Of a stretch of DNA of 64,000 nucleotides, positions 1 through 64,000 are shown piece after piece. How positions within the stretch are numbered: the first letter of the stretch is position 1; every line of letters starts with the position of its first letter. Under the pieces are notes generated by a model. It was not told where the DNA came from, did not search any database, and saw only the letters and a list, made by a program, of their open reading frames with translations. A program made the position numbers and the translations under genes. Source of the DNA: Chloroflexota bacterium (GTDB taxonomy: Bacteria > Chloroflexota > Anaerolineae > Aggregatilineales > J027); contig JABFGB010000013.1 of assembly GCA_013112715.1 (NCBI GenBank), forward strand, positions 74,599-138,598, read 5' to 3'.

Positions 1-1434
1 CAAAAAGAAACCGCCGACCACCGCGCCGGGGATATTTCCAATCCCGCCCAGAACAGCCGAAGTAAAGGCCTTTAGACCGTAGCTAAATCCGAAGAGGGGT
101 TTGACTTGTTCACCGCGAAAACCGAGCATGACCCCTGTTGCACCAGCTAGGGCCGCGCCGAGGACAAAGGTAATCACAATCACACGGTCAACATTTGCAC
201 CCATCAAAGCCGCAGTATTTTTGTCTTCCGCCACTGCTCGCATCGCCCGACCAAATTTGGTACGACGGACGATAAAAATCAGCAGTGCCATTAAACCGAA
301 TGCAAGCAGGGTCATCACTAGACCGACCTTACTAATCGGTACAATTCCAAATCGGCCTAAATCAAGGTCAATGGTAACAGGATCACTCAGCAGGCGGGGA
401 GCGCGATAGACACGCGGAATTGGCCCGAAGATCCGTAAGGCCACCTGCTGCAAGAAGATCGAAGCCCCAATCGCACTAATGAGGGGGGTCAAACGTGGGG
501 CATGGCGTAATGGCCGATAGGCGATGCGCTCTAGGACAATCACCGCCAAGACTGAGGTCAGCATCCCAATAGCTAGTACGAATAACAACCCGACAATCGT
601 AATCACCAATTCGTAAATGTGTGGTGCGGTCAAGCCTAAACCCAGCAGAGCACCATAGCCAACGGCGGCCCCCAATAAAATGCGAATGGGCAAACTGAGT
701 ATGGTCACACGCCAGCGCGGAGCCGCGACCACATCTTCTGCCGATGAGCGCTTGCGGAAACGGCCTGCAATATCTTCCAGTGGTAGGAACAGCAACACCA
801 CCCCCAGTGGGACAAGTACCGCCGCAACGGACGCCGCACCCGCTTCAAAGGAGCGCTCACCCCCATTGACCATAACCATCAGGCCGAGCCAACCGCCATA
901 CGCCCCTAGCATCATGATTTCGCCATGAGCAAAGTTTATCATGAAGAGGATGCCGTAAACCAACGTATAGCCTAATGCAATCAGGGCATAAATGCCGCCG
1001 CGTATAATGCCTGTTTGGAGTAATCCTAGCCAGATGTTGACCGGCAGGGGGTCGCCACGTACTACATTGGATACCCGGCTGGCGACGATGATAAATAAGA
1101 CCGCCCCAGCATAGTTGGTAATGAGTTTGCTGATTGGCTCATTGCTTTCAGATTGGGTGCGAAAATATAGGGCAATGGCAAAAATGATCGCCCCGGTAAT
1201 CGCATATACCGTGAGTGCAACACCCACGATTTTCTCAATATCCACCACCCATTGGTTTGGTGGATCACCCAAAAGTGTTGAAGTCTGAGCAATGACCCAG
1301 AGGATGCGTAGGATGGAAAAAATGGCGGCAAAACGGAAGTAGCGCCCTGCATAGGCGTCCACGTCAGCAGCCCCCATCTGTCGAAATTGCATCAATGGCG
1401 ACGAGAGGCGCTGCCCCTGACTCGGTTGTGCCAT
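1..1434 (-). CDS. livH: Branched-chain amino acid ABC transporter permease (LivH/HAAT family); 3' end runs off the left window edge
   Basis: Absent from the supplied ORF track because it has no in-window stop. Manual reverse-complement translation from the ATG at 1434 gives an uninterrupted 478-codon frame. It carries canonical LivH motifs: FAHGEIMMLGAY, ERIAYRPLR, LISAIGASIFLQ, FGRAMRAVAEDKNTAALMGANVDRVIVITFVLGAALAGATGVM and GLKAFTSAVLGGIGNIPGAVVGGF. It lies directly downstream of the Liv-type binding-protein gene. Confidence 0.85.
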   Translation of the reverse strand, partial: MAQPSQGQRLSSPLMQFRQMGAADVDAYAGRYFRFAAIFSILRILWVIAQTSTLLGDPPNQWVVDIEKIVGVALTVYAITGAIIFAIALYFRTQSESNEPISKLITNYAGAVLFIIVASRVSNVVRGDPLPVNIWLGLLQTGIIRGGIYALIALGYTLVYGILFMINFAHGEIMMLGAYGGWLGLMVMVNGGERSFEAGAASVAAVLVPLGVVLLFLPLEDIAGRFRKRSSAEDVVAAPRWRVTILSLPIRILLGAAVGYGALLGLGLTAPHIYELVITIVGLLFVLAIGMLTSVLAVIVLERIAYRPLRHAPRLTPLISAIGASIFLQQVALRIFGPIPRVYRAPRLLSDPVTIDLDLGRFGIVPISKVGLVMTLLAFGLMALLIFIVRRTKFGRAMRAVAEDKNTAALMGANVDRVIVITFVLGAALAGATGVMLGFRGEQVKPLFGFSYGLKAFTSAVLGGIGNIPGAVVGGFFL

Positions 1435-1499
1435 AAACAATATTCTCCGCAATAAGTCAAGCGTAAATTAAATTAGTTAATCCGAATAATTAGACCAAA

Positions 1500-1530
1500 A
1501 CAGGGGCGAGATTGCAAACCCCACCCCTGT
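1500..1530 (-). terminator. Weak intercistronic hairpin between the binding-protein and permease genes
   Basis: On the minus strand it reads ACAGGGG, a 17-nt loop, then CCCCTGT followed by TTTGG. It sits in the 127-nt gap between the SBP stop (1562) and the livH start (1434). The stem is short and the loop long, so this is tentative. Confidence 0.3.
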
Positions 1531-1561
1531 AGGTTTAGTTTAAATGGACAGATGTACCCGT

Positions 1562-3286
1562 CTATTCGGTTGGTGGCACCAGCACACCATCAATGATATG
1601 AACGACACCGTTGCCAGCCAGAATGTCGGCAGTGGTAACGGTATACATGCCGTTGATCGTGACGGTATCGCCATCAACGGCAATCGTCAATGGGGCACCA
1701 TTCACAGTGGTGACTTCACCAGCGGCAAGATCGGCAAGCGTCAGATTACCCGGTACAACATGATAGAGTAGGAGGCCAGATAGCAGCGTTGGGTCAGCCA
1801 GTGCTTGATTGACCAATTCCGCATTGGCAGCCATGAAGGTATTAAACGCTTCGTCGCTGGGCGCGAAAATGGTGAAGGGGCCTTCGCCAGTCAATGCGGC
1901 TACGGCATCAGCACCTGCCATCGGCAGAACACTCGCCAAAGTGGTCAAATTGGGTTGACCCGCAACAGCGTCTACCACAGTCGCATAATCACCAGCAGCG
2001 GCTTCACCACCATCACCTTCAGCACCATATTGCAGTTCGGCGGGTACTTCAACTGCTACCCACTCGCCCTCTTCAACCAAATTGACGCCAATTGTACCAG
2101 CCCCGCATTCACCGTTTTCAGGATTGCAGGATAGGGTACCTGTCAAGCCTGCGTAGTCAGTGGTGTTACGAATCGCCAAAATCAGTTCTTCACGATTGAT
2201 GACGAGGTTGCCATCAGCATCAACGGTTGCAACGGAGTCAATCGCGTTCATGATGATGCTGGCAGCATCATAGGCATGGGCATGGAAGGGGCCGAGTTCA
2301 TCGGGAGCAACGCCGAATTCGGTTTCATAGCGAGCTTTGAAGGCTTCCAGAGCGTCGGCATTGGCAAAGCTGGAGGTATCAACGAAGCTGGCATAGCTGC
2401 CATTGGCGGCTTCACCAGCGGCGTCAATATAGCCTTGCGTATAGGTGCCATCGTCGGAGAAGAAGATGGTGTCCGCCAGCCCAACTTCCTTCATTTGGGA
2501 GATCAGCAGAGCGGCTTGTTGTTCATAACCACCGAAGAAGAGCGCAGCGGGTGGTTCAGCGGCCAGCGGGGTGAGCACAGCGCGATAGTCTTGTTCGTCA
2601 GGATTGATAACGAGCAGTTCGCCGCCATTGGCAACGGTACCACCGAGAGCGGTGAATTCAGCGGCAACGATTTCGGATAGGCCTTTGCCATAGTCGGTGT
2701 TGTCGTGAACAACAGCCAGTGTGGTTGCGCCCAAAACGGTGTAGATGTAACGGGCATCAACGGTACCTTGCGCGGCGTCGGAGAATGCAACACGGTTAAA
2801 GGTGTCGTAGCCTTTTTCGGGCAAGAAAGCGGCAGTGGAGGAAGGTGACACGCTTGGGATACGGGCCTGAACGTAGACGTCAATCGCAGCACTGGTTGCA
2901 CCGGAACAAACATGACCGACGACGGCCACAACCTGCGGATCTGAAGCAAACAGGTTGGCAACGTTGGTCGCATCTTCACCCACGCAGCGGTCATCTTGTA
3001 CGTCCAACTCAACTTGGAAGCCTTGAATACCCTCTGCCTCATTCCGTTCCAAAACGGCGATACGGGCACCATTAGCAATGTCCTGACCGGGTTGCGGAAT
3101 CAAGTTGGAAAGGTCGGTTGCCAAACCAATCTTGATGGGTTCGCCCGCCGGTACGACCACCTGAGTGGCATCCGACTGGAACTGAATAGACTTGCTGGTA
3201 TTGCTGATGTTGGCATACGCAGGCGTTACCATTACTAGTAAAGCCAGCAGTACCGCCACAAAACGGAAACGCTTTGAAGAAAACAT
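1562..3286 (-). CDS. Leu/Ile/Val-type (type I periplasmic binding fold) ABC substrate-binding protein with a C-terminal fasciclin (FAS1) domain
   Basis: 574 aa. The signal peptide MFSSKRFRFVAVLLALLVMVTPAYA has no lipobox Cys. The body resembles LivJ/K-type binding proteins (IKIGLATDLS, GVVGHVCSGAT, ALFFGGYEQQAALL). The last ~135 aa are a FAS1 domain (FTIFAPSDEAFNTF, LLYHVVPGNLTLADL, VVHIIDGVLVPP). A GGAGGT SD precedes the ATG. Confidence 0.85.
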   Translation of the reverse strand: MFSSKRFRFVAVLLALLVMVTPAYANISNTSKSIQFQSDATQVVVPAGEPIKIGLATDLSNLIPQPGQDIANGARIAVLERNEAEGIQGFQVELDVQDDRCVGEDATNVANLFASDPQVVAVVGHVCSGATSAAIDVYVQARIPSVSPSSTAAFLPEKGYDTFNRVAFSDAAQGTVDARYIYTVLGATTLAVVHDNTDYGKGLSEIVAAEFTALGGTVANGGELLVINPDEQDYRAVLTPLAAEPPAALFFGGYEQQAALLISQMKEVGLADTIFFSDDGTYTQGYIDAAGEAANGSYASFVDTSSFANADALEAFKARYETEFGVAPDELGPFHAHAYDAASIIMNAIDSVATVDADGNLVINREELILAIRNTTDYAGLTGTLSCNPENGECGAGTIGVNLVEEGEWVAVEVPAELQYGAEGDGGEAAAGDYATVVDAVAGQPNLTTLASVLPMAGADAVAALTGEGPFTIFAPSDEAFNTFMAANAELVNQALADPTLLSGLLLYHVVPGNLTLADLAAGEVTTVNGAPLTIAVDGDTVTINGMYTVTTADILAGNGVVHIIDGVLVPPTE

Positions 3287-3543
3287 AATTTAAATTACCT
3301 CCACGCATGGAACGCTTAAGGTTTATCTTAACAGGATACGGCGCTTTGACGAAAAATGTAAACTCGCCAGAGCATGGGGTAATTATTATCCAGATGGCCG
3401 CCGATTTGTCAAAAATTCTTGCCGAATTCTTATTTATTCTTCCTGAATAATTCAAGATTGCGGTTGGCAAAAAGGTTGAATCAGTTTTAAACTTAGCAGT
3501 GTTGATCATGTTTATTTGTAGAACTTATTTGGAGAGCCGCCCC

Positions 3544-4641
3544 ATGTCCACCGTTTGGCCCTTACCCAAAGTGACCTATACCCCCCTCAATATGACCACT
3601 GAGACTCGTCCAGTGGCTCTATTAACTTCTGAAACGGCATGGACAAATTTTGGCAACCTTTTAAATCTGCCCCTTGTGGTTCAGGCTGAACCGACAAGCA
3701 ATGACCGCGATCTGTTGGACTATCTAGCCGATCATCTGCCCTCACAAACAGGGGTGATTTATGTTTTAGGACAAGGTATACCCTTGACGGCTGGCAAGCT
3801 TGTAGCCAATAAAAATAAGCTGCCATTGGTGGTCGTTCCTACCGCTATCAGCAGCGATGAAATTTTTGAGCCGCATGTCACCCTGCCCGCCGAAGGTTTA
3901 ATGCACCGTCTCGAAGTTGGCCCCGCCTCAGAAGTGATTATTGATTGGAGTGTGATTGAAGCCGCCCCAGCCTATGAACGCGCTGCCGGGATTGTGGATG
4001 TAGTAGCAATTGTGACGGCTTTGCTCGACTGGCGTTATGCTGCCAAACTCAACCGCAACACGCCTGAACAGCAGTTTTCACAATGGGGTGCAGGTGTTGC
4101 TGCCGGACTCGCTACCCAAGCGATCAAGAGTGCCAAAGAAATTGGTGAGGGCAAGATTGAGGCCCTACGAACCTTAGTGGATTTGCTCATGATGTCAGTA
4201 CAATTGGCAAATCAACTCGGCCATGATCGCCATGAGGAAGGCACGGAACATTATCTTGCCTTTTCGATGGGCAATCAGGGCGCGAAATTCGATCATGCCG
4301 AAGTTGTCGGGCCGGGGATTTTGTTTGCCTCGGCCTTGCATGGACAAGACCCCTCTGCGCTGCGTGATGCACTCATGACGAGCGGGGTGCGCCTTGACCA
4401 ACTACGATTTGGCGATGTGCGGTTGGCGATTAATGACCTACCCAATTTCTGCAACAACAATAACTTGCCATTCGGCATCGGGCATGAAATTGACCCCTTC
4501 TCCGAGCGGGTGACAAAGGCGTTGGAAAAGGCGGGTCTGGTGGATCAGACCCCTACAGCGTGGCAGGCTGTCCCTACTATTGTTGAACCTGCCGCCCCAA
4601 CCTCCGATACCACTCCCTTAGCGCCTCCGTCAATGGGCTAG
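3544..4641 (+). CDS. Iron-containing alcohol dehydrogenase / glycerol-1-phosphate dehydrogenase-like family protein (divergent)
   Basis: The ORF track gives 3499..4641. I prefer the ATG at 3544, which follows a GGAGAG SD. Family-level resemblance includes VIYVLGQGIPLTAGKL, LPLVVVPTAISSDE and the His-rich HEEGTEHYLAFSM. The canonical GGG nucleotide loop reads GQG. Confidence 0.5.
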   Translation: MSTVWPLPKVTYTPLNMTTETRPVALLTSETAWTNFGNLLNLPLVVQAEPTSNDRDLLDYLADHLPSQTGVIYVLGQGIPLTAGKLVANKNKLPLVVVPTAISSDEIFEPHVTLPAEGLMHRLEVGPASEVIIDWSVIEAAPAYERAAGIVDVVAIVTALLDWRYAAKLNRNTPEQQFSQWGAGVAAGLATQAIKSAKEIGEGKIEALRTLVDLLMMSVQLANQLGHDRHEEGTEHYLAFSMGNQGAKFDHAEVVGPGILFASALHGQDPSALRDALMTSGVRLDQLRFGDVRLAINDLPNFCNNNNLPFGIGHEIDPFSERVTKALEKAGLVDQTPTAWQAVPTIVEPAAPTSDTTPLAPPSMG

Positions 4642-4657
4642 GAATCGAGCAGCGAGG

Positions 4658-5689
4658 TTAACGCCGCCCCCGCCCAATATTGAGGGCATCCACCAACATC
4701 CCATAGGCGGTGGTTGTGGGGCTGCTGTTTCCTTCAATGAGGGTGATATTTGGCAGGACATCGGTCTCAAACGTCACCGCCGAGGCTGTCTGTGTAATAT
4801 TTGCCAGCGGATCAGTTAAAGGTAGCGGGATTGGCCGCACTGAAGTTTTGACTTTATCGCCTTCGCGCACTGCTTCACATACCAACTTGATATGTTTGCC
4901 CGCTTTTACCGCCACCTGTGCATCCTGCGCCGTAACGTTGCGAATACCCGTTCGGTCAACATCGCTAGGCCGCAAATCCGCCCCCATCACCACATTTGCC
5001 AAAATTGTGATTTTGACGGACGCATCCCAGCCATCAATGTCATTACTAGGGTCAGTTTCAGCAAGGCCCGCCCGCTGCATTTCAGCGACTGCTTCTTCAA
5101 AGGATGTGCCCTCTTCCAGCCGAGTCAACACCGAATTGGTGGTGCTGTTTAGGATGCCACGTATCCGGTTGGTTTGCAGCCCTAACATGCCTTCTCGCGC
5201 AATTGAATGGAGGGGCATCCCATCCATGACCGTGCTTTCAAAAAAGAACCCTAGCCCTTTGGCTTGAGCCAATGCTTTTAATTCCCGATAGCCAAACGCG
5301 ACAGGCCCTTTGTTGGCGGTAACGACATGCTTACCTGCATTCAACGCCGCCCGCACATAATCCAGCGCGGGTTGTCCAGTGCGAGGATCAAGCACGGTGG
5401 CTTCCAAGATGATGTCGGCGGGCGCTTGCTGGATAAACGCGAATGTGTCTGCCACAGACTCCCCGACATGCAGCGTATTGAGCGATTGACCGGACTTCAC
5501 CAATTGCAATGCCGCTGCCAAATCAATGCCAGCCGGATTGATCGCCATCCCCTTGCTGTTGGTAGCAATGCCTACCACCTTGAGTTCAGTGTCGAGGGTC
5601 TGTTTGAGGTAATCCTGTTTACGCAGCAATAGCTCTGCAAAGGCTTTTAACACATTCCCAAAGCCGAGTAGGGCAATTTTATGTTCCAC
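4658..5689 (-). CDS. hom: Homoserine dehydrogenase (no ACT domain)
   Basis: 343 aa. The N-terminal Rossmann motif is IALLGFGNV. The catalytic region VVTANKGPVAFGYRELKALAQAKGLGFFFESTVMDGMPL is typical of Hom. Confidence 0.8.
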   Translation of the reverse strand: MEHKIALLGFGNVLKAFAELLLRKQDYLKQTLDTELKVVGIATNSKGMAINPAGIDLAAALQLVKSGQSLNTLHVGESVADTFAFIQQAPADIILEATVLDPRTGQPALDYVRAALNAGKHVVTANKGPVAFGYRELKALAQAKGLGFFFESTVMDGMPLHSIAREGMLGLQTNRIRGILNSTTNSVLTRLEEGTSFEEAVAEMQRAGLAETDPSNDIDGWDASVKITILANVVMGADLRPSDVDRTGIRNVTAQDAQVAVKAGKHIKLVCEAVREGDKVKTSVRPIPLPLTDPLANITQTASAVTFETDVLPNITLIEGNSSPTTTAYGMLVDALNIGRGRR

Positions 5690-5700
5690 TCAATGACTCC

Positions 5701-6003
5701 TTAAATGGTCTCAGGGAGTGATTCCCCCTGATAGGCCAAAATGATCTGCTTACGGGGTATACCCCTTTGAATAAGGGCATTTATGAGCGGTTTATCCGTA
5801 GTATCGGATTCGATCACCACAAAATCACCAGTGACGCGGGCCATCACGACTGCTCTAGCGGGTTCATTGGCAGGTGGTTTACCGATACTAATTACTGTGT
5901 AAACCTGACGGGCTTCATCATTTACAACCTGTAGAGTCGCATTTAGGGAAGGGCCTGCATACTGTTCAGTCTCTTCTCGGACTATATCGGTCAGTTTTTC
6001 CAT
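5701..6003 (-). CDS. xisI: XisI family protein (fdxN element excision controlling factor-like)
   Basis: 100 aa. The C-terminal IESDTTDKPLINALIQRGIPRKQIILAYQG matches the characteristic XisI tail (tE..ia.eLv..GvPk.dIVLAFh). It overlaps xisH by 13 nt. Confidence 0.7.
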   Translation of the reverse strand: MEKLTDIVREETEQYAGPSLNATLQVVNDEARQVYTVISIGKPPANEPARAVVMARVTGDFVVIESDTTDKPLINALIQRGIPRKQIILAYQGESLPETI

Positions 6004-6395
6004 TCAACTACCTCCGCTAACTCTACATCAATCAACAGGAGTTTAATCTCCATATTGCTGATAACAAGTTGCCCAAGTGGTTCACTTAGGATTCCTTCAT
6101 ATGCTTCAAGAGAGACTGCCAAATAAATCGGCAGGTTCAGACCGAGTTTCTTTATCGCAGCGCGATAGACGCTATACTGACCTACAGCTTCCATTAGATG
6201 GTGAACAGCGGAGTAATCGCTATCAAAAACCTTGATTTCAACAACTATCTGCCGACCATCGTCTTGCCAAGCTAATATATCTGGATAAAGGTCACGCTCC
6301 CCAATACGGATATTGAGTGGTTTATTAGATGCGTGCCAACCTGCCTGACGGAGAGCATGAACAATTTCCCGATGATAACGGTCTTTGGCAGGCAT
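5991..6395 (-). CDS. xisH: XisH family protein (endonuclease-like fold)
   Basis: The ORF track gives 5991..6437. I prefer the internal start MPAKDRYH (ATG at 6395), because XisH proteins begin MPAKD and this start removes the overlap with lipA. EIKVF, GQYSVYR, IYLAVS and VVEWKN all match the XisH pattern. Confidence 0.75.
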   Translation of the reverse strand: MPAKDRYHREIVHALRQAGWHASNKPLNIRIGERDLYPDILAWQDDGRQIVVEIKVFDSDYSAVHHLMEAVGQYSVYRAAIKKLGLNLPIYLAVSLEAYEGILSEPLGQLVISNMEIKLLLIDVELAEVVEWKN

Positions 6396-6411
6396 GGAGA
6401 GTCGATTTGAC

Positions 6412-7413
6412 CTAATTCCCGCTGCGAACATGAACAAAATTCAGCTTCGACAATTCCCGCACTTGCTGATCGGCATGATAGCTGCTGCGTACCAATGGGC
6501 CGGATTCCACCCACTTAAAGCCCAACTCAAGGCCGATACGCTTCAATTCGTCAAATTCGGTAGGCTCATAATAGCGGTCAATGGGCAGGTGCAATCGGCT
6601 TGGCTGCAAATATTGACCCAGTGTCAAAATATCCACTTTCAGTTCCGCCAGATCGCGCATGACCTCGACCACTTCATCAAAGGTTTCACCCAAGCCCAAC
6701 ATAATGCCTGTCTTGGTCAGTACCAGTGAATCCATTGCCTTTGCATTTCGCAGGGTGGTTAGTGCCCATTCATATTTATCCTGTGGCTGCACTTTCTTAA
6801 ACAGGCGCGGCACGGTCTCGACATTATGGTTCAAAATTTCTGGCTGGGCTTCCATCACAATGCTGAGGGCATCTTTATTGCCCTTAAAATCCGGAATCAA
6901 CACTTCAATACTGCACCCCGGCTGTAATTGACGGATACGTCGGATGACCATCGCAAAAATCGGCGCACCCCCGTCGGCGCGTTCATCGCGGTTGACACTC
7001 GTAATCACCACATGCCGCAGATTCATTTGTTTGACGGCTTGGGCCACCCGCATTGGCTCCATCCAGTCCATTTCCTGTGGCATTCCGGTCTTGATATCGC
7101 AGAAGCCGCACGAACGGGTACAGGTATCGCCGAGCATCAAAAAGGTCGCTGTGCCGCTGCCCCAACATTCGCCCAAATTGGGACACATGGCCTCTTCACA
7201 GACAGTATGCAGCGTTTTGCTCCGCATCTGAGATTTGACAAATTCATAGGTGTCGCCACCGGGGGCACGCACTTTTATCCAAGAGGGCCGCCGACCTGCC
7301 ACAACCCCTTCCGGATTATGCCGTTTGCTGCCCCGCACCCCATGACGTGGGTTATCCGATGGTGATGAATCGCTCAGAACGGGTATATCTTGGGGGTTAA
7401 TCACATCAGCCAC
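6412..7413 (-). CDS. lipA: Lipoyl synthase
   Basis: 333 aa. It has the auxiliary-cluster motif [12 protein letters not shown] and the radical-SAM motif [10 protein letters not shown]. Confidence 0.95.
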
Positions 7414-7458
7414 GTTACACTTCCTTGTTTAGCCTTGATGATAAAATATTATACCCTG

Positions 7459-8166
7459 TCAAAAAGTGGCATCGGCATAAACTTGGCGCGATCCCGTATC
7501 CACAAAACCCAAACCCTCGGCCAATTCACGCGAGGAGTCATTGCGTGTTTCCACTAAGTACAAAGGGACACGGCCTTCCCGTAAAATTTGCTCAACCAAT
7601 GCCGCCACAACGCTTTTACCATACCCACGTTCGCGTACCGCCGGGTCGGTATTGACATAAATCTCGGCAAAACCGGGACTCTGCCAATTGACCCCCGCCA
7701 CTGACACAACCTGCCCATTCCCCGCCACAATTTCCATGCGTGGTGTGCCATTGGCGGCTTTTTTGCGTTGGACAAGCACATTCATGGTCGGACTAAAGCG
7801 AGTCACATCCAAGCGATAAATGCTGAATATTTTCTGATTTTCAAGGGTTAGGCTGTCCCCCACGATGGGAATTTGATTCATACTGGCGAAAAAAATATAG
7901 GGGCGACCCGGTACAAGGGCTTGCTGTAACAATTCGCGTGCGACTTCGGTGGCCTTGCAGCGTATCGTGACAAGGGGGCGGAACAAATCCTGCCCAGTTT
8001 GAAATCGCCCCACAAAACCCTGTACGGCCCCGGAGCCATTCACCGAAGTGAAAAGCGCCGAACGTGCCGGATCATGAAACAGCGCATAATAGGCCGTTGG
8101 CGCATCGGCTGGGTTGGCGTCGTCCAACAATTGTCGGACATGCTGGCGTTGAATGCTTAGGGACAT
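7459..8166 (-). CDS. GNAT family N-acetyltransferase
   Basis: 235 aa. The C-terminal acetyl-CoA pocket is VRERGYGKSVVAALVEQILREG followed by ELAEGLGFV. Confidence 0.65.
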   Translation of the reverse strand: MSLSIQRQHVRQLLDDANPADAPTAYYALFHDPARSALFTSVNGSGAVQGFVGRFQTGQDLFRPLVTIRCKATEVARELLQQALVPGRPYIFFASMNQIPIVGDSLTLENQKIFSIYRLDVTRFSPTMNVLVQRKKAANGTPRMEIVAGNGQVVSVAGVNWQSPGFAEIYVNTDPAVRERGYGKSVVAALVEQILREGRVPLYLVETRNDSSRELAEGLGFVDTGSRQVYADATF

Positions 8167-8178
8167 TGCGTTCTATGA

Positions 8179-9510
8179 TTATGGATTCAAGCGGTGCAGC
8201 ATACGCGCATACGGAATCGTTTCGCGGATATGCGGTAAACCACAAATCCATGCGACGGTGCGCTCCACCCCCAAGCCAAATCCAGCGTGTGGCACGCTTC
8301 CATAACGGCGCAAATCCAGATACCATCGATAATTTTCGGGGTTAATGCCGATTTCTTTGACCCGTTCCGTCAGCAGGGCATGGTCATAAATGCGTTCACT
8401 ACCGCCTGTAATTTCGCCATACCCTTCTGGTGCGAGTAGGTCAACACTGCGGCATACTTCCTTACGCCCCGCAACGGGTTGCATATAAAAGGCTTTGACG
8501 GCGGTGGGGTAGTGATAGACAAAGACCGGACGATCAAAGCGTTCGGCGATGGCGGTTTCATGCGGGCTGCCAAAATCGGTGCCCCATTCCATATGCAGGA
8601 GTTGTTTTTGTTCGGCATCGGTGGTTTCGGCTTCGAGTTGTTTCAGCATCTCGACGGCATCATCATAGGCAATGCGTGGGAACGGCGCTTTGACATTTTG
8701 CAATTTGGTCGTATCACGCTCAATCAGGGCCAGTTCCAATTTACGGGTTTCGAGGACGGTCTGCACGATATAGCTGACAAATTCCTCTTCCATTGCCATC
8801 AAGTCTTCCAGCGAGAAATAAGCCATTTCCGGCTCAACCATCCAAAATTCAATCAAATGGCGGCGCGTTTTGGATTTCTCGGCACGGAAGGTCGGCCCAA
8901 AGGCATACACCTTACCAAACGACATCATATTGGCTTCGTTATAAAGCTGACCCGTTTGGGCGAGATAGGCGGGGGTTCCAAAATAGTCCAATTCAAACAG
9001 ATCAGTGGAATTCTCGCCTGCGTTGCTGGACAAAATGGGCGTATCTACCAACGTGTATCCATGATTATCCAGCCAATCCCGAATCGCCTTGATGACGGTG
9101 GCACGGATACGCAAAATGGCCCATTGGCGAGAGGAACGCACCCATAGGTGGCGGTTGTCCATCAAAAATTCAACGCCATGTTCCTTTGGGGTGATCGGAT
9201 AGTCCTCAGCCATCTGCACGATTTCAAGATTTTTGATACCGATTTCGTATCCACCGGGGAAGCCGGGGGCGCGTTCATCCTTGCGGACGATCCCGGTCAC
9301 AATCAGCGAGGATTCTTGGGGGATACGCTTGGCGATGTCAAAGACCTCTTCCGACAAATCGGCTTGGAAGGCCACACATTGAATCAAGCCGCTGCCGTCA
9401 CGTACTTTCAGAAATAACAGCTTGCCTTTGCCTGTTTTGTTATACAGCCAGCCTTTAAGGGTCACTTCCTGCCCTTCATAGCCAGCAATGTTTTCGATTA
9501 GAACAGTCAC
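8179..9510 (-). CDS. asnS: Asparagine--tRNA ligase (Thermus/archaeal-type, ~440 aa)
   Basis: 443 aa. It has class II motifs and the AsnRS signature FRAEKSKTRRHLIEFWMVEPEMAY, then GYGEITGGSERI and GSVPHAGFGLGVERTVAWICG. Confidence 0.9.
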   Translation of the reverse strand: MTVLIENIAGYEGQEVTLKGWLYNKTGKGKLLFLKVRDGSGLIQCVAFQADLSEEVFDIAKRIPQESSLIVTGIVRKDERAPGFPGGYEIGIKNLEIVQMAEDYPITPKEHGVEFLMDNRHLWVRSSRQWAILRIRATVIKAIRDWLDNHGYTLVDTPILSSNAGENSTDLFELDYFGTPAYLAQTGQLYNEANMMSFGKVYAFGPTFRAEKSKTRRHLIEFWMVEPEMAYFSLEDLMAMEEEFVSYIVQTVLETRKLELALIERDTTKLQNVKAPFPRIAYDDAVEMLKQLEAETTDAEQKQLLHMEWGTDFGSPHETAIAERFDRPVFVYHYPTAVKAFYMQPVAGRKEVCRSVDLLAPEGYGEITGGSERIYDHALLTERVKEIGINPENYRWYLDLRRYGSVPHAGFGLGVERTVAWICGLPHIRETIPYARMLHRLNP

Positions 9511-9596
9511 GTCAAAAAATCCTTTGTAGACTGGGTAAATGATGGTATTCTAACTTTCCGCCGTAAGAGGGTCAAGTTCTACCCGCTCTTCAAATC

Positions 9597-10127
9597 TCAC
9601 CAGCTTGCCGCCGCATAGATTTCCCGCAAAAATCGGCTTGGATAGGTCGCCAGCAGTCGGGTATGCTCAAAACCCATCTGTTTCGCCATCTTCTCCCATG
9701 TCGGATATGAAAAAGGATGCGGCACCCATGTGTTGCCGGAATCCGTATTATATTCCACGATGAGAATACGCCCCTCCGGTTTCAAATATCCCTTGATTTG
9801 CTGCAAGACGGCTTCTTTGTGACGGTCAGCGACAAAATGCAGTGAATTCGCCATGACCACGCCATCCAGCGGCGGCAGTTCCAATTCTTCAGTGAAATCG
9901 GCTTTTAGGTAATGCACCGCATTTTTTGGAAAACGTGCCTGCATGGTTTTCGTTTGCTCTTGCAGCGACCCCCGGTCTTTATCCAGTGAATAAATCTCGC
10001 CTGTCGGCCCAATCAACTCTGCCAACGCAAGGGTAAATGCCCCTGTCCCCGACCCCAAATCGGCCCACACGCCGCCGATTTGTGGAATGCCGTGTCGCAG
10101 CAAATTGAGATGGTTTTGATGATTCAT
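9597..10127 (-). CDS. Class I SAM-dependent methyltransferase
   Basis: 176 aa. Motif I is VWADLGSGTGAFTLALAE, and the post-I/II region is DGVVMANSLHF. Confidence 0.7.
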   Translation of the reverse strand: MNHQNHLNLLRHGIPQIGGVWADLGSGTGAFTLALAELIGPTGEIYSLDKDRGSLQEQTKTMQARFPKNAVHYLKADFTEELELPPLDGVVMANSLHFVADRHKEAVLQQIKGYLKPEGRILIVEYNTDSGNTWVPHPFSYPTWEKMAKQMGFEHTRLLATYPSRFLREIYAAASW

Positions 10128-10141
10128 TGGTTTGGATAGTC

Positions 10142-10792
10142 CTAATCCGCTTGGAATCCATTCGTTCGATGCGTTTTATCACAAAATGGCTTATTCTTAG
10201 ACCCTCCGCAGCGGCACAGCCATGTCTCGGTTCCCTGAAAAATCACTTCACCATTCGCGTTTAAGATACGAAAATTTCCGGCAACACCAATTGGCCCATT
10301 CTGGTTGAGTGTAATGACCATCCGGGTTTCACCATCCGATAAATCTTTAATCGTGGTAGTTTCGGGCAGGCCGGGATCAGTAAACCCAGCCGCAATATGG
10401 CTGTTATCGCAAAATGGCTTAAATTGAGATGCCCCACACCGACACAGCGCCACCCGTGTATCATTTAAAATGAGGCTGCCATTACTGCTGACCACTTCGA
10501 CGTTGCCCCGCACATGCAGTGGCCCATTTGGTTCAATCGTAATGGTGTTTTCTTGGGGAATGGCTTCGGGTGCGCCACCATCCGTCCGCTGATAATGCAG
10601 TGCTCCGGTTGGACATTGCTCAATCACTGCCGCAAGTTCATCAGCGGTCGCGTGTTGTGGCTGAATCCAAGGCCGCCCTTCACGATTAAAAACTGTTGGA
10701 AGGCCATGTACACATTTTTCGGCATGGATACAGCGCTTTAACTCATATTGTACGGTAATGCCTTGTCCTTGATATTCATGAATTTTAGCCAC
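10142..10792 (-). CDS. Iron-sulfur protein: N-terminal divergent 4Fe-4S mono-cluster region plus two CDGSH-type domains
   Basis: 216 aa. It has two copies of C-x-C-x(8)-C-D-x-(S/T)-H (CRCGASQFKPFCDNSH and CRCGGSKNKPFCDKTH). The N-terminal Cys/His pattern is CIHAEKCVH...CPTGAL. Confidence 0.75.
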   Translation of the reverse strand: MAKIHEYQGQGITVQYELKRCIHAEKCVHGLPTVFNREGRPWIQPQHATADELAAVIEQCPTGALHYQRTDGGAPEAIPQENTITIEPNGPLHVRGNVEVVSSNGSLILNDTRVALCRCGASQFKPFCDNSHIAAGFTDPGLPETTTIKDLSDGETRMVITLNQNGPIGVAGNFRILNANGEVIFQGTETWLCRCGGSKNKPFCDKTHRTNGFQAD

Positions 10793-10831
10793 TTGATTTC
10801 CTCGCCATAAATTACTATTGTTTATTCAGAG

Positions 10832-12100
10832 TTGACGTATGAGAAAAAGTATATCTTACAGGTAGCCAAAATCGGGATGGATGAGCAAACCAAATCACAA
10901 TTACAGCGGGCCTATGCTTTGATTAAGGCAGGAAGTCGTGCCGAGGCGCTGAAGCTGATTGACCCTATCCTCAAAAGCGAACCAGACAATGAAATCGCAT
11001 GGTGGTTAGCCGCCAACACCGTCACCAACCCCCGCCATGTCGAATACGCCTTGAATCAAGTGCTGCGTATTAATCCCAATCACGGCGGAGCCAAAGCCAA
11101 ACTCGCCGAACTGATTTTTGAGGTTGCCCCGGTTCCGCCGCCTTTTGCCGTATCCGTTGTTGAACCCCCAAAAACGACTAACTGGATGCCATCGCAGTCC
11201 CCCCCAGCCAAGCAATCTCAATCAACCCATTGGCTGACGGGGGTCTTGGTTGCGGTTGCAGTAGGCCTCTTGATGGGTGTCATTGCGGCGGTCATTACTG
11301 TGTTGGGCAAGGATGATAGCCCTTCTTCGCCTACCCAGTCTGCCTTCAATTCCAATCCAACGTCTGATGTACTGGTAGATGATTCCGAGGCGGTTCCAAC
11401 CCGACCAAGTGTTGAGGGTCGTGAAGAACTTCCGCCAACATGGACACCCAATCCCACTATTCCAACCGCTACGTTGCCACCCTATTACACCAGCACGCCC
11501 CGTCCAACCGATACGCCATTTTCAACGTCGCGTCCCATCGTGACCATAGACCCGGTAAATTTTGGCGATACCTATTGGCTTGGCAATGGTGACGGCACGA
11601 CAATGGAATTGTACTATGCCAATGGCCGTTACTGGCGATTTTATGAATTCCCAGTCACTCTCTATTTTGAGAGCGAAGGCAGTGATCTGATTTGGGATTA
11701 CGCAGTAAAAAACGCGATTGCCGAACTCAATCAGGTCATTGAGGTTGAACGAACCGACGATGAGCGGCAGGCTGATATTGTCCTGAAAATTGTGGATGCG
11801 ATTCAGCTTGCCAAAGAGTGCGAGGTCAGCGATATTTTTGTCGTAGCGGGGTGTGCCACCTTCCGCACATGGGGTGGCAGTGCGCGGCCCGATTTTAGGG
11901 GATTCGCCTTTGTCTCCACTGCCGCCTTTTATCCGGTTGCGGCAGTCCTGCATGAGCTTGTCCATGCGCTGGGGGTGGTCGTCCACAGCCCCGACCCTGA
12001 CGACATTATGTATTTTCAGGAAACCCCCAATACATCACTTTCCATTCGTGATATCAATACCTTGCGGCGATTATATAGTTCCCCCTCATTTGGAGACTGA
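10832..12100 (+). CDS. Membrane-anchored TPR-like / Pro-Thr-rich / metzincin-like zinc metalloprotease
   Basis: 422 aa. The start is uncertain (TTG at 10832 or ATG at 10877). The order is an N-terminal TPR-like helices region, one TM segment (LTGVLVAVAVGLLMGVIAAVITVL), a P/T/S-rich linker and a C-terminal HELVHALGVVVH...DIMY. That last element is a metzincin-like HExxHxxG with the third His shifted by one residue, plus a Met-turn. Confidence 0.6.
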   Translation: MTYEKKYILQVAKIGMDEQTKSQLQRAYALIKAGSRAEALKLIDPILKSEPDNEIAWWLAANTVTNPRHVEYALNQVLRINPNHGGAKAKLAELIFEVAPVPPPFAVSVVEPPKTTNWMPSQSPPAKQSQSTHWLTGVLVAVAVGLLMGVIAAVITVLGKDDSPSSPTQSAFNSNPTSDVLVDDSEAVPTRPSVEGREELPPTWTPNPTIPTATLPPYYTSTPRPTDTPFSTSRPIVTIDPVNFGDTYWLGNGDGTTMELYYANGRYWRFYEFPVTLYFESEGSDLIWDYAVKNAIAELNQVIEVERTDDERQADIVLKIVDAIQLAKECEVSDIFVVAGCATFRTWGGSARPDFRGFAFVSTAAFYPVAAVLHELVHALGVVVHSPDPDDIMYFQETPNTSLSIRDINTLRRLYSSPSFGD

Positions 12101-12106
12101 ATAAAA

Positions 12107-12129
12107 AGAGGGGCGTTCATTACCCCTCT
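12107..12129 (-). terminator. Rho-independent terminator between convergent genes
   Basis: The hairpin is AGAGGGG, a 9-nt loop, then CCCCTCT. On the minus strand it is followed by TTTTTAT, so it mainly serves the 12160..13689 gene. It is also placed right after the plus-strand stop at 12100. Confidence 0.6.
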
Positions 12130-12159
12130 CACCAAAATCCATGTATCCCATACGGTGGC

Positions 12160-13689
12160 CTATTCGTTCCAATACAACATCAGCGCGTTTGATACCCGTC
12201 GTTCGCCATCGTAGCCAAAATCATTGACGAAGCCACGATCAATCCACAAGCTGGATGACCCCCCTCCGTCAAATTCCATCGCCGTCTGTGCTCCGTAGCG
12301 AATCATCAAATCGGCCAATTCTTCTTGGGTAATCCCTGCGCCAAGTTCATAACCTTCGACCATCACCAGAATCAAGGTTTTGGTATCGCGGTTATAACCC
12401 ACTGCCGAGCGGGGGATATGCACATCAAAATAGTGGGCTTCGCGGAATCGGTCATCAAATTCTTCACAAACCCGTCGTGCCTCGGATACATTGGGGTCAC
12501 AATCTTGGCGGAAGCGCCCATTCTTCACAAAAATTGGCCCACCGCTGATGGCATTTTCATAATTACGCCAATCAGGGTGGGTTTCCAAATTGACTTGGAG
12601 CGTGTCCCCGATTTCGACATTTTCTTTCAACCATTTACCTGCGTCGGTAAACGTCCCTGCCCGCAGCACATAATGACCATCTGGGATTTCCATAAAGCGG
12701 TCAACCACAATATCCAATACCTCAAATTCGGGACTGAGCAGTACACGGGTGCCATCATACCCCCATTTTACAAGTAGCCGACGCATGTGGTCGGTGTAGA
12801 TACACAGCCACGCCGGATCACAGGGTAGATTGGCGAGTTGCAGCGGGATGATGCTGCCTGTTTCGGCAATCACCGTCGCAGGCCATGTCCACGATTCGGT
12901 GAAATAACCGATATAGACATTGTGGTTTTCGGTGATGGCAAAAGAGGCCCGATGTTTGGGGGCAATGACCAATTCCCCATCAATCACGGTCAGGCCCTGT
13001 GGCATATAGTTTCCACCATAGAAATCGCCGTTGATGGCAACAAACGCATCTGCCTCTTTGACCATATCCGAAACGAGGGTCGCCGTTGAATCTGGCACGG
13101 CACCAAGATGTACCCCCACATCCACGTTCGGATTATTCAAATCGGCAATCAAGACGTGTGCTTGCAAGGTGTTTTTTTCGTCCACCTCATGCTCGTAACG
13201 CACATACAGCATTCCGTCATTCAATTTGAAAATTTGATCTTCGTCGGTGAAATCAATGCCCCGCGTGAATTCTGGAAGTTCAACATCTTCCGGCGCGGCG
13301 GGGGCGGATTCAATATTTAGATTCTCACCTGTGTCGGGTAGATTAGTGCATTTCCCATACAGATTCACATTTTCCCACCACACCCAACCAATAAAATTCA
13401 GCGGGTCGCCTGCCTCAACTTGAAGCCATTCACCGTCATCATCTTGACCCAAAACACGCATCTTAAAGCCTGACACGGCAACTTTCTCGATGCCATAATT
13501 GGTGCTGGGGCCAATCCGCAAATTGGCGGCATTATTCCATTTCACCTCTGCAAAACAAACTTGGCTGGCGGTACGATTTGAGGCATGGGCAATGGAACGG
13601 AAGGGGGGATTAACCTGCCAAGTGCTTCCAAGCAAAATTCCCAAAAATGCAAGCAAAGTGGCTGAACGAAGATAAGCTATGCGCGACAA
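12160..13689 (-). CDS. Phosphodiester glycosidase family protein (NAGPA/DUF2233-like) with an N-terminal SH3b-like domain
   Basis: The ORF track gives 12160..13791, but its GTG lies inside the tRNA terminator stem. I prefer the TTG at 13689, which follows an AGAGGAG SD and yields the signal peptide MSRIAYLRSATLLAFLGILLG. The ATG at 13734 is an alternative. Domain evidence is ANLRIGPSTNY (SH3b-like) and AISGGPIFVKNGRF, AVGYNRDTKTLILVMVEG, AMEFDGGGSSSLW. Confidence 0.7.
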   Translation of the reverse strand: MSRIAYLRSATLLAFLGILLGSTWQVNPPFRSIAHASNRTASQVCFAEVKWNNAANLRIGPSTNYGIEKVAVSGFKMRVLGQDDDGEWLQVEAGDPLNFIGWVWWENVNLYGKCTNLPDTGENLNIESAPAAPEDVELPEFTRGIDFTDEDQIFKLNDGMLYVRYEHEVDEKNTLQAHVLIADLNNPNVDVGVHLGAVPDSTATLVSDMVKEADAFVAINGDFYGGNYMPQGLTVIDGELVIAPKHRASFAITENHNVYIGYFTESWTWPATVIAETGSIIPLQLANLPCDPAWLCIYTDHMRRLLVKWGYDGTRVLLSPEFEVLDIVVDRFMEIPDGHYVLRAGTFTDAGKWLKENVEIGDTLQVNLETHPDWRNYENAISGGPIFVKNGRFRQDCDPNVSEARRVCEEFDDRFREAHYFDVHIPRSAVGYNRDTKTLILVMVEGYELGAGITQEELADLMIRYGAQTAMEFDGGGSSSLWIDRGFVNDFGYDGERRVSNALMLYWNE

Positions 13690-13777
13690 AACAACGACTC
13701 CTCTAAATCTTCCTATTAATGCTAGGGTATTCATAAGAATGCTAAAATCGGGGACATTGTAGCAGGTTCGTTGAAAT

Positions 13778-13803
13778 AAAAAAACCGCCACAAAAAATGG
13801 CGG
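13778..13803 (-). terminator. Rho-independent terminator following the tRNA
   Basis: On the minus strand it reads GCCGCCA, a 7-nt loop, TGGCGG, then a run of 7 T. It begins 12 nt downstream of the tRNA 3' end. Confidence 0.75.
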
Positions 13804-13814
13804 CTAATTTTAAG

Positions 13815-13886
<72 letters not shown>

Positions 13887-13993
13887 TCGTTGGTGATAGG
13901 AGAATATCAGTTAAAATAAGGGGCGTCAAGGTTGAATTAACGACCCCATCCCAATTTCTTTATTTTTTACGCAAAAATGATGTCGAGTACCCG

Positions 13994-15208
13994 ATGACCC
14001 AACCTACCCCCTCCACCCTTGCTGGCTTGCGTATCCTCGATTTCACTCGTGTCTTGGCCGGGCCATCCTGTACCATGCTTCTCGCCGATTTTGGTGCGGA
14101 GGTCATCAAAATTGAACATCCTCAACGCGGTGACGATACCCGTGAATGGGGGCCGCCATGGTTGGAGGTGGGGGATGAACAACTGAGCGCCTATTATCTG
14201 AGCGTTAATCGCAACAAACGTAGCGTTACTCTCAACCTAAAAACGCCGGAAGGCATCGCGCTGGCGAAACAATTGGCCCTGAAATGCGATGTGCTGATTG
14301 AAAACTTCAAAGTTGGGCAAATGGCGAGCTACGGCCTTGCTTATGAGCAGCTACAACCCGAACACCCCGGCCTGATTTATTGCAGCATTACGGGTTATGG
14401 ACAAACTGGCCCGTATGCCTCACGCCCCGGCTACGATTATGTTATCCAAGCGCAAAGTGGCTTAATGGCAATTACCGGGCCAACGGATGGGCCACCCTAT
14501 AAAGTGGGTGTCGCCATTTCGGATGTCATTGCCGGGTTATATGCCGCCAACGCCATCCAAGCGGCTCTCCATTATCGCCATCAAACCGGACGAGGGCAGT
14601 ATGTGGATATTGCCCTTTTGGATACTCAGCTTGCCGCGCTGGTCAATGTCGCCAGCAATTATTTTGTATCCGGCCAAAATCCACCACGTTATGGCAATGG
14701 GCATCCCAACATTGTGCCCTATCAAACCTTCGAGGCCGCCGACAAGCCTTTTATCTTAGCGGTAGGGAATGATTCCCAATTTGCCGCGCTGTGCAAAATC
14801 ATTGGTCAGCCAGAACTCGCCAGTGATGCACGATTTGTCACGAATTCGGCACGGGTCAAACATCGGGAGGTCTTGGTAGGGTTTTTACAGGTCATTTTCA
14901 GCCGTCGTTCAGCCGAGGAATGGACAGCGGCTTTGCTGAACGCAGGGATTCCATCTGGCCCCATTAATCAAATCGACGATGCCTTTGGCGATCCCCATGT
15001 CCAATCACGCCAACTGGTGCAAACGGTTACATTTAAAAACGGGACAATGGTGGAGATGGCAGGGCCGCCCATCAAACTTTCGGAGACCCCACCAACGATT
15101 CGACATGCTCCGCCATTTTTGGGGCAGGATACGACCTCCGTGCTCATGGATTGGTTACGACTTGAGCCTTCAGCTATTGCCGATTATCAGCAGCGAGGGG
15201 TGATTTGA
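13994..15208 (+). CDS. Family III CoA-transferase (CaiB/BaiF family)
   Basis: 404 aa. The N-terminal signature is LRILDFTRVLAGPSCTMLLADFGAEVIKIE. The catalytic Asp region is GYDYVIQAQSGLMAITG. Confidence 0.85.
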   Translation: MTQPTPSTLAGLRILDFTRVLAGPSCTMLLADFGAEVIKIEHPQRGDDTREWGPPWLEVGDEQLSAYYLSVNRNKRSVTLNLKTPEGIALAKQLALKCDVLIENFKVGQMASYGLAYEQLQPEHPGLIYCSITGYGQTGPYASRPGYDYVIQAQSGLMAITGPTDGPPYKVGVAISDVIAGLYAANAIQAALHYRHQTGRGQYVDIALLDTQLAALVNVASNYFVSGQNPPRYGNGHPNIVPYQTFEAADKPFILAVGNDSQFAALCKIIGQPELASDARFVTNSARVKHREVLVGFLQVIFSRRSAEEWTAALLNAGIPSGPINQIDDAFGDPHVQSRQLVQTVTFKNGTMVEMAGPPIKLSETPPTIRHAPPFLGQDTTSVLMDWLRLEPSAIADYQQRGVI

Positions 15209-15214
15209 TGGGGC

Positions 15215-15538
15215 CTATTCACGATCGTCGTTTTTGCGTTTGCCCATGATGACCCCTTCCAAAATGTCGCGGTGATGGCGTACTATGCTGTCGGGGGCGG
15301 AACGGATAAAGAAATCGAGGGCGAGGATGAACACACCCACGTCATCGGTAACGCCGAGTGCAGGAATAACATCGGGTAGGATGTCAATTGGGGACAGCAC
15401 ATAAAGCACCGCCAGCAGTGGGATAATCTTGGTGGACGCATTCACGTTGCGATCCCAAAACAATCGCCACGCCAGTCGTAGATTTTCTAGCATTGATACC
15501 GCATACTCCTTCATGCCCCTTTTTTTGACGTTCTTCAA
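15215..15538 (-). CDS. YkvA/DUF1232 family membrane protein
   Basis: 107 aa. The diagnostic motif is YVLSPIDILPDVIPALGVTDDVGVFILAL. Confidence 0.7.
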   Translation of the reverse strand: MKNVKKRGMKEYAVSMLENLRLAWRLFWDRNVNASTKIIPLLAVLYVLSPIDILPDVIPALGVTDDVGVFILALDFFIRSAPDSIVRHHRDILEGVIMGKRKNDDRE

Positions 15539-15678
15539 CTATAATTACGTGGCAGCGGGGTCATAAGTTGCATAACAAGGTGAGGAATGATGCGTCAGCG
15601 AGGCGTAATTCAATCGTGGGCAAAGAAGCCTACCTCTACCTTTCATTTCCCCCTAAAATGAGATTTTGAGAGGATTAC

Positions 15679-17031
15679 ATGGTCAAAAACTTCTGGCGTT
15701 TCATCACCCCCATACTTCTACTTGCACTGCTAGGTATGTTCTTTTTAACCCCCCATGCAGATATGCCGGTTCGTGCCCAAGATGGCTCAACACCAACGCC
15801 CATCCCGAATGCTGACGAACCACCCATATCGGCGGTAATTGATGACGCCACAACGACCATTCTGAATACTTTAGAAGGGGATGTATCGCTGCTCCGTGAA
15901 CTCAATCAGACCACGCCCATAGATCGGCGTTTAGTTCACCCAACGGAGTTGATTAACTTTGCGCTGGCCGAAGCGAATTATACCGATGAACAGGCCCAAA
16001 ACGATGCCCGTTTCTATGGCGCGTTTGGTTTCATGCCCGAAGATACCGACCTCGCCGACCTTGCCCGCAATCTCATGACCGAGCAGCTAACAGGCTATTT
16101 TGACGCCACCCGCAACATCATGTTCATTCCCAATTGGGGCGGATTGAATGCCATCTATGGGGCGATTTACGCCCATGAATATGCACAGGCGCTAATCTAT
16201 CAGAATTTTGATGTTGCCAGCCTTCTTGATACAACTGATCCCGATCAGGCATTAGCGGCACTGGCTTTATTCGAAGGGGATGCCCAACTGACCACCGCTT
16301 TTTATACCGGGGTGGTGTTGCAGCGCAATCCGGCTATCGCCAATGACCTCTTGACCCAAACGACATTAAACAACCCACCCGTTTATAACAATATGCCCTC
16401 GATTTTGCGGGCCGAACTTTTTTTTCCCTATACAGCGGGTACCGAATTCGTTCGGGTACTTTATAACCAGACGCAGGACTGGTCATTGGTCAATCAAGCC
16501 TATGTCCTACCACCAGTCAGCACCGAGCAAATTCTGCATCCCGAGCAATATACTCAGAACGACCAACCGCAGGCCGTGTCGGTCAGGCAATTGGATGAGT
16601 TTTTCGATTCTCAGGATGTGGCGGGCGATTGGGAACTCTTGCGCGACCAGACGTTGGGTGAATTTTACCTGCGTGAACACCTTGATCTCTTTGTAGATAC
16701 CCCTGTTGCCGTCTCCACTGCTGCCGGATGGGGTGGGGATCGTTTTTTGCTGTATGGTGAGGATAACAGCCCGACGACCATTTTGGTATTGCATCTAACA
16801 TGGGATACTGAACAGGATGCCAGCGAGTTTTATACCATCTATGGGGCAGCTTTAGCAGTGTGGTTTGAGGTTGGCGGTGTCACATTGAACGATTCCCTAA
16901 GTTGTTGGGAGCGCCCATCCCGTACCGCCTGCCAATTCATTGAGGGCCGTGATACATGGGTTGTCATCGCGCCTACATCAGACCTTGCGAACCAGATTAT
17001 GGACTATGAATTAGAAGGCGCACTGCCTTAA
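15679..17031 (+). CDS. Secreted hypothetical protein with a degenerate MA-clan (gluzincin-like) motif
   Basis: 450 aa. It has an SD (GAGAGGA) and a signal/TM segment ILLLALLGMFFL. AHEYAQAL occupies the position of HExxH with the second His replaced by Gln, and FEGDAQL lies downstream (an EG.A-like third-ligand region). The assignment is weak. Confidence 0.35.
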   Translation: MVKNFWRFITPILLLALLGMFFLTPHADMPVRAQDGSTPTPIPNADEPPISAVIDDATTTILNTLEGDVSLLRELNQTTPIDRRLVHPTELINFALAEANYTDEQAQNDARFYGAFGFMPEDTDLADLARNLMTEQLTGYFDATRNIMFIPNWGGLNAIYGAIYAHEYAQALIYQNFDVASLLDTTDPDQALAALALFEGDAQLTTAFYTGVVLQRNPAIANDLLTQTTLNNPPVYNNMPSILRAELFFPYTAGTEFVRVLYNQTQDWSLVNQAYVLPPVSTEQILHPEQYTQNDQPQAVSVRQLDEFFDSQDVAGDWELLRDQTLGEFYLREHLDLFVDTPVAVSTAAGWGGDRFLLYGEDNSPTTILVLHLTWDTEQDASEFYTIYGAALAVWFEVGGVTLNDSLSCWERPSRTACQFIEGRDTWVVIAPTSDLANQIMDYELEGALP

Positions 17032-17052
17032 AGGGTATTGATTTAACGTCAT

Positions 17053-19584
17053 ATGACTTATCCACAATCTCGCCGATCTACTCCATTACCCGATCGTCAA
17101 CCACAGCGACGACCTAATCGCGTTCAACAGGCTATCGTGCAGGCTTGGCGTCGCACCTTTACACGTGGGGATATGCTGACCCTATTTTTGGTGAATGCGC
17201 TCTTGTGGATGCCTGCCTTTGCCTTAAACACAGCCGATTGGGCCGATGGTTTAGGAACACTCTATCCTGTCATTACGATCAGCGTTCTGTTGAGTTTTCT
17301 GCTGGCCCGCAGTTACTATTCCGAACTATTGGCACTGGTTTTGAGCGGTATCTATGGTTTTGCCACCATCACGATTGTCTATACCTTGTCGCTTCCCGGC
17401 CCATTTACGATTCAAGGACGTTTACAAGAACTGGGTGATCGCTTGTCGCGCTGGGCAGAGACGGTCAGCAACAATGGGGTCGGAACGGATAATCTGGTCT
17501 TTGTTATTTTCCTAGCCGTCCTGTTTTGGTTTTTGGCCCACAATGCCATTTGGCAGTTGATCCGGCTCAATCGGGTTTGGTTGGCGATCTTGCCGCCGGG
17601 TTTTGTGCTGATTACGATCATTATGTCCTATTCGGGCAATGCACGGCTCGAACTATTCCTGCTGGGTTTTTTGCTGTGTGCCCTGCCGCTGACTATCCAA
17701 GTCAACATCGAAGCGCGGGAATATCAGTGGTATCGTCTGCGGGTCAAATATCCGCGCAATCTCCGTACCAATTTTTTGCGCTTGGGTACAGCGATGACCA
17801 TCATGGCCGTCCTTTTTGGGTTAGCCCTGCCCATTCAAGATGGCAATGGCTATTGGGACGAAATCAAGGAGTTTCTGGGCAACGACCCTCTAGCAAAAAT
17901 TAACGACCTCTTTGCACGCTTGTTTTCCTCGCTCGAAGGCCCCGGCATCGCCACCGCCGATTATTATGGTGGAGATCGGCTTGACCTGACTGGCCCCGTA
18001 CAGTTAAGCGACAGGGAAGTCATGCGAATCGCTGTGGAGGGCAACACCAGCGATTTGCGGCTCTATTGGCGCTCAACCGTTTTTGACACCTATCAAAATG
18101 GCACATGGACGCATAATCGTTCGGTACGGGCCTATAAAGACAGCCCCGGCATGAGTTTCAATCTTGGTGATTATGCGGGTCGGCGCGACCTCGTTCAGAA
18201 CGTGGAAATGTTTATCAGCGCCTCATCCTTGATTTATGCCGCCCCTCAACCGCGTGAAATGGGTCTTGGGGTAGATGCCGAACTTAACTGTGTCCCCGAA
18301 GGCGGGCCGGAATGTGTGCGGCGCAATCAGGAGGTAGATGTGGCGATTATCCGCGCCCGTGATCCCTTGCGTGAAGGCGATGATTACACCGTGACCTCTT
18401 CCATCAGTGTCGCCTCAGCTGATGAATTACGGCCCGCTGGCAACATTTATCCAGAATGGGTCACGCGCACCTATTTGCAGGGGGGTGGTTCAATTTCCGG
18501 CGAATTACGTAGTCTAACTGAGCAGATTATTTCGCAAAGTGGGGCTGTCACACCCTATGACAAAGCCAAAGCCGTTGAACAATGGCTACGGGCCAATATC
18601 TTGTATAACGAGAAAATCCCGACTCCACCCAGTAATGTTGACCCGATTGACTGGTTCATCTTCGACATCCGCGAAGGCTATTGCAATTACTACTCCTCGG
18701 CAATGGTCATGATGCTGCGTTCACAAGGCATTCCATCACGCATGGCGGCTGGCTTTGCCGAGGGGACATACAGCCCCAATGATGGCAGTTATCTGGTGCG
18801 TGAAAACGATGCCCATACGTGGGTAGAAGTATTCTTCCCCGGTTTTGGCTGGGTCGAATTTGAACCAACTGCCGATGAACTGCCGCTTAATCGCCCGGGT
18901 GATGTCAGCTTTAACAGCACTTTCCCGACGATTACTCCCATGCCGACCAGCACGCCAACGTCGCTGCCAACCAATACGTTGCCGCCGCCTCAGCAAAATT
19001 CTCCAACGCCCTCACCAACGCCTACTCAATCACCGACCTTACCGCCGAATGTGACACCGACTGTCACCCCAACCTTAACACCGACGCCGACCTTGACGCC
19101 GACCTTCACCCCAACGGCAACCCCTATCCCTCCAGAGCCACAGGCCACCAGCCTTGAGACCGACACTGGGGGCGGATTCTGGCGTGTGTTCTTGACCATT
19201 TTGGGGATCATTTTGGCAACCCTGCTGCTGATTGTGCTGATGGTTGTCTTTATCATCTGGTGGGTGGAACATCGCGGCTTGGGTGGCTTGAATCCTGTGC
19301 AAAAAGCCTATGCGCGTTTAGGGATTTATGGCAACTGGTTGGGGGTCGGGGTACACAATCGGATGACGCCCGAAGAACGCCGTCAGGTCTTTGTGGACGA
19401 AGTGCCGGAAGGTCAGCACCCCATCACAGACATTACCCACCTTTACATTTATGACCGCTTTGCGCCACCCGCTGCCGACCATGATGCCCAGCGCGAAGCC
19501 GAGCATGTTGCCAGCAACGCATGGACAAAGGCCCGCGTGGCATTTATCCGCGAAAAACTACATCGTTGGTTACGCCGTAGCTAA
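17053..19584 (+). CDS. Transglutaminase-like membrane protein (TgpA-like architecture)
   Basis: 843 aa. The order is an N-terminal multi-TM region, then a transglutaminase core with Cys-His-Asp context (REGYCNYYSSAMVMMLRSQGIPSR, ENDAHTWVEVFFPGFGWVEFEPT), a Pro/Thr-rich linker, a TM segment and a C-terminal cytoplasmic tail. Confidence 0.85.
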   Translation: MTYPQSRRSTPLPDRQPQRRPNRVQQAIVQAWRRTFTRGDMLTLFLVNALLWMPAFALNTADWADGLGTLYPVITISVLLSFLLARSYYSELLALVLSGIYGFATITIVYTLSLPGPFTIQGRLQELGDRLSRWAETVSNNGVGTDNLVFVIFLAVLFWFLAHNAIWQLIRLNRVWLAILPPGFVLITIIMSYSGNARLELFLLGFLLCALPLTIQVNIEAREYQWYRLRVKYPRNLRTNFLRLGTAMTIMAVLFGLALPIQDGNGYWDEIKEFLGNDPLAKINDLFARLFSSLEGPGIATADYYGGDRLDLTGPVQLSDREVMRIAVEGNTSDLRLYWRSTVFDTYQNGTWTHNRSVRAYKDSPGMSFNLGDYAGRRDLVQNVEMFISASSLIYAAPQPREMGLGVDAELNCVPEGGPECVRRNQEVDVAIIRARDPLREGDDYTVTSSISVASADELRPAGNIYPEWVTRTYLQGGGSISGELRSLTEQIISQSGAVTPYDKAKAVEQWLRANILYNEKIPTPPSNVDPIDWFIFDIREGYCNYYSSAMVMMLRSQGIPSRMAAGFAEGTYSPNDGSYLVRENDAHTWVEVFFPGFGWVEFEPTADELPLNRPGDVSFNSTFPTITPMPTSTPTSLPTNTLPPPQQNSPTPSPTPTQSPTLPPNVTPTVTPTLTPTPTLTPTFTPTATPIPPEPQATSLETDTGGGFWRVFLTILGIILATLLLIVLMVVFIIWWVEHRGLGGLNPVQKAYARLGIYGNWLGVGVHNRMTPEERRQVFVDEVPEGQHPITDITHLYIYDRFAPPAADHDAQREAEHVASNAWTKARVAFIREKLHRWLRRS
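18925..19143 (+). repeat. Low-complexity Pro/Thr-rich coding repeat inside the transglutaminase gene
   Basis: It encodes PTITPMPTSTPTSLPTNTLPPPQQNSPTPSPTPTQSPTLPPNVTPTVTPTLTPTPTLTPTFTPTATPIPPEPQ. Imperfect ACNCCN periodicity is visible in the DNA. Confidence 0.8.
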
Positions 19585-19610
19585 CTCTCCTCCCCACGTG
19601 AATTTTCTGT

Positions 19611-19683
19611 GAAATTTCTATTGTGTCTGTTTGGCAAATCAAGCGAAATCCGGTAGATTTAAGACAGACACAATAGAAAATTT
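19611..19683. repeat. Long inverted repeat (16-bp perfect stem, ~33-nt spacer) upstream of the signalling operon
   Basis: TTTCTATTGTGTCTGT (19615-19630) pairs perfectly with ACAGACACAATAGAAA (19664-19679), and flanking AAAT/ATTT residues extend the pairing imperfectly. It lies 27 nt after the transglutaminase stop and ~80 nt before the first receiver gene. A third copy of CTATTGTG sits at 19721-19728. Confidence 0.6.
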
Positions 19684-19760
19684 ATGTTAAACTAATTCTA
19701 CGACGATTGTTTATCTCGATCTATTGTGATAGGGTACTCAAGCTGGGGAGTTCTGACCTG

Positions 19761-20141
19761 ATGCCAGCGCGTATTTTGTACATCGAAGACAATTTTGAAA
19801 ATCGGTTGTTGGTGCGTCGGATTCTCTTGGCAGAAGGCTATGAATTTGAGGAGGCCGATAATGCGGAGTTGGGGATTCAATTGGCCTTAAAAAACCCACC
19901 CGACTTAATCTTGATGGATATTAGTATGCCGAATATCAACGGTTTGACCGCTACCCGCATGATTCGTGAAAGTTCGGCCCTACAGCGTATCCCGGTAGTG
20001 GCCCTAACAGCCAACGCGATGCAGTCTGACTTGGACACAACACTTGAGGCTGGCTGTGATGGCTATATAATTAAACCAATAGATATTGACCGCTTTTCAG
20101 ACCAGATTCTTCACTATTTGAGGAGCCGAAAAAGCGTATGA
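19761..20141 (+). CDS. Single-domain response regulator (CheY-like receiver)
   Basis: The ORF track gives 19707..20141. I prefer the ATG at 19761, which follows a GGGGAG SD and gives MPARILYIEDN. The receiver residues are present: ED pair, LILMDISMP, VVALTAN and IIKP. Confidence 0.85.
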   Translation: MPARILYIEDNFENRLLVRRILLAEGYEFEEADNAELGIQLALKNPPDLILMDISMPNINGLTATRMIRESSALQRIPVVALTANAMQSDLDTTLEAGCDGYIIKPIDIDRFSDQILHYLRSRKSV

Positions 20142-20569
20142 CCGATGCGAGACACCGCACTTCAGTTGACCCCGGCGAAGCGCATGTGCTGGTGGTAGAA
20201 GATAATGTGCCGAATTTTGTGTTGATCGCCCGTATGTTGGCTTTCATGGGAGTCCAACGCTGCGAGTGGAAGACATCTGGGTGGCAGGTCGTTCAGTTTG
20301 CCGATACGCTGCCCCGCATTGATCTCATTTTGATGGACATTCGGCTCCCCTATGAAGATGGCTACCAAGCATTGCAAAAGGTTCGCGCCCACGAACGCCT
20401 CCGTGATACAGTTGTTGTGGCCGTGACCGCCGAGGCGAACGAAGAACAAATGCGCAAGGCCAAAGAAGCAGGCTTTGATGGCTTTTTGGGTAAACCACTA
20501 GACCCTGATCGTTTCCCCTATCAGATTGAACGTCTATTGCAAGGGGAACAAGTATGGGAATGGAAATAG
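20138..20569 (+). CDS. Single-domain response regulator (CheY-like receiver)
   Basis: 143 aa. It has an ATGA start/stop overlap with the preceding receiver gene. Receiver residues are VLVVEDN, LILMDIRLP, VVAVTAE and LGKP. Confidence 0.85.
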   Translation: MTDARHRTSVDPGEAHVLVVEDNVPNFVLIARMLAFMGVQRCEWKTSGWQVVQFADTLPRIDLILMDIRLPYEDGYQALQKVRAHERLRDTVVVAVTAEANEEQMRKAKEAGFDGFLGKPLDPDRFPYQIERLLQGEQVWEWK

Positions 20570-20671
20570 AATGTTATTACTAGAATCTTTTAAATACTTA
20601 AGGGGATTTTCCTCATCCTATTAGACAGCCTATTGAGGAGAACTCAGTCGGTTTGAAACGGTGAAACTCGT

Positions 20672-21781
20672 ATGCAAGATGCGCTGGCTTATTTGGCTTC
20701 TCTCAGAACCATTATCCGCGATTTACCGTCCCAAGCAGCGCAGGTGAGCAGTCTGGAACAGTTTATCGAAACTGCTTTCCGGGTTGCTGAGACCGAATGG
20801 CCGTCCTTCACTAGCCACCGTTTGATTTCTCAAACATCCTCCCTATTATCTGCCACTCGCTCGGTTCGCTCCAATGGTGAAATTTGGTCTCTCCCCATTG
20901 GTGGCTATACCCTAGAGCTAACCCTCTCCGGACAGCATCCAGAATCTTTTTGGGAAGCAGGCCAATTATGGGCGCAAATCGTGACCCAACAGTGGCAGCT
21001 TCAACAAACCATTACCAGCCAGACACATACCGACTCGTTTCTAAGTGAGCGCCTCGAACTCTATGAGGGGCTTTCTCAGGTGGCCCAACGAGTTAGTGCC
21101 GAGCTTGCCAGTGAAGCGGTGCTGGTAGCAGCCTGTCAAAGTATTGTCGAGGCGCTTCAGGGGATTGACCATGTGGGGATTGTGATTAACGATCATGCCC
21201 CGGACTATGGCACAGTTTTGGCGGAATATCCCATTACGGGCGCGATTGGACAAAAGATTCAATTGGCGGGGTATGTGGTCTATGAAAAACAAAAAGAAAC
21301 CCTTGCGCCATTTGTCATTGACAATGTGGCCGAGGCGGTTGAGGAATTGGGGCCAAACCGCGAGACTCTCATGGCCTTTGGTATCAAGTCGGTCATGATT
21401 TTGCCACTGTTCGTCCAAAATCAATTTTTGGGTTCACTGGGGTTGGATGCACTGACCCAAGTCCATCATTTTACGGCAGCCGAGATCGAGATTTTGACCG
21501 CAATTGCAGCCCAAATTGCCGTCAGCATCCAAAATGCTCAATTATTTGAAGAAGCCCAGCGTAACGCTCGCTATCAATCTTTTATCAATTCCATCACGGC
21601 CAAATTTCAGGGAATTTCTGATGTCGAAACCATTTTAAGTACATCATTGGCTGAATTAAGCCGTATTTTGGGGGCTGACCGAGGATTCATTCGGATTGTG
21701 CCGTCGGTGGCGGATGAGTCCCTAGAACAGTCTTCGCCCGTCCACATGCCAGCCAATGATGATGAATGGGTAGAAATGTAA
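20672..21781 (+). CDS. Soluble GAF domain protein with no output domain
   Basis: 369 aa. The GAF core ends with the recurring signature SVMILPLFVQNQFLGSLGLDALTQVHHFTAAEIEILTAIAAQIAVSIQNAQLFEEAQ. No kinase, cyclase or HTH domain is present. Confidence 0.75.
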   Translation: MQDALAYLASLRTIIRDLPSQAAQVSSLEQFIETAFRVAETEWPSFTSHRLISQTSSLLSATRSVRSNGEIWSLPIGGYTLELTLSGQHPESFWEAGQLWAQIVTQQWQLQQTITSQTHTDSFLSERLELYEGLSQVAQRVSAELASEAVLVAACQSIVEALQGIDHVGIVINDHAPDYGTVLAEYPITGAIGQKIQLAGYVVYEKQKETLAPFVIDNVAEAVEELGPNRETLMAFGIKSVMILPLFVQNQFLGSLGLDALTQVHHFTAAEIEILTAIAAQIAVSIQNAQLFEEAQRNARYQSFINSITAKFQGISDVETILSTSLAELSRILGADRGFIRIVPSVADESLEQSSPVHMPANDDEWVEM

Positions 21782-23463
21782 TGCGTATAAATTTTATCTC
21801 TAACCTATTTCAAGTCCGATACCCCTACACGTCCCCTGACGACCTGCGCCGTGCCCGCACGATCTTGCTGTTAAGCGTGGTGATCGCTACGTTGCTCACC
21901 GCCACCATTTTGGCTTTGGCCGTCCAAGACCTTACGGGTAATGCAGCCATCCCAACCAGCTATACCTTACTGTTACTGCCCGTTACGGTTGCGATGATTG
22001 GCATCGGGTGGTTGGTGCAAATAGGCCGCTTGGCTGTTGCGGCTTACGCCATGACGTTGGCGATTGCCATTACCTATTTTACGACTTTTGTGCTGGATTA
22101 TCGCGCCGACAGTATCATCATTCTGCTGTTCATTGTGCCTATTCTCACCGCGAGCCTGTTGATTGGTGTCAGGGGGCTGCTGCTGTCAACGTTGTTTTTT
22201 GCAGGCGTGGCGATTACCACCTTGGCCTTTCAGACCAGTTCAAACTCATTTGAATCACCGATTCCCTCGCGTGAATTAGCTACTAATATCGCCACCGTTT
22301 TTTATCCCTCCCTGATACTTGCGGCAGTGTTGATCTATCAATTTCTCGACTATATTGCCGAATTCGTCAAGCGTTATGATAACGTTCAACAGTCAATTGT
22401 CGGCTTGACAAAGGTTAGTGCGGAGCTAAATGAAAAACGTTTAGTCTCGCAATCCCTCCAAGCGGTAGCCGACCTGATGCGCGTCGAACTAAAAGTTGAC
22501 CACGTGTTGATCTACCGTTTGCAGGGCGAAACACCTCGCCTTGTGCTGACTGCCGCGACTGGCCTCAGTGGTCAGCGGTTGCTGCGTGAGAGCTACCGTA
22601 TTGAACTTGATAACCCGAGTGGCCCTGCCCAAGCCTATCGCCGCAAATCGGCGGTGAATCTTAATCGGAATGTGTCTGTACCGCAGCGTGAGGCATTTTT
22701 GCCTTCGACCAACAGTGAATTGGCTTTCCCGCTCCTGACCAGCGACGGTCAATGTATCGGGGTGCTGGATTTGCAGCTTTCGAGTAACGTCATTCCGACG
22801 CAGGGGGAGGTTGAGCTTTATCAGGCAGCGGCGTATCAACTGGCAACGGCTCTACAACGTGAGACATTGGGAACGGATTTGGAGCAACTTCGCCAAGAAA
22901 TGGATGCGGCCAATGTCTCAGCACGGCGCTATCAGGCCGAAGTCAGCCGGATGAGCCAACAAAATGTCGGGATGGCGTGGGGGGCGTACCTATCCTATAG
23001 TGGCCGTCTCACTGCTTTTCAATGGGATAAAGGCACCTTGCGCCGCTGGCAACCTGCGACTACCCCCCTGCCAAATGCTCCTCAGTTAGATCAAACAGGC
23101 AGCGGTCAGCGCATGATGGTCCCGCTGACAGTTGGTTCTCAAACGATTGGGGAAGTTATTTTTGAAAACAGTAGTGAGGGGTGGTCAAGCCAAACCGTCG
23201 AATTTGTCAAAGAAGTGACCAACCGTTTGGCACTGGCCCTCGAAAATATTCGCTTGTTTGATGAAGTCCAGCGGGTGGCGGTGCGTGAACAGCTTGTGAG
23301 TCAGGTCTCGGCAGAATTGCAGGATGCACGTAATCTGGCTCGTTTGGTGAATGTGACCTCACAGGTATTTAATCGTTCGCTTGGTACTGACCAGACGCTT
23401 ATCCGACTGGGTGTACCTACCGAGATTGAAGCACAGCCCGGTGTTGAAATAGAGGTGAATTAA
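21781..23463 (+). CDS. Integral-membrane protein (5-6 TM) with two cytoplasmic GAF domains and no output domain
   Basis: The ORF track gives 21766..23463. The ATG at 21781 forms a TAATG overlap with the upstream stop. The N-terminal region has hydrophobic helices (LLLSVVIATLLTATILALAV and others). Two GAF signatures are present (ELAFPLLTSDGQCIGVLDLQ...AYQLATALQRE and MMVPLTVGSQTIGEVIFEN...TNRLALALENIRLFDEVQ). Confidence 0.75.
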   Translation: MRINFISNLFQVRYPYTSPDDLRRARTILLLSVVIATLLTATILALAVQDLTGNAAIPTSYTLLLLPVTVAMIGIGWLVQIGRLAVAAYAMTLAIAITYFTTFVLDYRADSIIILLFIVPILTASLLIGVRGLLLSTLFFAGVAITTLAFQTSSNSFESPIPSRELATNIATVFYPSLILAAVLIYQFLDYIAEFVKRYDNVQQSIVGLTKVSAELNEKRLVSQSLQAVADLMRVELKVDHVLIYRLQGETPRLVLTAATGLSGQRLLRESYRIELDNPSGPAQAYRRKSAVNLNRNVSVPQREAFLPSTNSELAFPLLTSDGQCIGVLDLQLSSNVIPTQGEVELYQAAAYQLATALQRETLGTDLEQLRQEMDAANVSARRYQAEVSRMSQQNVGMAWGAYLSYSGRLTAFQWDKGTLRRWQPATTPLPNAPQLDQTGSGQRMMVPLTVGSQTIGEVIFENSSEGWSSQTVEFVKEVTNRLALALENIRLFDEVQRVAVREQLVSQVSAELQDARNLARLVNVTSQVFNRSLGTDQTLIRLGVPTEIEAQPGVEIEVN

Positions 23464-23464
23464 C

Positions 23465-25657
23465 GTGGAACGCAATCTGCCCCGTCCTTTTGATTGGCCT
23501 TTGCGGGCGAAATTTGGCCTCGGTTTTCTGCTGACCATTTTGATTCCCTTAATTATTATTGGCATTATTGCTCTGACGTTGCGCTTTCAGGCCCAAACGA
23601 ATCAAGCCGAAGACACCGTTAAAATCATTACCGACACTAAAGTTAATACATTTACCCAGCGGCTTGACGACCTGACAACGACTTCTACCCATGAGGTAAC
23701 ACAGCCATACGATGTTGAACTCTATCAAGCAGCGCTCAACATCAACAGTACCAACCCCTCCGCCATTCAACAAGCGAATCAAACCCTTGACCGTATTTGG
23801 TCGAACAACTTATCGCTTGTGCGTATTCGCTTAATGCACCCCAGCCTGATTACCGTAGCACAGGCAGGTCAAGCGAATATCGAGGTCAATCAGAAGTCGT
23901 TAGAAATTATCAGTCGCAAGATTACCGCTACGACCATCGGCTCAATTTATCCCGGCCCATTCAATGAACCCCTGCTTGATATTATTGTGCCGATTCAGGT
24001 AGATAATCAGCAGATTGGCTATGTGGTGCTGACCCAAAACCTCGACAGCGAGGCGACGGACAATCTACCGAATATCTTGCGCGGCTTTGGCGAACAACCC
24101 GAACTCCAAAATTTGCCTGACGCCAACCTTTTCTTGTTGGATGAGAATGGCCTGTTGCTCGTAACCAGTGAGCGTGGGGTTTTGGTTTTCCAGAATTACC
24201 GTAGGCATCCGGCTTTGTCTGAAAGTAGCGCTCAACTTGACCCCCAACGATATGAAAGTCCCTTGTTACGAGCAGATGTGATTGGTACGTATCAGCGTGT
24301 AGGGGGTACATCGTGGATTCTGGTGACGGAAATGCGTTTTTCCGAAGTGGTCAACCCCCTCGTCAGCACTTATGTTCCTCTAGTAGTGGGTGGGGCGATT
24401 ATGCTACTGCTTGTTCCAAGTGCCGTGTGGTTACTGCTGACCTATCAACAAATTGTCCCGCCGTTGTCCCGCCTAAACCGTATGATGGTCGAATTTGCCC
24501 TAAGTGAACGCAACTCCGATTTCCCGACCCTTAAACGTTCCGATGAAATTGGGCAGGTGCATAATACCTTTGTAGACTTGACCACTGGCTTTCAAAACAG
24601 CGTCTCCGATGCCGAAGCCCGCCAAACGCGGCTATCCAAGCAAGTCGGCCTGTTTACGGATACGGCTAGTTTGCTGCGAACCGTCTCCGAAGCGAATGTT
24701 TTGCTTGAAGAATTTGTGCGCTCGGTGCGCCAACACTATCCTAATGTAGATTATGCCCAAGTATTTCTCATAGACGAGGCCACCAACACTGCTATCATGC
24801 GGGTTGGCACAGGTGAACAGGGTCGCCGCCTATTCGTACAGGGTTATCGTGTTGGATTGGATAATCAGACCCCAATCGGACATGCCGCTGTGTTAGGCCG
24901 TCCGGTTTTGGTTGTGGATTATGAAAAAGCACCAGCCTATACCAAGCATGAGATTTTTAGGCACACCCGCACCGAACTGGCCGTACCTATGTTTGCACGC
25001 GACCAACTAATCGGCATCTTAGATTTGCACAGCGTTGCGCCAGAGGCGTTTTCGGAACGGGACTTTACCTTTTTCTTGGCGTTGAACACCGAGCTTGCCA
25101 CTGGCTTATTTGGCCTGTTAGTCGGCGAGTTATCCTTAAATGGCGCGAATGGTGATAGTCAGAGTCTACAAGTGGCACGTGAAGGGTGGCAGGCATATTT
25201 CACGCAGCATCACGACCTTGCCTACAGCACCGGTGGACAACCCGCCGCGTTAAAAGATTGGACGTTTTTGCAAAAGCAGGCCATCCAACGCCGCAAACCC
25301 GTAACAGCCAAAGTAACCGAAAATCAGATCGCTTTTGCCTTACCAGTCGTTTTACGTGGTGAGGTGATCGGTGCGATTGAATGTACTGTTGAGGTAGCCC
25401 AATTTAATCAAGGGATGCTGCAAACGGCGGAAGAATTGGTGGAGCGGTTTGCAATTGCGGCGGAAAATGCGCGGTTGTTTGAACAAAGTCAGCAGTTGAT
25501 TGAACGCGAACGTCTGCTCAATGAGATTTCGCAAAAACTGAGCGTTCAAACCGATTTTCGACAGATTTTGCAGGTGGCGGTCAAGGAGTTGGGCCTTGCA
25601 CTCGGTACGCCAGAAACCACCATTTCGTTAAACATTGACCCATTGACCGCCCAATAA
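23465..25657 (+). CDS. Membrane sensor: TM, extracytoplasmic Cache-like domain, TM, HAMP, two GAF domains; no kinase or other output
   Basis: 730 aa. The GTG lies 1 nt after the upstream stop. TM1 is FGLGFLLTILIPLIIIGIIALTL. The extracellular region ends TSWILVTEMRFSEV, paralogous to VWTVIVSMEASEV in the giant kinase. TM2 and a HAMP-like segment follow, then GAF signatures (ELAVPMFARDQLIGILDLHS...; FALPVVLRGEVIGAIEC...AIAAENARLFEQSQ). Confidence 0.75.
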   Translation: MERNLPRPFDWPLRAKFGLGFLLTILIPLIIIGIIALTLRFQAQTNQAEDTVKIITDTKVNTFTQRLDDLTTTSTHEVTQPYDVELYQAALNINSTNPSAIQQANQTLDRIWSNNLSLVRIRLMHPSLITVAQAGQANIEVNQKSLEIISRKITATTIGSIYPGPFNEPLLDIIVPIQVDNQQIGYVVLTQNLDSEATDNLPNILRGFGEQPELQNLPDANLFLLDENGLLLVTSERGVLVFQNYRRHPALSESSAQLDPQRYESPLLRADVIGTYQRVGGTSWILVTEMRFSEVVNPLVSTYVPLVVGGAIMLLLVPSAVWLLLTYQQIVPPLSRLNRMMVEFALSERNSDFPTLKRSDEIGQVHNTFVDLTTGFQNSVSDAEARQTRLSKQVGLFTDTASLLRTVSEANVLLEEFVRSVRQHYPNVDYAQVFLIDEATNTAIMRVGTGEQGRRLFVQGYRVGLDNQTPIGHAAVLGRPVLVVDYEKAPAYTKHEIFRHTRTELAVPMFARDQLIGILDLHSVAPEAFSERDFTFFLALNTELATGLFGLLVGELSLNGANGDSQSLQVAREGWQAYFTQHHDLAYSTGGQPAALKDWTFLQKQAIQRRKPVTAKVTENQIAFALPVVLRGEVIGAIECTVEVAQFNQGMLQTAEELVERFAIAAENARLFEQSQQLIERERLLNEISQKLSVQTDFRQILQVAVKELGLALGTPETTISLNIDPLTAQ

Positions 25658-25686
25658 AACGCACCTGAGGCGTTCAAGAGGCTTTT

Positions 25687-28600
25687 ATGCAAGACCAAAA
25701 AATTCAGCCACATTCTAGTTCTGGGCCATTTCGTTGGTTCATTAACCGTCCCTTCCGCACACAACTGCTGACGATTATTGCGGCCTTTGTGGTGATGTCT
25801 TTCTTGGTATTGATTGCTGTCACTATCCAGATCAACAACGTCGTGCGCAACAACGTCAAAGACGACTTGAGCGAACATGCGGATGAAAACGGTGAGCAGT
25901 TGAGCGTCCCGTTTGAAATCGTAGCCGCCGACTTTGATAACCTTGCTACCAACTATATTACCCCTAGCATTGTGGATGTGCTTGACCGCCGCAGCACTAG
26001 CGGCGAGGTAGACAATCTCGCACGCGAATCGGTCACACGGAGATTCGACGAACTACTCATCGGGCGGCCCCTCTATCACGCGATTCGATTGGTCGGCACC
26101 AGTGGGCGTGAATTGGTGGCTGTCGAGCGTTCTGGACGGACAGGCAACATCGAGATTGTGTCAATCGCCGATCTCAGAAATCGCCGCAGCGAAGAATTTG
26201 TCCAGTCGGGCCTGCAATTGCGCCGCACAGGACAGTTCTGGATTTCGGATGTGGTGTTGGTGCGGGACGCCACTGGCCGTCCGACAGAACCCTTCCAGCA
26301 GATTATGACGCTGACCACGCCTATCCTTGACGAAACAAATAACGTAATCGCCCTTCTCGCCATAGATATGGATATAGATTGGCTTGTTCGGGGCATTACT
26401 GAACGTGAGAGCAGTGATGAAATTATTCATGTGGTAGATGAAGATGGTTATTATATTGCGGCCTCGGAGCAAGATTTACTCTATGGCCGCTCGACCGCGG
26501 TTGGTGAACAGCTAACGGGTTCACTGGCAAATACCCTGCTAACCGACCTCCCTCAAGAAGCCATTGAGTATCGCCAAAACAACACCGATTATTTAGCGGC
26601 CACTTCCATTATTCGACCCTTGTCCAGCCTATCAGATACGACCAGTCAGCCAGTATGGACGGTGATCGTGTCTATGGAAGCCAGTGAAGTCGCTGGCCCA
26701 ACACGCTTGGTACTGGGGACGTTCGCGTTCATATTTCTCGGCTTGCTGAGTGTCACAGGTATCTTATTGTGGTATGAGGCCACCCAGATTTCTCGCCGTT
26801 TTGAAGCTATTGGAGATGGCTTGGCACGGGTCAATCGAGGCGACTTGGCTGTCCGTCTCTCTGTTGCCGAAACCAACGAATTTGGTCGAGTTGCCACCTT
26901 GTTTAATGATGTCACCAAGCGCACCCAAACGTTGGTTGGTGAACTTCAGGCAAGGGTGCAAGCTCGTATTCGTGACCTTGACCTTGTCGCGGAAATCAGC
27001 CGCGAAATTACCGGGTTGCGTGACCAAAGCCTTGTTTTGAATCGCACTATTAACCGCATTGTTGAACAATTTGACTACTACCACTCCCAAGTTTTCTTAA
27101 TTGATGATCTGGGTGAATATGCTGTCTTAGTCGCCAGTACGGGTGAGGCAGGACAGCGCCTCCTTGCCAAAAAACATAAGTTGGCGGTTGGATCAAATTC
27201 CGTGATTGGCCGCGTGACCGCGCTTGGTGTTACGGTCATCGCAGGCGATACGACCTCCACTGAAGTCCCTTGGCAGCCCAATGTGGAATTGCCTAATACC
27301 CGTTCAGAAATGGCCCTGCCCCTCAAGGTTGAAGATCGGGTGATCGGTGCGTTGGATATTCAAAGTATTCGTCCCGAAGCCTACAGCCCGGAAGATATTG
27401 AAATCTTCCAAGTGTTAGCTGATCAATTGGCGATTGCGATCAACAATGCCCGCCTGATTGAAGAACTCGAACAGCGGGTGGATGAAGTTGCCTTGCTCAA
27501 TCAGCGCTTAACCGAAAAAGCATGGGAAGAATTTGCCCGTATCCAACCCGATGAAGTGCAGTTGGGCTATCAATATGACCTGATTGGTGTCAAGCCGATT
27601 CAACCGGATACACCAGAAAACGGCAATCTGCTGTCGCCGCCGCGTGACGAGCACTCCGTATACAGCACCCAAATTTCAGTAGGTGGTAAACCGATTGGAC
27701 AAATCGAGACCAAAGCGCCGCAACGTGCCCAATTGAGCAAAGATGAACAGGCCTTGATTGATGCGGTTGCGGTACGTGTGGCTCTCGCGGTAGACAATGC
27801 CCGCTTGTTCCAGCAAACCCAGATGGCGCTCGGAGAATCGCAGCGTCTCTATGAAATGGCCCGTACCGTCAGTAGTGCCGCCGAACTCAATATTGAAGCC
27901 GTTTATGCCCTTATCACGGAGCAGTTAAGCTATTATGAAAATCTGGATAGTCTAGCGATTTTGTTAGCTGATCCTTTCCCGTCGCACCTAGCGCCCAATG
28001 TTATTGTTGCCCATCTGTGGTCACGGATTGGCAGTATCTCCACTTGGGAGACTGGTCAACGTGTGCCTTTATTACAACAGGGTCTTTCGGCTCAATTCGA
28101 GCTTGCCCCCCGTAGCCCGATGCTCATTCATGCCCATGAATTGAACGATCTTGAGGGCAGCGACCAAATTTTGGGCTACCTGCTCAGGACGTTGAATGCC
28201 GACACGCTCTATCTTATGCCGTTGGTGACAGGTGCAAAATGGTTTGGTGTCTTGGTGTGCAGCAGTCAAACGCCACGCGCCTTTACCGAAAATTATATGA
28301 GTTTTACCTCAGCTGTCGGTGACCAATTGGCAATCGCGGTTGAAAACCGTCGTCTCCTCGAAGAAGTCCAAAAAGAAGCACGGCGAGCATTGGCATTGGC
28401 CGACGCAGGTCAGTTGGCGAGTCGTATCAGCACGGATTTTGAGTCTGACGTAAACCGCCTGTTCCGGGCAGTATCTGACCCCGGCGATTTTGACCGCTGG
28501 TGGTTTGGGGTGTTGGATACGGATGGGCAATCGCTCCGTCAAGTGGCAGCTTTTTCACCCCAAGAATCAGGTGACAGCCCCTTTATGCCGCAACGCATGA

Positions 28601-31600
28601 ACCTGAAGCGTGACCGTAATGCCATTACCGAATCCGTGCTAATTCGCCAAGTCGTTTTGGTCAATGAACGGGTTCATCCGACGTTTGGCAAACTTTCCGC
28701 CCAAGAACATATCGTGTATGGCAAGCATCTAGCTGTTCCCGTCATGACCAGCAACGAAGTGGTAATCGGGGCGCTCTTGATTGGTCGTCGTGCGTCACAG
28801 CATGATTTGGATGAACGCGATATTCAGTTGGCGACCACACTTGCCAGTCAGCTTGCTATTGCTACCGAAAATCAGCGCCTCTTTGCGGCGATTGAAAATC
28901 AACGCCAGACGCTGCAATCCACGCTTGAAGCGATGCCCGCCGGGGTGTTGTTGTTAGCCCCACGTGGCAACAGCCTGCTTTCCAATCAACGCGCCGTTGA
29001 TCTTTTTGGCGGTGGAGTCAATAAAGCTCTGTTTTCATCCAACACCTTCCCGATTTACAAGCTGGGCACAGATGAGCTTTACCCATCTGAAGAATTCCCC
29101 ACCACCATCGCCTTGCGTGAAGGGGCCATCGTCAGTGCGGAAAATATCTCGGTGGAATACCCGGATGGTCGTCGGGTGGACTTGCTCGCTAACGTCGCGC
29201 CGATTCGCAATGAGAGCGGCGAGATTTCCTCGGTGGTGGCGGTTTTCCAAGAAATTACTGAACTGCGCGAACTCGAAAAAGCATTGCAAGACAGCCTAAG
29301 CGAAACTACCGCGCTGTATGAGGCTAATCGTCAAATTACCTCCGCCACCAGCGTCAATGACCTCGCCAATGTGCTGGTCAATCAACTGCTGACCTTGATG
29401 CCCAATCAGGTCTATGTGGTTTTGCAGGAGGGTATGGATCGAGGGCCGCTGCAAACCCGTGTGGTGGCGGCATGGCCGGAAAGTTATGCGGGGGTCACTG
29501 ATGTCGATTTGCTGGCTCTGCCACGTAATTTGTTAATGAGCGAAGAGCCAATTATTGTTTCCAACATTGATCAGAGTATCGGTTTTCTTGACCAAACCCT
29601 TGAATTTAATATGCGCTTGCAGGCCATTCAAAGCGGTATCCAGTCGTTTGCTTCGATTCCGCTGCGGGCCAGAGGTCGTACTCTCGGTTGGTTCGCGGTG
29701 GTCTATTTCGATAAACATTCCTTTATGGCCGAAGATCGGCGCTTTATGACGGCCCTTGCTGACCAGACGGCCCTCGCATTGGACAGTATTTTCCTATTCC
29801 AAAGTACCCAAGATGCCCTGCGTGCGGTTGCCAATCTCTATCGCAGCAGTCGTCGTATTGCTGAAGCCCGCGATCTTGAGGAAATGCTGGATACTATCCG
29901 CACAGAACTGTTGAATTTCAATCCCGACCGGGTGGATGTTTTGTTGCAACGCACACAAGAAGACATTGCCTCGTTCTATTTTGGTTTAGAATGGAGTAAA
30001 GACCCCGTATTTGCTGAAATACCCAGTCTGCCCCTTGTGCCAAAAACAGGCGAACCAATTGGCGATTTCGACCCGATGACTCGTGATGAATATTACATCC
30101 AGTCTATTGATGACGAATCCGAAGCGACGATGAATCAGATCGTCCGTCAATTGCGGGCCATCCAAACCCCCTATCAGTCTATTCTAAGTGTGCCGCTGTC
30201 TGTCGGGGGTCGTGTTGTGGGGCGTATTTCGATGGGCTTCCGCGAAGTTCACATTTTCACCCCGGATGAATACCAATTCATCACTACATTGGCCGATGCG
30301 GCAGCCTATTTGGTTGAAAATGACCTGTTGTTCAGGCAGACGCAGGAATCATTGGAAGAAACGGGCGTCCTCTATCAAGCCAGCCGTGCCATTGCCAATG
30401 CCGAAAGTCGTGATGAAATTGTGCAGGCCGTGATTGACTATGCTGCTGATGCCCTCGTAGACAAAGTATTTCTGCTTGGTTTGCGTTCCGAAGATTGGAA
30501 CAGCGAAAACGCCGAACTCGAGATCGCTACGTCATGGGGCCGCGACCAATTAGTGGACTTGCAGGGACTACGGTTTACGCGCAACCAACTGCCCTTCTGG
30601 AATGACCTCGCAACCATCAGGATGAAGTGGGTGGATGATGTCACCCGCGATCCCGCGATCTCAACCGATGCCCGCTTGGGTTATAAGGCCTTGCGTATCA
30701 GTTCATTTGTGATTGTACCCTTACGCACCCCCACCCGCTTAATCGGCGCGATTTTGTTGGCCTCCGCCGAGACCCGCGAGCATCAAGAACGCGAAATCCG
30801 CATTTATCAATCATTGGCTGACTTAGCTGCTGTGCAGTTGGAAAACAAGCGCCTCTTTGAACAGACCGAACTGCGTGCCCGTCAATTAACGACCTCTGCA
30901 CAGGTGAGCCGTGCTGCGACGTCTATTTTGAATTTGGACGAACTGTTCCCGCGCGTCGTAGACCTCATCCGTGAAGCCTTCCAATATGACCATGTCCAGA
31001 TTTTCATGATAGATGCAACGGGACAGAATGCCGTCCTACGCGCTTCAACAGGTGAGGCAGGTCAAAAATTGTTGAGCCTGAACCACAGCCTACCCGTTGG
31101 GTCACGTTCCGTCATTGGACAGACCACCAGCCGGGGTATGCCCGTATTGGTAGCGGATACGGCGCTCAGTGAAACCCATCGCCCCAATCCCCACCTGCCC
31201 GATACACGATCTGAAATCGCCTTCCCCCTGATTGTGAAGGGTCGCGTTGTGGGGGCTTTGGACGTACAGTCGAATCAAGCAGGACTATTTACTGAGGACG
31301 ACGTACAGGCCTTGACCACAATGGCCGACCAATTAGCTGTTGCCATTGATAACGCTCAGTTATTTGAAATCTCCCAACAGCGTGCCGCTGAAATGGCCTT
31401 CTTGTTTGATGTCACGACCTTCGCCGCCGCCATGCCTAACCTTTCGGTGATGTTAGAAACGGTCAGTCAGGTCTTGGCAAATCGTATGGATGCGAGTAGT
31501 GTAGTCTTTTTCCTCAATGAGGTTGGACGCAATCGTTTAGCGGCCCAAGCAATGGTGATTGCCGTCCAAGAGGGTGATTCGCAGACCCTGCATTCGATTG

Positions 31601-33093
31601 AACCCACTGTCAAAGTTGCTATTGGTGAAGGTCTAGCGGGGCAAGTTGCCGAAACCCGCACCCCCATTATCGTGCCGAATTTTGAACTTGGCCCCTACAC
31701 CCCAATGGACGTTTCGGCCCGTTCAGCGATTTACCTCCCAATGACCAGTGGTGAAACTTTGATTGGGGTCATGGGCTTGGAGGGTCAGCGTGAGGCGCAG
31801 TTTGGTGAAGACACCCTGCGACTGCTACAAGCGCTCAGTACGGCGGTCTCGGCGGTTATTCAAAGCACCTTGTTGGTCGAGGAATTGCAGCGCACCAACG
31901 AGCGCCTGCGTGAAATTGATCAACTTAAGACCAATTTCCTTGCCGCCATGAGCCACGAACTCCGCACCCCGCTGAATTCAATTATCGGCTTTTCCAGTGT
32001 CATTTTGAAGGGTATTGACGGCCCGATTAATGACATGCAAAAGCAAGACATCCAGATTATCCATTCCAGTGGTAAGCATCTGCTCGGTTTGGTAAATGAT
32101 ATCCTCGACCAAGCCAAGATCGAAGCGGGCAAGATGGAACTTTCGCTGGATTACTTCGAACTGGCTCCCGTCATCAAGGGGGTGATGTCCAGCGCTATTG
32201 GCTTGACCCGCGATAAGAACATTCGTCTGCATACCGAGATTGAAGAGTCTATTGATAAGGCGTTTGGTGATGAGTTCCGCACCCGCCAAATCTTATTCAA
32301 TCTGATTTCTAATGCGGCCAAATTTACCGAACAAGGGAGTATTACCCTGAGCGCCTTTATCGAAAAAGACGTTGAACCGCCCATGATTACCGTTGCAGTA
32401 CGGGATACCGGAATCGGGATTCCACAGGAATATCTCAATACGATCTTTGAGGCGTTCCAACAAATTGACAACTCTACCACTCGTTCCGCCGAGGGTACCG
32501 GTTTGGGATTGCCGCTGTCCCGGTCGTTGGCCGAACTACAGGGTGGACGGCTATGGGTGGAAAGCCAAGAAGGGGTCGGCTCTACCTTCTATGTCACTAT
32601 CCCCTTAGAGCCGCCACCTCCGTCGGCAGCAGAAATCGCTGAAGAAGAGATGTCCGATACCCGAGAATTCGGCACCGACTTCAATAATTTGGTAGATGAA
32701 ATCAAAGCTGAACGTCTGCCCTCTCGTCAGAAGGTCATTTTGGCAATTGATGACGAATTGGGCATGATTAATCTCTATCGTCGTTATCTCACCAAAGAAG
32801 GTTGGCAGGTCATTGGCCTCACCAACCCTGAAGAAGCGGAAGAAATGGTCGCCAATCATAACCCCATGATGATTTTGCTCGACATCAATATGCCCAATCG
32901 GGATGGTTGGCAGGTATTGGAAAGACTGAAAGACAATGACCAGACCTATCATATTCCGGTGATTGTATGCAGTATCAGTACCGATACCCAACGCAGTTAT
33001 CGGCTTGGGGCGACCAGCCATTTGGTCAAACCATTTGTCGAAACCGATCTTATCAAGGCCGTCCGAGAAACTGAGGCGAATTTAGCATCGTGA
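25687..33093 (+). CDS. Giant hybrid sensor histidine kinase: TM, Cache-like domain, TM, HAMP, about nine GAF domains interrupted by one PAS, HisKA, HATPase_c, receiver
   Basis: 2468 aa, with an AAGAGG SD. The recurring GAF C-terminal signature (..ALPL....G.LD.QS....F...D...L..LA.Q.A.AI.NARLFEE) occurs about 9 times. The PAS region is LQSTLEAMPAGVLLLAPRGNSLLSNQRA. The H-box is FLAAMSHELRTPLNSI (His2090, nt 31954-31956). The N, G1 and G2 boxes are FNLISNAAKFT, VRDTGIGI and GTGLGLPLS. The receiver motif is MILLDINMP (Asp2399, nt 32881-32883). Confidence 0.9.
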   Translation: MQDQKIQPHSSSGPFRWFINRPFRTQLLTIIAAFVVMSFLVLIAVTIQINNVVRNNVKDDLSEHADENGEQLSVPFEIVAADFDNLATNYITPSIVDVLDRRSTSGEVDNLARESVTRRFDELLIGRPLYHAIRLVGTSGRELVAVERSGRTGNIEIVSIADLRNRRSEEFVQSGLQLRRTGQFWISDVVLVRDATGRPTEPFQQIMTLTTPILDETNNVIALLAIDMDIDWLVRGITERESSDEIIHVVDEDGYYIAASEQDLLYGRSTAVGEQLTGSLANTLLTDLPQEAIEYRQNNTDYLAATSIIRPLSSLSDTTSQPVWTVIVSMEASEVAGPTRLVLGTFAFIFLGLLSVTGILLWYEATQISRRFEAIGDGLARVNRGDLAVRLSVAETNEFGRVATLFNDVTKRTQTLVGELQARVQARIRDLDLVAEISREITGLRDQSLVLNRTINRIVEQFDYYHSQVFLIDDLGEYAVLVASTGEAGQRLLAKKHKLAVGSNSVIGRVTALGVTVIAGDTTSTEVPWQPNVELPNTRSEMALPLKVEDRVIGALDIQSIRPEAYSPEDIEIFQVLADQLAIAINNARLIEELEQRVDEVALLNQRLTEKAWEEFARIQPDEVQLGYQYDLIGVKPIQPDTPENGNLLSPPRDEHSVYSTQISVGGKPIGQIETKAPQRAQLSKDEQALIDAVAVRVALAVDNARLFQQTQMALGESQRLYEMARTVSSAAELNIEAVYALITEQLSYYENLDSLAILLADPFPSHLAPNVIVAHLWSRIGSISTWETGQRVPLLQQGLSAQFELAPRSPMLIHAHELNDLEGSDQILGYLLRTLNADTLYLMPLVTGAKWFGVLVCSSQTPRAFTENYMSFTSAVGDQLAIAVENRRLLEEVQKEARRALALADAGQLASRISTDFESDVNRLFRAVSDPGDFDRWWFGVLDTDGQSLRQVAAFSPQESGDSPFMPQRMNLKRDRNAITESVLIRQVVLVNERVHPTFGKLSAQEHIVYGKHLAVPVMTSNEVVIGALLIGRRASQHDLDERDIQLATTLASQLAIATENQRLFAAIENQRQTLQSTLEAMPAGVLLLAPRGNSLLSNQRAVDLFGGGVNKALFSSNTFPIYKLGTDELYPSEEFPTTIALREGAIVSAENISVEYPDGRRVDLLANVAPIRNESGEISSVVAVFQEITELRELEKALQDSLSETTALYEANRQITSATSVNDLANVLVNQLLTLMPNQVYVVLQEGMDRGPLQTRVVAAWPESYAGVTDVDLLALPRNLLMSEEPIIVSNIDQSIGFLDQTLEFNMRLQAIQSGIQSFASIPLRARGRTLGWFAVVYFDKHSFMAEDRRFMTALADQTALALDSIFLFQSTQDALRAVANLYRSSRRIAEARDLEEMLDTIRTELLNFNPDRVDVLLQRTQEDIASFYFGLEWSKDPVFAEIPSLPLVPKTGEPIGDFDPMTRDEYYIQSIDDESEATMNQIVRQLRAIQTPYQSILSVPLSVGGRVVGRISMGFREVHIFTPDEYQFITTLADAAAYLVENDLLFRQTQESLEETGVLYQASRAIANAESRDEIVQAVIDYAADALVDKVFLLGLRSEDWNSENAELEIATSWGRDQLVDLQGLRFTRNQLPFWNDLATIRMKWVDDVTRDPAISTDARLGYKALRISSFVIVPLRTPTRLIGAILLASAETREHQEREIRIYQSLADLAAVQLENKRLFEQTELRARQLTTSAQVSRAATSILNLDELFPRVVDLIREAFQYDHVQIFMIDATGQNAVLRASTGEAGQKLLSLNHSLPVGSRSVIGQTTSRGMPVLVADTALSETHRPNPHLPDTRSEIAFPLIVKGRVVGALDVQSNQAGLFTEDDVQALTTMADQLAVAIDNAQLFEISQQRAAEMAFLFDVTTFAAAMPNLSVMLETVSQVLANRMDASSVVFFLNEVGRNRLAAQAMVIAVQEGDSQTLHSIEPTVKVAIGEGLAGQVAETRTPIIVPNFELGPYTPMDVSARSAIYLPMTSGETLIGVMGLEGQREAQFGEDTLRLLQALSTAVSAVIQSTLLVEELQRTNERLREIDQLKTNFLAAMSHELRTPLNSIIGFSSVILKGIDGPINDMQKQDIQIIHSSGKHLLGLVNDILDQAKIEAGKMELSLDYFELAPVIKGVMSSAIGLTRDKNIRLHTEIEESIDKAFGDEFRTRQILFNLISNAAKFTEQGSITLSAFIEKDVEPPMITVAVRDTGIGIPQEYLNTIFEAFQQIDNSTTRSAEGTGLGLPLSRSLAELQGGRLWVESQEGVGSTFYVTIPLEPPPPSAAEIAEEEMSDTREFGTDFNNLVDEIKAERLPSRQKVILAIDDELGMINLYRRYLTKEGWQVIGLTNPEEAEEMVANHNPMMILLDINMPNRDGWQVLERLKDNDQTYHIPVIVCSISTDTQRSYRLGATSHLVKPFVETDLIKAVRETEANLAS

Positions 33094-34757
33094 CCGTAGA
33101 TCAACTTTCTTCGACACAGGTGAAACCGATTCACCTAGAATGTAAAAACTGTGGCTGGCACAGCGTCTATGAACGCCCGCTAAAACGCTGCCCGACCTGT
33201 GGTGACGATATTCTCTATGCCCGTTATGATTTGGAAGCGCTGCGCCGTGACAACTGGGGCGAAAAAATCATCAACCGTAAGCGCGGCATGTGGCGGTATC
33301 ACGAATTGCTGCCGATCAAACACACTGAAAACATCGTCTCGCTTGGCGAAGGCGATACTCCCCTCATTCATGCCAAAAACGTCGGTGCGATGCTGGGGTT
33401 GAAATATCTCTATATCAAAGACGAGCGTCAAGGCCCGACCAATTCCTTTAAAGACCGCCAAGCCTCGGTTGCAATTTCCGCGATGGCTGAATTGGGTATT
33501 CAAGAGGCAGTCGTCGCCAGCACGGGGAACGTCGCCATTGCTTATTCCGCTTATGCTGCTCGTGCCGCGATCAAACTTTGGGCCTTTTTCCCTAACCTCG
33601 TACCTAGTGATAAAATTCGAGAGGTAGCCTTGTACGGCACGGAAGTAGTCAATGTGACGGGCACCTATGACCAAACCAAAGAAATCGCCGTCCGTTTTGC
33701 CCAAAGTCAAGGCATTCATTACGATCAAGGTATCAAAAATATCGCCGCGATGGAGAGCATGAAAACCATCGCCTATGAAATCGCTGAGGAATTAGGGTGG
33801 CGTGCCCCGGATTGGTTTATTCAACCCGTCAGCGGCGGCATGGGACCAATCGGTGCTGCGAAGGGCTTTGAAGAATTGCTAGAGCTTGGTTTGGTAGATA
33901 AGGTGCCTTCGCTAGGGATTATCCAATCTACCGGATGTGCCCCGATGGTAGATGCTTTTAACAATGGGATGTCGGTGGCCGTGCCCGTTGAAAACCCTGA
34001 AACGGTCATTGCGACCCTGAGCACTGGCAACCCCGGACGGGCCTATCAACTACTGTATGAATTGATGCAGCAGTATGGGGGGGCCGCCGAAAGTGCCACC
34101 GACGAGGAAGCCTTTGAAGCCACTCGCATTTTGGCGCGGAATGATGGTATTTCGGTTGAACCAGCCACTGCCGTCGGTTTTGCTGGATTAATCAAATTAG
34201 TGCGGCGCGGGGTCATCAAACCCAACGACGTGGTGGTGTTTAACTGTACGGGCCACACCTTCCCGGTGGAGAAGGAAATCTTGGGCGAGCGGTGGGCCAA
34301 ACAGGTGGATATTTCGAACGCCAGTCGTACTCCATCACTGCCGACGGATCGTCTCCTAACCGAGGTCGGCAAGGTCAGCACATCCAATGCGCGGCGTGTG
34401 TTGGTAATTGAAGATAATGAAGATTCGGCCCGTTTGATTCGACGAATTTTAGAGGGCGGGGCAGGCCATGAAGTCACCATTGCCCAAAATGGACGTGAAG
34501 GGCTTGAAATCGCCATGCAAGAAAAGCCCGATCTGATTGTGACGGATTTGATGATGCCGGAAATGGATGGCTTTCAGGTGGTTGAGCGTTTAAAGGCCGC
34601 CCCTGAATTACGTGATATTCCGGTGATTGTACTCAGCGCCAAAGAATTGACCCCCGTCGAACGCAGCCGCCTTGCGGGACAGGTGGAATCATTTTTGCAA
34701 AAGGGGTCATTCCTAAACGAGGAATTATTGCAACGAATTATTGACAGCCTAAATTAG
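33090..34757 (+). CDS. Threonine synthase-like fold-type II PLP enzyme fused to a C-terminal response-regulator receiver domain
   Basis: 555 aa. The GTG start overlaps the kinase stop (GTGA). Catalytic-part evidence is the zinc ribbon CKNCGW...CPTCGD, the PLP-lysine motif TNSFKDRQ (Lys121, nt 33450-33452), STGNVAIAYSAYAA, the glycine loop PVSGGMGPIG and CTGHTF. The receiver covers aa ~435-555: VLVIEDNED, LIVTDLMMP (Asp486, nt 34545-34547), VIVLSAK and FLQKGS. Confidence 0.85.
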   Translation: MTVDQLSSTQVKPIHLECKNCGWHSVYERPLKRCPTCGDDILYARYDLEALRRDNWGEKIINRKRGMWRYHELLPIKHTENIVSLGEGDTPLIHAKNVGAMLGLKYLYIKDERQGPTNSFKDRQASVAISAMAELGIQEAVVASTGNVAIAYSAYAARAAIKLWAFFPNLVPSDKIREVALYGTEVVNVTGTYDQTKEIAVRFAQSQGIHYDQGIKNIAAMESMKTIAYEIAEELGWRAPDWFIQPVSGGMGPIGAAKGFEELLELGLVDKVPSLGIIQSTGCAPMVDAFNNGMSVAVPVENPETVIATLSTGNPGRAYQLLYELMQQYGGAAESATDEEAFEATRILARNDGISVEPATAVGFAGLIKLVRRGVIKPNDVVVFNCTGHTFPVEKEILGERWAKQVDISNASRTPSLPTDRLLTEVGKVSTSNARRVLVIEDNEDSARLIRRILEGGAGHEVTIAQNGREGLEIAMQEKPDLIVTDLMMPEMDGFQVVERLKAAPELRDIPVIVLSAKELTPVERSRLAGQVESFLQKGSFLNEELLQRIIDSLN

Positions 34758-34778
34758 GGAACTGGGGGAAAGGACGCG

Positions 34779-36065
34779 ATGACACTATCGCCTGCTCCAA
34801 AGCCGAAGAAAATTCTCTATATCGAGGACAACCCCTCGAATGCGACGTTGGTGAAGCGTATTTTGCAGCCCAAAGGCTACACCATCATTATCGCTGAGAC
34901 CGGGTTAAAGGGCATTGATGCGGCATTGGAGCACAAACCCGACCTCATTTTAATGGACATCAATTTGCCGGATATGAGTGGACGTGAGGTGACAACTCGC
35001 CTCCGCGCTTTTGAACAGTTCCGCGACATGCCCATTGTGGCCCTGACTGCCCAAACCGACGACAAGCAGCGGGCCATGACGCTTATTTCCGGTGTATCTG
35101 GTTTCATGGCGAAACCCATTGATGTGGCCTCTTTCCCCAAGCGTATCGCCTTTTATTTGGAAGGGGGCAAAGATTTACCCAAAGTTGCCAATCCCGAAGA
35201 GGCCCGCCGCAATTATCACAAAGAACTGACCGAACATCTTGAAAAACGCCTGCGTGACCTAGAAGCGGCCAATTCCAAGCTGCGTCAACTGGATGTCATC
35301 AAAGACGACTTTATCAAACGCACCGCGCATGAACTTCGCACTCCGCTCACCATCATTTATGGCTATGGACGTTTATTGCAGACCGCGCCACCTATTCAGC
35401 TATTAACACAGTCCAGCCCTGAAATTGGGGCCTATGTGGATGCTTTGGTCGAGTCCGTCGAGCGCCTGCATGATGTCATCAATGAAATCTTTACCGTTTA
35501 CCGCTTGACCACCGGACAAATTGAATTGAATCTAGCCCAATCAAATTTGGGTGAGATTGTCCAATATGCACTGGATGACTTTAAGCAAGCCGCTCAACAG
35601 CGCAATGTGAATGTCGAATTTACCCGCGACGGGTGGCCTACCAAACTGATGGTGGATTTTGAACTCTTGCGCTTGGCGCTGGCAAATGTCATCGGTAATG
35701 CTATTAAGTTCACCCCCGACGGTGGCAAGGTCTCTATCAATCATGTCGAAACCCCTGAAATGGTCAAAATCACTGTCCACGACTCGGGTATTGGGATTCC
35801 AGTTGAAGAACAGCACCGTATCTTTGAAAGTTTCTATTCCTTTGAAAAAACCGAGCACCATTCCACCAGCAAAACCGCCTTTCGTGGGGGTGGGTTGGGG
35901 CTAGGGCTATCCATTTGTAAAAGTATCATCGAGGCACATGGAGGTAAAATCCACGTCGAAAGTCAGGGGCAAGACGTTGAAAAAATGCCCGGTAGTACCT
36001 TTCATATCGAAATTCCGCTCACCAATCGCGTGCCCGTCCCAGTGGATGTGACTCCCGCACCATAA
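34779..36065 (+). CDS. Response regulator / histidine kinase hybrid (N-terminal REC, HisKA, HATPase_c)
   Basis: 428 aa. The receiver has ILYIEDN, LILMDINLP, IVALTAQ and MAKP. The H-box is FIKRTAHELRTPLTII. The ATPase boxes are GNAIKFTPDGG, VHDSGIGIP and GGLGLGLSICKSIIEAHGG. Confidence 0.9.
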   Translation: MTLSPAPKPKKILYIEDNPSNATLVKRILQPKGYTIIIAETGLKGIDAALEHKPDLILMDINLPDMSGREVTTRLRAFEQFRDMPIVALTAQTDDKQRAMTLISGVSGFMAKPIDVASFPKRIAFYLEGGKDLPKVANPEEARRNYHKELTEHLEKRLRDLEAANSKLRQLDVIKDDFIKRTAHELRTPLTIIYGYGRLLQTAPPIQLLTQSSPEIGAYVDALVESVERLHDVINEIFTVYRLTTGQIELNLAQSNLGEIVQYALDDFKQAAQQRNVNVEFTRDGWPTKLMVDFELLRLALANVIGNAIKFTPDGGKVSINHVETPEMVKITVHDSGIGIPVEEQHRIFESFYSFEKTEHHSTSKTAFRGGGLGLGLSICKSIIEAHGGKIHVESQGQDVEKMPGSTFHIEIPLTNRVPVPVDVTPAP

Positions 36066-36073
36066 GGAGTCAT

Positions 36074-36147
36074 GTGAAGCAAAGATGGTTTGAAAAACGG
36101 TCTGGACTGAATGAATTTGAAACGGTTTGAAAAGCAGTCTGGACTGA
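36074..36147 (+). repeat. Diverged 37-nt tandem duplication of the transporter gene's 5' end; the first copy forms an 18-codon out-of-frame mini-ORF (36074..36130)
   Basis: Unit 1 (36074-36110) is GTGAAGCAAAGATGGTTTGAAAAACGGTCTGGACTGA. Unit 2 (36111-36147) is ATGAATTTGAAACGGTTTGAAAAGCAGTCTGGACTGA. They match at 28 of 37 positions, and at 22 of the last 24. Unit 1 encodes MKQRWFEKRSGL and unit 2 encodes MNLKRFEKQSGL. Only unit 1 is preceded by a strong SD (AAGGAG, 36064-36069). Confidence 0.7.
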
Positions 36148-37196
36148 TCGCCGCCCTTTTTACCCCCATTTTCTTGGGGATGAATCCGGTATTTGGCAAA
36201 ATAGCCCTGCATAATGGCGCTGATCCCTTTACTGTCGCAGCCGTCCGCACGGTGTTGGCGGCGGTGTTGCTGTGGTTGGTGTACCGCCTTTTTGCTAGGC
36301 AATATCTTTATATCTATCCCCTCGGTTTGTTGAACTGCATCGCTATAGGCTCGGTCAATGGCATCGGCTCGTTAATGTATTACAACGGCCTGTCGCTGTT
36401 GAACGCTTCAATGGCCCAATTAATCAACGCCCTCTATCTGGTCTTTGTGATGATTTTGACCCGAATCAGCGGTCAGCAGCTAAGTTGGCGTATCATATTG
36501 CGCACTGGGATCGCCATGCTGGGCATTTTGTTGATTGCCGGTGGTGTAGCGGGTAAAACCAACTGGCTTGGTATTGGCCTCATGATGGGTAATGCCCTCT
36601 TATTTGCGGGGACGGTGGTTATGAGCCAGCGTGCCCTCTACGACATGCCTGCCCAAACCGTCGCTTTTTATGTTCTGACGACAATGGCAGTAGTCGTTGC
36701 GGTGGCCCGTTTAGCCTACAATTTACCCCTCTTCCCCGATGCCCCTACCAGCGGCGATATTGAAGCATGGTGGGCGATTTTAGGCCTTGCCGCCACAACA
36801 GCCCTCTCCCGTCTGACAATGTTTATAGGAGTCAAGGGTTTGGGTAGCGTCCGCACTACCCTGTTGGTGATTTTGGAGATGGCGGTCTCAATTTCATTAT
36901 CGTTCATTTTTTTGGGCGAACGGTTCACGACTATTCAATGGTGGGGCGCGGCGATTTTGTTAGCCAGCATTTTGTTACCTACCGGGCATATCACCCCGGA
37001 TGTCAGTCCTACTGAGTATCTCCCCCGCCTAGTACGTGTGCGGCTCTATCGGGTGGCCTTTAATCATGTGTTTAACCCCCGCAACAGCAAAATCTCGACG
37101 CAAGAAGTTCGCAAACTTCAAGAACTCATCGCCAAAGATAAATTCGCCACCCAAGATTTGCGCATTATTGACGACCTCACCAATCCCGACGACTAG
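36111..37196 (+). CDS. DMT superfamily (EamA-type) transporter with a C-terminal cytoplasmic extension
   Basis: 361 aa with about 10 TM helices in two EamA-like halves (PVFGKIALHNGADPFTVAAVR...; ALSRLTMFIGVKGLGSVRTTLLVILEMAVSISLSFIFLGERF). The hydrophilic tail is about 70 aa. The start context is unusual (see the repeat feature). Confidence 0.75.
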   Translation: MNLKRFEKQSGLIAALFTPIFLGMNPVFGKIALHNGADPFTVAAVRTVLAAVLLWLVYRLFARQYLYIYPLGLLNCIAIGSVNGIGSLMYYNGLSLLNASMAQLINALYLVFVMILTRISGQQLSWRIILRTGIAMLGILLIAGGVAGKTNWLGIGLMMGNALLFAGTVVMSQRALYDMPAQTVAFYVLTTMAVVVAVARLAYNLPLFPDAPTSGDIEAWWAILGLAATTALSRLTMFIGVKGLGSVRTTLLVILEMAVSISLSFIFLGERFTTIQWWGAAILLASILLPTGHITPDVSPTEYLPRLVRVRLYRVAFNHVFNPRNSKISTQEVRKLQELIAKDKFATQDLRIIDDLTNPDD

Positions 37197-37374
37197 GTGT
37201 TGTGATCATACTTTTCGATCCCTAACGGTCATCCCCATTCACTCTTTTATAATTTTCACGCATAAATTCGTAACTGTTGTTACGGATTCCCTTCTCATTT
37301 ATATAAATTGCAGATCATATGTTCTAAAATTCGTCGCGTACTGCCTCGGCGAAACCGCTCAAAAAAGTTCTCGC

Positions 37375-37404
37375 TTGAAATCCCCTGTACAAATCTGATA
37401 AAAT
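37375..37404 (+). promoter_or_regulatory. Candidate sigma-70-type promoter for rpsB-tsf
   Basis: TTGAAA (37375-37380), an 18-nt spacer, then an extended -10 TGaTAAAAT (TAAAAT at 37399-37404). It would give a ~135-nt leader before the rpsB ATG. This is pattern match only. Confidence 0.35.
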
Positions 37405-37547
37405 TCCGCCGCTGAATTCGCTAAGAATTCGCTTTTTACTAATCTCCACACATCCTGACGACGCAGTGTTGCCTATCCCTAAATGGGCGGGTTGATGCGC
37501 CGGATGATGGATGTGGTCGTGAAAACACAATCTAAGGAGCTTTACAG

Positions 37548-38435
37548 ATGTCTGCACCGTCCTCAAGTGTTGTCTCCCTCAAAGCTTTGTTGGAGACAGG
37601 TGTTCACTTCGGCCATCAGGCTCGCAAGTGGAACCCCAAGATGAAACCGTATATTTTTACCAAGCGCAATGGCATCCACATCATTGACCTCCAGCAAACC
37701 GTTGTCACCGTCAATGAAGTGTATGATCTCGTGCGAGATTCCGTCGCCCGTCGTGGCACCATCTTGTATGTCGGCACCAAGCGCCAAGCCCAAGAAACAA
37801 TTGCTTCCGAAGCCGAGCGTGTGGGAATGCCCTATGTCAATACCCGTTGGTTGGGGGGTACACTGACCAATTGGAAGACGATTAAACAGCGTATTGATAC
37901 CCTCAAGCGGTTGGAAGCCGCCAACGCCGAAGGGTCTTTCGAAGAACTGACCAAGAAAGAACGCTTGCTGATTGAGCGTAAGATTGCACGCCTGCAACTG
38001 CGTCTAGGTGGTCTGCGGTCAATGGAACGCCTACCTAGCCTGATGTTCGTGGTGGATGTTCGCCGCGAACAAACCGCCGTCAAAGAAGCCAATATCATGA
38101 AGATTCCGGTCATCGCGCTGGTAGATACCAACTGTGACCCGGATATGATTGATTTCGTCATCCCCTCCAACGACGATGCCATCCGTGCCATCAAATTATT
38201 GACCAGCGTGATTAGCGATGCGGTCAATGAAGGTGTCAATATGCGTAAGGCTTACGGGTCGGATGTTGAAGTCGCAGAAATAACGGATATGGGCTATGCA
38301 GGCGCGATGGATGAGGGTGCTTTGGACGAGGCCTATTTGGGCGAATCCACCCTCGCCAAACTGCGTGAAGGCGATCTGGAATTCGAAGACGATATCTTCG
38401 AGGAAGACGAAGATCAGCCCAAACGCAGAAGATAG
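37548..38435 (+). CDS. rpsB: 30S ribosomal protein S2 (with an acidic C-terminal tail)
   Basis: 295 aa, with an [27 protein letters not shown] and [14 protein letters not shown] are S2 signatures. Confidence 0.97.
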
Positions 38436-38475
38436 TTGAAACAATCAGAAGCAGCAAAAAGGGAGAATAACAAAC

Positions 38476-39108
38476 TTGGTGCAAATTACGGCTCAACAGG
38501 TCAAAGAACTCCGTGAAATGACGGGGGTTGGCCCTGCGGAATGCAAAAAAGCGTTAGAGCAATTTGAAGGCAATTTGGAAAAAGCCGCCAATTTCCTGCG
38601 TGAAAAAGGCTTGGCGAAGGCCGCCAAAAAAGCGGGCCGCGTTGCCAACGAAGGCATTATCCAAACCTATCAGCATCACAACGGACGTTTAGCGGTAGTG
38701 GTCGAAGTCAACTGCGAAACAGACTTTGTAGCCAAGACACCCGCGTTCCAACAATTTTCGCGTGATGTGGCCCTGCATATCGCCAACCTCGCGCCCAAAT
38801 ATGTTGCCCGTGAAGAAGTCCCACAGGCGATCATTGATGCCGAGCGCGGCGTTCAGCAAAAAATTGCCCTCGAAGAAGGCAAATCCCGCCCTGCCAATAT
38901 CATCGAGAAAATTGTGGATGGGCGCATGGAGAAATTCTTTGCGGACATCGTGCTACTGGAACAACCCTTCATCAAGGATGATTCCAAGACCATCGAACAA
39001 CTTCGCAAGGAAGCAGTGGCCGCAGTTGGCGAAAACGTGGTGATTCGGCGCTTTGTCCGCTTTGAACTCGGCGAAGTGGGTGATGAACCCGCTGAAGGCG
39101 AAGAATAA
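38476..39108 (+). CDS. tsf: Translation elongation factor Ts (short form)
   Basis: 210 aa. It has VKELREMTGVGPAECKKALEQFEGNLEKAANFLREKG, and its position after rpsB is conserved. The start is TTG at 38476 or GTG at 38479. Confidence 0.95.
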   Translation: MVQITAQQVKELREMTGVGPAECKKALEQFEGNLEKAANFLREKGLAKAAKKAGRVANEGIIQTYQHHNGRLAVVVEVNCETDFVAKTPAFQQFSRDVALHIANLAPKYVAREEVPQAIIDAERGVQQKIALEEGKSRPANIIEKIVDGRMEKFFADIVLLEQPFIKDDSKTIEQLRKEAVAAVGENVVIRRFVRFELGEVGDEPAEGEE

Positions 39109-39141
39109 CACGGGTCGTGGAGCGTTAATGTGAACGATCAA

Positions 39142-39177
39142 AAGGGAATCTGGCAGTGGCCGGGTTCCCTTTTTTTG
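39142..39177 (+). terminator. Rho-independent terminator after tsf
   Basis: AAGGGAA, a loop, then TTCCCTT followed by a run of 7 T (39170-39176). Confidence 0.7.
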
Positions 39178-39212
39178 TAGAACAACATCCCTAGAAAGGA
39201 ACAAAAAATCGC

Positions 39213-39956
39213 ATGGTAGGTTCACTTGGTACTCTGGCTCAAACGCCCGTCTATCGCCGGATTGTCATCAAACTCAGCGGTGAGGCGATGGCTGGCCCCG
39301 AAGGATATGGAATTGACCCTGTCGAAGCCGCCACCATTGCTCGGCGTGTCAAAGAAGTACATGACCTCGGGGTTCAAATCGCCATTGTGATTGGTGCGGG
39401 CAACCTTTGGCGTGGCAATATGGGAGTGCAGGGGGGCATGGATCAAAGTACCGCCGACTACATGGGCATGATTGCGACTGTAATGAATGGCATGGCCCTG
39501 CAAGATGCCTTACAGCGCTTGGGGGTCGAAACCCGTGTCCAGACGGCGATTGAAATGAACAAAGTCGCTGAACCTTATATCCGTCTGCGGGCGATGCGGC
39601 ATATGGAAAAAGGGCGTGTGGTGATTATCGCGGGGGGGACCGGCAATCCATTTTTCACCACCGACACAGCAGCAGCCCTACGTGCAGCCGAAATTCAAGC
39701 CGATGTCATTATCAAGGCCACCAAAGTAGATGGCATTTATCGGGAAGACCCCAAGATTAATCCCAATGCCGAGCGCTTTGAACGTATTACCTTTTCTGAG
39801 GCCATTAATTATCGCCTCAAGGTGATGGATATGACAGCCTTCACCCTCTGTATGGATAACAATATGCCAATTGTTGTCTTGGATTTTTGGCACGAAGGTG
39901 CATTGGCCCAAGCCGTTTTGGGACACCCAATTGGGACGTTTGTCGGCAAAGAATAG
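39213..39956 (+). CDS. pyrH: UMP kinase
   Basis: 247 aa. It has [19 protein letters not shown] and [18 protein letters not shown]. Confidence 0.95.
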
Positions 39957-40180
39957 TTGTCACCAGCCAACGAATGGAGAATATTCCGCTGCGGCTGGTA
40001 TTGATTTATGGACAAAAACCACACGGCAGGTTTGTCATTTTCCGATACAATTAAGCTACAGTTCTTTGACGATACTCGACTGAAGTGTGGGCTATCTTGA
40101 CAACAAGGGTTTAGCACTATTGTTTGGAAGTTTGCGGATTAACCGAACCTCATATGGGATGGCCCGATGGGAGCTATAGC

Positions 40181-40591
40181 ATGAGTTTTTTTGGAAAAAA
40201 GAAATCTTCGTCACCGGATGAAGACCATAGCGCCTCGTCTCTCGTGCCATCCGACCAATCGTTGGGGCGTAATCCTAACCGCAATGAGAATCTTTTTTGG
40301 TATACCGAAGAAGGGTATATCATTGCACAGGACAACACCTGTCAACATGAATATGTCCAGACGACACCCTGCCCATCCTGTGGCGGCAAACTGCGTGTTA
40401 TTGCCCATTTGAATCGGGCCGGACAAGGGCTGAGTGAATTGGTAACGGTTTGCCAAAACTGTCGCTATACCGTCAATTTCATTTTTGACATTTCCAACGA
40501 AGTGTATCAGCAGTGGTGGGCAGATCAATTGGGGGCATTATATATTCGCCAATATGATGGCCCACCACGCGAACCCGTCAATCCAGATTAG
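40181..40591 (+). CDS. Hypothetical protein with a CxxC...CxxC zinc-ribbon
   Basis: The ORF track gives 40124..40591. I prefer the ATG at 40181, which follows a GGGAG SD. The zinc-ribbon cysteines are CPSCGG...CQNCRY. I recognise no family. Confidence 0.45.
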   Translation: MSFFGKKKSSSPDEDHSASSLVPSDQSLGRNPNRNENLFWYTEEGYIIAQDNTCQHEYVQTTPCPSCGGKLRVIAHLNRAGQGLSELVTVCQNCRYTVNFIFDISNEVYQQWWADQLGALYIRQYDGPPREPVNPD

Positions 40592-40592
40592 A

Positions 40593-41894
40593 TCATCCCG
40601 GTGGGTACATCGGATAGCTAGGTGGATGGGGTGGTTCATCCTCTACAGTAGATTCAACGGGTGGCACAGCCCCGGCGGAGGTTCCGGGATAGCTGGTTGG
40701 AACTTGCGGCGTGACATAGCCTGCTGGTGCAGCCGCTGGGCCATAAGTGGTCACTCGTGATACCGATACGCGCTCAGTTGTGGCTACTGGTGCTTGGGCG
40801 ACGGTGTAACCACCTTGTCCTCCCACCAATTTACCCAAATCACTGTTTTGCAGCACGCTGGTACGCGAATTCACCAACTGTGTTAGGGCCTCTTCGGTGG
40901 CGCTTTGTCCCCGTAACACCGTTAACTGCCACATCTCACGCTCACTGCCAAAGACCGTCTCAAATTTGCGAACCCAGTCCAAAATTTCGGGCGGAGTTAA
41001 ATTATCCATTTTGGGTTCAAGCTGATTGACTAAGTTTTCTAACTGACGGGCCGTCTTGCTATAAATCCCATAATTTTGTTCGTATTGTTGCAACCCAATG
41101 TACGCCAAGAGGCCATTCACCAAAGCCACCGTTACTGCGACCAAATAGCCTACTCCCATCGCGGCAAGGGCCGGGCCAACCACCCCCACAAACAAAATGA
41201 TGGCCCGCCATTGACGGGTTTTTTTGAAATCCGCGACGGCCCGACGGTTATACCACTCGGCTTGCGGCAGGACGCGCATTCGCAAATACTCATCGAGTGC
41301 CAATGGGCTGTATCCATCATCTTCTGGGTGGTCGGTAGCATACAGATTGGGCTTGGCAAATTGTTTCGATTCTTTGCCCTCGTTGTCATCAATCAAGTTG
41401 ATTTCAAGCGGGGTGCTGACTCCCATTCCCTCAAGCTGTTCGTCCGTTTTTTCAATCACCTTTGCCAGTTTATCGAGGTCATCTAGGGTGACTTGATCGA
41501 GATACCGTTTGAGTCGAAGTTCATAGATGCTCAACTTGATGGTTTCTGCGGCAACCCGGAATCCCACCCAACCATTGCCTGCCTCAAATCGAGCGGCATA
41601 GGTTAGAATGGCGGCACTCAGAAGGGGCAGGATGACCAGCAATACCCCCATAAAGATTTTAAGTCCTTCATCGTCTTGACTGAAGCGGGCATCAATCACA
41701 GCGGCACAAGTGGTAATGAAACTGATCAAAATGATGCTCCACCGTACCCGCTTGTACCGCGTTTTGAGTTTTTTGGAGGCTTCATCAAAAGCATTAAAAC
41801 GCCGCCACGCATTGTCCAGCGCCGCCAAAATCTTGCGACTGGATGCTGGAATGGGTGGGGGGACTTCAACGAGTAGGACAGATTGGTCGGTCAT
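40593..41894 (-). CDS. Tandem 2-TM SLATT/DUF4231-like membrane protein with a Pro-rich C-terminal tail
   Basis: 433 aa. It contains two internally repeated modules, each a basic amphipathic helix followed by a TM hairpin: KKLKTRYKRVRWSIILISFITTCAAV + IFMGVLLVILPLLSAAILTYAA, and AEWYNRRAVADFKKTRQWRAIILFVGVVGPALAAM + GYLVAVTVALVNGLLAYIGL. This is the DUF4231/SLATT pattern. The assignment rests on motif resemblance only. Confidence 0.5.
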   Translation of the reverse strand: MTDQSVLLVEVPPPIPASSRKILAALDNAWRRFNAFDEASKKLKTRYKRVRWSIILISFITTCAAVIDARFSQDDEGLKIFMGVLLVILPLLSAAILTYAARFEAGNGWVGFRVAAETIKLSIYELRLKRYLDQVTLDDLDKLAKVIEKTDEQLEGMGVSTPLEINLIDDNEGKESKQFAKPNLYATDHPEDDGYSPLALDEYLRMRVLPQAEWYNRRAVADFKKTRQWRAIILFVGVVGPALAAMGVGYLVAVTVALVNGLLAYIGLQQYEQNYGIYSKTARQLENLVNQLEPKMDNLTPPEILDWVRKFETVFGSEREMWQLTVLRGQSATEEALTQLVNSRTSVLQNSDLGKLVGGQGGYTVAQAPVATTERVSVSRVTTYGPAAAPAGYVTPQVPTSYPGTSAGAVPPVESTVEDEPPHPPSYPMYPPG

Positions 41895-41992
41895 AACGAA
41901 CTCCTGTGAGTGGAAGATAATTCAAACGCTGCATTCACTCGCTAAGATTATAGGCGAGAGGATATAATGGTCAAAACTTTTCTGAGGGATAT

Positions 41993-42490
41993 TTGGGAAG
42001 TATGTCGAGCCAAACACCGAAGCCTGATGGGCAAGATGCCTTTTTACGCAAGGTTTTTTTTCGTAGCACCGCCGAAAATCAAAAACAGGTGGTGGCGGTG
42101 GTTGTCTTGGTGGCGGTGGTGACCATTATTATCGGCGGGTTGTATCTGGCCCAAACCACAACCAGCATTACGACGGCCCGTGATATTCAGCAGATGAGCG
42201 AATATCGCAGCCGCCTTGAACGCGAAAATGAGGTACTACGTGCGGATATTGCCCGAATGCAGAACCTCGCCAGTTTGCAGACCCGTGCCGCCACACTTGG
42301 TTTTCAACAAGCAGGCCCGGAAGATATTTTCTATTTGGTGGTGGATGGCTATGTGTATAATGTGCCTGCACCAACGCCAACCCTTGTGCCGTCTACTGTG
42401 ACACCGGAAGAATATCATGAAAATTTCGCGGGTTGGCTCAAACGCCAATATGACGCCTTAATTGACCAATTCAGCGAGTGGGGCAACTAG
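41993..42490 (+). CDS. FtsL/DivIC-like cell division protein (single TM plus coiled coil)
   Basis: 165 aa (the ATG at 42002 is an alternative start). It has a TM segment VVAVVVLVAVVTIIIGGLYLA followed by a heptad-like region EYRSRLERENEVLRADIARMQNL. It sits immediately upstream of ftsI. Confidence 0.55.
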   Translation: MGSMSSQTPKPDGQDAFLRKVFFRSTAENQKQVVAVVVLVAVVTIIIGGLYLAQTTTSITTARDIQQMSEYRSRLERENEVLRADIARMQNLASLQTRAATLGFQQAGPEDIFYLVVDGYVYNVPAPTPTLVPSTVTPEEYHENFAGWLKRQYDALIDQFSEWGN

Positions 42491-42514
42491 TACCATTGCA
42501 GGAGAACATGCGTT

Positions 42515-44281
42515 ATGCCATCCATCAATAACCGCCTTAATTTGGTCGGACTGTTGATGACGCTGATTAGCGTCGCCCTAATTGCCCAACTGCTCTCCTT
42601 CCAATTCCGCCTTGATCCCGCCGTTGCCGAAGAATTGCAACTGCGAGCAGGGTCAACCGAAAACCGGGAAGTCGAAATTAAGCCTAACCGGGGTCAAATT
42701 ATTGATCGGGATGGCGATATTCTGGCGGTCAATCGTATGGAATATCGCATTGCGATTAGCCCCAGCCTGCTCGGTCAAGATCGGCGCGAAACTGCTAAGG
42801 AACTGGCAAAGGTTTTGGATGCCAGCGAACTCGATATTTATCAGGCACTTTTACCTGACGAAAACGGTATCTATCCGGGCTATGTGGTTTTGAAAACGCC
42901 CGTTACCGCCGAAGTCAGTCAAGCGGTGGCCGATTTGCGAATTCCCGGTATTCTGATTGAACCAATTCCCCAACGTGATTATCCACAAGGGTCATACATG
43001 ACCCAAGTGTTGGGTTTCGTGAATTACAATTCATCAGGATATTATGGGGTTGAGGAGTTTTATCAGCGTGAATTGGCGGGCCAAAGCCGTATCACCACCG
43101 AATCCGACAGCTTATTGGATATTACGGATGATTTTGAAGTCCGCAACGGCCAGACGCTTCAACTCACCATTGACCGCGATATTCAATGGCTTGCCCAAGG
43201 GGTTCTAGATGAGGCCGTCGCTGAATATGGGGCATTGGGCGGCACGATTCTCATTATGAATCCGCGCACAGGTGAAATTCTGGCGATGGTCTCCAATCCG
43301 ACTATTGATCTTGAAACTTATTTGGAAGACCCATCCATTCGGGGGAATAACGCTTTTACCCCGACGGTAGGGTATACCTATGAACCGGGCAGCACCTTTA
43401 AAGTCATAACCGCCGCCGCCGCATTAGATATTCAGCAGCCCGGCCTCGACCTCAATTGGTCATATACCAATTACGGCTGTGAACAGATGGCGGGGGTGCA
43501 GATTTGCGACTGGGATCGTCGTCCCAAAGGTGGCACTACCTTTACGACTTGTTTGGTCACTTCTTTGAACACTTGTACAGCCCATTGGGTGGCGGATGGT
43601 ATTGGCCGGGAACGATGGTATGACTATTTACAGCGTTTTGGGTTTGGGCGGCCTACCAACGTGGATATTGCTGGCGAAGAAGTCGGCATTGTCAATTGGC
43701 CGGGCACGGGGGGCTATAATGAGGCTAATTTTGTCCAAACGAGTTTTGGTCAAGGGATTGCGGTGACGCCTATCCAATTGATGACTGCCATTAATGCTAT
43801 CGCCAATGATGGCCTGATGATGCAACCACATATCGTCAAACGGCGCATTGATGGCGACCATGTATTTGAACATACCCCGACTCCCATCTCGCGTCCCATC
43901 TCGGCAGCGACGGCCCAACAGGTATTAGAGCTTATGGCGGCGGTAGTGAATAACAATGGCGAGGGAAGTAAGGGGCAAATCGAGAATTATCAAGTCGCGG
44001 GTAAAACGGGCACCTCCCAGAAAATCGGGCCGGATGGTCGTTATTCCGATACCGAAAGCTGGGCCAGTTTCGTCGGGTTTATTCCCGCCAACGATCCTCA
44101 AGTTTCGGTGTTGGTGTTGCTAGATCGCCCCGGTTCGCCGGAATGGTATTATGGCAGCCTAAGCGCCGCGCCGACCTTTGCAAAATTAGCGCAACGCCTA
44201 GTTGTTTTATTGGATATTCCATCGGACACCGTGCGAAATGAACTCATTAACGCAGGTGGACGCCCATTTGATAGGGAATAG
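42515..44281 (+). CDS. ftsI: Peptidoglycan D,D-transpeptidase (class B PBP, FtsI/PBP2 type)
   Basis: 588 aa with an N-terminal TM anchor. It has the SxxK (GSTFKV), SxN (TSLNT) and KTGT (GKTGTSQ) motifs. Confidence 0.9.
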   Translation: MPSINNRLNLVGLLMTLISVALIAQLLSFQFRLDPAVAEELQLRAGSTENREVEIKPNRGQIIDRDGDILAVNRMEYRIAISPSLLGQDRRETAKELAKVLDASELDIYQALLPDENGIYPGYVVLKTPVTAEVSQAVADLRIPGILIEPIPQRDYPQGSYMTQVLGFVNYNSSGYYGVEEFYQRELAGQSRITTESDSLLDITDDFEVRNGQTLQLTIDRDIQWLAQGVLDEAVAEYGALGGTILIMNPRTGEILAMVSNPTIDLETYLEDPSIRGNNAFTPTVGYTYEPGSTFKVITAAAALDIQQPGLDLNWSYTNYGCEQMAGVQICDWDRRPKGGTTFTTCLVTSLNTCTAHWVADGIGRERWYDYLQRFGFGRPTNVDIAGEEVGIVNWPGTGGYNEANFVQTSFGQGIAVTPIQLMTAINAIANDGLMMQPHIVKRRIDGDHVFEHTPTPISRPISAATAQQVLELMAAVVNNNGEGSKGQIENYQVAGKTGTSQKIGPDGRYSDTESWASFVGFIPANDPQVSVLVLLDRPGSPEWYYGSLSAAPTFAKLAQRLVVLLDIPSDTVRNELINAGGRPFDRE

Positions 44282-44286
44282 GTAGC

Positions 44287-45306
44287 GTGAATTCAGATAT
44301 TCCATTTGCAATTTCGCTTGGTGCGGTCACATTTTTGCTGGTCGCCATCTGGGGATCGCCTTTTGTTGAAATCTTGCGCCGCCTGAAAATCGGCAAACAA
44401 ATACGGGCGGGTTTGGAAGAGCATCTATATAAGACGGGCACCCCAACAATGGGCGGAATTTTGATTCTCATTCCGGTCTTGGGCATCACGATGGGCCTCA
44501 ATTTAGCAGGGCTGATCCGCGAGGGCCTGACGGGACAATCTATTTTGATTCCCCTATTGGTGCTCATCGGTTATGGATTTTTGGGAGCCTATGATGATTG
44601 GGAAGGGATTCTACGCTCCAAAGATAAAGACAAGGCCAAAATCGGGTTGGGAATTTCGCCACGTGCCAAATTGATGGCCCAAATTGCCTTAGCTGTTATC
44701 GTCGCCGTGATCATGAGTCGGGCCAAAGTCCAATTTAGCAATGCCATCTTGATACCCCTCTTCACCGATGAAATTGCGATTCCCCCCATCCTCTGGATTG
44801 GAATTGCCACGCTTTTGTTGGTCGGCTTCTCGAATGCGCTGAATTTTACAGATGGCTTGGACGGGTTAGCCGGAATTATCACCGCCAGCGCTTTTGCCGC
44901 CTATGGTTTTATCGGGGCGCTGCAAGGGCAGGTCTTTTTGGTGCAGTTTTGTTTTATTATGGTCGGCGCGTGTTTTGGCTTTCTGTGGTACAACGCGCAT
45001 CCCGCCCAATTATTTATGGGCGATACGGGGTCGCTGGCGCTGGGGGCATCGCTGGCTACGATTGCCCTGATGACCGGACAATGGCTGCTTCTCCCACTTA
45101 TTGCGATTATTCCAGTTGCCGAAGCCTTGAGTGTGATTATTCAGATTTCCTATTTTAAGTGGTCAGGCGGCCAGCGTATTTTCCGCAAAGCCCCTCTGCA
45201 TCACCATTTTGAGATGGCGGGTTGGAGCGAAACCCAAGTGGTACAGCGCTTCTGGCTGGTTGGTATCCTCGCCGCGATGACCGGCGTCGCGTTTGCCCTT
45301 CTATAA
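44287..45306 (+). CDS. mraY: Phospho-N-acetylmuramoyl-pentapeptide transferase
   Basis: 339 aa. It has KTGTPTMGG, NALNFTDGLDGLAG, MGDTGSLALG and APLHHHFE. Confidence 0.95.
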   Translation: MNSDIPFAISLGAVTFLLVAIWGSPFVEILRRLKIGKQIRAGLEEHLYKTGTPTMGGILILIPVLGITMGLNLAGLIREGLTGQSILIPLLVLIGYGFLGAYDDWEGILRSKDKDKAKIGLGISPRAKLMAQIALAVIVAVIMSRAKVQFSNAILIPLFTDEIAIPPILWIGIATLLLVGFSNALNFTDGLDGLAGIITASAFAAYGFIGALQGQVFLVQFCFIMVGACFGFLWYNAHPAQLFMGDTGSLALGASLATIALMTGQWLLLPLIAIIPVAEALSVIIQISYFKWSGGQRIFRKAPLHHHFEMAGWSETQVVQRFWLVGILAAMTGVAFALL

Positions 45307-45313
45307 CCTACCT

Positions 45314-45841
45314 ATGGAAAAATCACCCCACTCTGTCCAAGAATTGACCCCCATCGCCCAACTCGGCATGGCGTTTCATTTCACCTCCGACGATTTGCGA
45401 GCCAACAGGGAAGGGAAAATGACGCTTAGGCAACGGCGAAAATTGATGTCGCAATTTTGGTCGACAGTGCTGGTCGGCTTGCTGTTGTTGTTTGGCCCCA
45501 GTGTGGTTGGACTGATCTTGGTGGCGTGGGGCACGGATCAATCATTCAGGAATATTTTGACGGATAGTGCGGCGTTGGCGGGTTATCTCACAGGTGTCAT
45601 CGCTTTTAGCTTTTATGTGACGATTAACTTCAAATCCCTTTTGCTGCCTTTTGATGTCTTACGCGGACGGGTATTGACCCTCTCTGGCCCAGTCAAACGA
45701 CATGGCCTCTATTTGCAGGTTCGGCATACCCATTTGTTGATGGAGGCGGCAGTGCTTGACCTTATCCAAGATGGTTTACACTATACTTTTTATATTCTGC
45801 CCCGTTCCCGCAAAATTCTCAGTGTCGAATTTTCGGAATAG
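45314..45841 (+). CDS. Hypothetical membrane protein inserted in the dcw cluster
   Basis: The ORF track gives 45293..45841. The ATG at 45314 avoids overlap with mraY. It has two predicted TM helices (FWSTVLVGLLLLFGPSVVGLILVAW and LAGYLTGVIAFSFYVTI). I recognise no family. Confidence 0.4.
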   Translation: MEKSPHSVQELTPIAQLGMAFHFTSDDLRANREGKMTLRQRRKLMSQFWSTVLVGLLLLFGPSVVGLILVAWGTDQSFRNILTDSAALAGYLTGVIAFSFYVTINFKSLLLPFDVLRGRVLTLSGPVKRHGLYLQVRHTHLLMEAAVLDLIQDGLHYTFYILPRSRKILSVEFSE

Positions 45842-45915
45842 TCCCACAGTAGCGGTACAATTAAATAAAATTATCTTGATCCCAATCAATCTATCTTTGA
45901 AATGGCTAAGTTGCT

Positions 45916-47343
45916 ATGACCACTGTAAATGAACCCGACTCCATATCTTTAAAGGGCAAAAACGTGGTTGTCCTCGGCATGGCGCGACAGGGTAAGGCAT
46001 TGGCCCGCTGGCTGCCGACTCAAGGCGCTCGTGTGACGCTGTCCGATAAGCGTGATGCGGGTGATCTGGCCGATGATATTATGGAATTTATCACCGAACC
46101 CAATGTAAAGTTTGCCCTAGGGGGGCATCCCAATGAATTGCTGGATGATGCCGATATTTTGTGCGTTTCAGGGGGGGTGCCGCTTAATATCCCGATTGTG
46201 CAAGAGGCCTTTCATCGTGGCATTCGTGTCACCAACGACGCCATCCTCTTTTTGGAACGCTGTCCTGCTCCAGTTATTGGGATTTCGGGCAGCGCGGGCA
46301 AGACCACCACAACTACCCTCGTGGGTGAAATGTGCAAAAAAGCGGGTAAACATACGTGGGTCGGTGGCAATATTGGCGACGTTTTGCTTGACCATTTGGA
46401 TGAGATTCAGCCCGATGACACAGTGGTGATGGAACTGAGCAGTTTCCAGTTAGAATTGGCCGATGTCAGTCCGCCGATTGCCTGTTTGTTGAACGTCACC
46501 CCGAATCATTTGGATCGGCATGGCACGATGGAAGAATACGCCAGAGCCAAATCGCAGCTTTTTATGAATCAGGGGCCGGATGACATATTGATTTACGGGC
46601 GGGACAATCTGATTGCGAGTGCTCTTAGCGATCACGCCCCTGGCGAAAAAGCCTCCTTCTCGATTGCGACCTTAGTGGCAGATGGCGCGTGTCTGGTGGG
46701 TGAACGTTTGATGTTAATGGGTAATTGTTCACCGACCATGATGGCAAAGGTGATCTGCAACCGCGATAAAGTCAAGCTGCGTGGAATGCACAATATCTCC
46801 AATGTTTTAGCGGCGTGTGCCGTGGCCGGTGCTGCCAAAATCCCACTGGAGGCTATGCAGGAAATCGCCCAAACCTTTAAGGGTGTACCGCATCGCCTTG
46901 AATTGGTCGCCACAGTAGATGACGTGTTGTGGGTCAATGACAGCATTGCAACCTCACCGGAGCGCGTGATTGCCGCCCTTGAAAGTTTTAAAGAACCGAT
47001 TGTTTTGCTGCTCGGCGGACGCGATAAAAAACTGCCGTGGGAAGAACTGGCGGCTATTGCAGTGAATCGGTGTAAGGCACTGGTGTGTTTTGGTGAACAT
47101 GGCCCAGCCATTGCTGAACATGCCCGTCGCGCACGGGGCATGATCTCTACCGGAATGCTGAATCGGGTTAATGTGGTCTCTGATCTGGCAAAGGCCGTCG
47201 AATTAGCCGAACAGCTGGCTTCTGCCGGAGACGTTGTGTTGCTGAGTCCCGGTGCGACTTCCTATGACGCCTACAAAGATTTTGAGGAACGCGGTGAACA
47301 TTTCCGCCAGCTAGTCGAACGGGTGCGTCGTAAACGCATGTGA
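45916..47343 (+). CDS. murD: UDP-N-acetylmuramoylalanine--D-glutamate ligase
   Basis: 475 aa. It has the N-terminal Rossmann motif VVVLGMARQG, the P-loop GISGSAGKTTTTTL, HRLELV and the Mur ligase C-terminal domain. Confidence 0.92.
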   Translation: MTTVNEPDSISLKGKNVVVLGMARQGKALARWLPTQGARVTLSDKRDAGDLADDIMEFITEPNVKFALGGHPNELLDDADILCVSGGVPLNIPIVQEAFHRGIRVTNDAILFLERCPAPVIGISGSAGKTTTTTLVGEMCKKAGKHTWVGGNIGDVLLDHLDEIQPDDTVVMELSSFQLELADVSPPIACLLNVTPNHLDRHGTMEEYARAKSQLFMNQGPDDILIYGRDNLIASALSDHAPGEKASFSIATLVADGACLVGERLMLMGNCSPTMMAKVICNRDKVKLRGMHNISNVLAACAVAGAAKIPLEAMQEIAQTFKGVPHRLELVATVDDVLWVNDSIATSPERVIAALESFKEPIVLLLGGRDKKLPWEELAAIAVNRCKALVCFGEHGPAIAEHARRARGMISTGMLNRVNVVSDLAKAVELAEQLASAGDVVLLSPGATSYDAYKDFEERGEHFRQLVERVRRKRM

Positions 47344-47380
47344 CCTTTTCAGCTACATAAATGTTTTGCGCTACAATCAG

Positions 47381-47416
47381 CCTCATCGAATATTTCAGTA
47401 GAACTTGATGAGGTTT
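47381..47416 (+). terminator. Hairpin terminator candidate after murD
   Basis: CCTCATC, a 19-nt loop, GATGAGG, then TTTATT. The long loop lowers confidence. Confidence 0.4.
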
Positions 47417-47423
47417 ATTGTCT

Positions 47424-49115
47424 ATGCAAAAGTATTTTTTACTCCTTACCCTTTTGGCGATATTGAGTTTTGGTGTTTTGGGTGGCGACCATTCCCCAAG
47501 CCATGCCCAAGATAACGCAAGTTACCCCTGTGCGGCCACCCATTACCCCACATTCGGTGATTGTGAGGCTGCCCCCAATAATGAAGTCACGGTTGCCTAT
47601 GGCGTCTATAACAACCGCGAGAATGACCCAGTGGCTGTCCCAGCTGAGACAGTAACCGCAACGGCTGAAGCGATTACCGTATCCATCGGCGTTAGTGTTC
47701 GGGTAGTCAATGATTGGACTGAGGCGCAAAGCGACTCCGACGTGCTGCAAATCGTGAATAATGTGCCTGTCGAAGGGGCGCTCTATACGATTTTCCTGCC
47801 CATCGGCTGGACACCCGATGGCTCGTATCCCGTCGCACTGAGCGGCAACGGCGCAGGTACCTCCAATAATCAACGTTTTTACATGGGCCAAGAATTAGAT
47901 GCCCCCTTGATTGTGGGTCGTAGTACCCAAAATGGCAGTTCCGGCGTAATTTTGGCGATTTCCAATGCAGGCGGCACTGAAAGTCAGGGCATTGACGACG
48001 TGACCTATCACTCCGTCGAAGCGTTTTTCAAATGGATTGAAGCCAACGCCGGGGGTGATCCTGAACGATTTGTGACGGCAGGTGCGAGTCGTGGGGGTGG
48101 TTCGGCGCTCATGTGGGCCATCAACCCGCTTGGGCTAGATTACACAGTGCGTGGGATATTTGCCGATGTGCCACCGACGCAATATGGCACGTTGACGCAG
48201 CGCAGTCCCTTGACTTACCCGTCGCTGGCGGCTATCAACATTTTGGTGCTTAAAGATTTACTCGGCTGGAAATATGGCACACCCAAAGGCCCCGGTCAAA
48301 ATCCCTCACTGGCAATGGAATATTTGATTGGTGAGGGGGATGCTGATGCAGCTAATGCGTTGAGTCCCTATGCGATGGCGGAAAAACTGGTGGGCAAGGA
48401 TTTGATGATTGGGCATGGCACGCACGACGCCTTTTTCCAATTTGCCTTGTTCCTCGAATTCGACCGCAGGCTAAATGAACTGGGTATTGAACATGGCACG
48501 GTGATTACAGTTGGCAATGGTCATGCCCGTTCAGTCTATCTGTGGCAGGCGTTTGAGCAGTATATGAACGCACTGGCAAGCGGGGAAGATTTTGCCCTCC
48601 CGACGGGTCGCCAATTCTGGATTGATACCGCCCCCGCCAGTGACAATGATATTCCGCTGGCCGATTATTTCAACAGTGTCGGCATGGATGTGGCAATGGC
48701 ATCCGAACTGCCTTTCACGGTTGAAATTCCCTATCAAAGCGGGGTAGGGTTGCCGATTGATGTCAGTGCATGCGGCGCTCCGGGTGCGGATTTTTCGGTG
48801 GCATGGACACTCCCCAGCGGTGGCGATCCTGTGCCTGTGATTGAGGGCACCTTTGATGAAACCGAGTGCGTGAGTGTGCAAATCCCCACCCCTGATGAAG
48901 TGGGGGATTACGTATGGAGCTTTACCTATCGTGGTGAAGAAATCAATCCAACGAATACAGCCGCCCGTGATGAAAATGGTTGTGCGACTGTTCCCGCCAT
49001 GACTACCGTTACTGAACAGCAGCCATTTTTTACTCAGACCTATGCCTATGATGGGTCACTGGGGTTTGGGATTGACCAATATGTCGCCCAAGCGAGTGAT
49101 TGTATGGTGCAATAG
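47424..49115 (+). CDS. Secreted alpha/beta-hydrolase-like protein
   Basis: The ORF track gives 47418..49115. The ATG at 47424 gives the signal peptide MQKYFLLLTLLAILSFGVLG. A nucleophile-elbow-like GASRGGGSALMWA and a downstream HGTHDAFF are present. No specific family is assigned. Confidence 0.45.
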   Translation: MQKYFLLLTLLAILSFGVLGGDHSPSHAQDNASYPCAATHYPTFGDCEAAPNNEVTVAYGVYNNRENDPVAVPAETVTATAEAITVSIGVSVRVVNDWTEAQSDSDVLQIVNNVPVEGALYTIFLPIGWTPDGSYPVALSGNGAGTSNNQRFYMGQELDAPLIVGRSTQNGSSGVILAISNAGGTESQGIDDVTYHSVEAFFKWIEANAGGDPERFVTAGASRGGGSALMWAINPLGLDYTVRGIFADVPPTQYGTLTQRSPLTYPSLAAINILVLKDLLGWKYGTPKGPGQNPSLAMEYLIGEGDADAANALSPYAMAEKLVGKDLMIGHGTHDAFFQFALFLEFDRRLNELGIEHGTVITVGNGHARSVYLWQAFEQYMNALASGEDFALPTGRQFWIDTAPASDNDIPLADYFNSVGMDVAMASELPFTVEIPYQSGVGLPIDVSACGAPGADFSVAWTLPSGGDPVPVIEGTFDETECVSVQIPTPDEVGDYVWSFTYRGEEINPTNTAARDENGCATVPAMTTVTEQQPFFTQTYAYDGSLGFGIDQYVAQASDCMVQ

Positions 49116-49156
49116 GCTTTTACAAAGGCGGTTTGCAAAAGCCGTCCTTTTTTAAG
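49115..49156 (+). terminator. Rho-independent terminator
   Basis: GGCTTTTACAAA, a GGCGG loop, then TTTGCAAAAGCC (a 12-bp stem with one mismatch). A run of 6 T follows within 10 nt. Confidence 0.6.
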
Positions 49157-49162
49157 CCATTA

Positions 49163-49651
49163 TCACTCTAATAGGATTGCCCTAGAAAGCTGAATGATTT
49201 TTCTTCGCCACGCCATTGAATCCATGCGATAAGGCTCTATTAATTCCAATAATTTTTGCGATGGTTGAGTTGTTGTATATCGCCCTTTATTAAGCGAGGG
49301 AGTTTTCACATAACCCATTGCTTCAGCTATTGCAAGGGACTCTTTGTGGGTCAGGGCATAGGTCACTTGCTTTTGTTTATTCTCTGATATTACGTTCCAA
49401 ACAAAGGCAATGACCAGATTTGGGAATTTTTCGTATTTCTGATCAATCATGAAACTACTGTTTCGTGAGGCCTTTATTTGAATGGGGATGGCTGTGAATT
49501 GGGGGATTTCATCGTCAATATCAAGGTAAGCGATTAAATCTACGCCACGATCTCGTATAGGTTGGGCAACCTCAAACCCTGCCGCCAGCAATTCATTGAC
49601 CAATCGGTTTCTTCCTATAATTTCAATGATTTGACTATCCACTTTACCCAT
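49163..49651 (-). CDS. Hypothetical protein, PD-(D/E)XK nuclease-like (Hjc/restriction-endonuclease-like core)
   Basis: 162 aa. The candidate core is E(20)..D(34)RGVDLIAY..IPIQIKAS, a D...(E/Q)xK arrangement on alternating strand-like segments. The gene is AT-rich compared with dnaE (about 40% GC in a sampled 60-nt stretch). The fold assignment comes from motif spacing alone. Confidence 0.4.
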   Translation of the reverse strand: MGKVDSQIIEIIGRNRLVNELLAAGFEVAQPIRDRGVDLIAYLDIDDEIPQFTAIPIQIKASRNSSFMIDQKYEKFPNLVIAFVWNVISENKQKQVTYALTHKESLAIAEAMGYVKTPSLNKGRYTTTQPSQKLLELIEPYRMDSMAWRRKIIQLSRAILLE

Positions 49652-49702
49652 AAAGATTTCGCTTTCGTGATAACCCGATCTATTTTCACTCTGTTGTACT
49701 TT

Positions 49703-52700
49703 TCAAAGCGCTTGAACCTCAATGGCATCCGTTCCAATTCGGTTGTGATTGGATAAACGATCCAGTAGTTCATCACAAATGGCAATCCCCGGCTTGGGAA
49801 AGGTCATATGCACCGGAAAGTCACGATCAGGTCGGTGAACAGCAACACACAATTCATCTTCGCCGGGGTAACTCTGGGCGATCTGGACAATGCGTTTCAG
49901 AGTACGTTTATCCTGTTCATCATCACTGCTGCGATAGAAATGCACCACCAAGCGCTGGCGTGGAATTGCCGCTTTAGAAATTGGACTCGTCGCGGTTTTT
50001 AATTTTGCCGTGACTCGGTTGGGCGCGGATGGCTTTGTTTCGACAGAGGTTGTCATCTCAAACAGGGGCAGCGGTTTTTCGACGGGCATATCCGGTGGCA
50101 AATCATCATCATTGGCAGCCAGCATGTCATCATCATCCAGTTCTGTCGCCTCAGCAAATTCATCGGGTTCGTCGCCCATAAGCATGGAGGCTTCTAATTC
50201 ATCTTCGGTGAGGATAGGAACTTCGGCCTCATAAGAGACGCTGGCGGTTTCGCGTACCTGATGATGTCCATTACCGCCATTGGAAGGGGGTAGTGGATAG
50301 GGGGTGTCGTCGGATGGGTCAAGAAGATAACCGTCATCGTCCATATAGGGTGGCTCGTCGTCGGGCAGCCAGTCAAAAGGCATATCATTGAGTTTTTGTA
50401 GGGTATCCGCCCCGCTAAGGTGGTCATTCGCGGGAGCAGCGCTATGCACGGTAAAGTTTTGTGTTACTCGATCTACAATAATCTGTACCTCGCCATTGCG
50501 TAAATCGGCTTTGCCATAGGCGACCAAAACCTTATCTTCTTGCACAATGTCACGCTGCAAATCCCACACTTTCGGGAACATGACGGCATTGATAACCCCG
50601 TGCATATCCTCGATTTGCAGGATCGCCATCCCATCACCTTTTTTGGTAGTGATGACGCGCAGTTCCGTGACTAGGCCCGCCACCGTCACGAATTTTCCAC
50701 TGATGACCTCGGATTGTTCTAACAAATCTGCCGAGGTATGGGTGATGATTCTTTGCAGGACGTGGCGCAAGTCACCCATTGGGTGGTCGGTCACGTAGAG
50801 GCCGGTTAATTCGCGCTCCCAGCGGAGTTGTTCACGTTTATCCGCAGGCTTAGAGGGTTTTTCAATTACACTCCACACCGACCCTACGTTGTCGCTGTCT
50901 TGACCTCCGCCCATCAAATCAAACATGGTAATTTGACCGATTTCGGCATCTTTACGACGGGCAGCACTGTGGCTCATTAGGCGCTCAAGGTTATGCAGGA
51001 GGGTCGGACGATCTCCAAAATCATCCATCGCCCCCACCCGAATCAGCGATTCGAGGGCGCGTTTGCCAATCACCCGCATGTCACAGCGTTGCAGGAAATC
51101 ATCGAGGTCTTTAAAGCGACCTCCAACTTCGCGTTCTTCCAAGATATGGGCAATAGACCCCATGCCCACGTTTTTGACCGCCCCCAAGCCAAACCGGATG
51201 TGCTTGCTGTCATCGTTGGAATATTCAATATCAAAGTCTTGCCATGAGTAATTGACGTTGGGCGGGAGGACATCAATGTTCATACGGTTCGCATCGGTCA
51301 CAAACTGACTGACTTTGGCCGAGTCGTCATAATAAACCGACATCAACGCGGTCATGTATTCATGTGGGTAGCGACACTTTAAGTAGGCCGTTTGGCAGGT
51401 AATAACGGCATAGTCGGCGGCGTGGGAGTTATGCACCAGAATATCATTGGCGATGAAATTGTGTGTGCCTTCGATGGTCAAATCATAGGTCATTTCATTG
51501 CCGATGTATTCGATTGAGACGATCTCGTCCCAATAAATATCGTTGTTGGCATAACGTCGAAGTTCTTTTGAATCGAAGAATTTCGCAAGGCGATTAATGA
51601 CCTCATGCGTAAATCCTGCTTTTGTCTCATTGGAAGTAGGGTAAAACTCCCGAACCGCGACACCTGCCTGTGCTGATATTTGCTCCCACGAGAGTTTTTG
51701 AACTTCTTTCTCACGACGAACAATATTTTTAACTTCTAGTGGTACAACATCTTTTGTCCCGGCAGGGTCAATTGCCACCATGTAATCAAGTTTTTCACGG
51801 CGTTGATTGCTCACAAAATGATAGGCAATTTCGTCGGCAAAGATTCTAAGATTGCTGCCTTTGGTGATAAATACTTGATAACCTACCCGTCCATCTTTGT
51901 ACGGAAATTCAACGCGACGTAGCCGACTGACTATCCCTAATCGCAAAAGCAGGTGTTGAAGTTGGCGGGCCATTCGCTCAGAAGAAGTAGCATAATAGGC
52001 ACTTCTATCCTTTTCATTGAGATGCCCATCACCTTCCCACATACGGGCGATCAGAAGCGCTATCTGGCGATTGGTTAGCTCAAAAACTTCATCAGGAATG
52101 AATTTAGTGTACGAATTTGTGTTGCGTAGCCCTAATTTTTCAACCCATTGGAAAACACCATTGGGTTTGGAGCGGTGGATGCGTTTGCCATATACGTCAT
52201 ACATCCCGCGACGACAATGCGTACTGGCAACAGTATTCTCGAATTTCTGAAGGTGAGTGGTATAGTCATGCCACTGTTCCTCGCTACCCGTATAGTAGTA
52301 TACGCCTGTGGGGTGACATAAATTGCCTTCCGCCAAGAGATGGCCTAAAACAATAACCTCATGATCAGGCCACTCTTTCGTGCCTTCGACGGGGATACGG
52401 CGTGGTACAGCGACTTTATCCCCCACCGAGAGTTCGCCCAACAAACGCCATCCATCAAAGGTATAGAAGGGGTGGTTGTCCGTCGCTTCGATTTGTCGGC
52501 CTAGACGAGTCGTGAGGCGATAGATGGGCTTGATCCCATTTTCCATAACCGCGGTGATCGAGCTAGGCTGCAATCTTAGGGAATCAATATCACAGCTTAG
52601 GGTTTGCTCAATGTGTGCTTGACCAGCGGCAAGGTCGCCGATTTTTACAATCCGCCCCGTCGCTGCATCTACAACTTCGGTGTTTCTACTGAGGCACTTA

Positions 52701-55039
52701 TTAAAGCCATAGTTGGCGAAAAACTCGATTTGGTCAAAGATTTCGGCGGCGGTCTTGGCATCTACGCCATGTTTTGGCCCATTTTCCATAAAAATATCAC
52801 GGTGGGCTTGGAGGTCTTTTTGTTTTTTCTTGGATACGGCGCGACGCATCAAGTCGGCATCACCCAAGCTATACCCGAACAATTCCGCTGCAATCTGCAT
52901 GATTTGTTCTTGATAGGTGATGATGCCATAGGTGTTGCCGATGATAGATTCTAGCTTGGGGTGCAAATAGACGGGGGCTTCTTCGCCATGCAACCGCCGA
53001 TTAAATTGCGGGATAAATTGCATCGGGCCGGGGCGGTAGAGAGAAATCGCTGCAATGATATGCTCAAAGGTCTTGGGGCGCATCCCGGTGAGCATCTGGC
53101 GCATTCCACTGCTTTCCAATTGGAACACGCCGATGGATTCACCCCGCCCCAGCATCTTAAAGGTTTCCTCAACCCAGTGGGAAACTTCTGGGTCGTTGGG
53201 GTCGGGTTTAAACGGGATATTCGACATATCATATTTGACGCCATGATGCTTTTCAATCAATTCACAGGCACGGCGCAGGATGGTCAGGGTGGAAAGACCC
53301 AAAAAGTCAATCTTGAGCAGGCCGATACTTTCCGCCGTCTCCATTTCAAATTGGGTAACGCGCTTGACGGGGCTGTCGTCATTGTCTTTGGTGGGACGAT
53401 GCAGCGGCAAATATTCATCTAGTGGCTTATCAGCCACAATAACCCCGGCGGCGTGAGTGCTGGCATGACGTGGCACACCCTCCAAATGCCGTGCGGTATC
53501 AATAATCTGACGGGCATATGGGTCGCTCTTGTAAAGGTCAATAAATTCCTTGCTGGTTAACTCGGGTTTTTCTTCATCTTCCCCTAAAAGCTGATAAATC
53601 TTGGGCGGTTTGGTGGTGGTTGGCACTAATCGCGCGATTCTGTCCACTTCGGTGAGGGGTAGATCGAAAGCACGGCCTACATCTCGAATGGCGGCTTTCG
53701 CCCCTAATGTTCCGAAAGTGATGATCGCAGCGACCTTTTCTTCCCCATACCGCTGGACACAGTATTCGATCATTTCGGCGCGGCGATCTTCGGGGAAGTC
53801 GAGGTCGAAGTCGGGCATTTGACGGCGACCGGGGTTTAGGAAACGTTCAAACAGGAGGTTATTTTCCAGCGGATCGAGTCCTGTGATGCCAAGCGTATAG
53901 GCGACCACGCTGCCGGCACCAGAACCGCGCACGTTCCACCAAATATCTACCTCACGGGCATGACGGCACAAATCCCACACAATCAAGAAATAGGTGTCGA
54001 AGCCCATATCATGGATAACGCTGATTTCGTATTCCAAGCGTTCACGAACTTCAGGAGTATCGGCAGCGGAGCCATAACGCCAATAAATCCCTTCTTCGCA
54101 GAGGTGGCGTAGATAATCGCCGGGACTGTTAAATTCATCGGGTACAGGGAAAATTGGTAGGTGATATTCTTTGGTATCTAGCTCTACGTCCTCGCACATC
54201 TCAGCAATCATCATGGTATTGTTGAGTGCTTGTGGAGCAATATGACCAAACAAGCGCCACATCTCGGCCTGTGTTCGCATGTAATACGAATTGCCGCCCG
54301 ACATGCGGAGGCGATCCTCTTCTCTTTTGACATTGCCCGTCTGGATACACAACAAGGTGTCGTGGTAATCGTAGTCATCTGGGCTGACATAATGCACGTC
54401 GTTAGTGGCGACCAGCGGCACATTAGCATATTTGGAATTTTCGACCAGCCAGCGATTTAGTCTATCCAATTGCGGGATGTCATGGGCCTGCAATTCAAGG
54501 AAAAAATTATCCTTGCCAAAGACATCCTGATACCAGCCAATCAATTGGCGGGCTTCTTCATCGCGGCCATCTTCGACCATACGTGGAATTTCTGCCGCCA
54601 AACAACCGCTGGTTGCAATCAGGCCACTTGCATATTGGGCCATCAATTCTCGGTCAATGCGGGGGCGATAATAAAAGCCTTCCAATTGAGCCTTAGAAGA
54701 TAATTTCAGCAGATTTTTATAACCTTGTTGGTTTTGGGCCAGCAGCAGCATGTGATAGGGTTTGGAGTCTATTTTAGGGTCACGACCAAAGCGGCTGCCC
54801 CGAGCCAAATAGGACTCTACCCCAATCAGTGGCTTAATCCCTTTGGCCTTGCACGCCCGATAAAAATCTATTACCCCAAACATCGTGCCATGATCGGTAA
54901 TTGCCAGCGCGGGCATTCCCAAGTGGGCGGCATAGGCGACGGCCCGATCAATGACAGCAAAGCCGTCCAACAGGCTGTATTCCGTGTGGAGGTGCAGATG
55001 GACAAAATTTTGATCTACATGTGAATGGTCGTCGTGCAT
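49703..55039 (-). CDS. dnaE: DNA polymerase III alpha subunit (DnaE) precursor containing one intein and a long acidic C-terminal extension
   Basis: 1778 aa. It has the PHP domain VHLHLHTEYSLLDG, the palm region GSGAGSVVAYTLGIT and PDFDLDF, and the finger motif GFNK/SHAADYAV split by the intein. An OB fold follows (FVTVAGLVTELRVITTKKGDGMAILQIED). The extein totals 1355 aa. Confidence 0.95.
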   Translation of the reverse strand: MHDDHSHVDQNFVHLHLHTEYSLLDGFAVIDRAVAYAAHLGMPALAITDHGTMFGVIDFYRACKAKGIKPLIGVESYLARGSRFGRDPKIDSKPYHMLLLAQNQQGYKNLLKLSSKAQLEGFYYRPRIDRELMAQYASGLIATSGCLAAEIPRMVEDGRDEEARQLIGWYQDVFGKDNFFLELQAHDIPQLDRLNRWLVENSKYANVPLVATNDVHYVSPDDYDYHDTLLCIQTGNVKREEDRLRMSGGNSYYMRTQAEMWRLFGHIAPQALNNTMMIAEMCEDVELDTKEYHLPIFPVPDEFNSPGDYLRHLCEEGIYWRYGSAADTPEVRERLEYEISVIHDMGFDTYFLIVWDLCRHAREVDIWWNVRGSGAGSVVAYTLGITGLDPLENNLLFERFLNPGRRQMPDFDLDFPEDRRAEMIEYCVQRYGEEKVAAIITFGTLGAKAAIRDVGRAFDLPLTEVDRIARLVPTTTKPPKIYQLLGEDEEKPELTSKEFIDLYKSDPYARQIIDTARHLEGVPRHASTHAAGVIVADKPLDEYLPLHRPTKDNDDSPVKRVTQFEMETAESIGLLKIDFLGLSTLTILRRACELIEKHHGVKYDMSNIPFKPDPNDPEVSHWVEETFKMLGRGESIGVFQLESSGMRQMLTGMRPKTFEHIIAAISLYRPGPMQFIPQFNRRLHGEEAPVYLHPKLESIIGNTYGIITYQEQIMQIAAELFGYSLGDADLMRRAVSKKKQKDLQAHRDIFMENGPKHGVDAKTAAEIFDQIEFFANYGFNKCLSRNTEVVDAATGRIVKIGDLAAGQAHIEQTLSCDIDSLRLQPSSITAVMENGIKPIYRLTTRLGRQIEATDNHPFYTFDGWRLLGELSVGDKVAVPRRIPVEGTKEWPDHEVIVLGHLLAEGNLCHPTGVYYYTGSEEQWHDYTTHLQKFENTVASTHCRRGMYDVYGKRIHRSKPNGVFQWVEKLGLRNTNSYTKFIPDEVFELTNRQIALLIARMWEGDGHLNEKDRSAYYATSSERMARQLQHLLLRLGIVSRLRRVEFPYKDGRVGYQVFITKGSNLRIFADEIAYHFVSNQRREKLDYMVAIDPAGTKDVVPLEVKNIVRREKEVQKLSWEQISAQAGVAVREFYPTSNETKAGFTHEVINRLAKFFDSKELRRYANNDIYWDEIVSIEYIGNEMTYDLTIEGTHNFIANDILVHNSHAADYAVITCQTAYLKCRYPHEYMTALMSVYYDDSAKVSQFVTDANRMNIDVLPPNVNYSWQDFDIEYSNDDSKHIRFGLGAVKNVGMGSIAHILEEREVGGRFKDLDDFLQRCDMRVIGKRALESLIRVGAMDDFGDRPTLLHNLERLMSHSAARRKDAEIGQITMFDLMGGGQDSDNVGSVWSVIEKPSKPADKREQLRWERELTGLYVTDHPMGDLRHVLQRIITHTSADLLEQSEVISGKFVTVAGLVTELRVITTKKGDGMAILQIEDMHGVINAVMFPKVWDLQRDIVQEDKVLVAYGKADLRNGEVQIIVDRVTQNFTVHSAAPANDHLSGADTLQKLNDMPFDWLPDDEPPYMDDDGYLLDPSDDTPYPLPPSNGGNGHHQVRETASVSYEAEVPILTEDELEASMLMGDEPDEFAEATELDDDDMLAANDDDLPPDMPVEKPLPLFEMTTSVETKPSAPNRVTAKLKTATSPISKAAIPRQRLVVHFYRSSDDEQDKRTLKRIVQIAQSYPGEDELCVAVHRPDRDFPVHMTFPKPGIAICDELLDRLSNHNRIGTDAIEVQAL
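51428..52696 (-). mobile_element. Full-length intein (423 aa) with a LAGLIDADG homing-endonuclease domain, inserted in DnaE
   Basis: It spans aa 782-1204 of the precursor. Block A is CLSRNTEVV (Cys1 codon 52694-52696). Block B is ATDNHPF. The LAGLIDADG motifs are VLGHLLAEGNL and LLIARMWEGDGHL. The C-terminal splicing blocks are IYWDEIVSIEYIG and HNFIANDILVHN, followed by the Ser +1 residue (Asn codon 51428-51430). Removing it restores the conserved GFNKSHAA. A sampled 60-nt stretch is about 37% GC, against about 55% in flanking dnaE. Confidence 0.9.
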
Positions 55040-55129
55040 CAGCTTCTCTAACAGTACAAGTATAGAATTTTCGTTCTGATATTGGATTTATCTACAGTAT
55101 AGCACAGGCATGGTTGAAAATGGGTTTGA

Positions 55130-56095
55130 TTAGAAGATCAGGCGTGGCAAAAACCACAGGCAGATTCCACTGACAATCTGGCTGATCCATGCTGCTGCTA
55201 ATCCGTTGCGATAGCGCAGGTAGCCGTACAGAAAATTGAGCAGGGCAAACACGATCACCATCACAAACGCGACCCCGGAGGCATTGCCGAGTTCCATATG
55301 CGGGAAAAACAAGATAACTGACCATATCGTTCCTAAAATGCCGGAAACAATTGGGCCACGTAGTTCTTGCATCGCCCCACGAAAGAACAACGAATCGGCG
55401 GCGGGCATGACAAAACAGACCGCCATAAACACCCACGTATTCATGAGGTTTGCTGGGACACCACGTTCATTAAACATCCGGTCGGACACCGTTTGGAGGG
55501 CCGACCCGAATAAAATAACGAAAGGGATGCCGATGACAAGGCCAAACAACAGGCCTGCCCGCAGATTTTCAACCGAGGTATCGCTTAGACGTTGGCTTGT
55601 TCCCAATATATACGTCACGAGACCTGCGCCACCCAATGCTGCCCATAAAGCCACGTATCGGATACTGGCATCAATCGGGCTGAGGCCAATGGATAGGGCT
55701 ATGATGACCATATAAGCAAAAACTGGGTCTACTTCACGTTGGAAAGGGTTAATGAACAGGGAGGGGTGTTCCTCGGCCTCAATTTCCTCGGCATCTTCCG
55801 CCAACTCATCTGTCTCAAATTCCTCCTCGTCGCCAGTTTCGATTTCTTGCAGCAAGGGGTCGGGTTGCATGGGGCGAAGGATGGCGTGGGGAATACGGGA
55901 CAACAGGCTTGGTTTAGCCTCAACAGTCGCCTCTACAATTTCTGGTTCAGTTTCACCGATTTCATCAGCCGGGGGTTGCGAGATAGGCCAAGCCATTTGG
56001 TCATCGTGGGGTGGCCCTTGACGTTCTGGCCGCTTCACGTGAGATAGCTCCGAATTCGTTCCACCACAAATTGAGCACGTTCCGGGGTAATCCAA
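55130..56095 (-). CDS. CPBP/Abi-like intramembrane protein with degenerate catalytic motifs and an acidic N-terminal region
   Basis: 321 aa. An alternative start at the ATG at 55996 (MAWPIS) would remove the 61-nt overlap with ltaE. The multi-TM C-terminal half has PAADSLFFRGAM (the EExxxR position reads DSxxxR), LFFPH and FALLNF (the HxxxN position reads FxxxN). Confidence 0.4.
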   Translation of the reverse strand: MDYPGTCSICGGTNSELSHVKRPERQGPPHDDQMAWPISQPPADEIGETEPEIVEATVEAKPSLLSRIPHAILRPMQPDPLLQEIETGDEEEFETDELAEDAEEIEAEEHPSLFINPFQREVDPVFAYMVIIALSIGLSPIDASIRYVALWAALGGAGLVTYILGTSQRLSDTSVENLRAGLLFGLVIGIPFVILFGSALQTVSDRMFNERGVPANLMNTWVFMAVCFVMPAADSLFFRGAMQELRGPIVSGILGTIWSVILFFPHMELGNASGVAFVMVIVFALLNFLYGYLRYRNGLAAAWISQIVSGICLWFLPRLIF

Positions 56096-57072
56096 TAGTG
56101 TGTGACGGCGCGGAAATTTTGCGTGTAGACAGGGCGGATGAGGATATTGTCTTTTTCAAGGGCGGCGGCAAGTTGAGGGGCGTTGAGTGGAGAGGACTCA
56201 TCTACCGAAAACAGCACGATATTGGTGCGAATTTGACTGGGGTCAATTTGGATATGCGGAATAGTTGCTAGTCCTTCTGCCAAGATACACGCGACGGCAT
56301 GATCTTCAGCAAGACGCTCGGTCATTTCTTCTAAGGCGATAATGCCCGCAGCGGCTAAAATTCCAGCTTGACGCAATCCACCCCCCATCGCTTTACGGAT
56401 GCGACGAGCGTGGCGGATAAAGTCGGCAGAACCGACGATCATCGAACCGACGGGGGCGCACAGTCCTTTGGAAAGGCAAAATTGCACACTGTCGGCGGCT
56501 TGTACGACTCGTTTGACATCCTCATTCACCGCGACGGCTGCGTTGAAGATACGTGCGCCGTCAATATGGAGCTTAAGGCCGTTTTGGTGGCAGAGCGCCC
56601 CAACCGCATCAATATAATCAACGGGAAGCGGCTGTCCCCCGACGGCGGCTTGGGTGTTTTCTAAACAGACGAGCGTGGTGATGGGATAATGTACATTGTC
56701 GGCGCGGATGGCGGCCTTAATTTTTTCAAGGGGCAGTGTGCCATCTGGCCGAACTTCGACAGGCCACGAATGGACACCCCCATAGGCGGCGGGATTGCCC
56801 GTTTCATTAATGAAGGCGTGGCTCTTATCGCCTAAAATGACCTCATCGCCGCGTCCACAGTGGGTCAAGATGGAGACCACATTGCCCATTGTGCCGCTAG
56901 TGACAAATAAACCCGCTTCTTTGCCGAGTTTTTCAGCCGCCAGTTTTTCCAGTTGATTAACCGTTGGGTCTTCGCCATACACGTCGTCCCCAACGGGCGC
57001 GGCGGCCATCGCCTGTCGCATTTTTTCAGTCGGCCAACTAACGGTATCGCTCCGTAGGTCTATCTTGTCCAT
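56035..57072 (-). CDS. ltaE: Low-specificity L-threonine aldolase
   Basis: 345 aa. It has [34 protein letters not shown] and the PLP-lysine region [13 protein letters not shown]. Confidence 0.9.
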
Positions 57073-57087
57073 AATGCTCCCGTGAGG

Positions 57088-57294
57088 CTAAATAATGGTA
57101 AAAAGAATGCCAAACAAGCAGCAGGCAAGCGTCGAAAACCCAATGAGACCTATGATAAAACTAACCAATAGGGGCAGGGCAGAAAAATAAGCGACGATCT
57201 CAGCAAACCACTGCGGGACTTCTGCCTCATCTGCCAATTGGGATGGTGCTCCCACCGGGCCAGTTTCATCATCAATACGCTGTGGTAAACCCAT
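57088..57294 (-). CDS. Small hypothetical tail-anchored membrane protein
   Basis: 68 aa. The N-terminal half is hydrophilic and acidic, followed by a double hydrophobic stretch ALPLLVSFIIGLIGFSTLACCLFGILFTII. It fits the gap between ltaE and the C-N hydrolase gene on the same strand. Confidence 0.3.
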   Translation of the reverse strand: MGLPQRIDDETGPVGAPSQLADEAEVPQWFAEIVAYFSALPLLVSFIIGLIGFSTLACCLFGILFTII

Positions 57295-57314
57295 GCCCTA
57301 CCCCCATCAAAAAA

Positions 57315-58220
57315 CTAATAACGTTTCACAATCGCCCGATACGTCAAAGGCTGACGGGTCTGAATGTGTTGGAACTCCTCGCGGAATTTGCGCACTTCAT
57401 CAAGGTCAATGCGGGCAACGGCGTAGCCTTCGGATGGTTCGGTCTTGGCTGGAGCAGCCGGGGGAGCAGTTGGAGTTTCTGCTGCGCCTTCACCCGCAGG
57501 TTTCTCGGCTTTTTCAGCCGCTTTCTTTTCCAATGTAAGGGCTGCATGAACCTTGCCGCGTGGGCCAACAATCATGCTCTCACCGCCATAATTCACCGTC
57601 ACATCTTCGCCAACGCGATTGGAGGATGCCACAAACACAGCATTTTCGAGTGCGCGGGCTTTGACGTAGATCTTGTATTCGTCAATCTGGCTGGTTTCCC
57701 AGTTGGACATCACACACAGCAGTTCCGCACCCTCAAGGGCCAATGAACGGGCTGCTTCGGGAAAAGCCAAATCCCATCCCAGTAGCAGGCCGATGTTGCC
57801 GATCTCTGTTTCAATGACGGGATATTTAAACCCTTCGCGGAAGGCCATACGCTCTTCACCACGCAGATGGACTTTGTTATAGTTGCCAAGCAATTCGCCA
57901 TCTGGCCCGACCAATACGGCAGAGTTGAAGATCACACTTTCGACACGCTCTTTGGTGCAAAGCCCGAAAGCGATATAGACCCCATATTCGGCGGCGCGTT
58001 GGGCCATCAGATTCACCGAGGGGCCGGGAATACGTTGGGCGACTTCGGTAAATCGCACACCCAATTCATTGCCGCTGGTGGCGAGTTCGGGAAAAATAAT
58101 GAGATCAACTTTTTGCTGAGAGGCAATCTTGGATACAAAATCCGACATCTTCACAAGATTATCTTCAGGTTCACCCATCTTGGGTTTGAACTGAACGGTG
58201 GCTATCGTAATTTCGCGCAT
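57315..58220 (-). CDS. Carbon-nitrogen hydrolase (nitrilase superfamily) homologue lacking the catalytic cysteine
   Basis: 301 aa. The Glu motif is LIIFPELATSG and the Lys motif is YNKVHL. The Cys motif position reads IGLLLGWDLAFPE, where Gly148 (codon GGA at 57777-57779) replaces the usual C in L(I/L)CYD/CWD. A low-complexity insert AAEKAEKPAGEGAAETPTAPPAAPAKTEPSEG precedes the last conserved segment. Confidence 0.75.
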   Translation of the reverse strand: MREITIATVQFKPKMGEPEDNLVKMSDFVSKIASQQKVDLIIFPELATSGNELGVRFTEVAQRIPGPSVNLMAQRAAEYGVYIAFGLCTKERVESVIFNSAVLVGPDGELLGNYNKVHLRGEERMAFREGFKYPVIETEIGNIGLLLGWDLAFPEAARSLALEGAELLCVMSNWETSQIDEYKIYVKARALENAVFVASSNRVGEDVTVNYGGESMIVGPRGKVHAALTLEKKAAEKAEKPAGEGAAETPTAPPAAPAKTEPSEGYAVARIDLDEVRKFREEFQHIQTRQPLTYRAIVKRY

Positions 58221-58359
58221 GGGAACTCCTGCGTATTAAGGTATCCTCTGAGGATTTCGAGTGCGAACGGCTGTTCAAAGGGGCTATTTTAGGCTATGCT
58301 GGGCTAACCGTCAAGCAATTTGGCCTCCCAAGATTCAGGGATTCATATTTTCTACTCTA

Positions 58360-58368
58360 TGATAAAAT
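58360..58368 (+). promoter_or_regulatory. Extended -10-like element upstream of the second kinase operon
   Basis: TGATAAAAT is identical to the element proposed upstream of rpsB (37396-37404) and lies 43 nt before the ATG at 58411. No convincing -35 is present. Confidence 0.25.
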
Positions 58369-58410
58369 CTAATCACCTAATTAAGGTTAAGAATAAATAA
58401 TGGTCATCCT

Positions 58411-61092
58411 ATGATCCGAAATTTTATTGTCGAAAATATTGAAGACGCAATTATTGTCTTCGATTCTGAAAACTATGTGCTTGATCTGAATCCGGCTATG
58501 GAAGCGCTTTTAGGCGTTTCACAAGACTTGGCTGGCCGCCCTTTCATTGAAGTTGCCCCTCAAGTCGCCAAGCTGCTTGAACCTTATCTTTTGCTGGATG
58601 ATGCACACGGAGAATTAATTTTACCTGTCACAGACAGCAAGCAGCGCCATTTTGAACTACGAGTATTGCAGGTTAAGGGAGAAGATACCCAACCTCTCGG
58701 ACGATTATTCATTTTACATGAGATCACGAAACGGCGGGATGCCGAAGAACGCCTGCGACAAAGTGAGGCCATGCAGCGAGCATTAGTTGAGGTTGCTGCC
58801 GACGCTATCATTAGCATTGATTCTACAGGGCATATATTAGCCTTTAATGCAGCGGCCTCGCGCATTTTTGGATATGCAGCCGAAGAAGTCATCGGGGAAA
58901 ACGTCAAAATCCTGATTCCTGAACCTAATAAGTCTCGCCATGATGACTATCTGCGGCGACGGATCAGTACGGGTGAGACCAAAGTGATTGGCGTTTTGCG
59001 CGAAGAATATGGACAGCGGCGGGATGGCTCGGTTTTCCCCATTTATCTCGCCATAAACGAAGTCAATGTAGATGGCAAACTCATTTATACGGGTATGGTG
59101 CGGGATGTAACCGAAAACAAGCGTATCGAACGCGAACGGGATCGCCTGTTTGAACAGACCCAGACCGCGCTTTCTGAGACTCAGGCCTATGCTCAACGGT
59201 TGGATCTGCTCAATGAAATGAGCCAACAAGTCAACATGGCCTCCGCTGAGCAAGATATTTTTCGGATTGGCACAAAATATATTACCCAAATTTTGACACC
59301 TGACCAGATTACAATTACCCTCACCGCAGCCGACCCGGAATACCTCGAAATTGTAGTTCATGAGGGCGAACCTCAGTTATTTCAAGTAGGGCAGCAAATC
59401 CGCCTCAGTTCCATTAGTGTCCATGAGACCATTCGCCAACATCGTTCAATCATTATTAACCATTTCGCTGGCTCAGAGGGGTCGTATGTCGAAACCGATC
59501 GGCGGCACGGCATTCGATCTGGTATAGTAGCCCCGATGGTAGTCAACCAAAATCTCGTAGGGTTAGTGGGGATTGGCAGCAAAAAAGCCGTCGCCTATGA
59601 TGAGCGCGATGAAAACCTTTTACTACACATCGCGTCGTTCTTGGGTATCGCTATCGAAAATAACCGCCGTAATTTGGAACTTCAACAGGCTATTCAAGCC
59701 GCTGACCAAGCCAATCGTGCCAAGAGTGAATTTTTGGCAACAATGAGTCATGAGCTCCGCACCCCGTTGAATGGGATTTTGGGTTATGTGCAAATCTTGA
59801 GTAAAGACCGCAGCCTCAACACCCATCAGCAGCAGGGCCTGTCTATTATTCAGCATAGCGGTGAACACCTCTTGACCCTAATCAATGATATCCTCGATAT
59901 TTCGAAAATTGAAGCCAAACGCATGGATCTGAGCTTGGCACCATTCAGCCTCACCGATATGTTGGAAAGCATTAGCAGCATTATCCATGTGAGGGCCGAG
60001 CAGAAAAATCTTTCATTTCGTTATGAAGCCTTATCTGAGCTTCCTCCGGCAGTACATGGGGATGAAGTCCGGTTGCGTCAAGTGCTACTCAATTTGCTGG
60101 GTAATGCCGTCAAATTTACCGAACGTGGCGGTGTGTTGCTAAAGGTTGGGTATCACGAGGAAAAAATCCGTTTTCAGGTTGAAGATACCGGAATTGGGAT
60201 TTCGCAAGAAACTTTGCGGGTCATTTTCCAACCCTTCCGTCAGGGAAATAAACAATCGCGGGCAACATTGGTCGAGGGCACTGGTCTTGGCCTTGCCATC
60301 AGTAACCAATTGGTCAATCTCATGGGTGGGCGTTTGCAGGTTAAAAGCCAAGTTGGGGAAGGGAGTACCTTTTGGTTTGAGCTTGTTCTACCGGGTGTCG
60401 AAGATTGGGCTGGGACACCCAAAATTGAAGAGCGCAATGTGGTGGGTTATCGGGGTGTCACGCGCCGTATCATGGTCGTGGATGACCGCTGGGAAAACCG
60501 TTCAGTGCTCACCAATATGCTTGTTCCACTGGGTTTTGATGTCCAAGAGGCGGTGGATGGTGAGGACTGTCTTAAAAAAGTAGCCAGTTTCCATCCCGAT
60601 GCCATCTTGATGGATTTGAGGATGCCTGTTTTGGACGGCCTTGAGACGATTCGTCGTTTACGCGCGATGCCGTCCGGTAAAAATCTAATTATTATTGCAG
60701 TGTCGGCCAGTGCTTTTGAATATAATCGGGGTGAAAGTTATTCCGCCGGAAGCGATGACTTCCTTGCCAAACCATTTCGTTTTGCTAAGTTATTGGATTT
60801 ATTAGCCAATCACTTGCGACTGGAATGGATTTATGAGGATGACATGCAAGTGAGCGAAGCTGAACCAAGCGATGGTGTCATGATTACACCACCAGAAGAA
60901 GATTTGGTACGATTGCTGGATCATGCCAAACGGGGCAACATTCGTGGGCTGACTGAAGAGGCAGATCGGCTGACTTTATTGGGATATAAGGGTTTTGCCG
61001 CTAATCTTCGGATGCTGGCTCGTAATTTTCGATTGAAAGAAATCCGGGATTTTATCCAGCAGCACCGGGAGCAAGGTGATGGACGAGCGTAA
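58411..61092 (+). CDS. Hybrid sensor histidine kinase: PAS-PAS-GAF-HisKA-HATPase_c-REC plus a ~95-aa helical C-terminal extension
   Basis: 893 aa. The PAS regions are IIVFDSENYVLDLNPAMEALLG and AIISIDSTGHILAFNAAASRIFGY. The GAF signature is VAPMVVNQNLVGLVGIG...IASFLGIAIENNRRNLE. The H-box is FLATMSHELRTPLNGI, and GNAVKFTERGG and GTGLGLAIS follow. The receiver has IMVVDD, ILMDLRMP, IIAVSAS and LAKP. Confidence 0.9.
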   Translation: MIRNFIVENIEDAIIVFDSENYVLDLNPAMEALLGVSQDLAGRPFIEVAPQVAKLLEPYLLLDDAHGELILPVTDSKQRHFELRVLQVKGEDTQPLGRLFILHEITKRRDAEERLRQSEAMQRALVEVAADAIISIDSTGHILAFNAAASRIFGYAAEEVIGENVKILIPEPNKSRHDDYLRRRISTGETKVIGVLREEYGQRRDGSVFPIYLAINEVNVDGKLIYTGMVRDVTENKRIERERDRLFEQTQTALSETQAYAQRLDLLNEMSQQVNMASAEQDIFRIGTKYITQILTPDQITITLTAADPEYLEIVVHEGEPQLFQVGQQIRLSSISVHETIRQHRSIIINHFAGSEGSYVETDRRHGIRSGIVAPMVVNQNLVGLVGIGSKKAVAYDERDENLLLHIASFLGIAIENNRRNLELQQAIQAADQANRAKSEFLATMSHELRTPLNGILGYVQILSKDRSLNTHQQQGLSIIQHSGEHLLTLINDILDISKIEAKRMDLSLAPFSLTDMLESISSIIHVRAEQKNLSFRYEALSELPPAVHGDEVRLRQVLLNLLGNAVKFTERGGVLLKVGYHEEKIRFQVEDTGIGISQETLRVIFQPFRQGNKQSRATLVEGTGLGLAISNQLVNLMGGRLQVKSQVGEGSTFWFELVLPGVEDWAGTPKIEERNVVGYRGVTRRIMVVDDRWENRSVLTNMLVPLGFDVQEAVDGEDCLKKVASFHPDAILMDLRMPVLDGLETIRRLRAMPSGKNLIIIAVSASAFEYNRGESYSAGSDDFLAKPFRFAKLLDLLANHLRLEWIYEDDMQVSEAEPSDGVMITPPEEDLVRLLDHAKRGNIRGLTEEADRLTLLGYKGFAANLRMLARNFRLKEIRDFIQQHREQGDGRA

Positions 61093-62215
61093 AGGTGTTA
61101 TTCTGATTGTTGATGATATTCCAACCAATCTCGAAGTGCTGATGCAGTTCCTTGAAGGGGCAGGTTATGAAGTATTAGTGGCGACAGATGGAGAAAGTGC
61201 AATTGAGCAGGTAGAATATGCCCCCCCAGATGTGATTTTACTGGATGTCATGATGCCGGGCATTGATGGATTTGAGACCTGCCGACGCCTAAAGGCCAAT
61301 CCAGTCAGCAGTGATATTCCCGTGATTTTTATGACGGCCCTCTCCGATACTGTAGATAAAGTACGGGGGTTCGAGCTAGGGGCCGAGGATTACATTACCA
61401 AGCCACTCCACCAAGAAGAAGTTGTGGCACGGGTAACAGCCCATTTAACCCTCCACCGTCAAAAGCAGGAAATCCAAGCCCTTCGCCAGCAAGAACGCCT
61501 TTATTATGAGCGGCTTGTCAAAATTAAAGATAATATTCTAAGTACCGCCTCGCATGATCTCAAAAATCCCCTCACTTCGATCCTCATTACTGTTGATATG
61601 ATCCGCCACTATCTGCCTAGAGACCCTGATATTGTTTATAAAAAACTGGATACGCTTCAACAAGAAGCGGATCGCATGTATAACTTGATCGTCCAACTGC
61701 TGGATTTGGCACGTCTTGAATCAGATATTGTGCTGCGTAGACAGGCCCTCTCACTGACAAGTTGGATGGAAGGAAATATCAATTATGTCCATCCGCAGGT
61801 AGATGATAAACAGCTTAACGTCATTGCCCAACTGCCAGAAGAAGATATCACCGTCTATTGGGATAACGAGCGCATGAATCAAGTCCTGCAAAATTTATTG
61901 TCCAATGCAGTGAAATATACGCCAGTCGGGGGCACAGTTGAAGTTTCAGCAGCCGTACACGGTGAAGACATTCATATTCAGGTAAGTGATACCGGACTAG
62001 GGATTCCGGCGGGGGATATTCCAAAGCTGTTTACCAAGTTCTATCGGGTCAATACCCGCCAGCATATGGCGGTATCGGGGAGCGGGCTTGGACTCTCGAT
62101 TGTCAAAGAAATCGTGCATAAACATGGGGGACATGTGTGGGTAGACAGCGAAGAAGGAATCGGCAGCACCTTTGGATTCACGATTCCCGTTGGTGAAGAA
62201 ATATTGAGTGAATAG
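61076..62215 (+). CDS. Response regulator / histidine kinase hybrid (REC-HisKA-HATPase_c)
   Basis: 379 aa (GTG at 61076 or ATG at 61079). It overlaps the upstream kinase stop by 17 nt. The receiver has ILIVDD, ILLDVMMP, FMTALS and ITKP. The H-box is LSTASHDLKNPLTSI, followed by SNAVKYTPVGG and GSGLGLSIVKEIVHKHGG. Confidence 0.9.
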   Translation: MMDERKGVILIVDDIPTNLEVLMQFLEGAGYEVLVATDGESAIEQVEYAPPDVILLDVMMPGIDGFETCRRLKANPVSSDIPVIFMTALSDTVDKVRGFELGAEDYITKPLHQEEVVARVTAHLTLHRQKQEIQALRQQERLYYERLVKIKDNILSTASHDLKNPLTSILITVDMIRHYLPRDPDIVYKKLDTLQQEADRMYNLIVQLLDLARLESDIVLRRQALSLTSWMEGNINYVHPQVDDKQLNVIAQLPEEDITVYWDNERMNQVLQNLLSNAVKYTPVGGTVEVSAAVHGEDIHIQVSDTGLGIPAGDIPKLFTKFYRVNTRQHMAVSGSGLGLSIVKEIVHKHGGHVWVDSEEGIGSTFGFTIPVGEEILSE

Positions 62216-62328
62216 TCAAGACGCCCCATCCAGCAAGAACCATTGTAATAAGCAAAGATGTCGCTACAGCCACTTTGCTCATGAAAGCGCCATAGGGAAT
62301 CCCAAATCCTACATCACGGGGTAATTAT

Positions 62329-63144
62329 TCATCCAAGTTTTTCCGCGATGAAGAAGGCTACCTCCGAAGCGGCCTGTTGAGGTGACTTGGCCCATAGAAT
62401 GGCCCGCGATGAATTAATAATCAGGCCATGCCCCTGACGGTTTAAGCCGACCTTCAATACCTCGTTTAAATCCCCACCTTGACTGCCGACCCCCGGAACC
62501 AAAAACGGCATGTCGCCAACCAATTGACGGGCTTGCGCCAATTCCTGCGGATAGGTCGCGCCCATGACTAACATGCAATTGCCATGCCGATTCCACTCTT
62601 GGGCGACCTTTTGGGCCACGACCTGCCATAGTTTTTGTGATCCGATTTCTAAGTCTTGCAGTTCGCCTGACTGCGGATTGGAGGTACGACACAAAATGAT
62701 GCTGATTTTGTCAGGTCGTTCCAAAAAAGGTTGTAATGCTTCCCCTCCTAGATAGGGATTGAGCGTTACCGCGTCGAAGCCAAGCTCATCAAAAATAGCA
62801 TGGGCATAGGCGGCACTGGTCGAACCAATGTCACCGCGTTTGGCATCACAGATTGTCAAAATATCAGGATGCTCTGAACGCAAATAGCGCATGGTCTCCA
62901 CCAACGCTTGCCAGCCAAGCATTCCTTGTGCTTCGTAAAAGGCCATATTGGGTTTATAGGCGCATGCATAGGGATGGGTTTCTTCGATAATCCAACGATT
63001 GAAGGCAAATTGAGGCAAGGGTTCACGCAAAAAACGGTTGGGTAGGTTTGCCAATTCACTATCCAATCCTACACAAAGTAAACTGCGAGTTGCTTTCACC
63101 CGTGCGACATATTTTTCCATTGCGTTTTCATTTGCTGTATTCAT
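62329..63144 (-). CDS. pyrF: Orotidine 5'-phosphate decarboxylase (type 2, ~270 aa)
   Basis: 271 aa. It has LCVGLDS, ICDAKRGDIGSTSAAYA and FLVPGVGSQGG. Confidence 0.9.
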   Translation of the reverse strand: MNTANENAMEKYVARVKATRSLLCVGLDSELANLPNRFLREPLPQFAFNRWIIEETHPYACAYKPNMAFYEAQGMLGWQALVETMRYLRSEHPDILTICDAKRGDIGSTSAAYAHAIFDELGFDAVTLNPYLGGEALQPFLERPDKISIILCRTSNPQSGELQDLEIGSQKLWQVVAQKVAQEWNRHGNCMLVMGATYPQELAQARQLVGDMPFLVPGVGSQGGDLNEVLKVGLNRQGHGLIINSSRAILWAKSPQQAASEVAFFIAEKLG

Positions 63145-63766
63145 CAGTTTTGCCCCATGTGTATGGATCAGCGTGCCAAGTTTCGACCATTTGCGCCACT
63201 TCTGCCGATACGGTTGGTTTTAGGAACCGCCAAATCGTGTCAAAGTTGGTCAGGGTATGCAATTCGACATTGGCCCTAGCGAAATTTTCCGCCGCCTCCG
63301 CAAAGCCATAACTCACGATAGCGATACAATGTTCCACAATCGCTCCTTCTGTGCGAAGGGCCTCGACTCCACTCAGACTGCTGCCGCCCGTCGTCACCAA
63401 ATCCTCAACCAACACGACACGCAGCCCTGCCACATTGCCCCCTTCGACCCGTTTCTGTTTGCCGTGTTCTTTGGCGGCCTTGCGAACAAACACTGATGGT
63501 TTATTCATAGCATAACCTAATGCCGCGCTGTGTGGAATTCCCGCCGCCTCAATGCCTGCGATCACATCAAGAGGTAAATTTTGCAGATAGCCCTGAAATG
63601 CAGCAATGACTTCCTTCCACTGCGGAGGATGAAAGGGCAAACTCCGATTATCCATGTAGACAGGCGACTGAATCCCGGATTTAAACTGAATCGGCTTATC
63701 GGCGTTTACCCCGATAGCCTCAATCTCCAACAAAATTTGTGCGATGCGCTCCGCTGACATGCTCAT
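63128..63766 (-). CDS. pyrE: Orotate phosphoribosyltransferase
   Basis: 212 aa. The PRPP-binding motif is VVLVEDLVTTGGSSL. It is coupled to pyrF by a 17-nt overlap and abuts the upstream stop. Confidence 0.9.
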   Translation of the reverse strand: MSMSAERIAQILLEIEAIGVNADKPIQFKSGIQSPVYMDNRSLPFHPPQWKEVIAAFQGYLQNLPLDVIAGIEAAGIPHSAALGYAMNKPSVFVRKAAKEHGKQKRVEGGNVAGLRVVLVEDLVTTGGSSLSGVEALRTEGAIVEHCIAIVSYGFAEAAENFARANVELHTLTNFDTIWRFLKPTVSAEVAQMVETWHADPYTWGKTDEYSK

Positions 63767-64000
63767 CTACTTTCTCAAAATAACGGCATAGGCCCATAAC
63801 CCTTGATAGACAAATGCCGACCAATACTGGACTGCTTGAACCCCCAAGTTTCTGAAATCCTGATAACTTTTTGCATCCATCACCCCGCCACAGCCAATCA
63901 CATCCACCGGATAGCCTTGTTCGCGTCGGGCCTCCATGAGATGCCGGGTGGCCTCTAATGCTGCCATGTGTAACCGCCCACCCCCGACCCCGCCTGTCAC
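63767..64000 (-). CDS. pyrD: Dihydroorotate dehydrogenase-like protein, C-terminal fragment (the gene continues beyond the right edge)
   Basis: The last 77 aa include VIGCGGVMDAKSYQDFRNLGVQAVQYWSAFVYQG, which resembles the DHODH C-terminal FMN-binding strand and helix (IIGVGGI....A.E.i.AGAs.vQ.yta). The gene is adjacent to pyrE-pyrF. Confidence 0.6.
   Translation of the reverse strand: MTGGVGGGRLHMAALEATRHLMEARREQGYPVDVIGCGGVMDAKSYQDFRNLGVQAVQYWSAFVYQGLWAYAVILRK

Follow-up and report, generated by a model that had tools for sequence, protein, structure and literature searches.

To our knowledge, almost all characterised two-component systems direct their output at transcription, second messengers, chemotaxis or protein phosphorylation. 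Enzymatic outputs are found in response regulators such as CheB, PleD (GGDEF), RpfG (HD-GYP) and PorX (PglZ), in which an N-terminal receiver is joined to an enzyme and encoded next to a histidine kinase. Among the fold-type-II PLP enzymes of threonine metabolism, activity can be set by an appended regulatory element: plant threonine synthase is activated by S-adenosylmethionine (SAM), and the C-terminal regulatory domain of IlvA threonine deaminase binds Ile/Val. PorX is a characterised response regulator with an unusual enzyme output (PMC9757075), and the principle that receivers are fused to standard metabolic enzymes has already been published (Galperin et al. 2018, PMC5847659). Rv2531c, an amino-acid decarboxylase of Mycobacterium tuberculosis, is a PLP-dependent enzyme carrying a response-regulator-like domain, internal/N-terminal, that repositions between oligomeric states (PMC12329521); the available part of that account describes the domain structurally and mentions no partner kinase or phosphorylation. 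Finally, the ThrC fold includes proteins that have departed from canonical threonine synthesis, namely cysteate synthase (TIGR03844; CapA2, 9K3C) and a 'unique ThrC lineage' of Microcystis with threonine synthase/deaminase activity (PMC12172450). Such paralogues indicate that a 'threonine synthase' label leaves the chemistry of a family member undecided.

Here we analysed a 64,000-nucleotide stretch of DNA (the window) from a Chloroflexota bacterium, which encodes a ThrC-like PLP enzyme fused to a receiver. Like the enzymatic response regulators above, the fusion is encoded beside a histidine kinase, but its receiver is C-terminal, its output domain is PLP-dependent and ThrC-like, and it is accompanied by a conserved EamA transporter. 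Foldseek neighbours of its structure model include Arabidopsis threonine synthase (2C2B) and IlvA (1TDJ); those enzymes are regulated by bound metabolites, whereas the fusion has a predicted phosphorylatable receiver and a dedicated kinase. It differs from Rv2531c in PLP fold and chemistry, and from cysteate synthase and the Microcystis lineage in being receiver-fused. A sequence-only reading of this DNA had placed a receiver-controlled PLP enzyme outside the characterised output classes. Our literature search found no paper describing or characterising a receiver-fused ThrC-like PLP enzyme, and to that extent the claim stands, but its novelty does not extend to the general principle: what is new here is the enzyme class and its cassette.

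The fusion gene and its distribution

The fusion gene occupies positions 33090..34757 of the window (+ strand), starts with GTG, ends with TAA and encodes 555 amino acids. Pfam matched PALP to aa 83-388 (E 9.5e-68, profile positions 1-295 of 295, a full-length match) and Response_reg to aa 437-550 (E 3.9e-21, 110 of 111 profile positions), as expected from the earlier description of an uninterrupted 555-codon frame joining a ThrC-type unit to a receiver. Between the two lies a linker of aa ~393-434 (34266..34391, +), delimited by column conservation and pLDDT; its columns are poorly conserved and aa 393-418 have pLDDT below 50.

This linker is where an error would hide if thrC and a receiver gene had been merged in sequencing or assembly, and a check of the junction (~34330-34390) had been advised to exclude such an error. 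We found nothing in favour of such an artefact and regard it as almost certainly false. The identical 555-aa product was called on 17 independently assembled contigs, and three of these places, which were sequenced in different runs, share their neighbouring genes. The ThrC-REC fusion was retained in all of the 120 best protein clusters (62-94% identity), and in-frame fusions were found at 95 loci and in more than 240 protein clusters formed at 90% identity, with 46-94% identity overall. Even among 80 metagenome loci retrieved with the nearest unfused relatives, 77 proved in fact to be fused. Nearly all fusions carry the label Chloroflexota (Anaerolineae, Aggregatilineales, Phototrophicales). 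A second architecture of ~710 aa, ThrC-REC-REC, accounts for at least 120 further clusters in the same taxa; the NCBI pipeline names these relatives just 'pyridoxal-phosphate dependent enzyme'. The enzyme domains of the window and of a related locus (L081) share 81% identity, compared with 68% for ribosomal protein S2. On this comparative evidence the fusion is old and under selection.

The catalytic domain and the solved threonine synthases

Solved canonical threonine synthases (2ZSJ from Aquifex, 1UIM/1V7C from Thermus, 2D1F from M. tuberculosis, 6CGQ/6NMX from Bacillus subtilis and 1E5X from Arabidopsis) share with the fusion PLP fold type II, the SFKDR lysine, the S-T-G-N loop and a C-terminal TGH. 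To this plan the fusion adds an N-terminal zinc ribbon and the C-terminal receiver. The four cysteines of the ribbon, C18-x2-C21...C34-x2-C37 (33141..33200, +), are invariant in a 49-sequence alignment of the fusion family; in a 133-sequence set C34 and C37 are invariant, while C18 and C21 are present in 128 rows and the remaining 5 are gapped there. Within the PALP domain (33336..34253, +) the Schiff-base lysine K121 (33450-33452) aligns with SFKDR of 2zsj, 1uim, 2d1f and 6cgq (SFKDL in 1e5x) and is invariant across the family. The glycine loop S248-G-G-M-G-P-I-G255 (33831..33854, +) aligns with the GNAGN PLP-phosphate loop, and CTGHTF with LTGHGL, of the solved enzymes; the family shows little or no variation in S144-T145-(G146)-N147, the glycine loop or G388-H389-T390. 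The motifs named in the sequence-only reading (the CxxC pairs, the SFKDR lysine, SGGMGPIG and CTGHTF) are thus all present where the solved threonine synthases predict them. Its description of an apparently complete ThrC-type catalytic unit fits the PLP-binding core but does not extend to the canonical motifs of the loops.

Those loops distinguish the family. The five solved threonine synthases have in common S-T-G-[ND]-T, N-S-x-N-[PS]-x-R-x-E-G-Q-K-T and G-N-[AL]-G-N. The query and its 133 relatives instead show STGNV, D-x-G-x-[KR]-[STN]...E-[SA]-M-K-T and S-G-G-M-G-P, so that STGNT has given way to STGNV, NSxNPxRxEGQKT to DxGx[KR][ST]...ESMKT and GNAGN to SGGMGP, and none of the canonical loops is present. 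In the family-specific loop, D212-Q-G-I-K216-N...E222-S-M-K-T226 (33723..33767, +; aligned to the five solved enzymes), D212, G214, E222, M224 and K225 are invariant and position 216 is K or R. Other zinc-ribbon ThrC-like proteins retain the canonical motifs in our clade comparison. We take the STGNT-type and NSxNPxRxEGQKT-type loops to form the phosphate site for O-phosphohomoserine; the replaced residues presumably correspond to the phosphate-binding Thr88, Asn154, Ser155 and Arg160 of the Thermus enzyme, the phosphate-binding residues of which were reportedly described by Omi and colleagues in 2003.

Profile and structure searches nevertheless place threonine synthases closest. They are the best solved relatives by sequence (E 6e-52 to 2e-33 over all five), identity to bacterial threonine synthases is ~32-36% by tblastn, and Foldseek matches the fold to them with TM 0.75-0.78, normalised to target. 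With TIGR00260, the thrC equivalog model, the query scored 185.9 against a cut-off of 167.1, a marginal pass; a fused relative (P0124) fell below at 165.8, compared with 317-336 for P0187, which has the canonical loop, and P0156, from another threonine-synthase-like clade. For the zinc-ribbon threonine synthase model NF006050/PRK08197 (cut-off 303), the query (300.7), P0131 (299) and P0124 (251.8) were all below the cut-off, and the true members P0181 and P0243 scored 591 and 549. The cysteate synthase model gave 122.7 against a cut-off of 324.9 (TIGR03844), and we rejected that identity.

We therefore weighed whether the protein might be a bona fide housekeeping threonine synthase, converting O-phosphohomoserine to threonine, with the receiver as an allosteric module that makes synthesis follow a growth or environmental signal and with EamA as an RhtA-type threonine/homoserine exporter. 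The equivalog pass, the ranking of threonine synthases as best solved relatives in both sequence and fold, and the invariant catalytic core are what such an enzyme would show, as is the fact that between two genomes the enzyme domain is better conserved than ribosomal protein S2, a pattern that an essential enzyme should give. The conserved basic K/R216 and S/T217 could rebuild a phosphate site. No second threonine-synthase-like gene was found within 8-10 kb of any of 99 loci, an observation that is uninformative for the genome beyond those flanks. Against this, all three loops are replaced, although they are invariant or nearly so in the five solved bacterial and plant enzymes and kept by the zinc-ribbon relatives; the equivalog score is marginal and one fused relative misses it; and it is a sensor kinase and a transporter that are conserved beside the gene, rather than hom, thrB or other threonine-pathway genes. 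The ThrC-REC-REC paralogues also occur in the same orders, and both architectures cannot be the one housekeeping form. We consider this explanation unlikely. Judged by its motifs and gene context, the catalytic domain appears specialised and is not a canonical threonine synthase, and the earlier caution about its substrate was justified, since the motifs of all solved threonine synthases are replaced.

The receiver and the conserved gene cassette

The receiver (34398..34739, +) has the full phospho-chemistry set: the acidic pair E441/D442, the phospho-acceptor D486 (34545-34547) at the end of beta3, S516 at beta4 and K538 at beta5. The motifs previously read as VIEDNED, LIVTDLMMP, SAK and QKGS are all there, the conserved lysine being that of QKGS and not that of SAK. 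Across 133 sequences D442, D486 and K538 never vary, and position 516 holds T or S in every one. The acceptor aspartate and the PLP lysine, on which the earlier reading depended, are both fixed across the family. The modelled receiver has the (beta-alpha)5 pattern with five beta-alpha units. The fusion model itself has a mean pLDDT of 76.8 and a pTM of 0.65, its inter-domain geometry is not reliable, and four of the five models had pLDDT of ~62. The invariance of catalytic and phospho-acceptor residues argues for a working enzyme and a receiver predicted to be phosphorylatable.

Upstream, a co-directional run of sensory genes begins with GAF-domain proteins of 369 aa (20672..21781, +; GAF E 3e-15) and 565 aa (21766..23463, +; GAF/GAF_3), the latter matched in position by a 548-aa GAF protein in L081. 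Next comes a 730-aa dCache and GAF protein with no output domain recognisable by Pfam (23465..25657, +; GAF_2 8e-15, partial dCache_1); its counterparts upstream of the kinase are a protein 33% identical over 699 aa in L081 and a dCache-HAMP-GAF protein in L003. The giant hybrid histidine kinase that follows (2468 aa; 25687..33093, +) comprises dCache, 7-8 GAF, PAS, HisKA, HATPase_c and a C-terminal REC by Pfam. The fusion gene start overlaps its stop by 4 nt (atcGTGAcc), with GAGG ~13 nt upstream of the start in the window. Related loci have a HisKA-HATPase core, 44-74% identical to that of the window kinase, directly upstream of the fusion gene, and in 59 of 65 loci the end of a multi-GAF histidine kinase gene lies no more than 1.5 kb upstream; some relatives have a non-hybrid kinase (L006). 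A REC-HisKA-HATPase kinase gene (428 aa; 34779..36065, +; Pfam) starts 21 nt past the fusion-gene stop and is an optional member, immediately downstream in 22 of 63 loci (including L083, L013 and L106). It is followed by a two-repeat EamA/DMT transporter of 361 aa (36111..37196, +; EamA 1.3e-27), which is conserved: in 51 of 63 fusion loci an EamA gene is located no more than 4 kb downstream, compared with none in 1.01 Mb of control loci. The overlapping start, the kinase 21 nt on and the embedding in a two-component cassette had all been noted from the letters; the arrangement persists across ~50% sequence divergence, and the transporter link, offered earlier as speculation, gains support from synteny.

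Two features weigh against phospho-control of the enzyme. The window kinase, being a hybrid, carries a receiver of its own, and Pfam found no Hpt domain in it; this complicates the phosphotransfer route, although in some relatives, such as L006, the kinase is not a hybrid. C-terminal receivers are atypical for output control and typical of phospho-sinks or relays, such as hybrid kinases and CheV, which counts against an output-controlling receiver. An alternative is that the ThrC-like domain is mainly a ligand sensor, in which amino acid binding tunes gain or loss of phosphate by the receiver and reports metabolic state to the kinase network, with outputs elsewhere, for example through single-domain receivers. 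The position of the receiver, as in hybrid kinases and CheV-type sinks, would suit this role, and many cassettes hold extra receiver-only proteins and a REC-kinase. Related ThrC-LeuA_dimer and ThrC-PadR proteins of the same zinc-ribbon ThrC-like radiation pair the same N-terminal enzyme type with a C-terminal regulatory module, although that module is amino-acid-binding and allosteric or DNA-binding and they belong to other clades with other loop motifs; the fold has thus been wired repeatedly to regulatory modules. PLP-fold sensor domains are also known in MocR/GabR regulators. We rejected a MocR/GabR-type sensor with a DNA-binding domain as such, since Pfam found no HTH in the query and the resemblance is one of logic only. 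We think a sensor role improbable: although GabR also keeps its lysine, hundreds of sequences keep the entire catalytic set unchanged, which exceeds the needs of ligand binding by itself, and the conserved transporter better suits an enzyme that handles a metabolite. Among the cassette genes inspected we identified neither a DNA-binding regulator nor any other output domain, which leaves the PLP enzyme as the only evident output.

Proposed mechanism and implications

We favour, with moderate confidence, a response regulator that has a ThrC-family PLP enzyme as its predicted output and EamA as the carrier of substrate or product; an environmental signal would then probably exert direct on/off control over an amino-acid reaction. 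Asp486 would be phosphorylated by the co-transcribed multi-GAF sensor kinase and, where present, by the REC-HisKA-HATPase kinase. The phospho-receiver, on its ~40-residue flexible linker, would then alter the activity of the N-terminal enzyme, most plausibly by receiver dimerisation or docking that changes its dimer or open/closed state. Within the zinc-ribbon ThrC-like radiation the enzyme appears to belong to a distinct subfamily whose members are almost always fused to a receiver. It probably catalyses a beta/gamma elimination or replacement of the threonine-synthase kind, acting on an amino acid that bears an anionic leaving group; O-phosphohomoserine is the default candidate, and the adjacent transporter may bring substrate in or take product out. 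In this proposal we observed directly how the domains are arranged, that the catalytic and phospho-acceptor residues are conserved, and that the fusion and its kinase and transporter neighbours are conserved too; that phosphate is transferred, in which direction regulation works, what the enzyme catalyses and what the transporter does are inferred.

The family is large, with hundreds of clusters in two architectures, mainly in Chloroflexota of the Anaerolineae type, which abound in sludge, sediments and hot springs. Its members are uniformly mis- or under-annotated, as 'threonine synthase' or 'PLP-dependent enzyme', so metabolic reconstructions may credit threonine synthesis to a gene with another role. 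The system should be experimentally tractable, since it combines an enzyme expected to be soluble with one Asp as the switch and a kinase that is the obvious partner. If the favoured reading is correct, direct phospho-control of a PLP-dependent amino-acid enzyme that is coupled to a transporter would make a metabolic step signal-gated at the post-translational level. More tentatively, the ThrC-like domain might not be a threonine synthase at all, and on command of the kinase might make or destroy a distinct amino-acid-derived small molecule that EamA exports or imports. The replaced substrate loops would then mark a new reaction specificity within the ThrC fold, the two-component output would be production and release of a metabolite, and in filamentous Anaerolineae that metabolite could serve as a signal between cells or as a cross-feeding compound.

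A single frame joining a ThrC-type enzyme to a receiver

The fusion gene (window 33090-34757, + strand) is an uninterrupted frame of 555 codons with a GTG start. The sequence-only reading had described its product as an apparently complete ThrC-type PLP enzyme followed by a canonical receiver (REC), and each part was matched by Pfam as a complete domain: PALP at aa 83-388 (E 9.5e-68, profile positions 1-295 of 295) and the receiver at aa 437-550 (E 3.9e-21). The motifs named in that reading were also recovered, namely the zinc-ribbon cysteines C18, C21, C34 and C37, K121 in SFKDR, SGGMGPIG and CTGHTF in the enzyme, and E441/D442, D486, S516 and K538 in the receiver. Across 133 aligned members the PLP lysine, the S-T-G-N loop, the glycine loop and G388-H389-T390 are invariant or nearly so, as are D442, D486 and K538 of the receiver, and only T or S occurs at position 516. 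Conservation is low in the linker (aa ~393-434), whose residues 393-418 have pLDDT below 50 in the structure model; the model confirms both folds and gave no trustworthy contact between enzyme and receiver.

An artefactual merger of two genes is refuted by the recurrence of the fusion. Seventeen contigs yield the identical 555-aa product, and the three places shown, each with the same neighbours, were sequenced in different runs, establishing that the single frame is genuine. In a census of such fusions, PF00291 and PF00072 were both present in all of the best 120 protein clusters (62-94% identity, 529-590 aa). As had been proposed, the GTG overlaps the stop codon of the 2468-aa kinase (atcGTGAcc), with GAGG ~13 nt upstream of it, and the gene for a 428-aa REC-HisKA-HATPase kinase begins 21 nt past the fusion-gene stop, followed in the window by an EamA transporter gene (Pfam). 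In one 492-aa protein call (P0137) the C-terminus of a HATPase_c kinase is joined to the ThrC-like domain; read-through or a frameshift across the tight kinase/enzyme junction is its probable origin, and it illustrates the closeness of the two genes.

Position among threonine-synthase-like enzymes

Among solved proteins, threonine synthases are the closest to the fusion protein, both by sequence (E 6e-52 to 2e-33) and by fold (TM 0.75-0.78 to the target, structure model). We compared the fusion family with five of these, from Aquifex, Thermus, M. tuberculosis, B. subtilis and Arabidopsis, and found that three motifs common to all five are replaced. The solved enzymes have S-T-G-[ND]-T in the first loop, where the fusion family has an invariant S-T-G-N-V; in the second, N-S-x-N-[PS]-x-R-x-E-G-Q-K-T is replaced by D212-x-G214-x-[KR]216-[STN]217...E222-[SA]-M-K-T226; and in the third, G-N-[AL]-G-N is replaced by S-G-G-M-G-P-x-G. 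The first two canonical motifs reportedly contribute the residues that bind the phosphate of O-phosphohomoserine (Omi et al. 2003). K/R216 and S/T217, which are conserved in the fusion family, could together provide another site for an anion. Since other zinc-ribbon representatives (P0169, P0187 and P0212) retain the canonical motifs, the zinc ribbon does not explain the change. A search seeded with P0187, the nearest canonical-motif zinc-ribbon protein, matched only Thermoplasmata archaea.

The curated models agree in placing the fusion protein, as judged from profile scores, at their periphery. Its score of 300.7 against NF006050 (PRK08197) lies below the cut-off of 303, so membership was rejected; true members score 549-591. 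Cysteate synthase identity was likewise rejected, the score of 122.7 being under the cut-off of 324.9. TIGR00260 is passed marginally (185.9 versus a cut-off of 167.1), the fused relative P0124 scoring 165.8 and two comparison proteins, one with canonical loops and one from another threonine-synthase-like clade, scoring 317-336. This marginal pass would suit the rival reading of a regulated housekeeping threonine synthase, as would the very strong conservation of the enzyme domain, which is 81% identical between the window and the fetched locus L081 when ribosomal protein S2 is 68% identical. Neither hom, thrB nor a second ThrC-like gene was found within 8-10 kb of the fused genes in the loci examined, and in tblastn searches of over 1.4 Mb of fetched loci with the Thermus and Aquifex ThrC proteins the fused genes were the only matches. 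Non-canonical ThrC lineages have been reported, an example being the Microcystis threonine synthase/deaminase (PMC12172450), and cysteate synthase is likewise such a lineage with another activity.

Gene neighbourhood of the fusion

The neighbourhood survey covered 95 fused loci: that of the window, 13 from species genomes, 4 from look-ups and 77 on metagenome contigs. Fused-type matches were obtained at 14 loci in the scan of species genomes (L001-L014, the last of them fragmented), a scan dominated by the receiver pattern MMPEMDGF. L014 belongs to a Candidatus Villigracilis vicinus MAG, and its copy of the gene is split into short ORFs (~10001-12047), which could reflect a pseudogene or indel errors of long-read assembly.

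A HisKA-HATPase core ends within 1.5 kb upstream of the fusion gene in 59 of the 65 loci with enough sequence (44-74% identity to the core of the window kinase). EamA genes occur at most 4 kb downstream in 51 of 63 loci (co-directional in 40, convergent in 11), and a REC-HisKA-HATPase gene directly follows the fusion gene in 22 of 63. No EamA gene was present, at the same thresholds, in 65 control loci (1.01 Mb), which were chosen via receiver similarity and are kinase-rich. A criterion of at least 40% identity for kinase orthology was discarded as unspecific, since it gave 60 matches in these controls; because of their composition we claim adjacency of the kinases, orthology not being proven. 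The window EamA protein has a weak generic NCBIfam match alone.

The upstream kinases are large proteins with multiple GAF/PAS domains, and many of them are hybrid kinases. That of the window has dCache, 7-8 GAF, PAS, HisKA, HATPase and REC domains, with its kinase core at aa ~2060-2320 and no Hpt domain found by Pfam, and the version in locus L006 is non-hybrid. Among the cassette genes inspected we identified neither a DNA-binding regulator nor another type of output domain, which leaves the PLP enzyme as the sole evident one.

A dCache and GAF protein (window 23465-25657, + strand), whose ~185 C-terminal residues have no Pfam or NCBIfam match or recognisable output, has counterparts that again lie upstream of the kinase at related loci. 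A second pair of genes, for a hybrid PAS-GAF kinase (58411-61092, + strand) and an overlapping REC-HisKA-HATPase kinase (61076-62215, + strand), repeats the two-kinase layout found around the fusion gene, without an enzyme in between. Elsewhere in the window, a 1778-aa DNA polymerase III alpha subunit (49703-55039, - strand; PHP, DNA_pol3_alpha, finger, HHH_6 and OB) is interrupted at about aa 798-1204 by an intein that contains a LAGLIDADG homing endonuclease, and a protein at 1562-3286 (- strand) combines a Peripla_BP_6 periplasmic-binding-protein domain with a Fasciclin domain. After the rpsB-tsf-pyrH block lies a 433-aa protein (40593-41894, - strand) that combines DUF4231 with SLATT_1, the SLATT domain being a 2TM effector tied to SMODS/SLOG conflict systems.

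Distribution and proposed role

Almost every named member carrying the fusion is a MAG of the Chloroflexota (Anaerolineae, Anaerolineales, Aggregatilineales, Phototrophicales, Thermoflexales, Anaerolinea spp. and Bellilinea spp.). Clustering at 50% leaves only a few full-length fused representatives, and identity to the nearest unfused zinc-ribbon relatives is 42-46%. When metagenome contigs were fished with an alignment of these unfused relatives, 77 of 80 loci proved to be receiver-fused, so the subfamily is almost exclusively a fusion. A second architecture, ThrC-REC-REC (~710 aa, about 690-720), accounts for at least 120 further clusters in the same taxa (Anaerolineae, Aggregatilineales) and is named in NCBI only as 'pyridoxal-phosphate dependent enzyme'. 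Examples (P0121/P0122; 7965-10043 in locus L097; 7974-10121 in L150) lie downstream of giant kinases, and among the NCBI accession neighbourhoods compared no contig or assembly was shared with the single-receiver family. Four further proteins of the zinc-ribbon ThrC-like radiation, P0202 and P0254 (~615 aa each) and P0242 and P0263 (~495 aa each), have a C-terminal LeuA allosteric/dimerisation or PadR DNA-binding domain.

The best-supported reading makes the fusion protein a response regulator whose output would be enzymatic. Its architecture, its conserved catalytic and phospho-acceptor residues and its conserved kinase and transporter partners are observed directly; the transfer of phosphate, the direction of regulation, the chemistry and the part played by the transporter are inferred. 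D486 would be phosphorylated in a kinase-dependent manner, the phosphorylated receiver would alter how active its tethered PLP enzyme is, and the substrate or product may be carried by EamA. In a less likely rival arrangement the PLP domain would act as a sensor and the receiver as a relay or sink; it is suggested by the C-terminal position of the receiver, by the additional receivers within the cassette and by fusions of ThrC to PadR or to LeuA_dimer in other parts of the zinc-ribbon radiation.

Full-text literature searches, with older response-regulator censuses outside their reach, returned no description of a ThrC-receiver fusion or its cassette, nor any of a fold-type-II PLP enzyme regulated by phosphorylation; the general principle of receivers joined to standard metabolic enzymes has already been noted in censuses (PMC5847659), and a PLP decarboxylase with a receiver-like domain has been described structurally (PMC12329521). 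We rate ThrC-REC as a putative uncharacterised class of enzymatic response regulator that is widespread and lineage-restricted.
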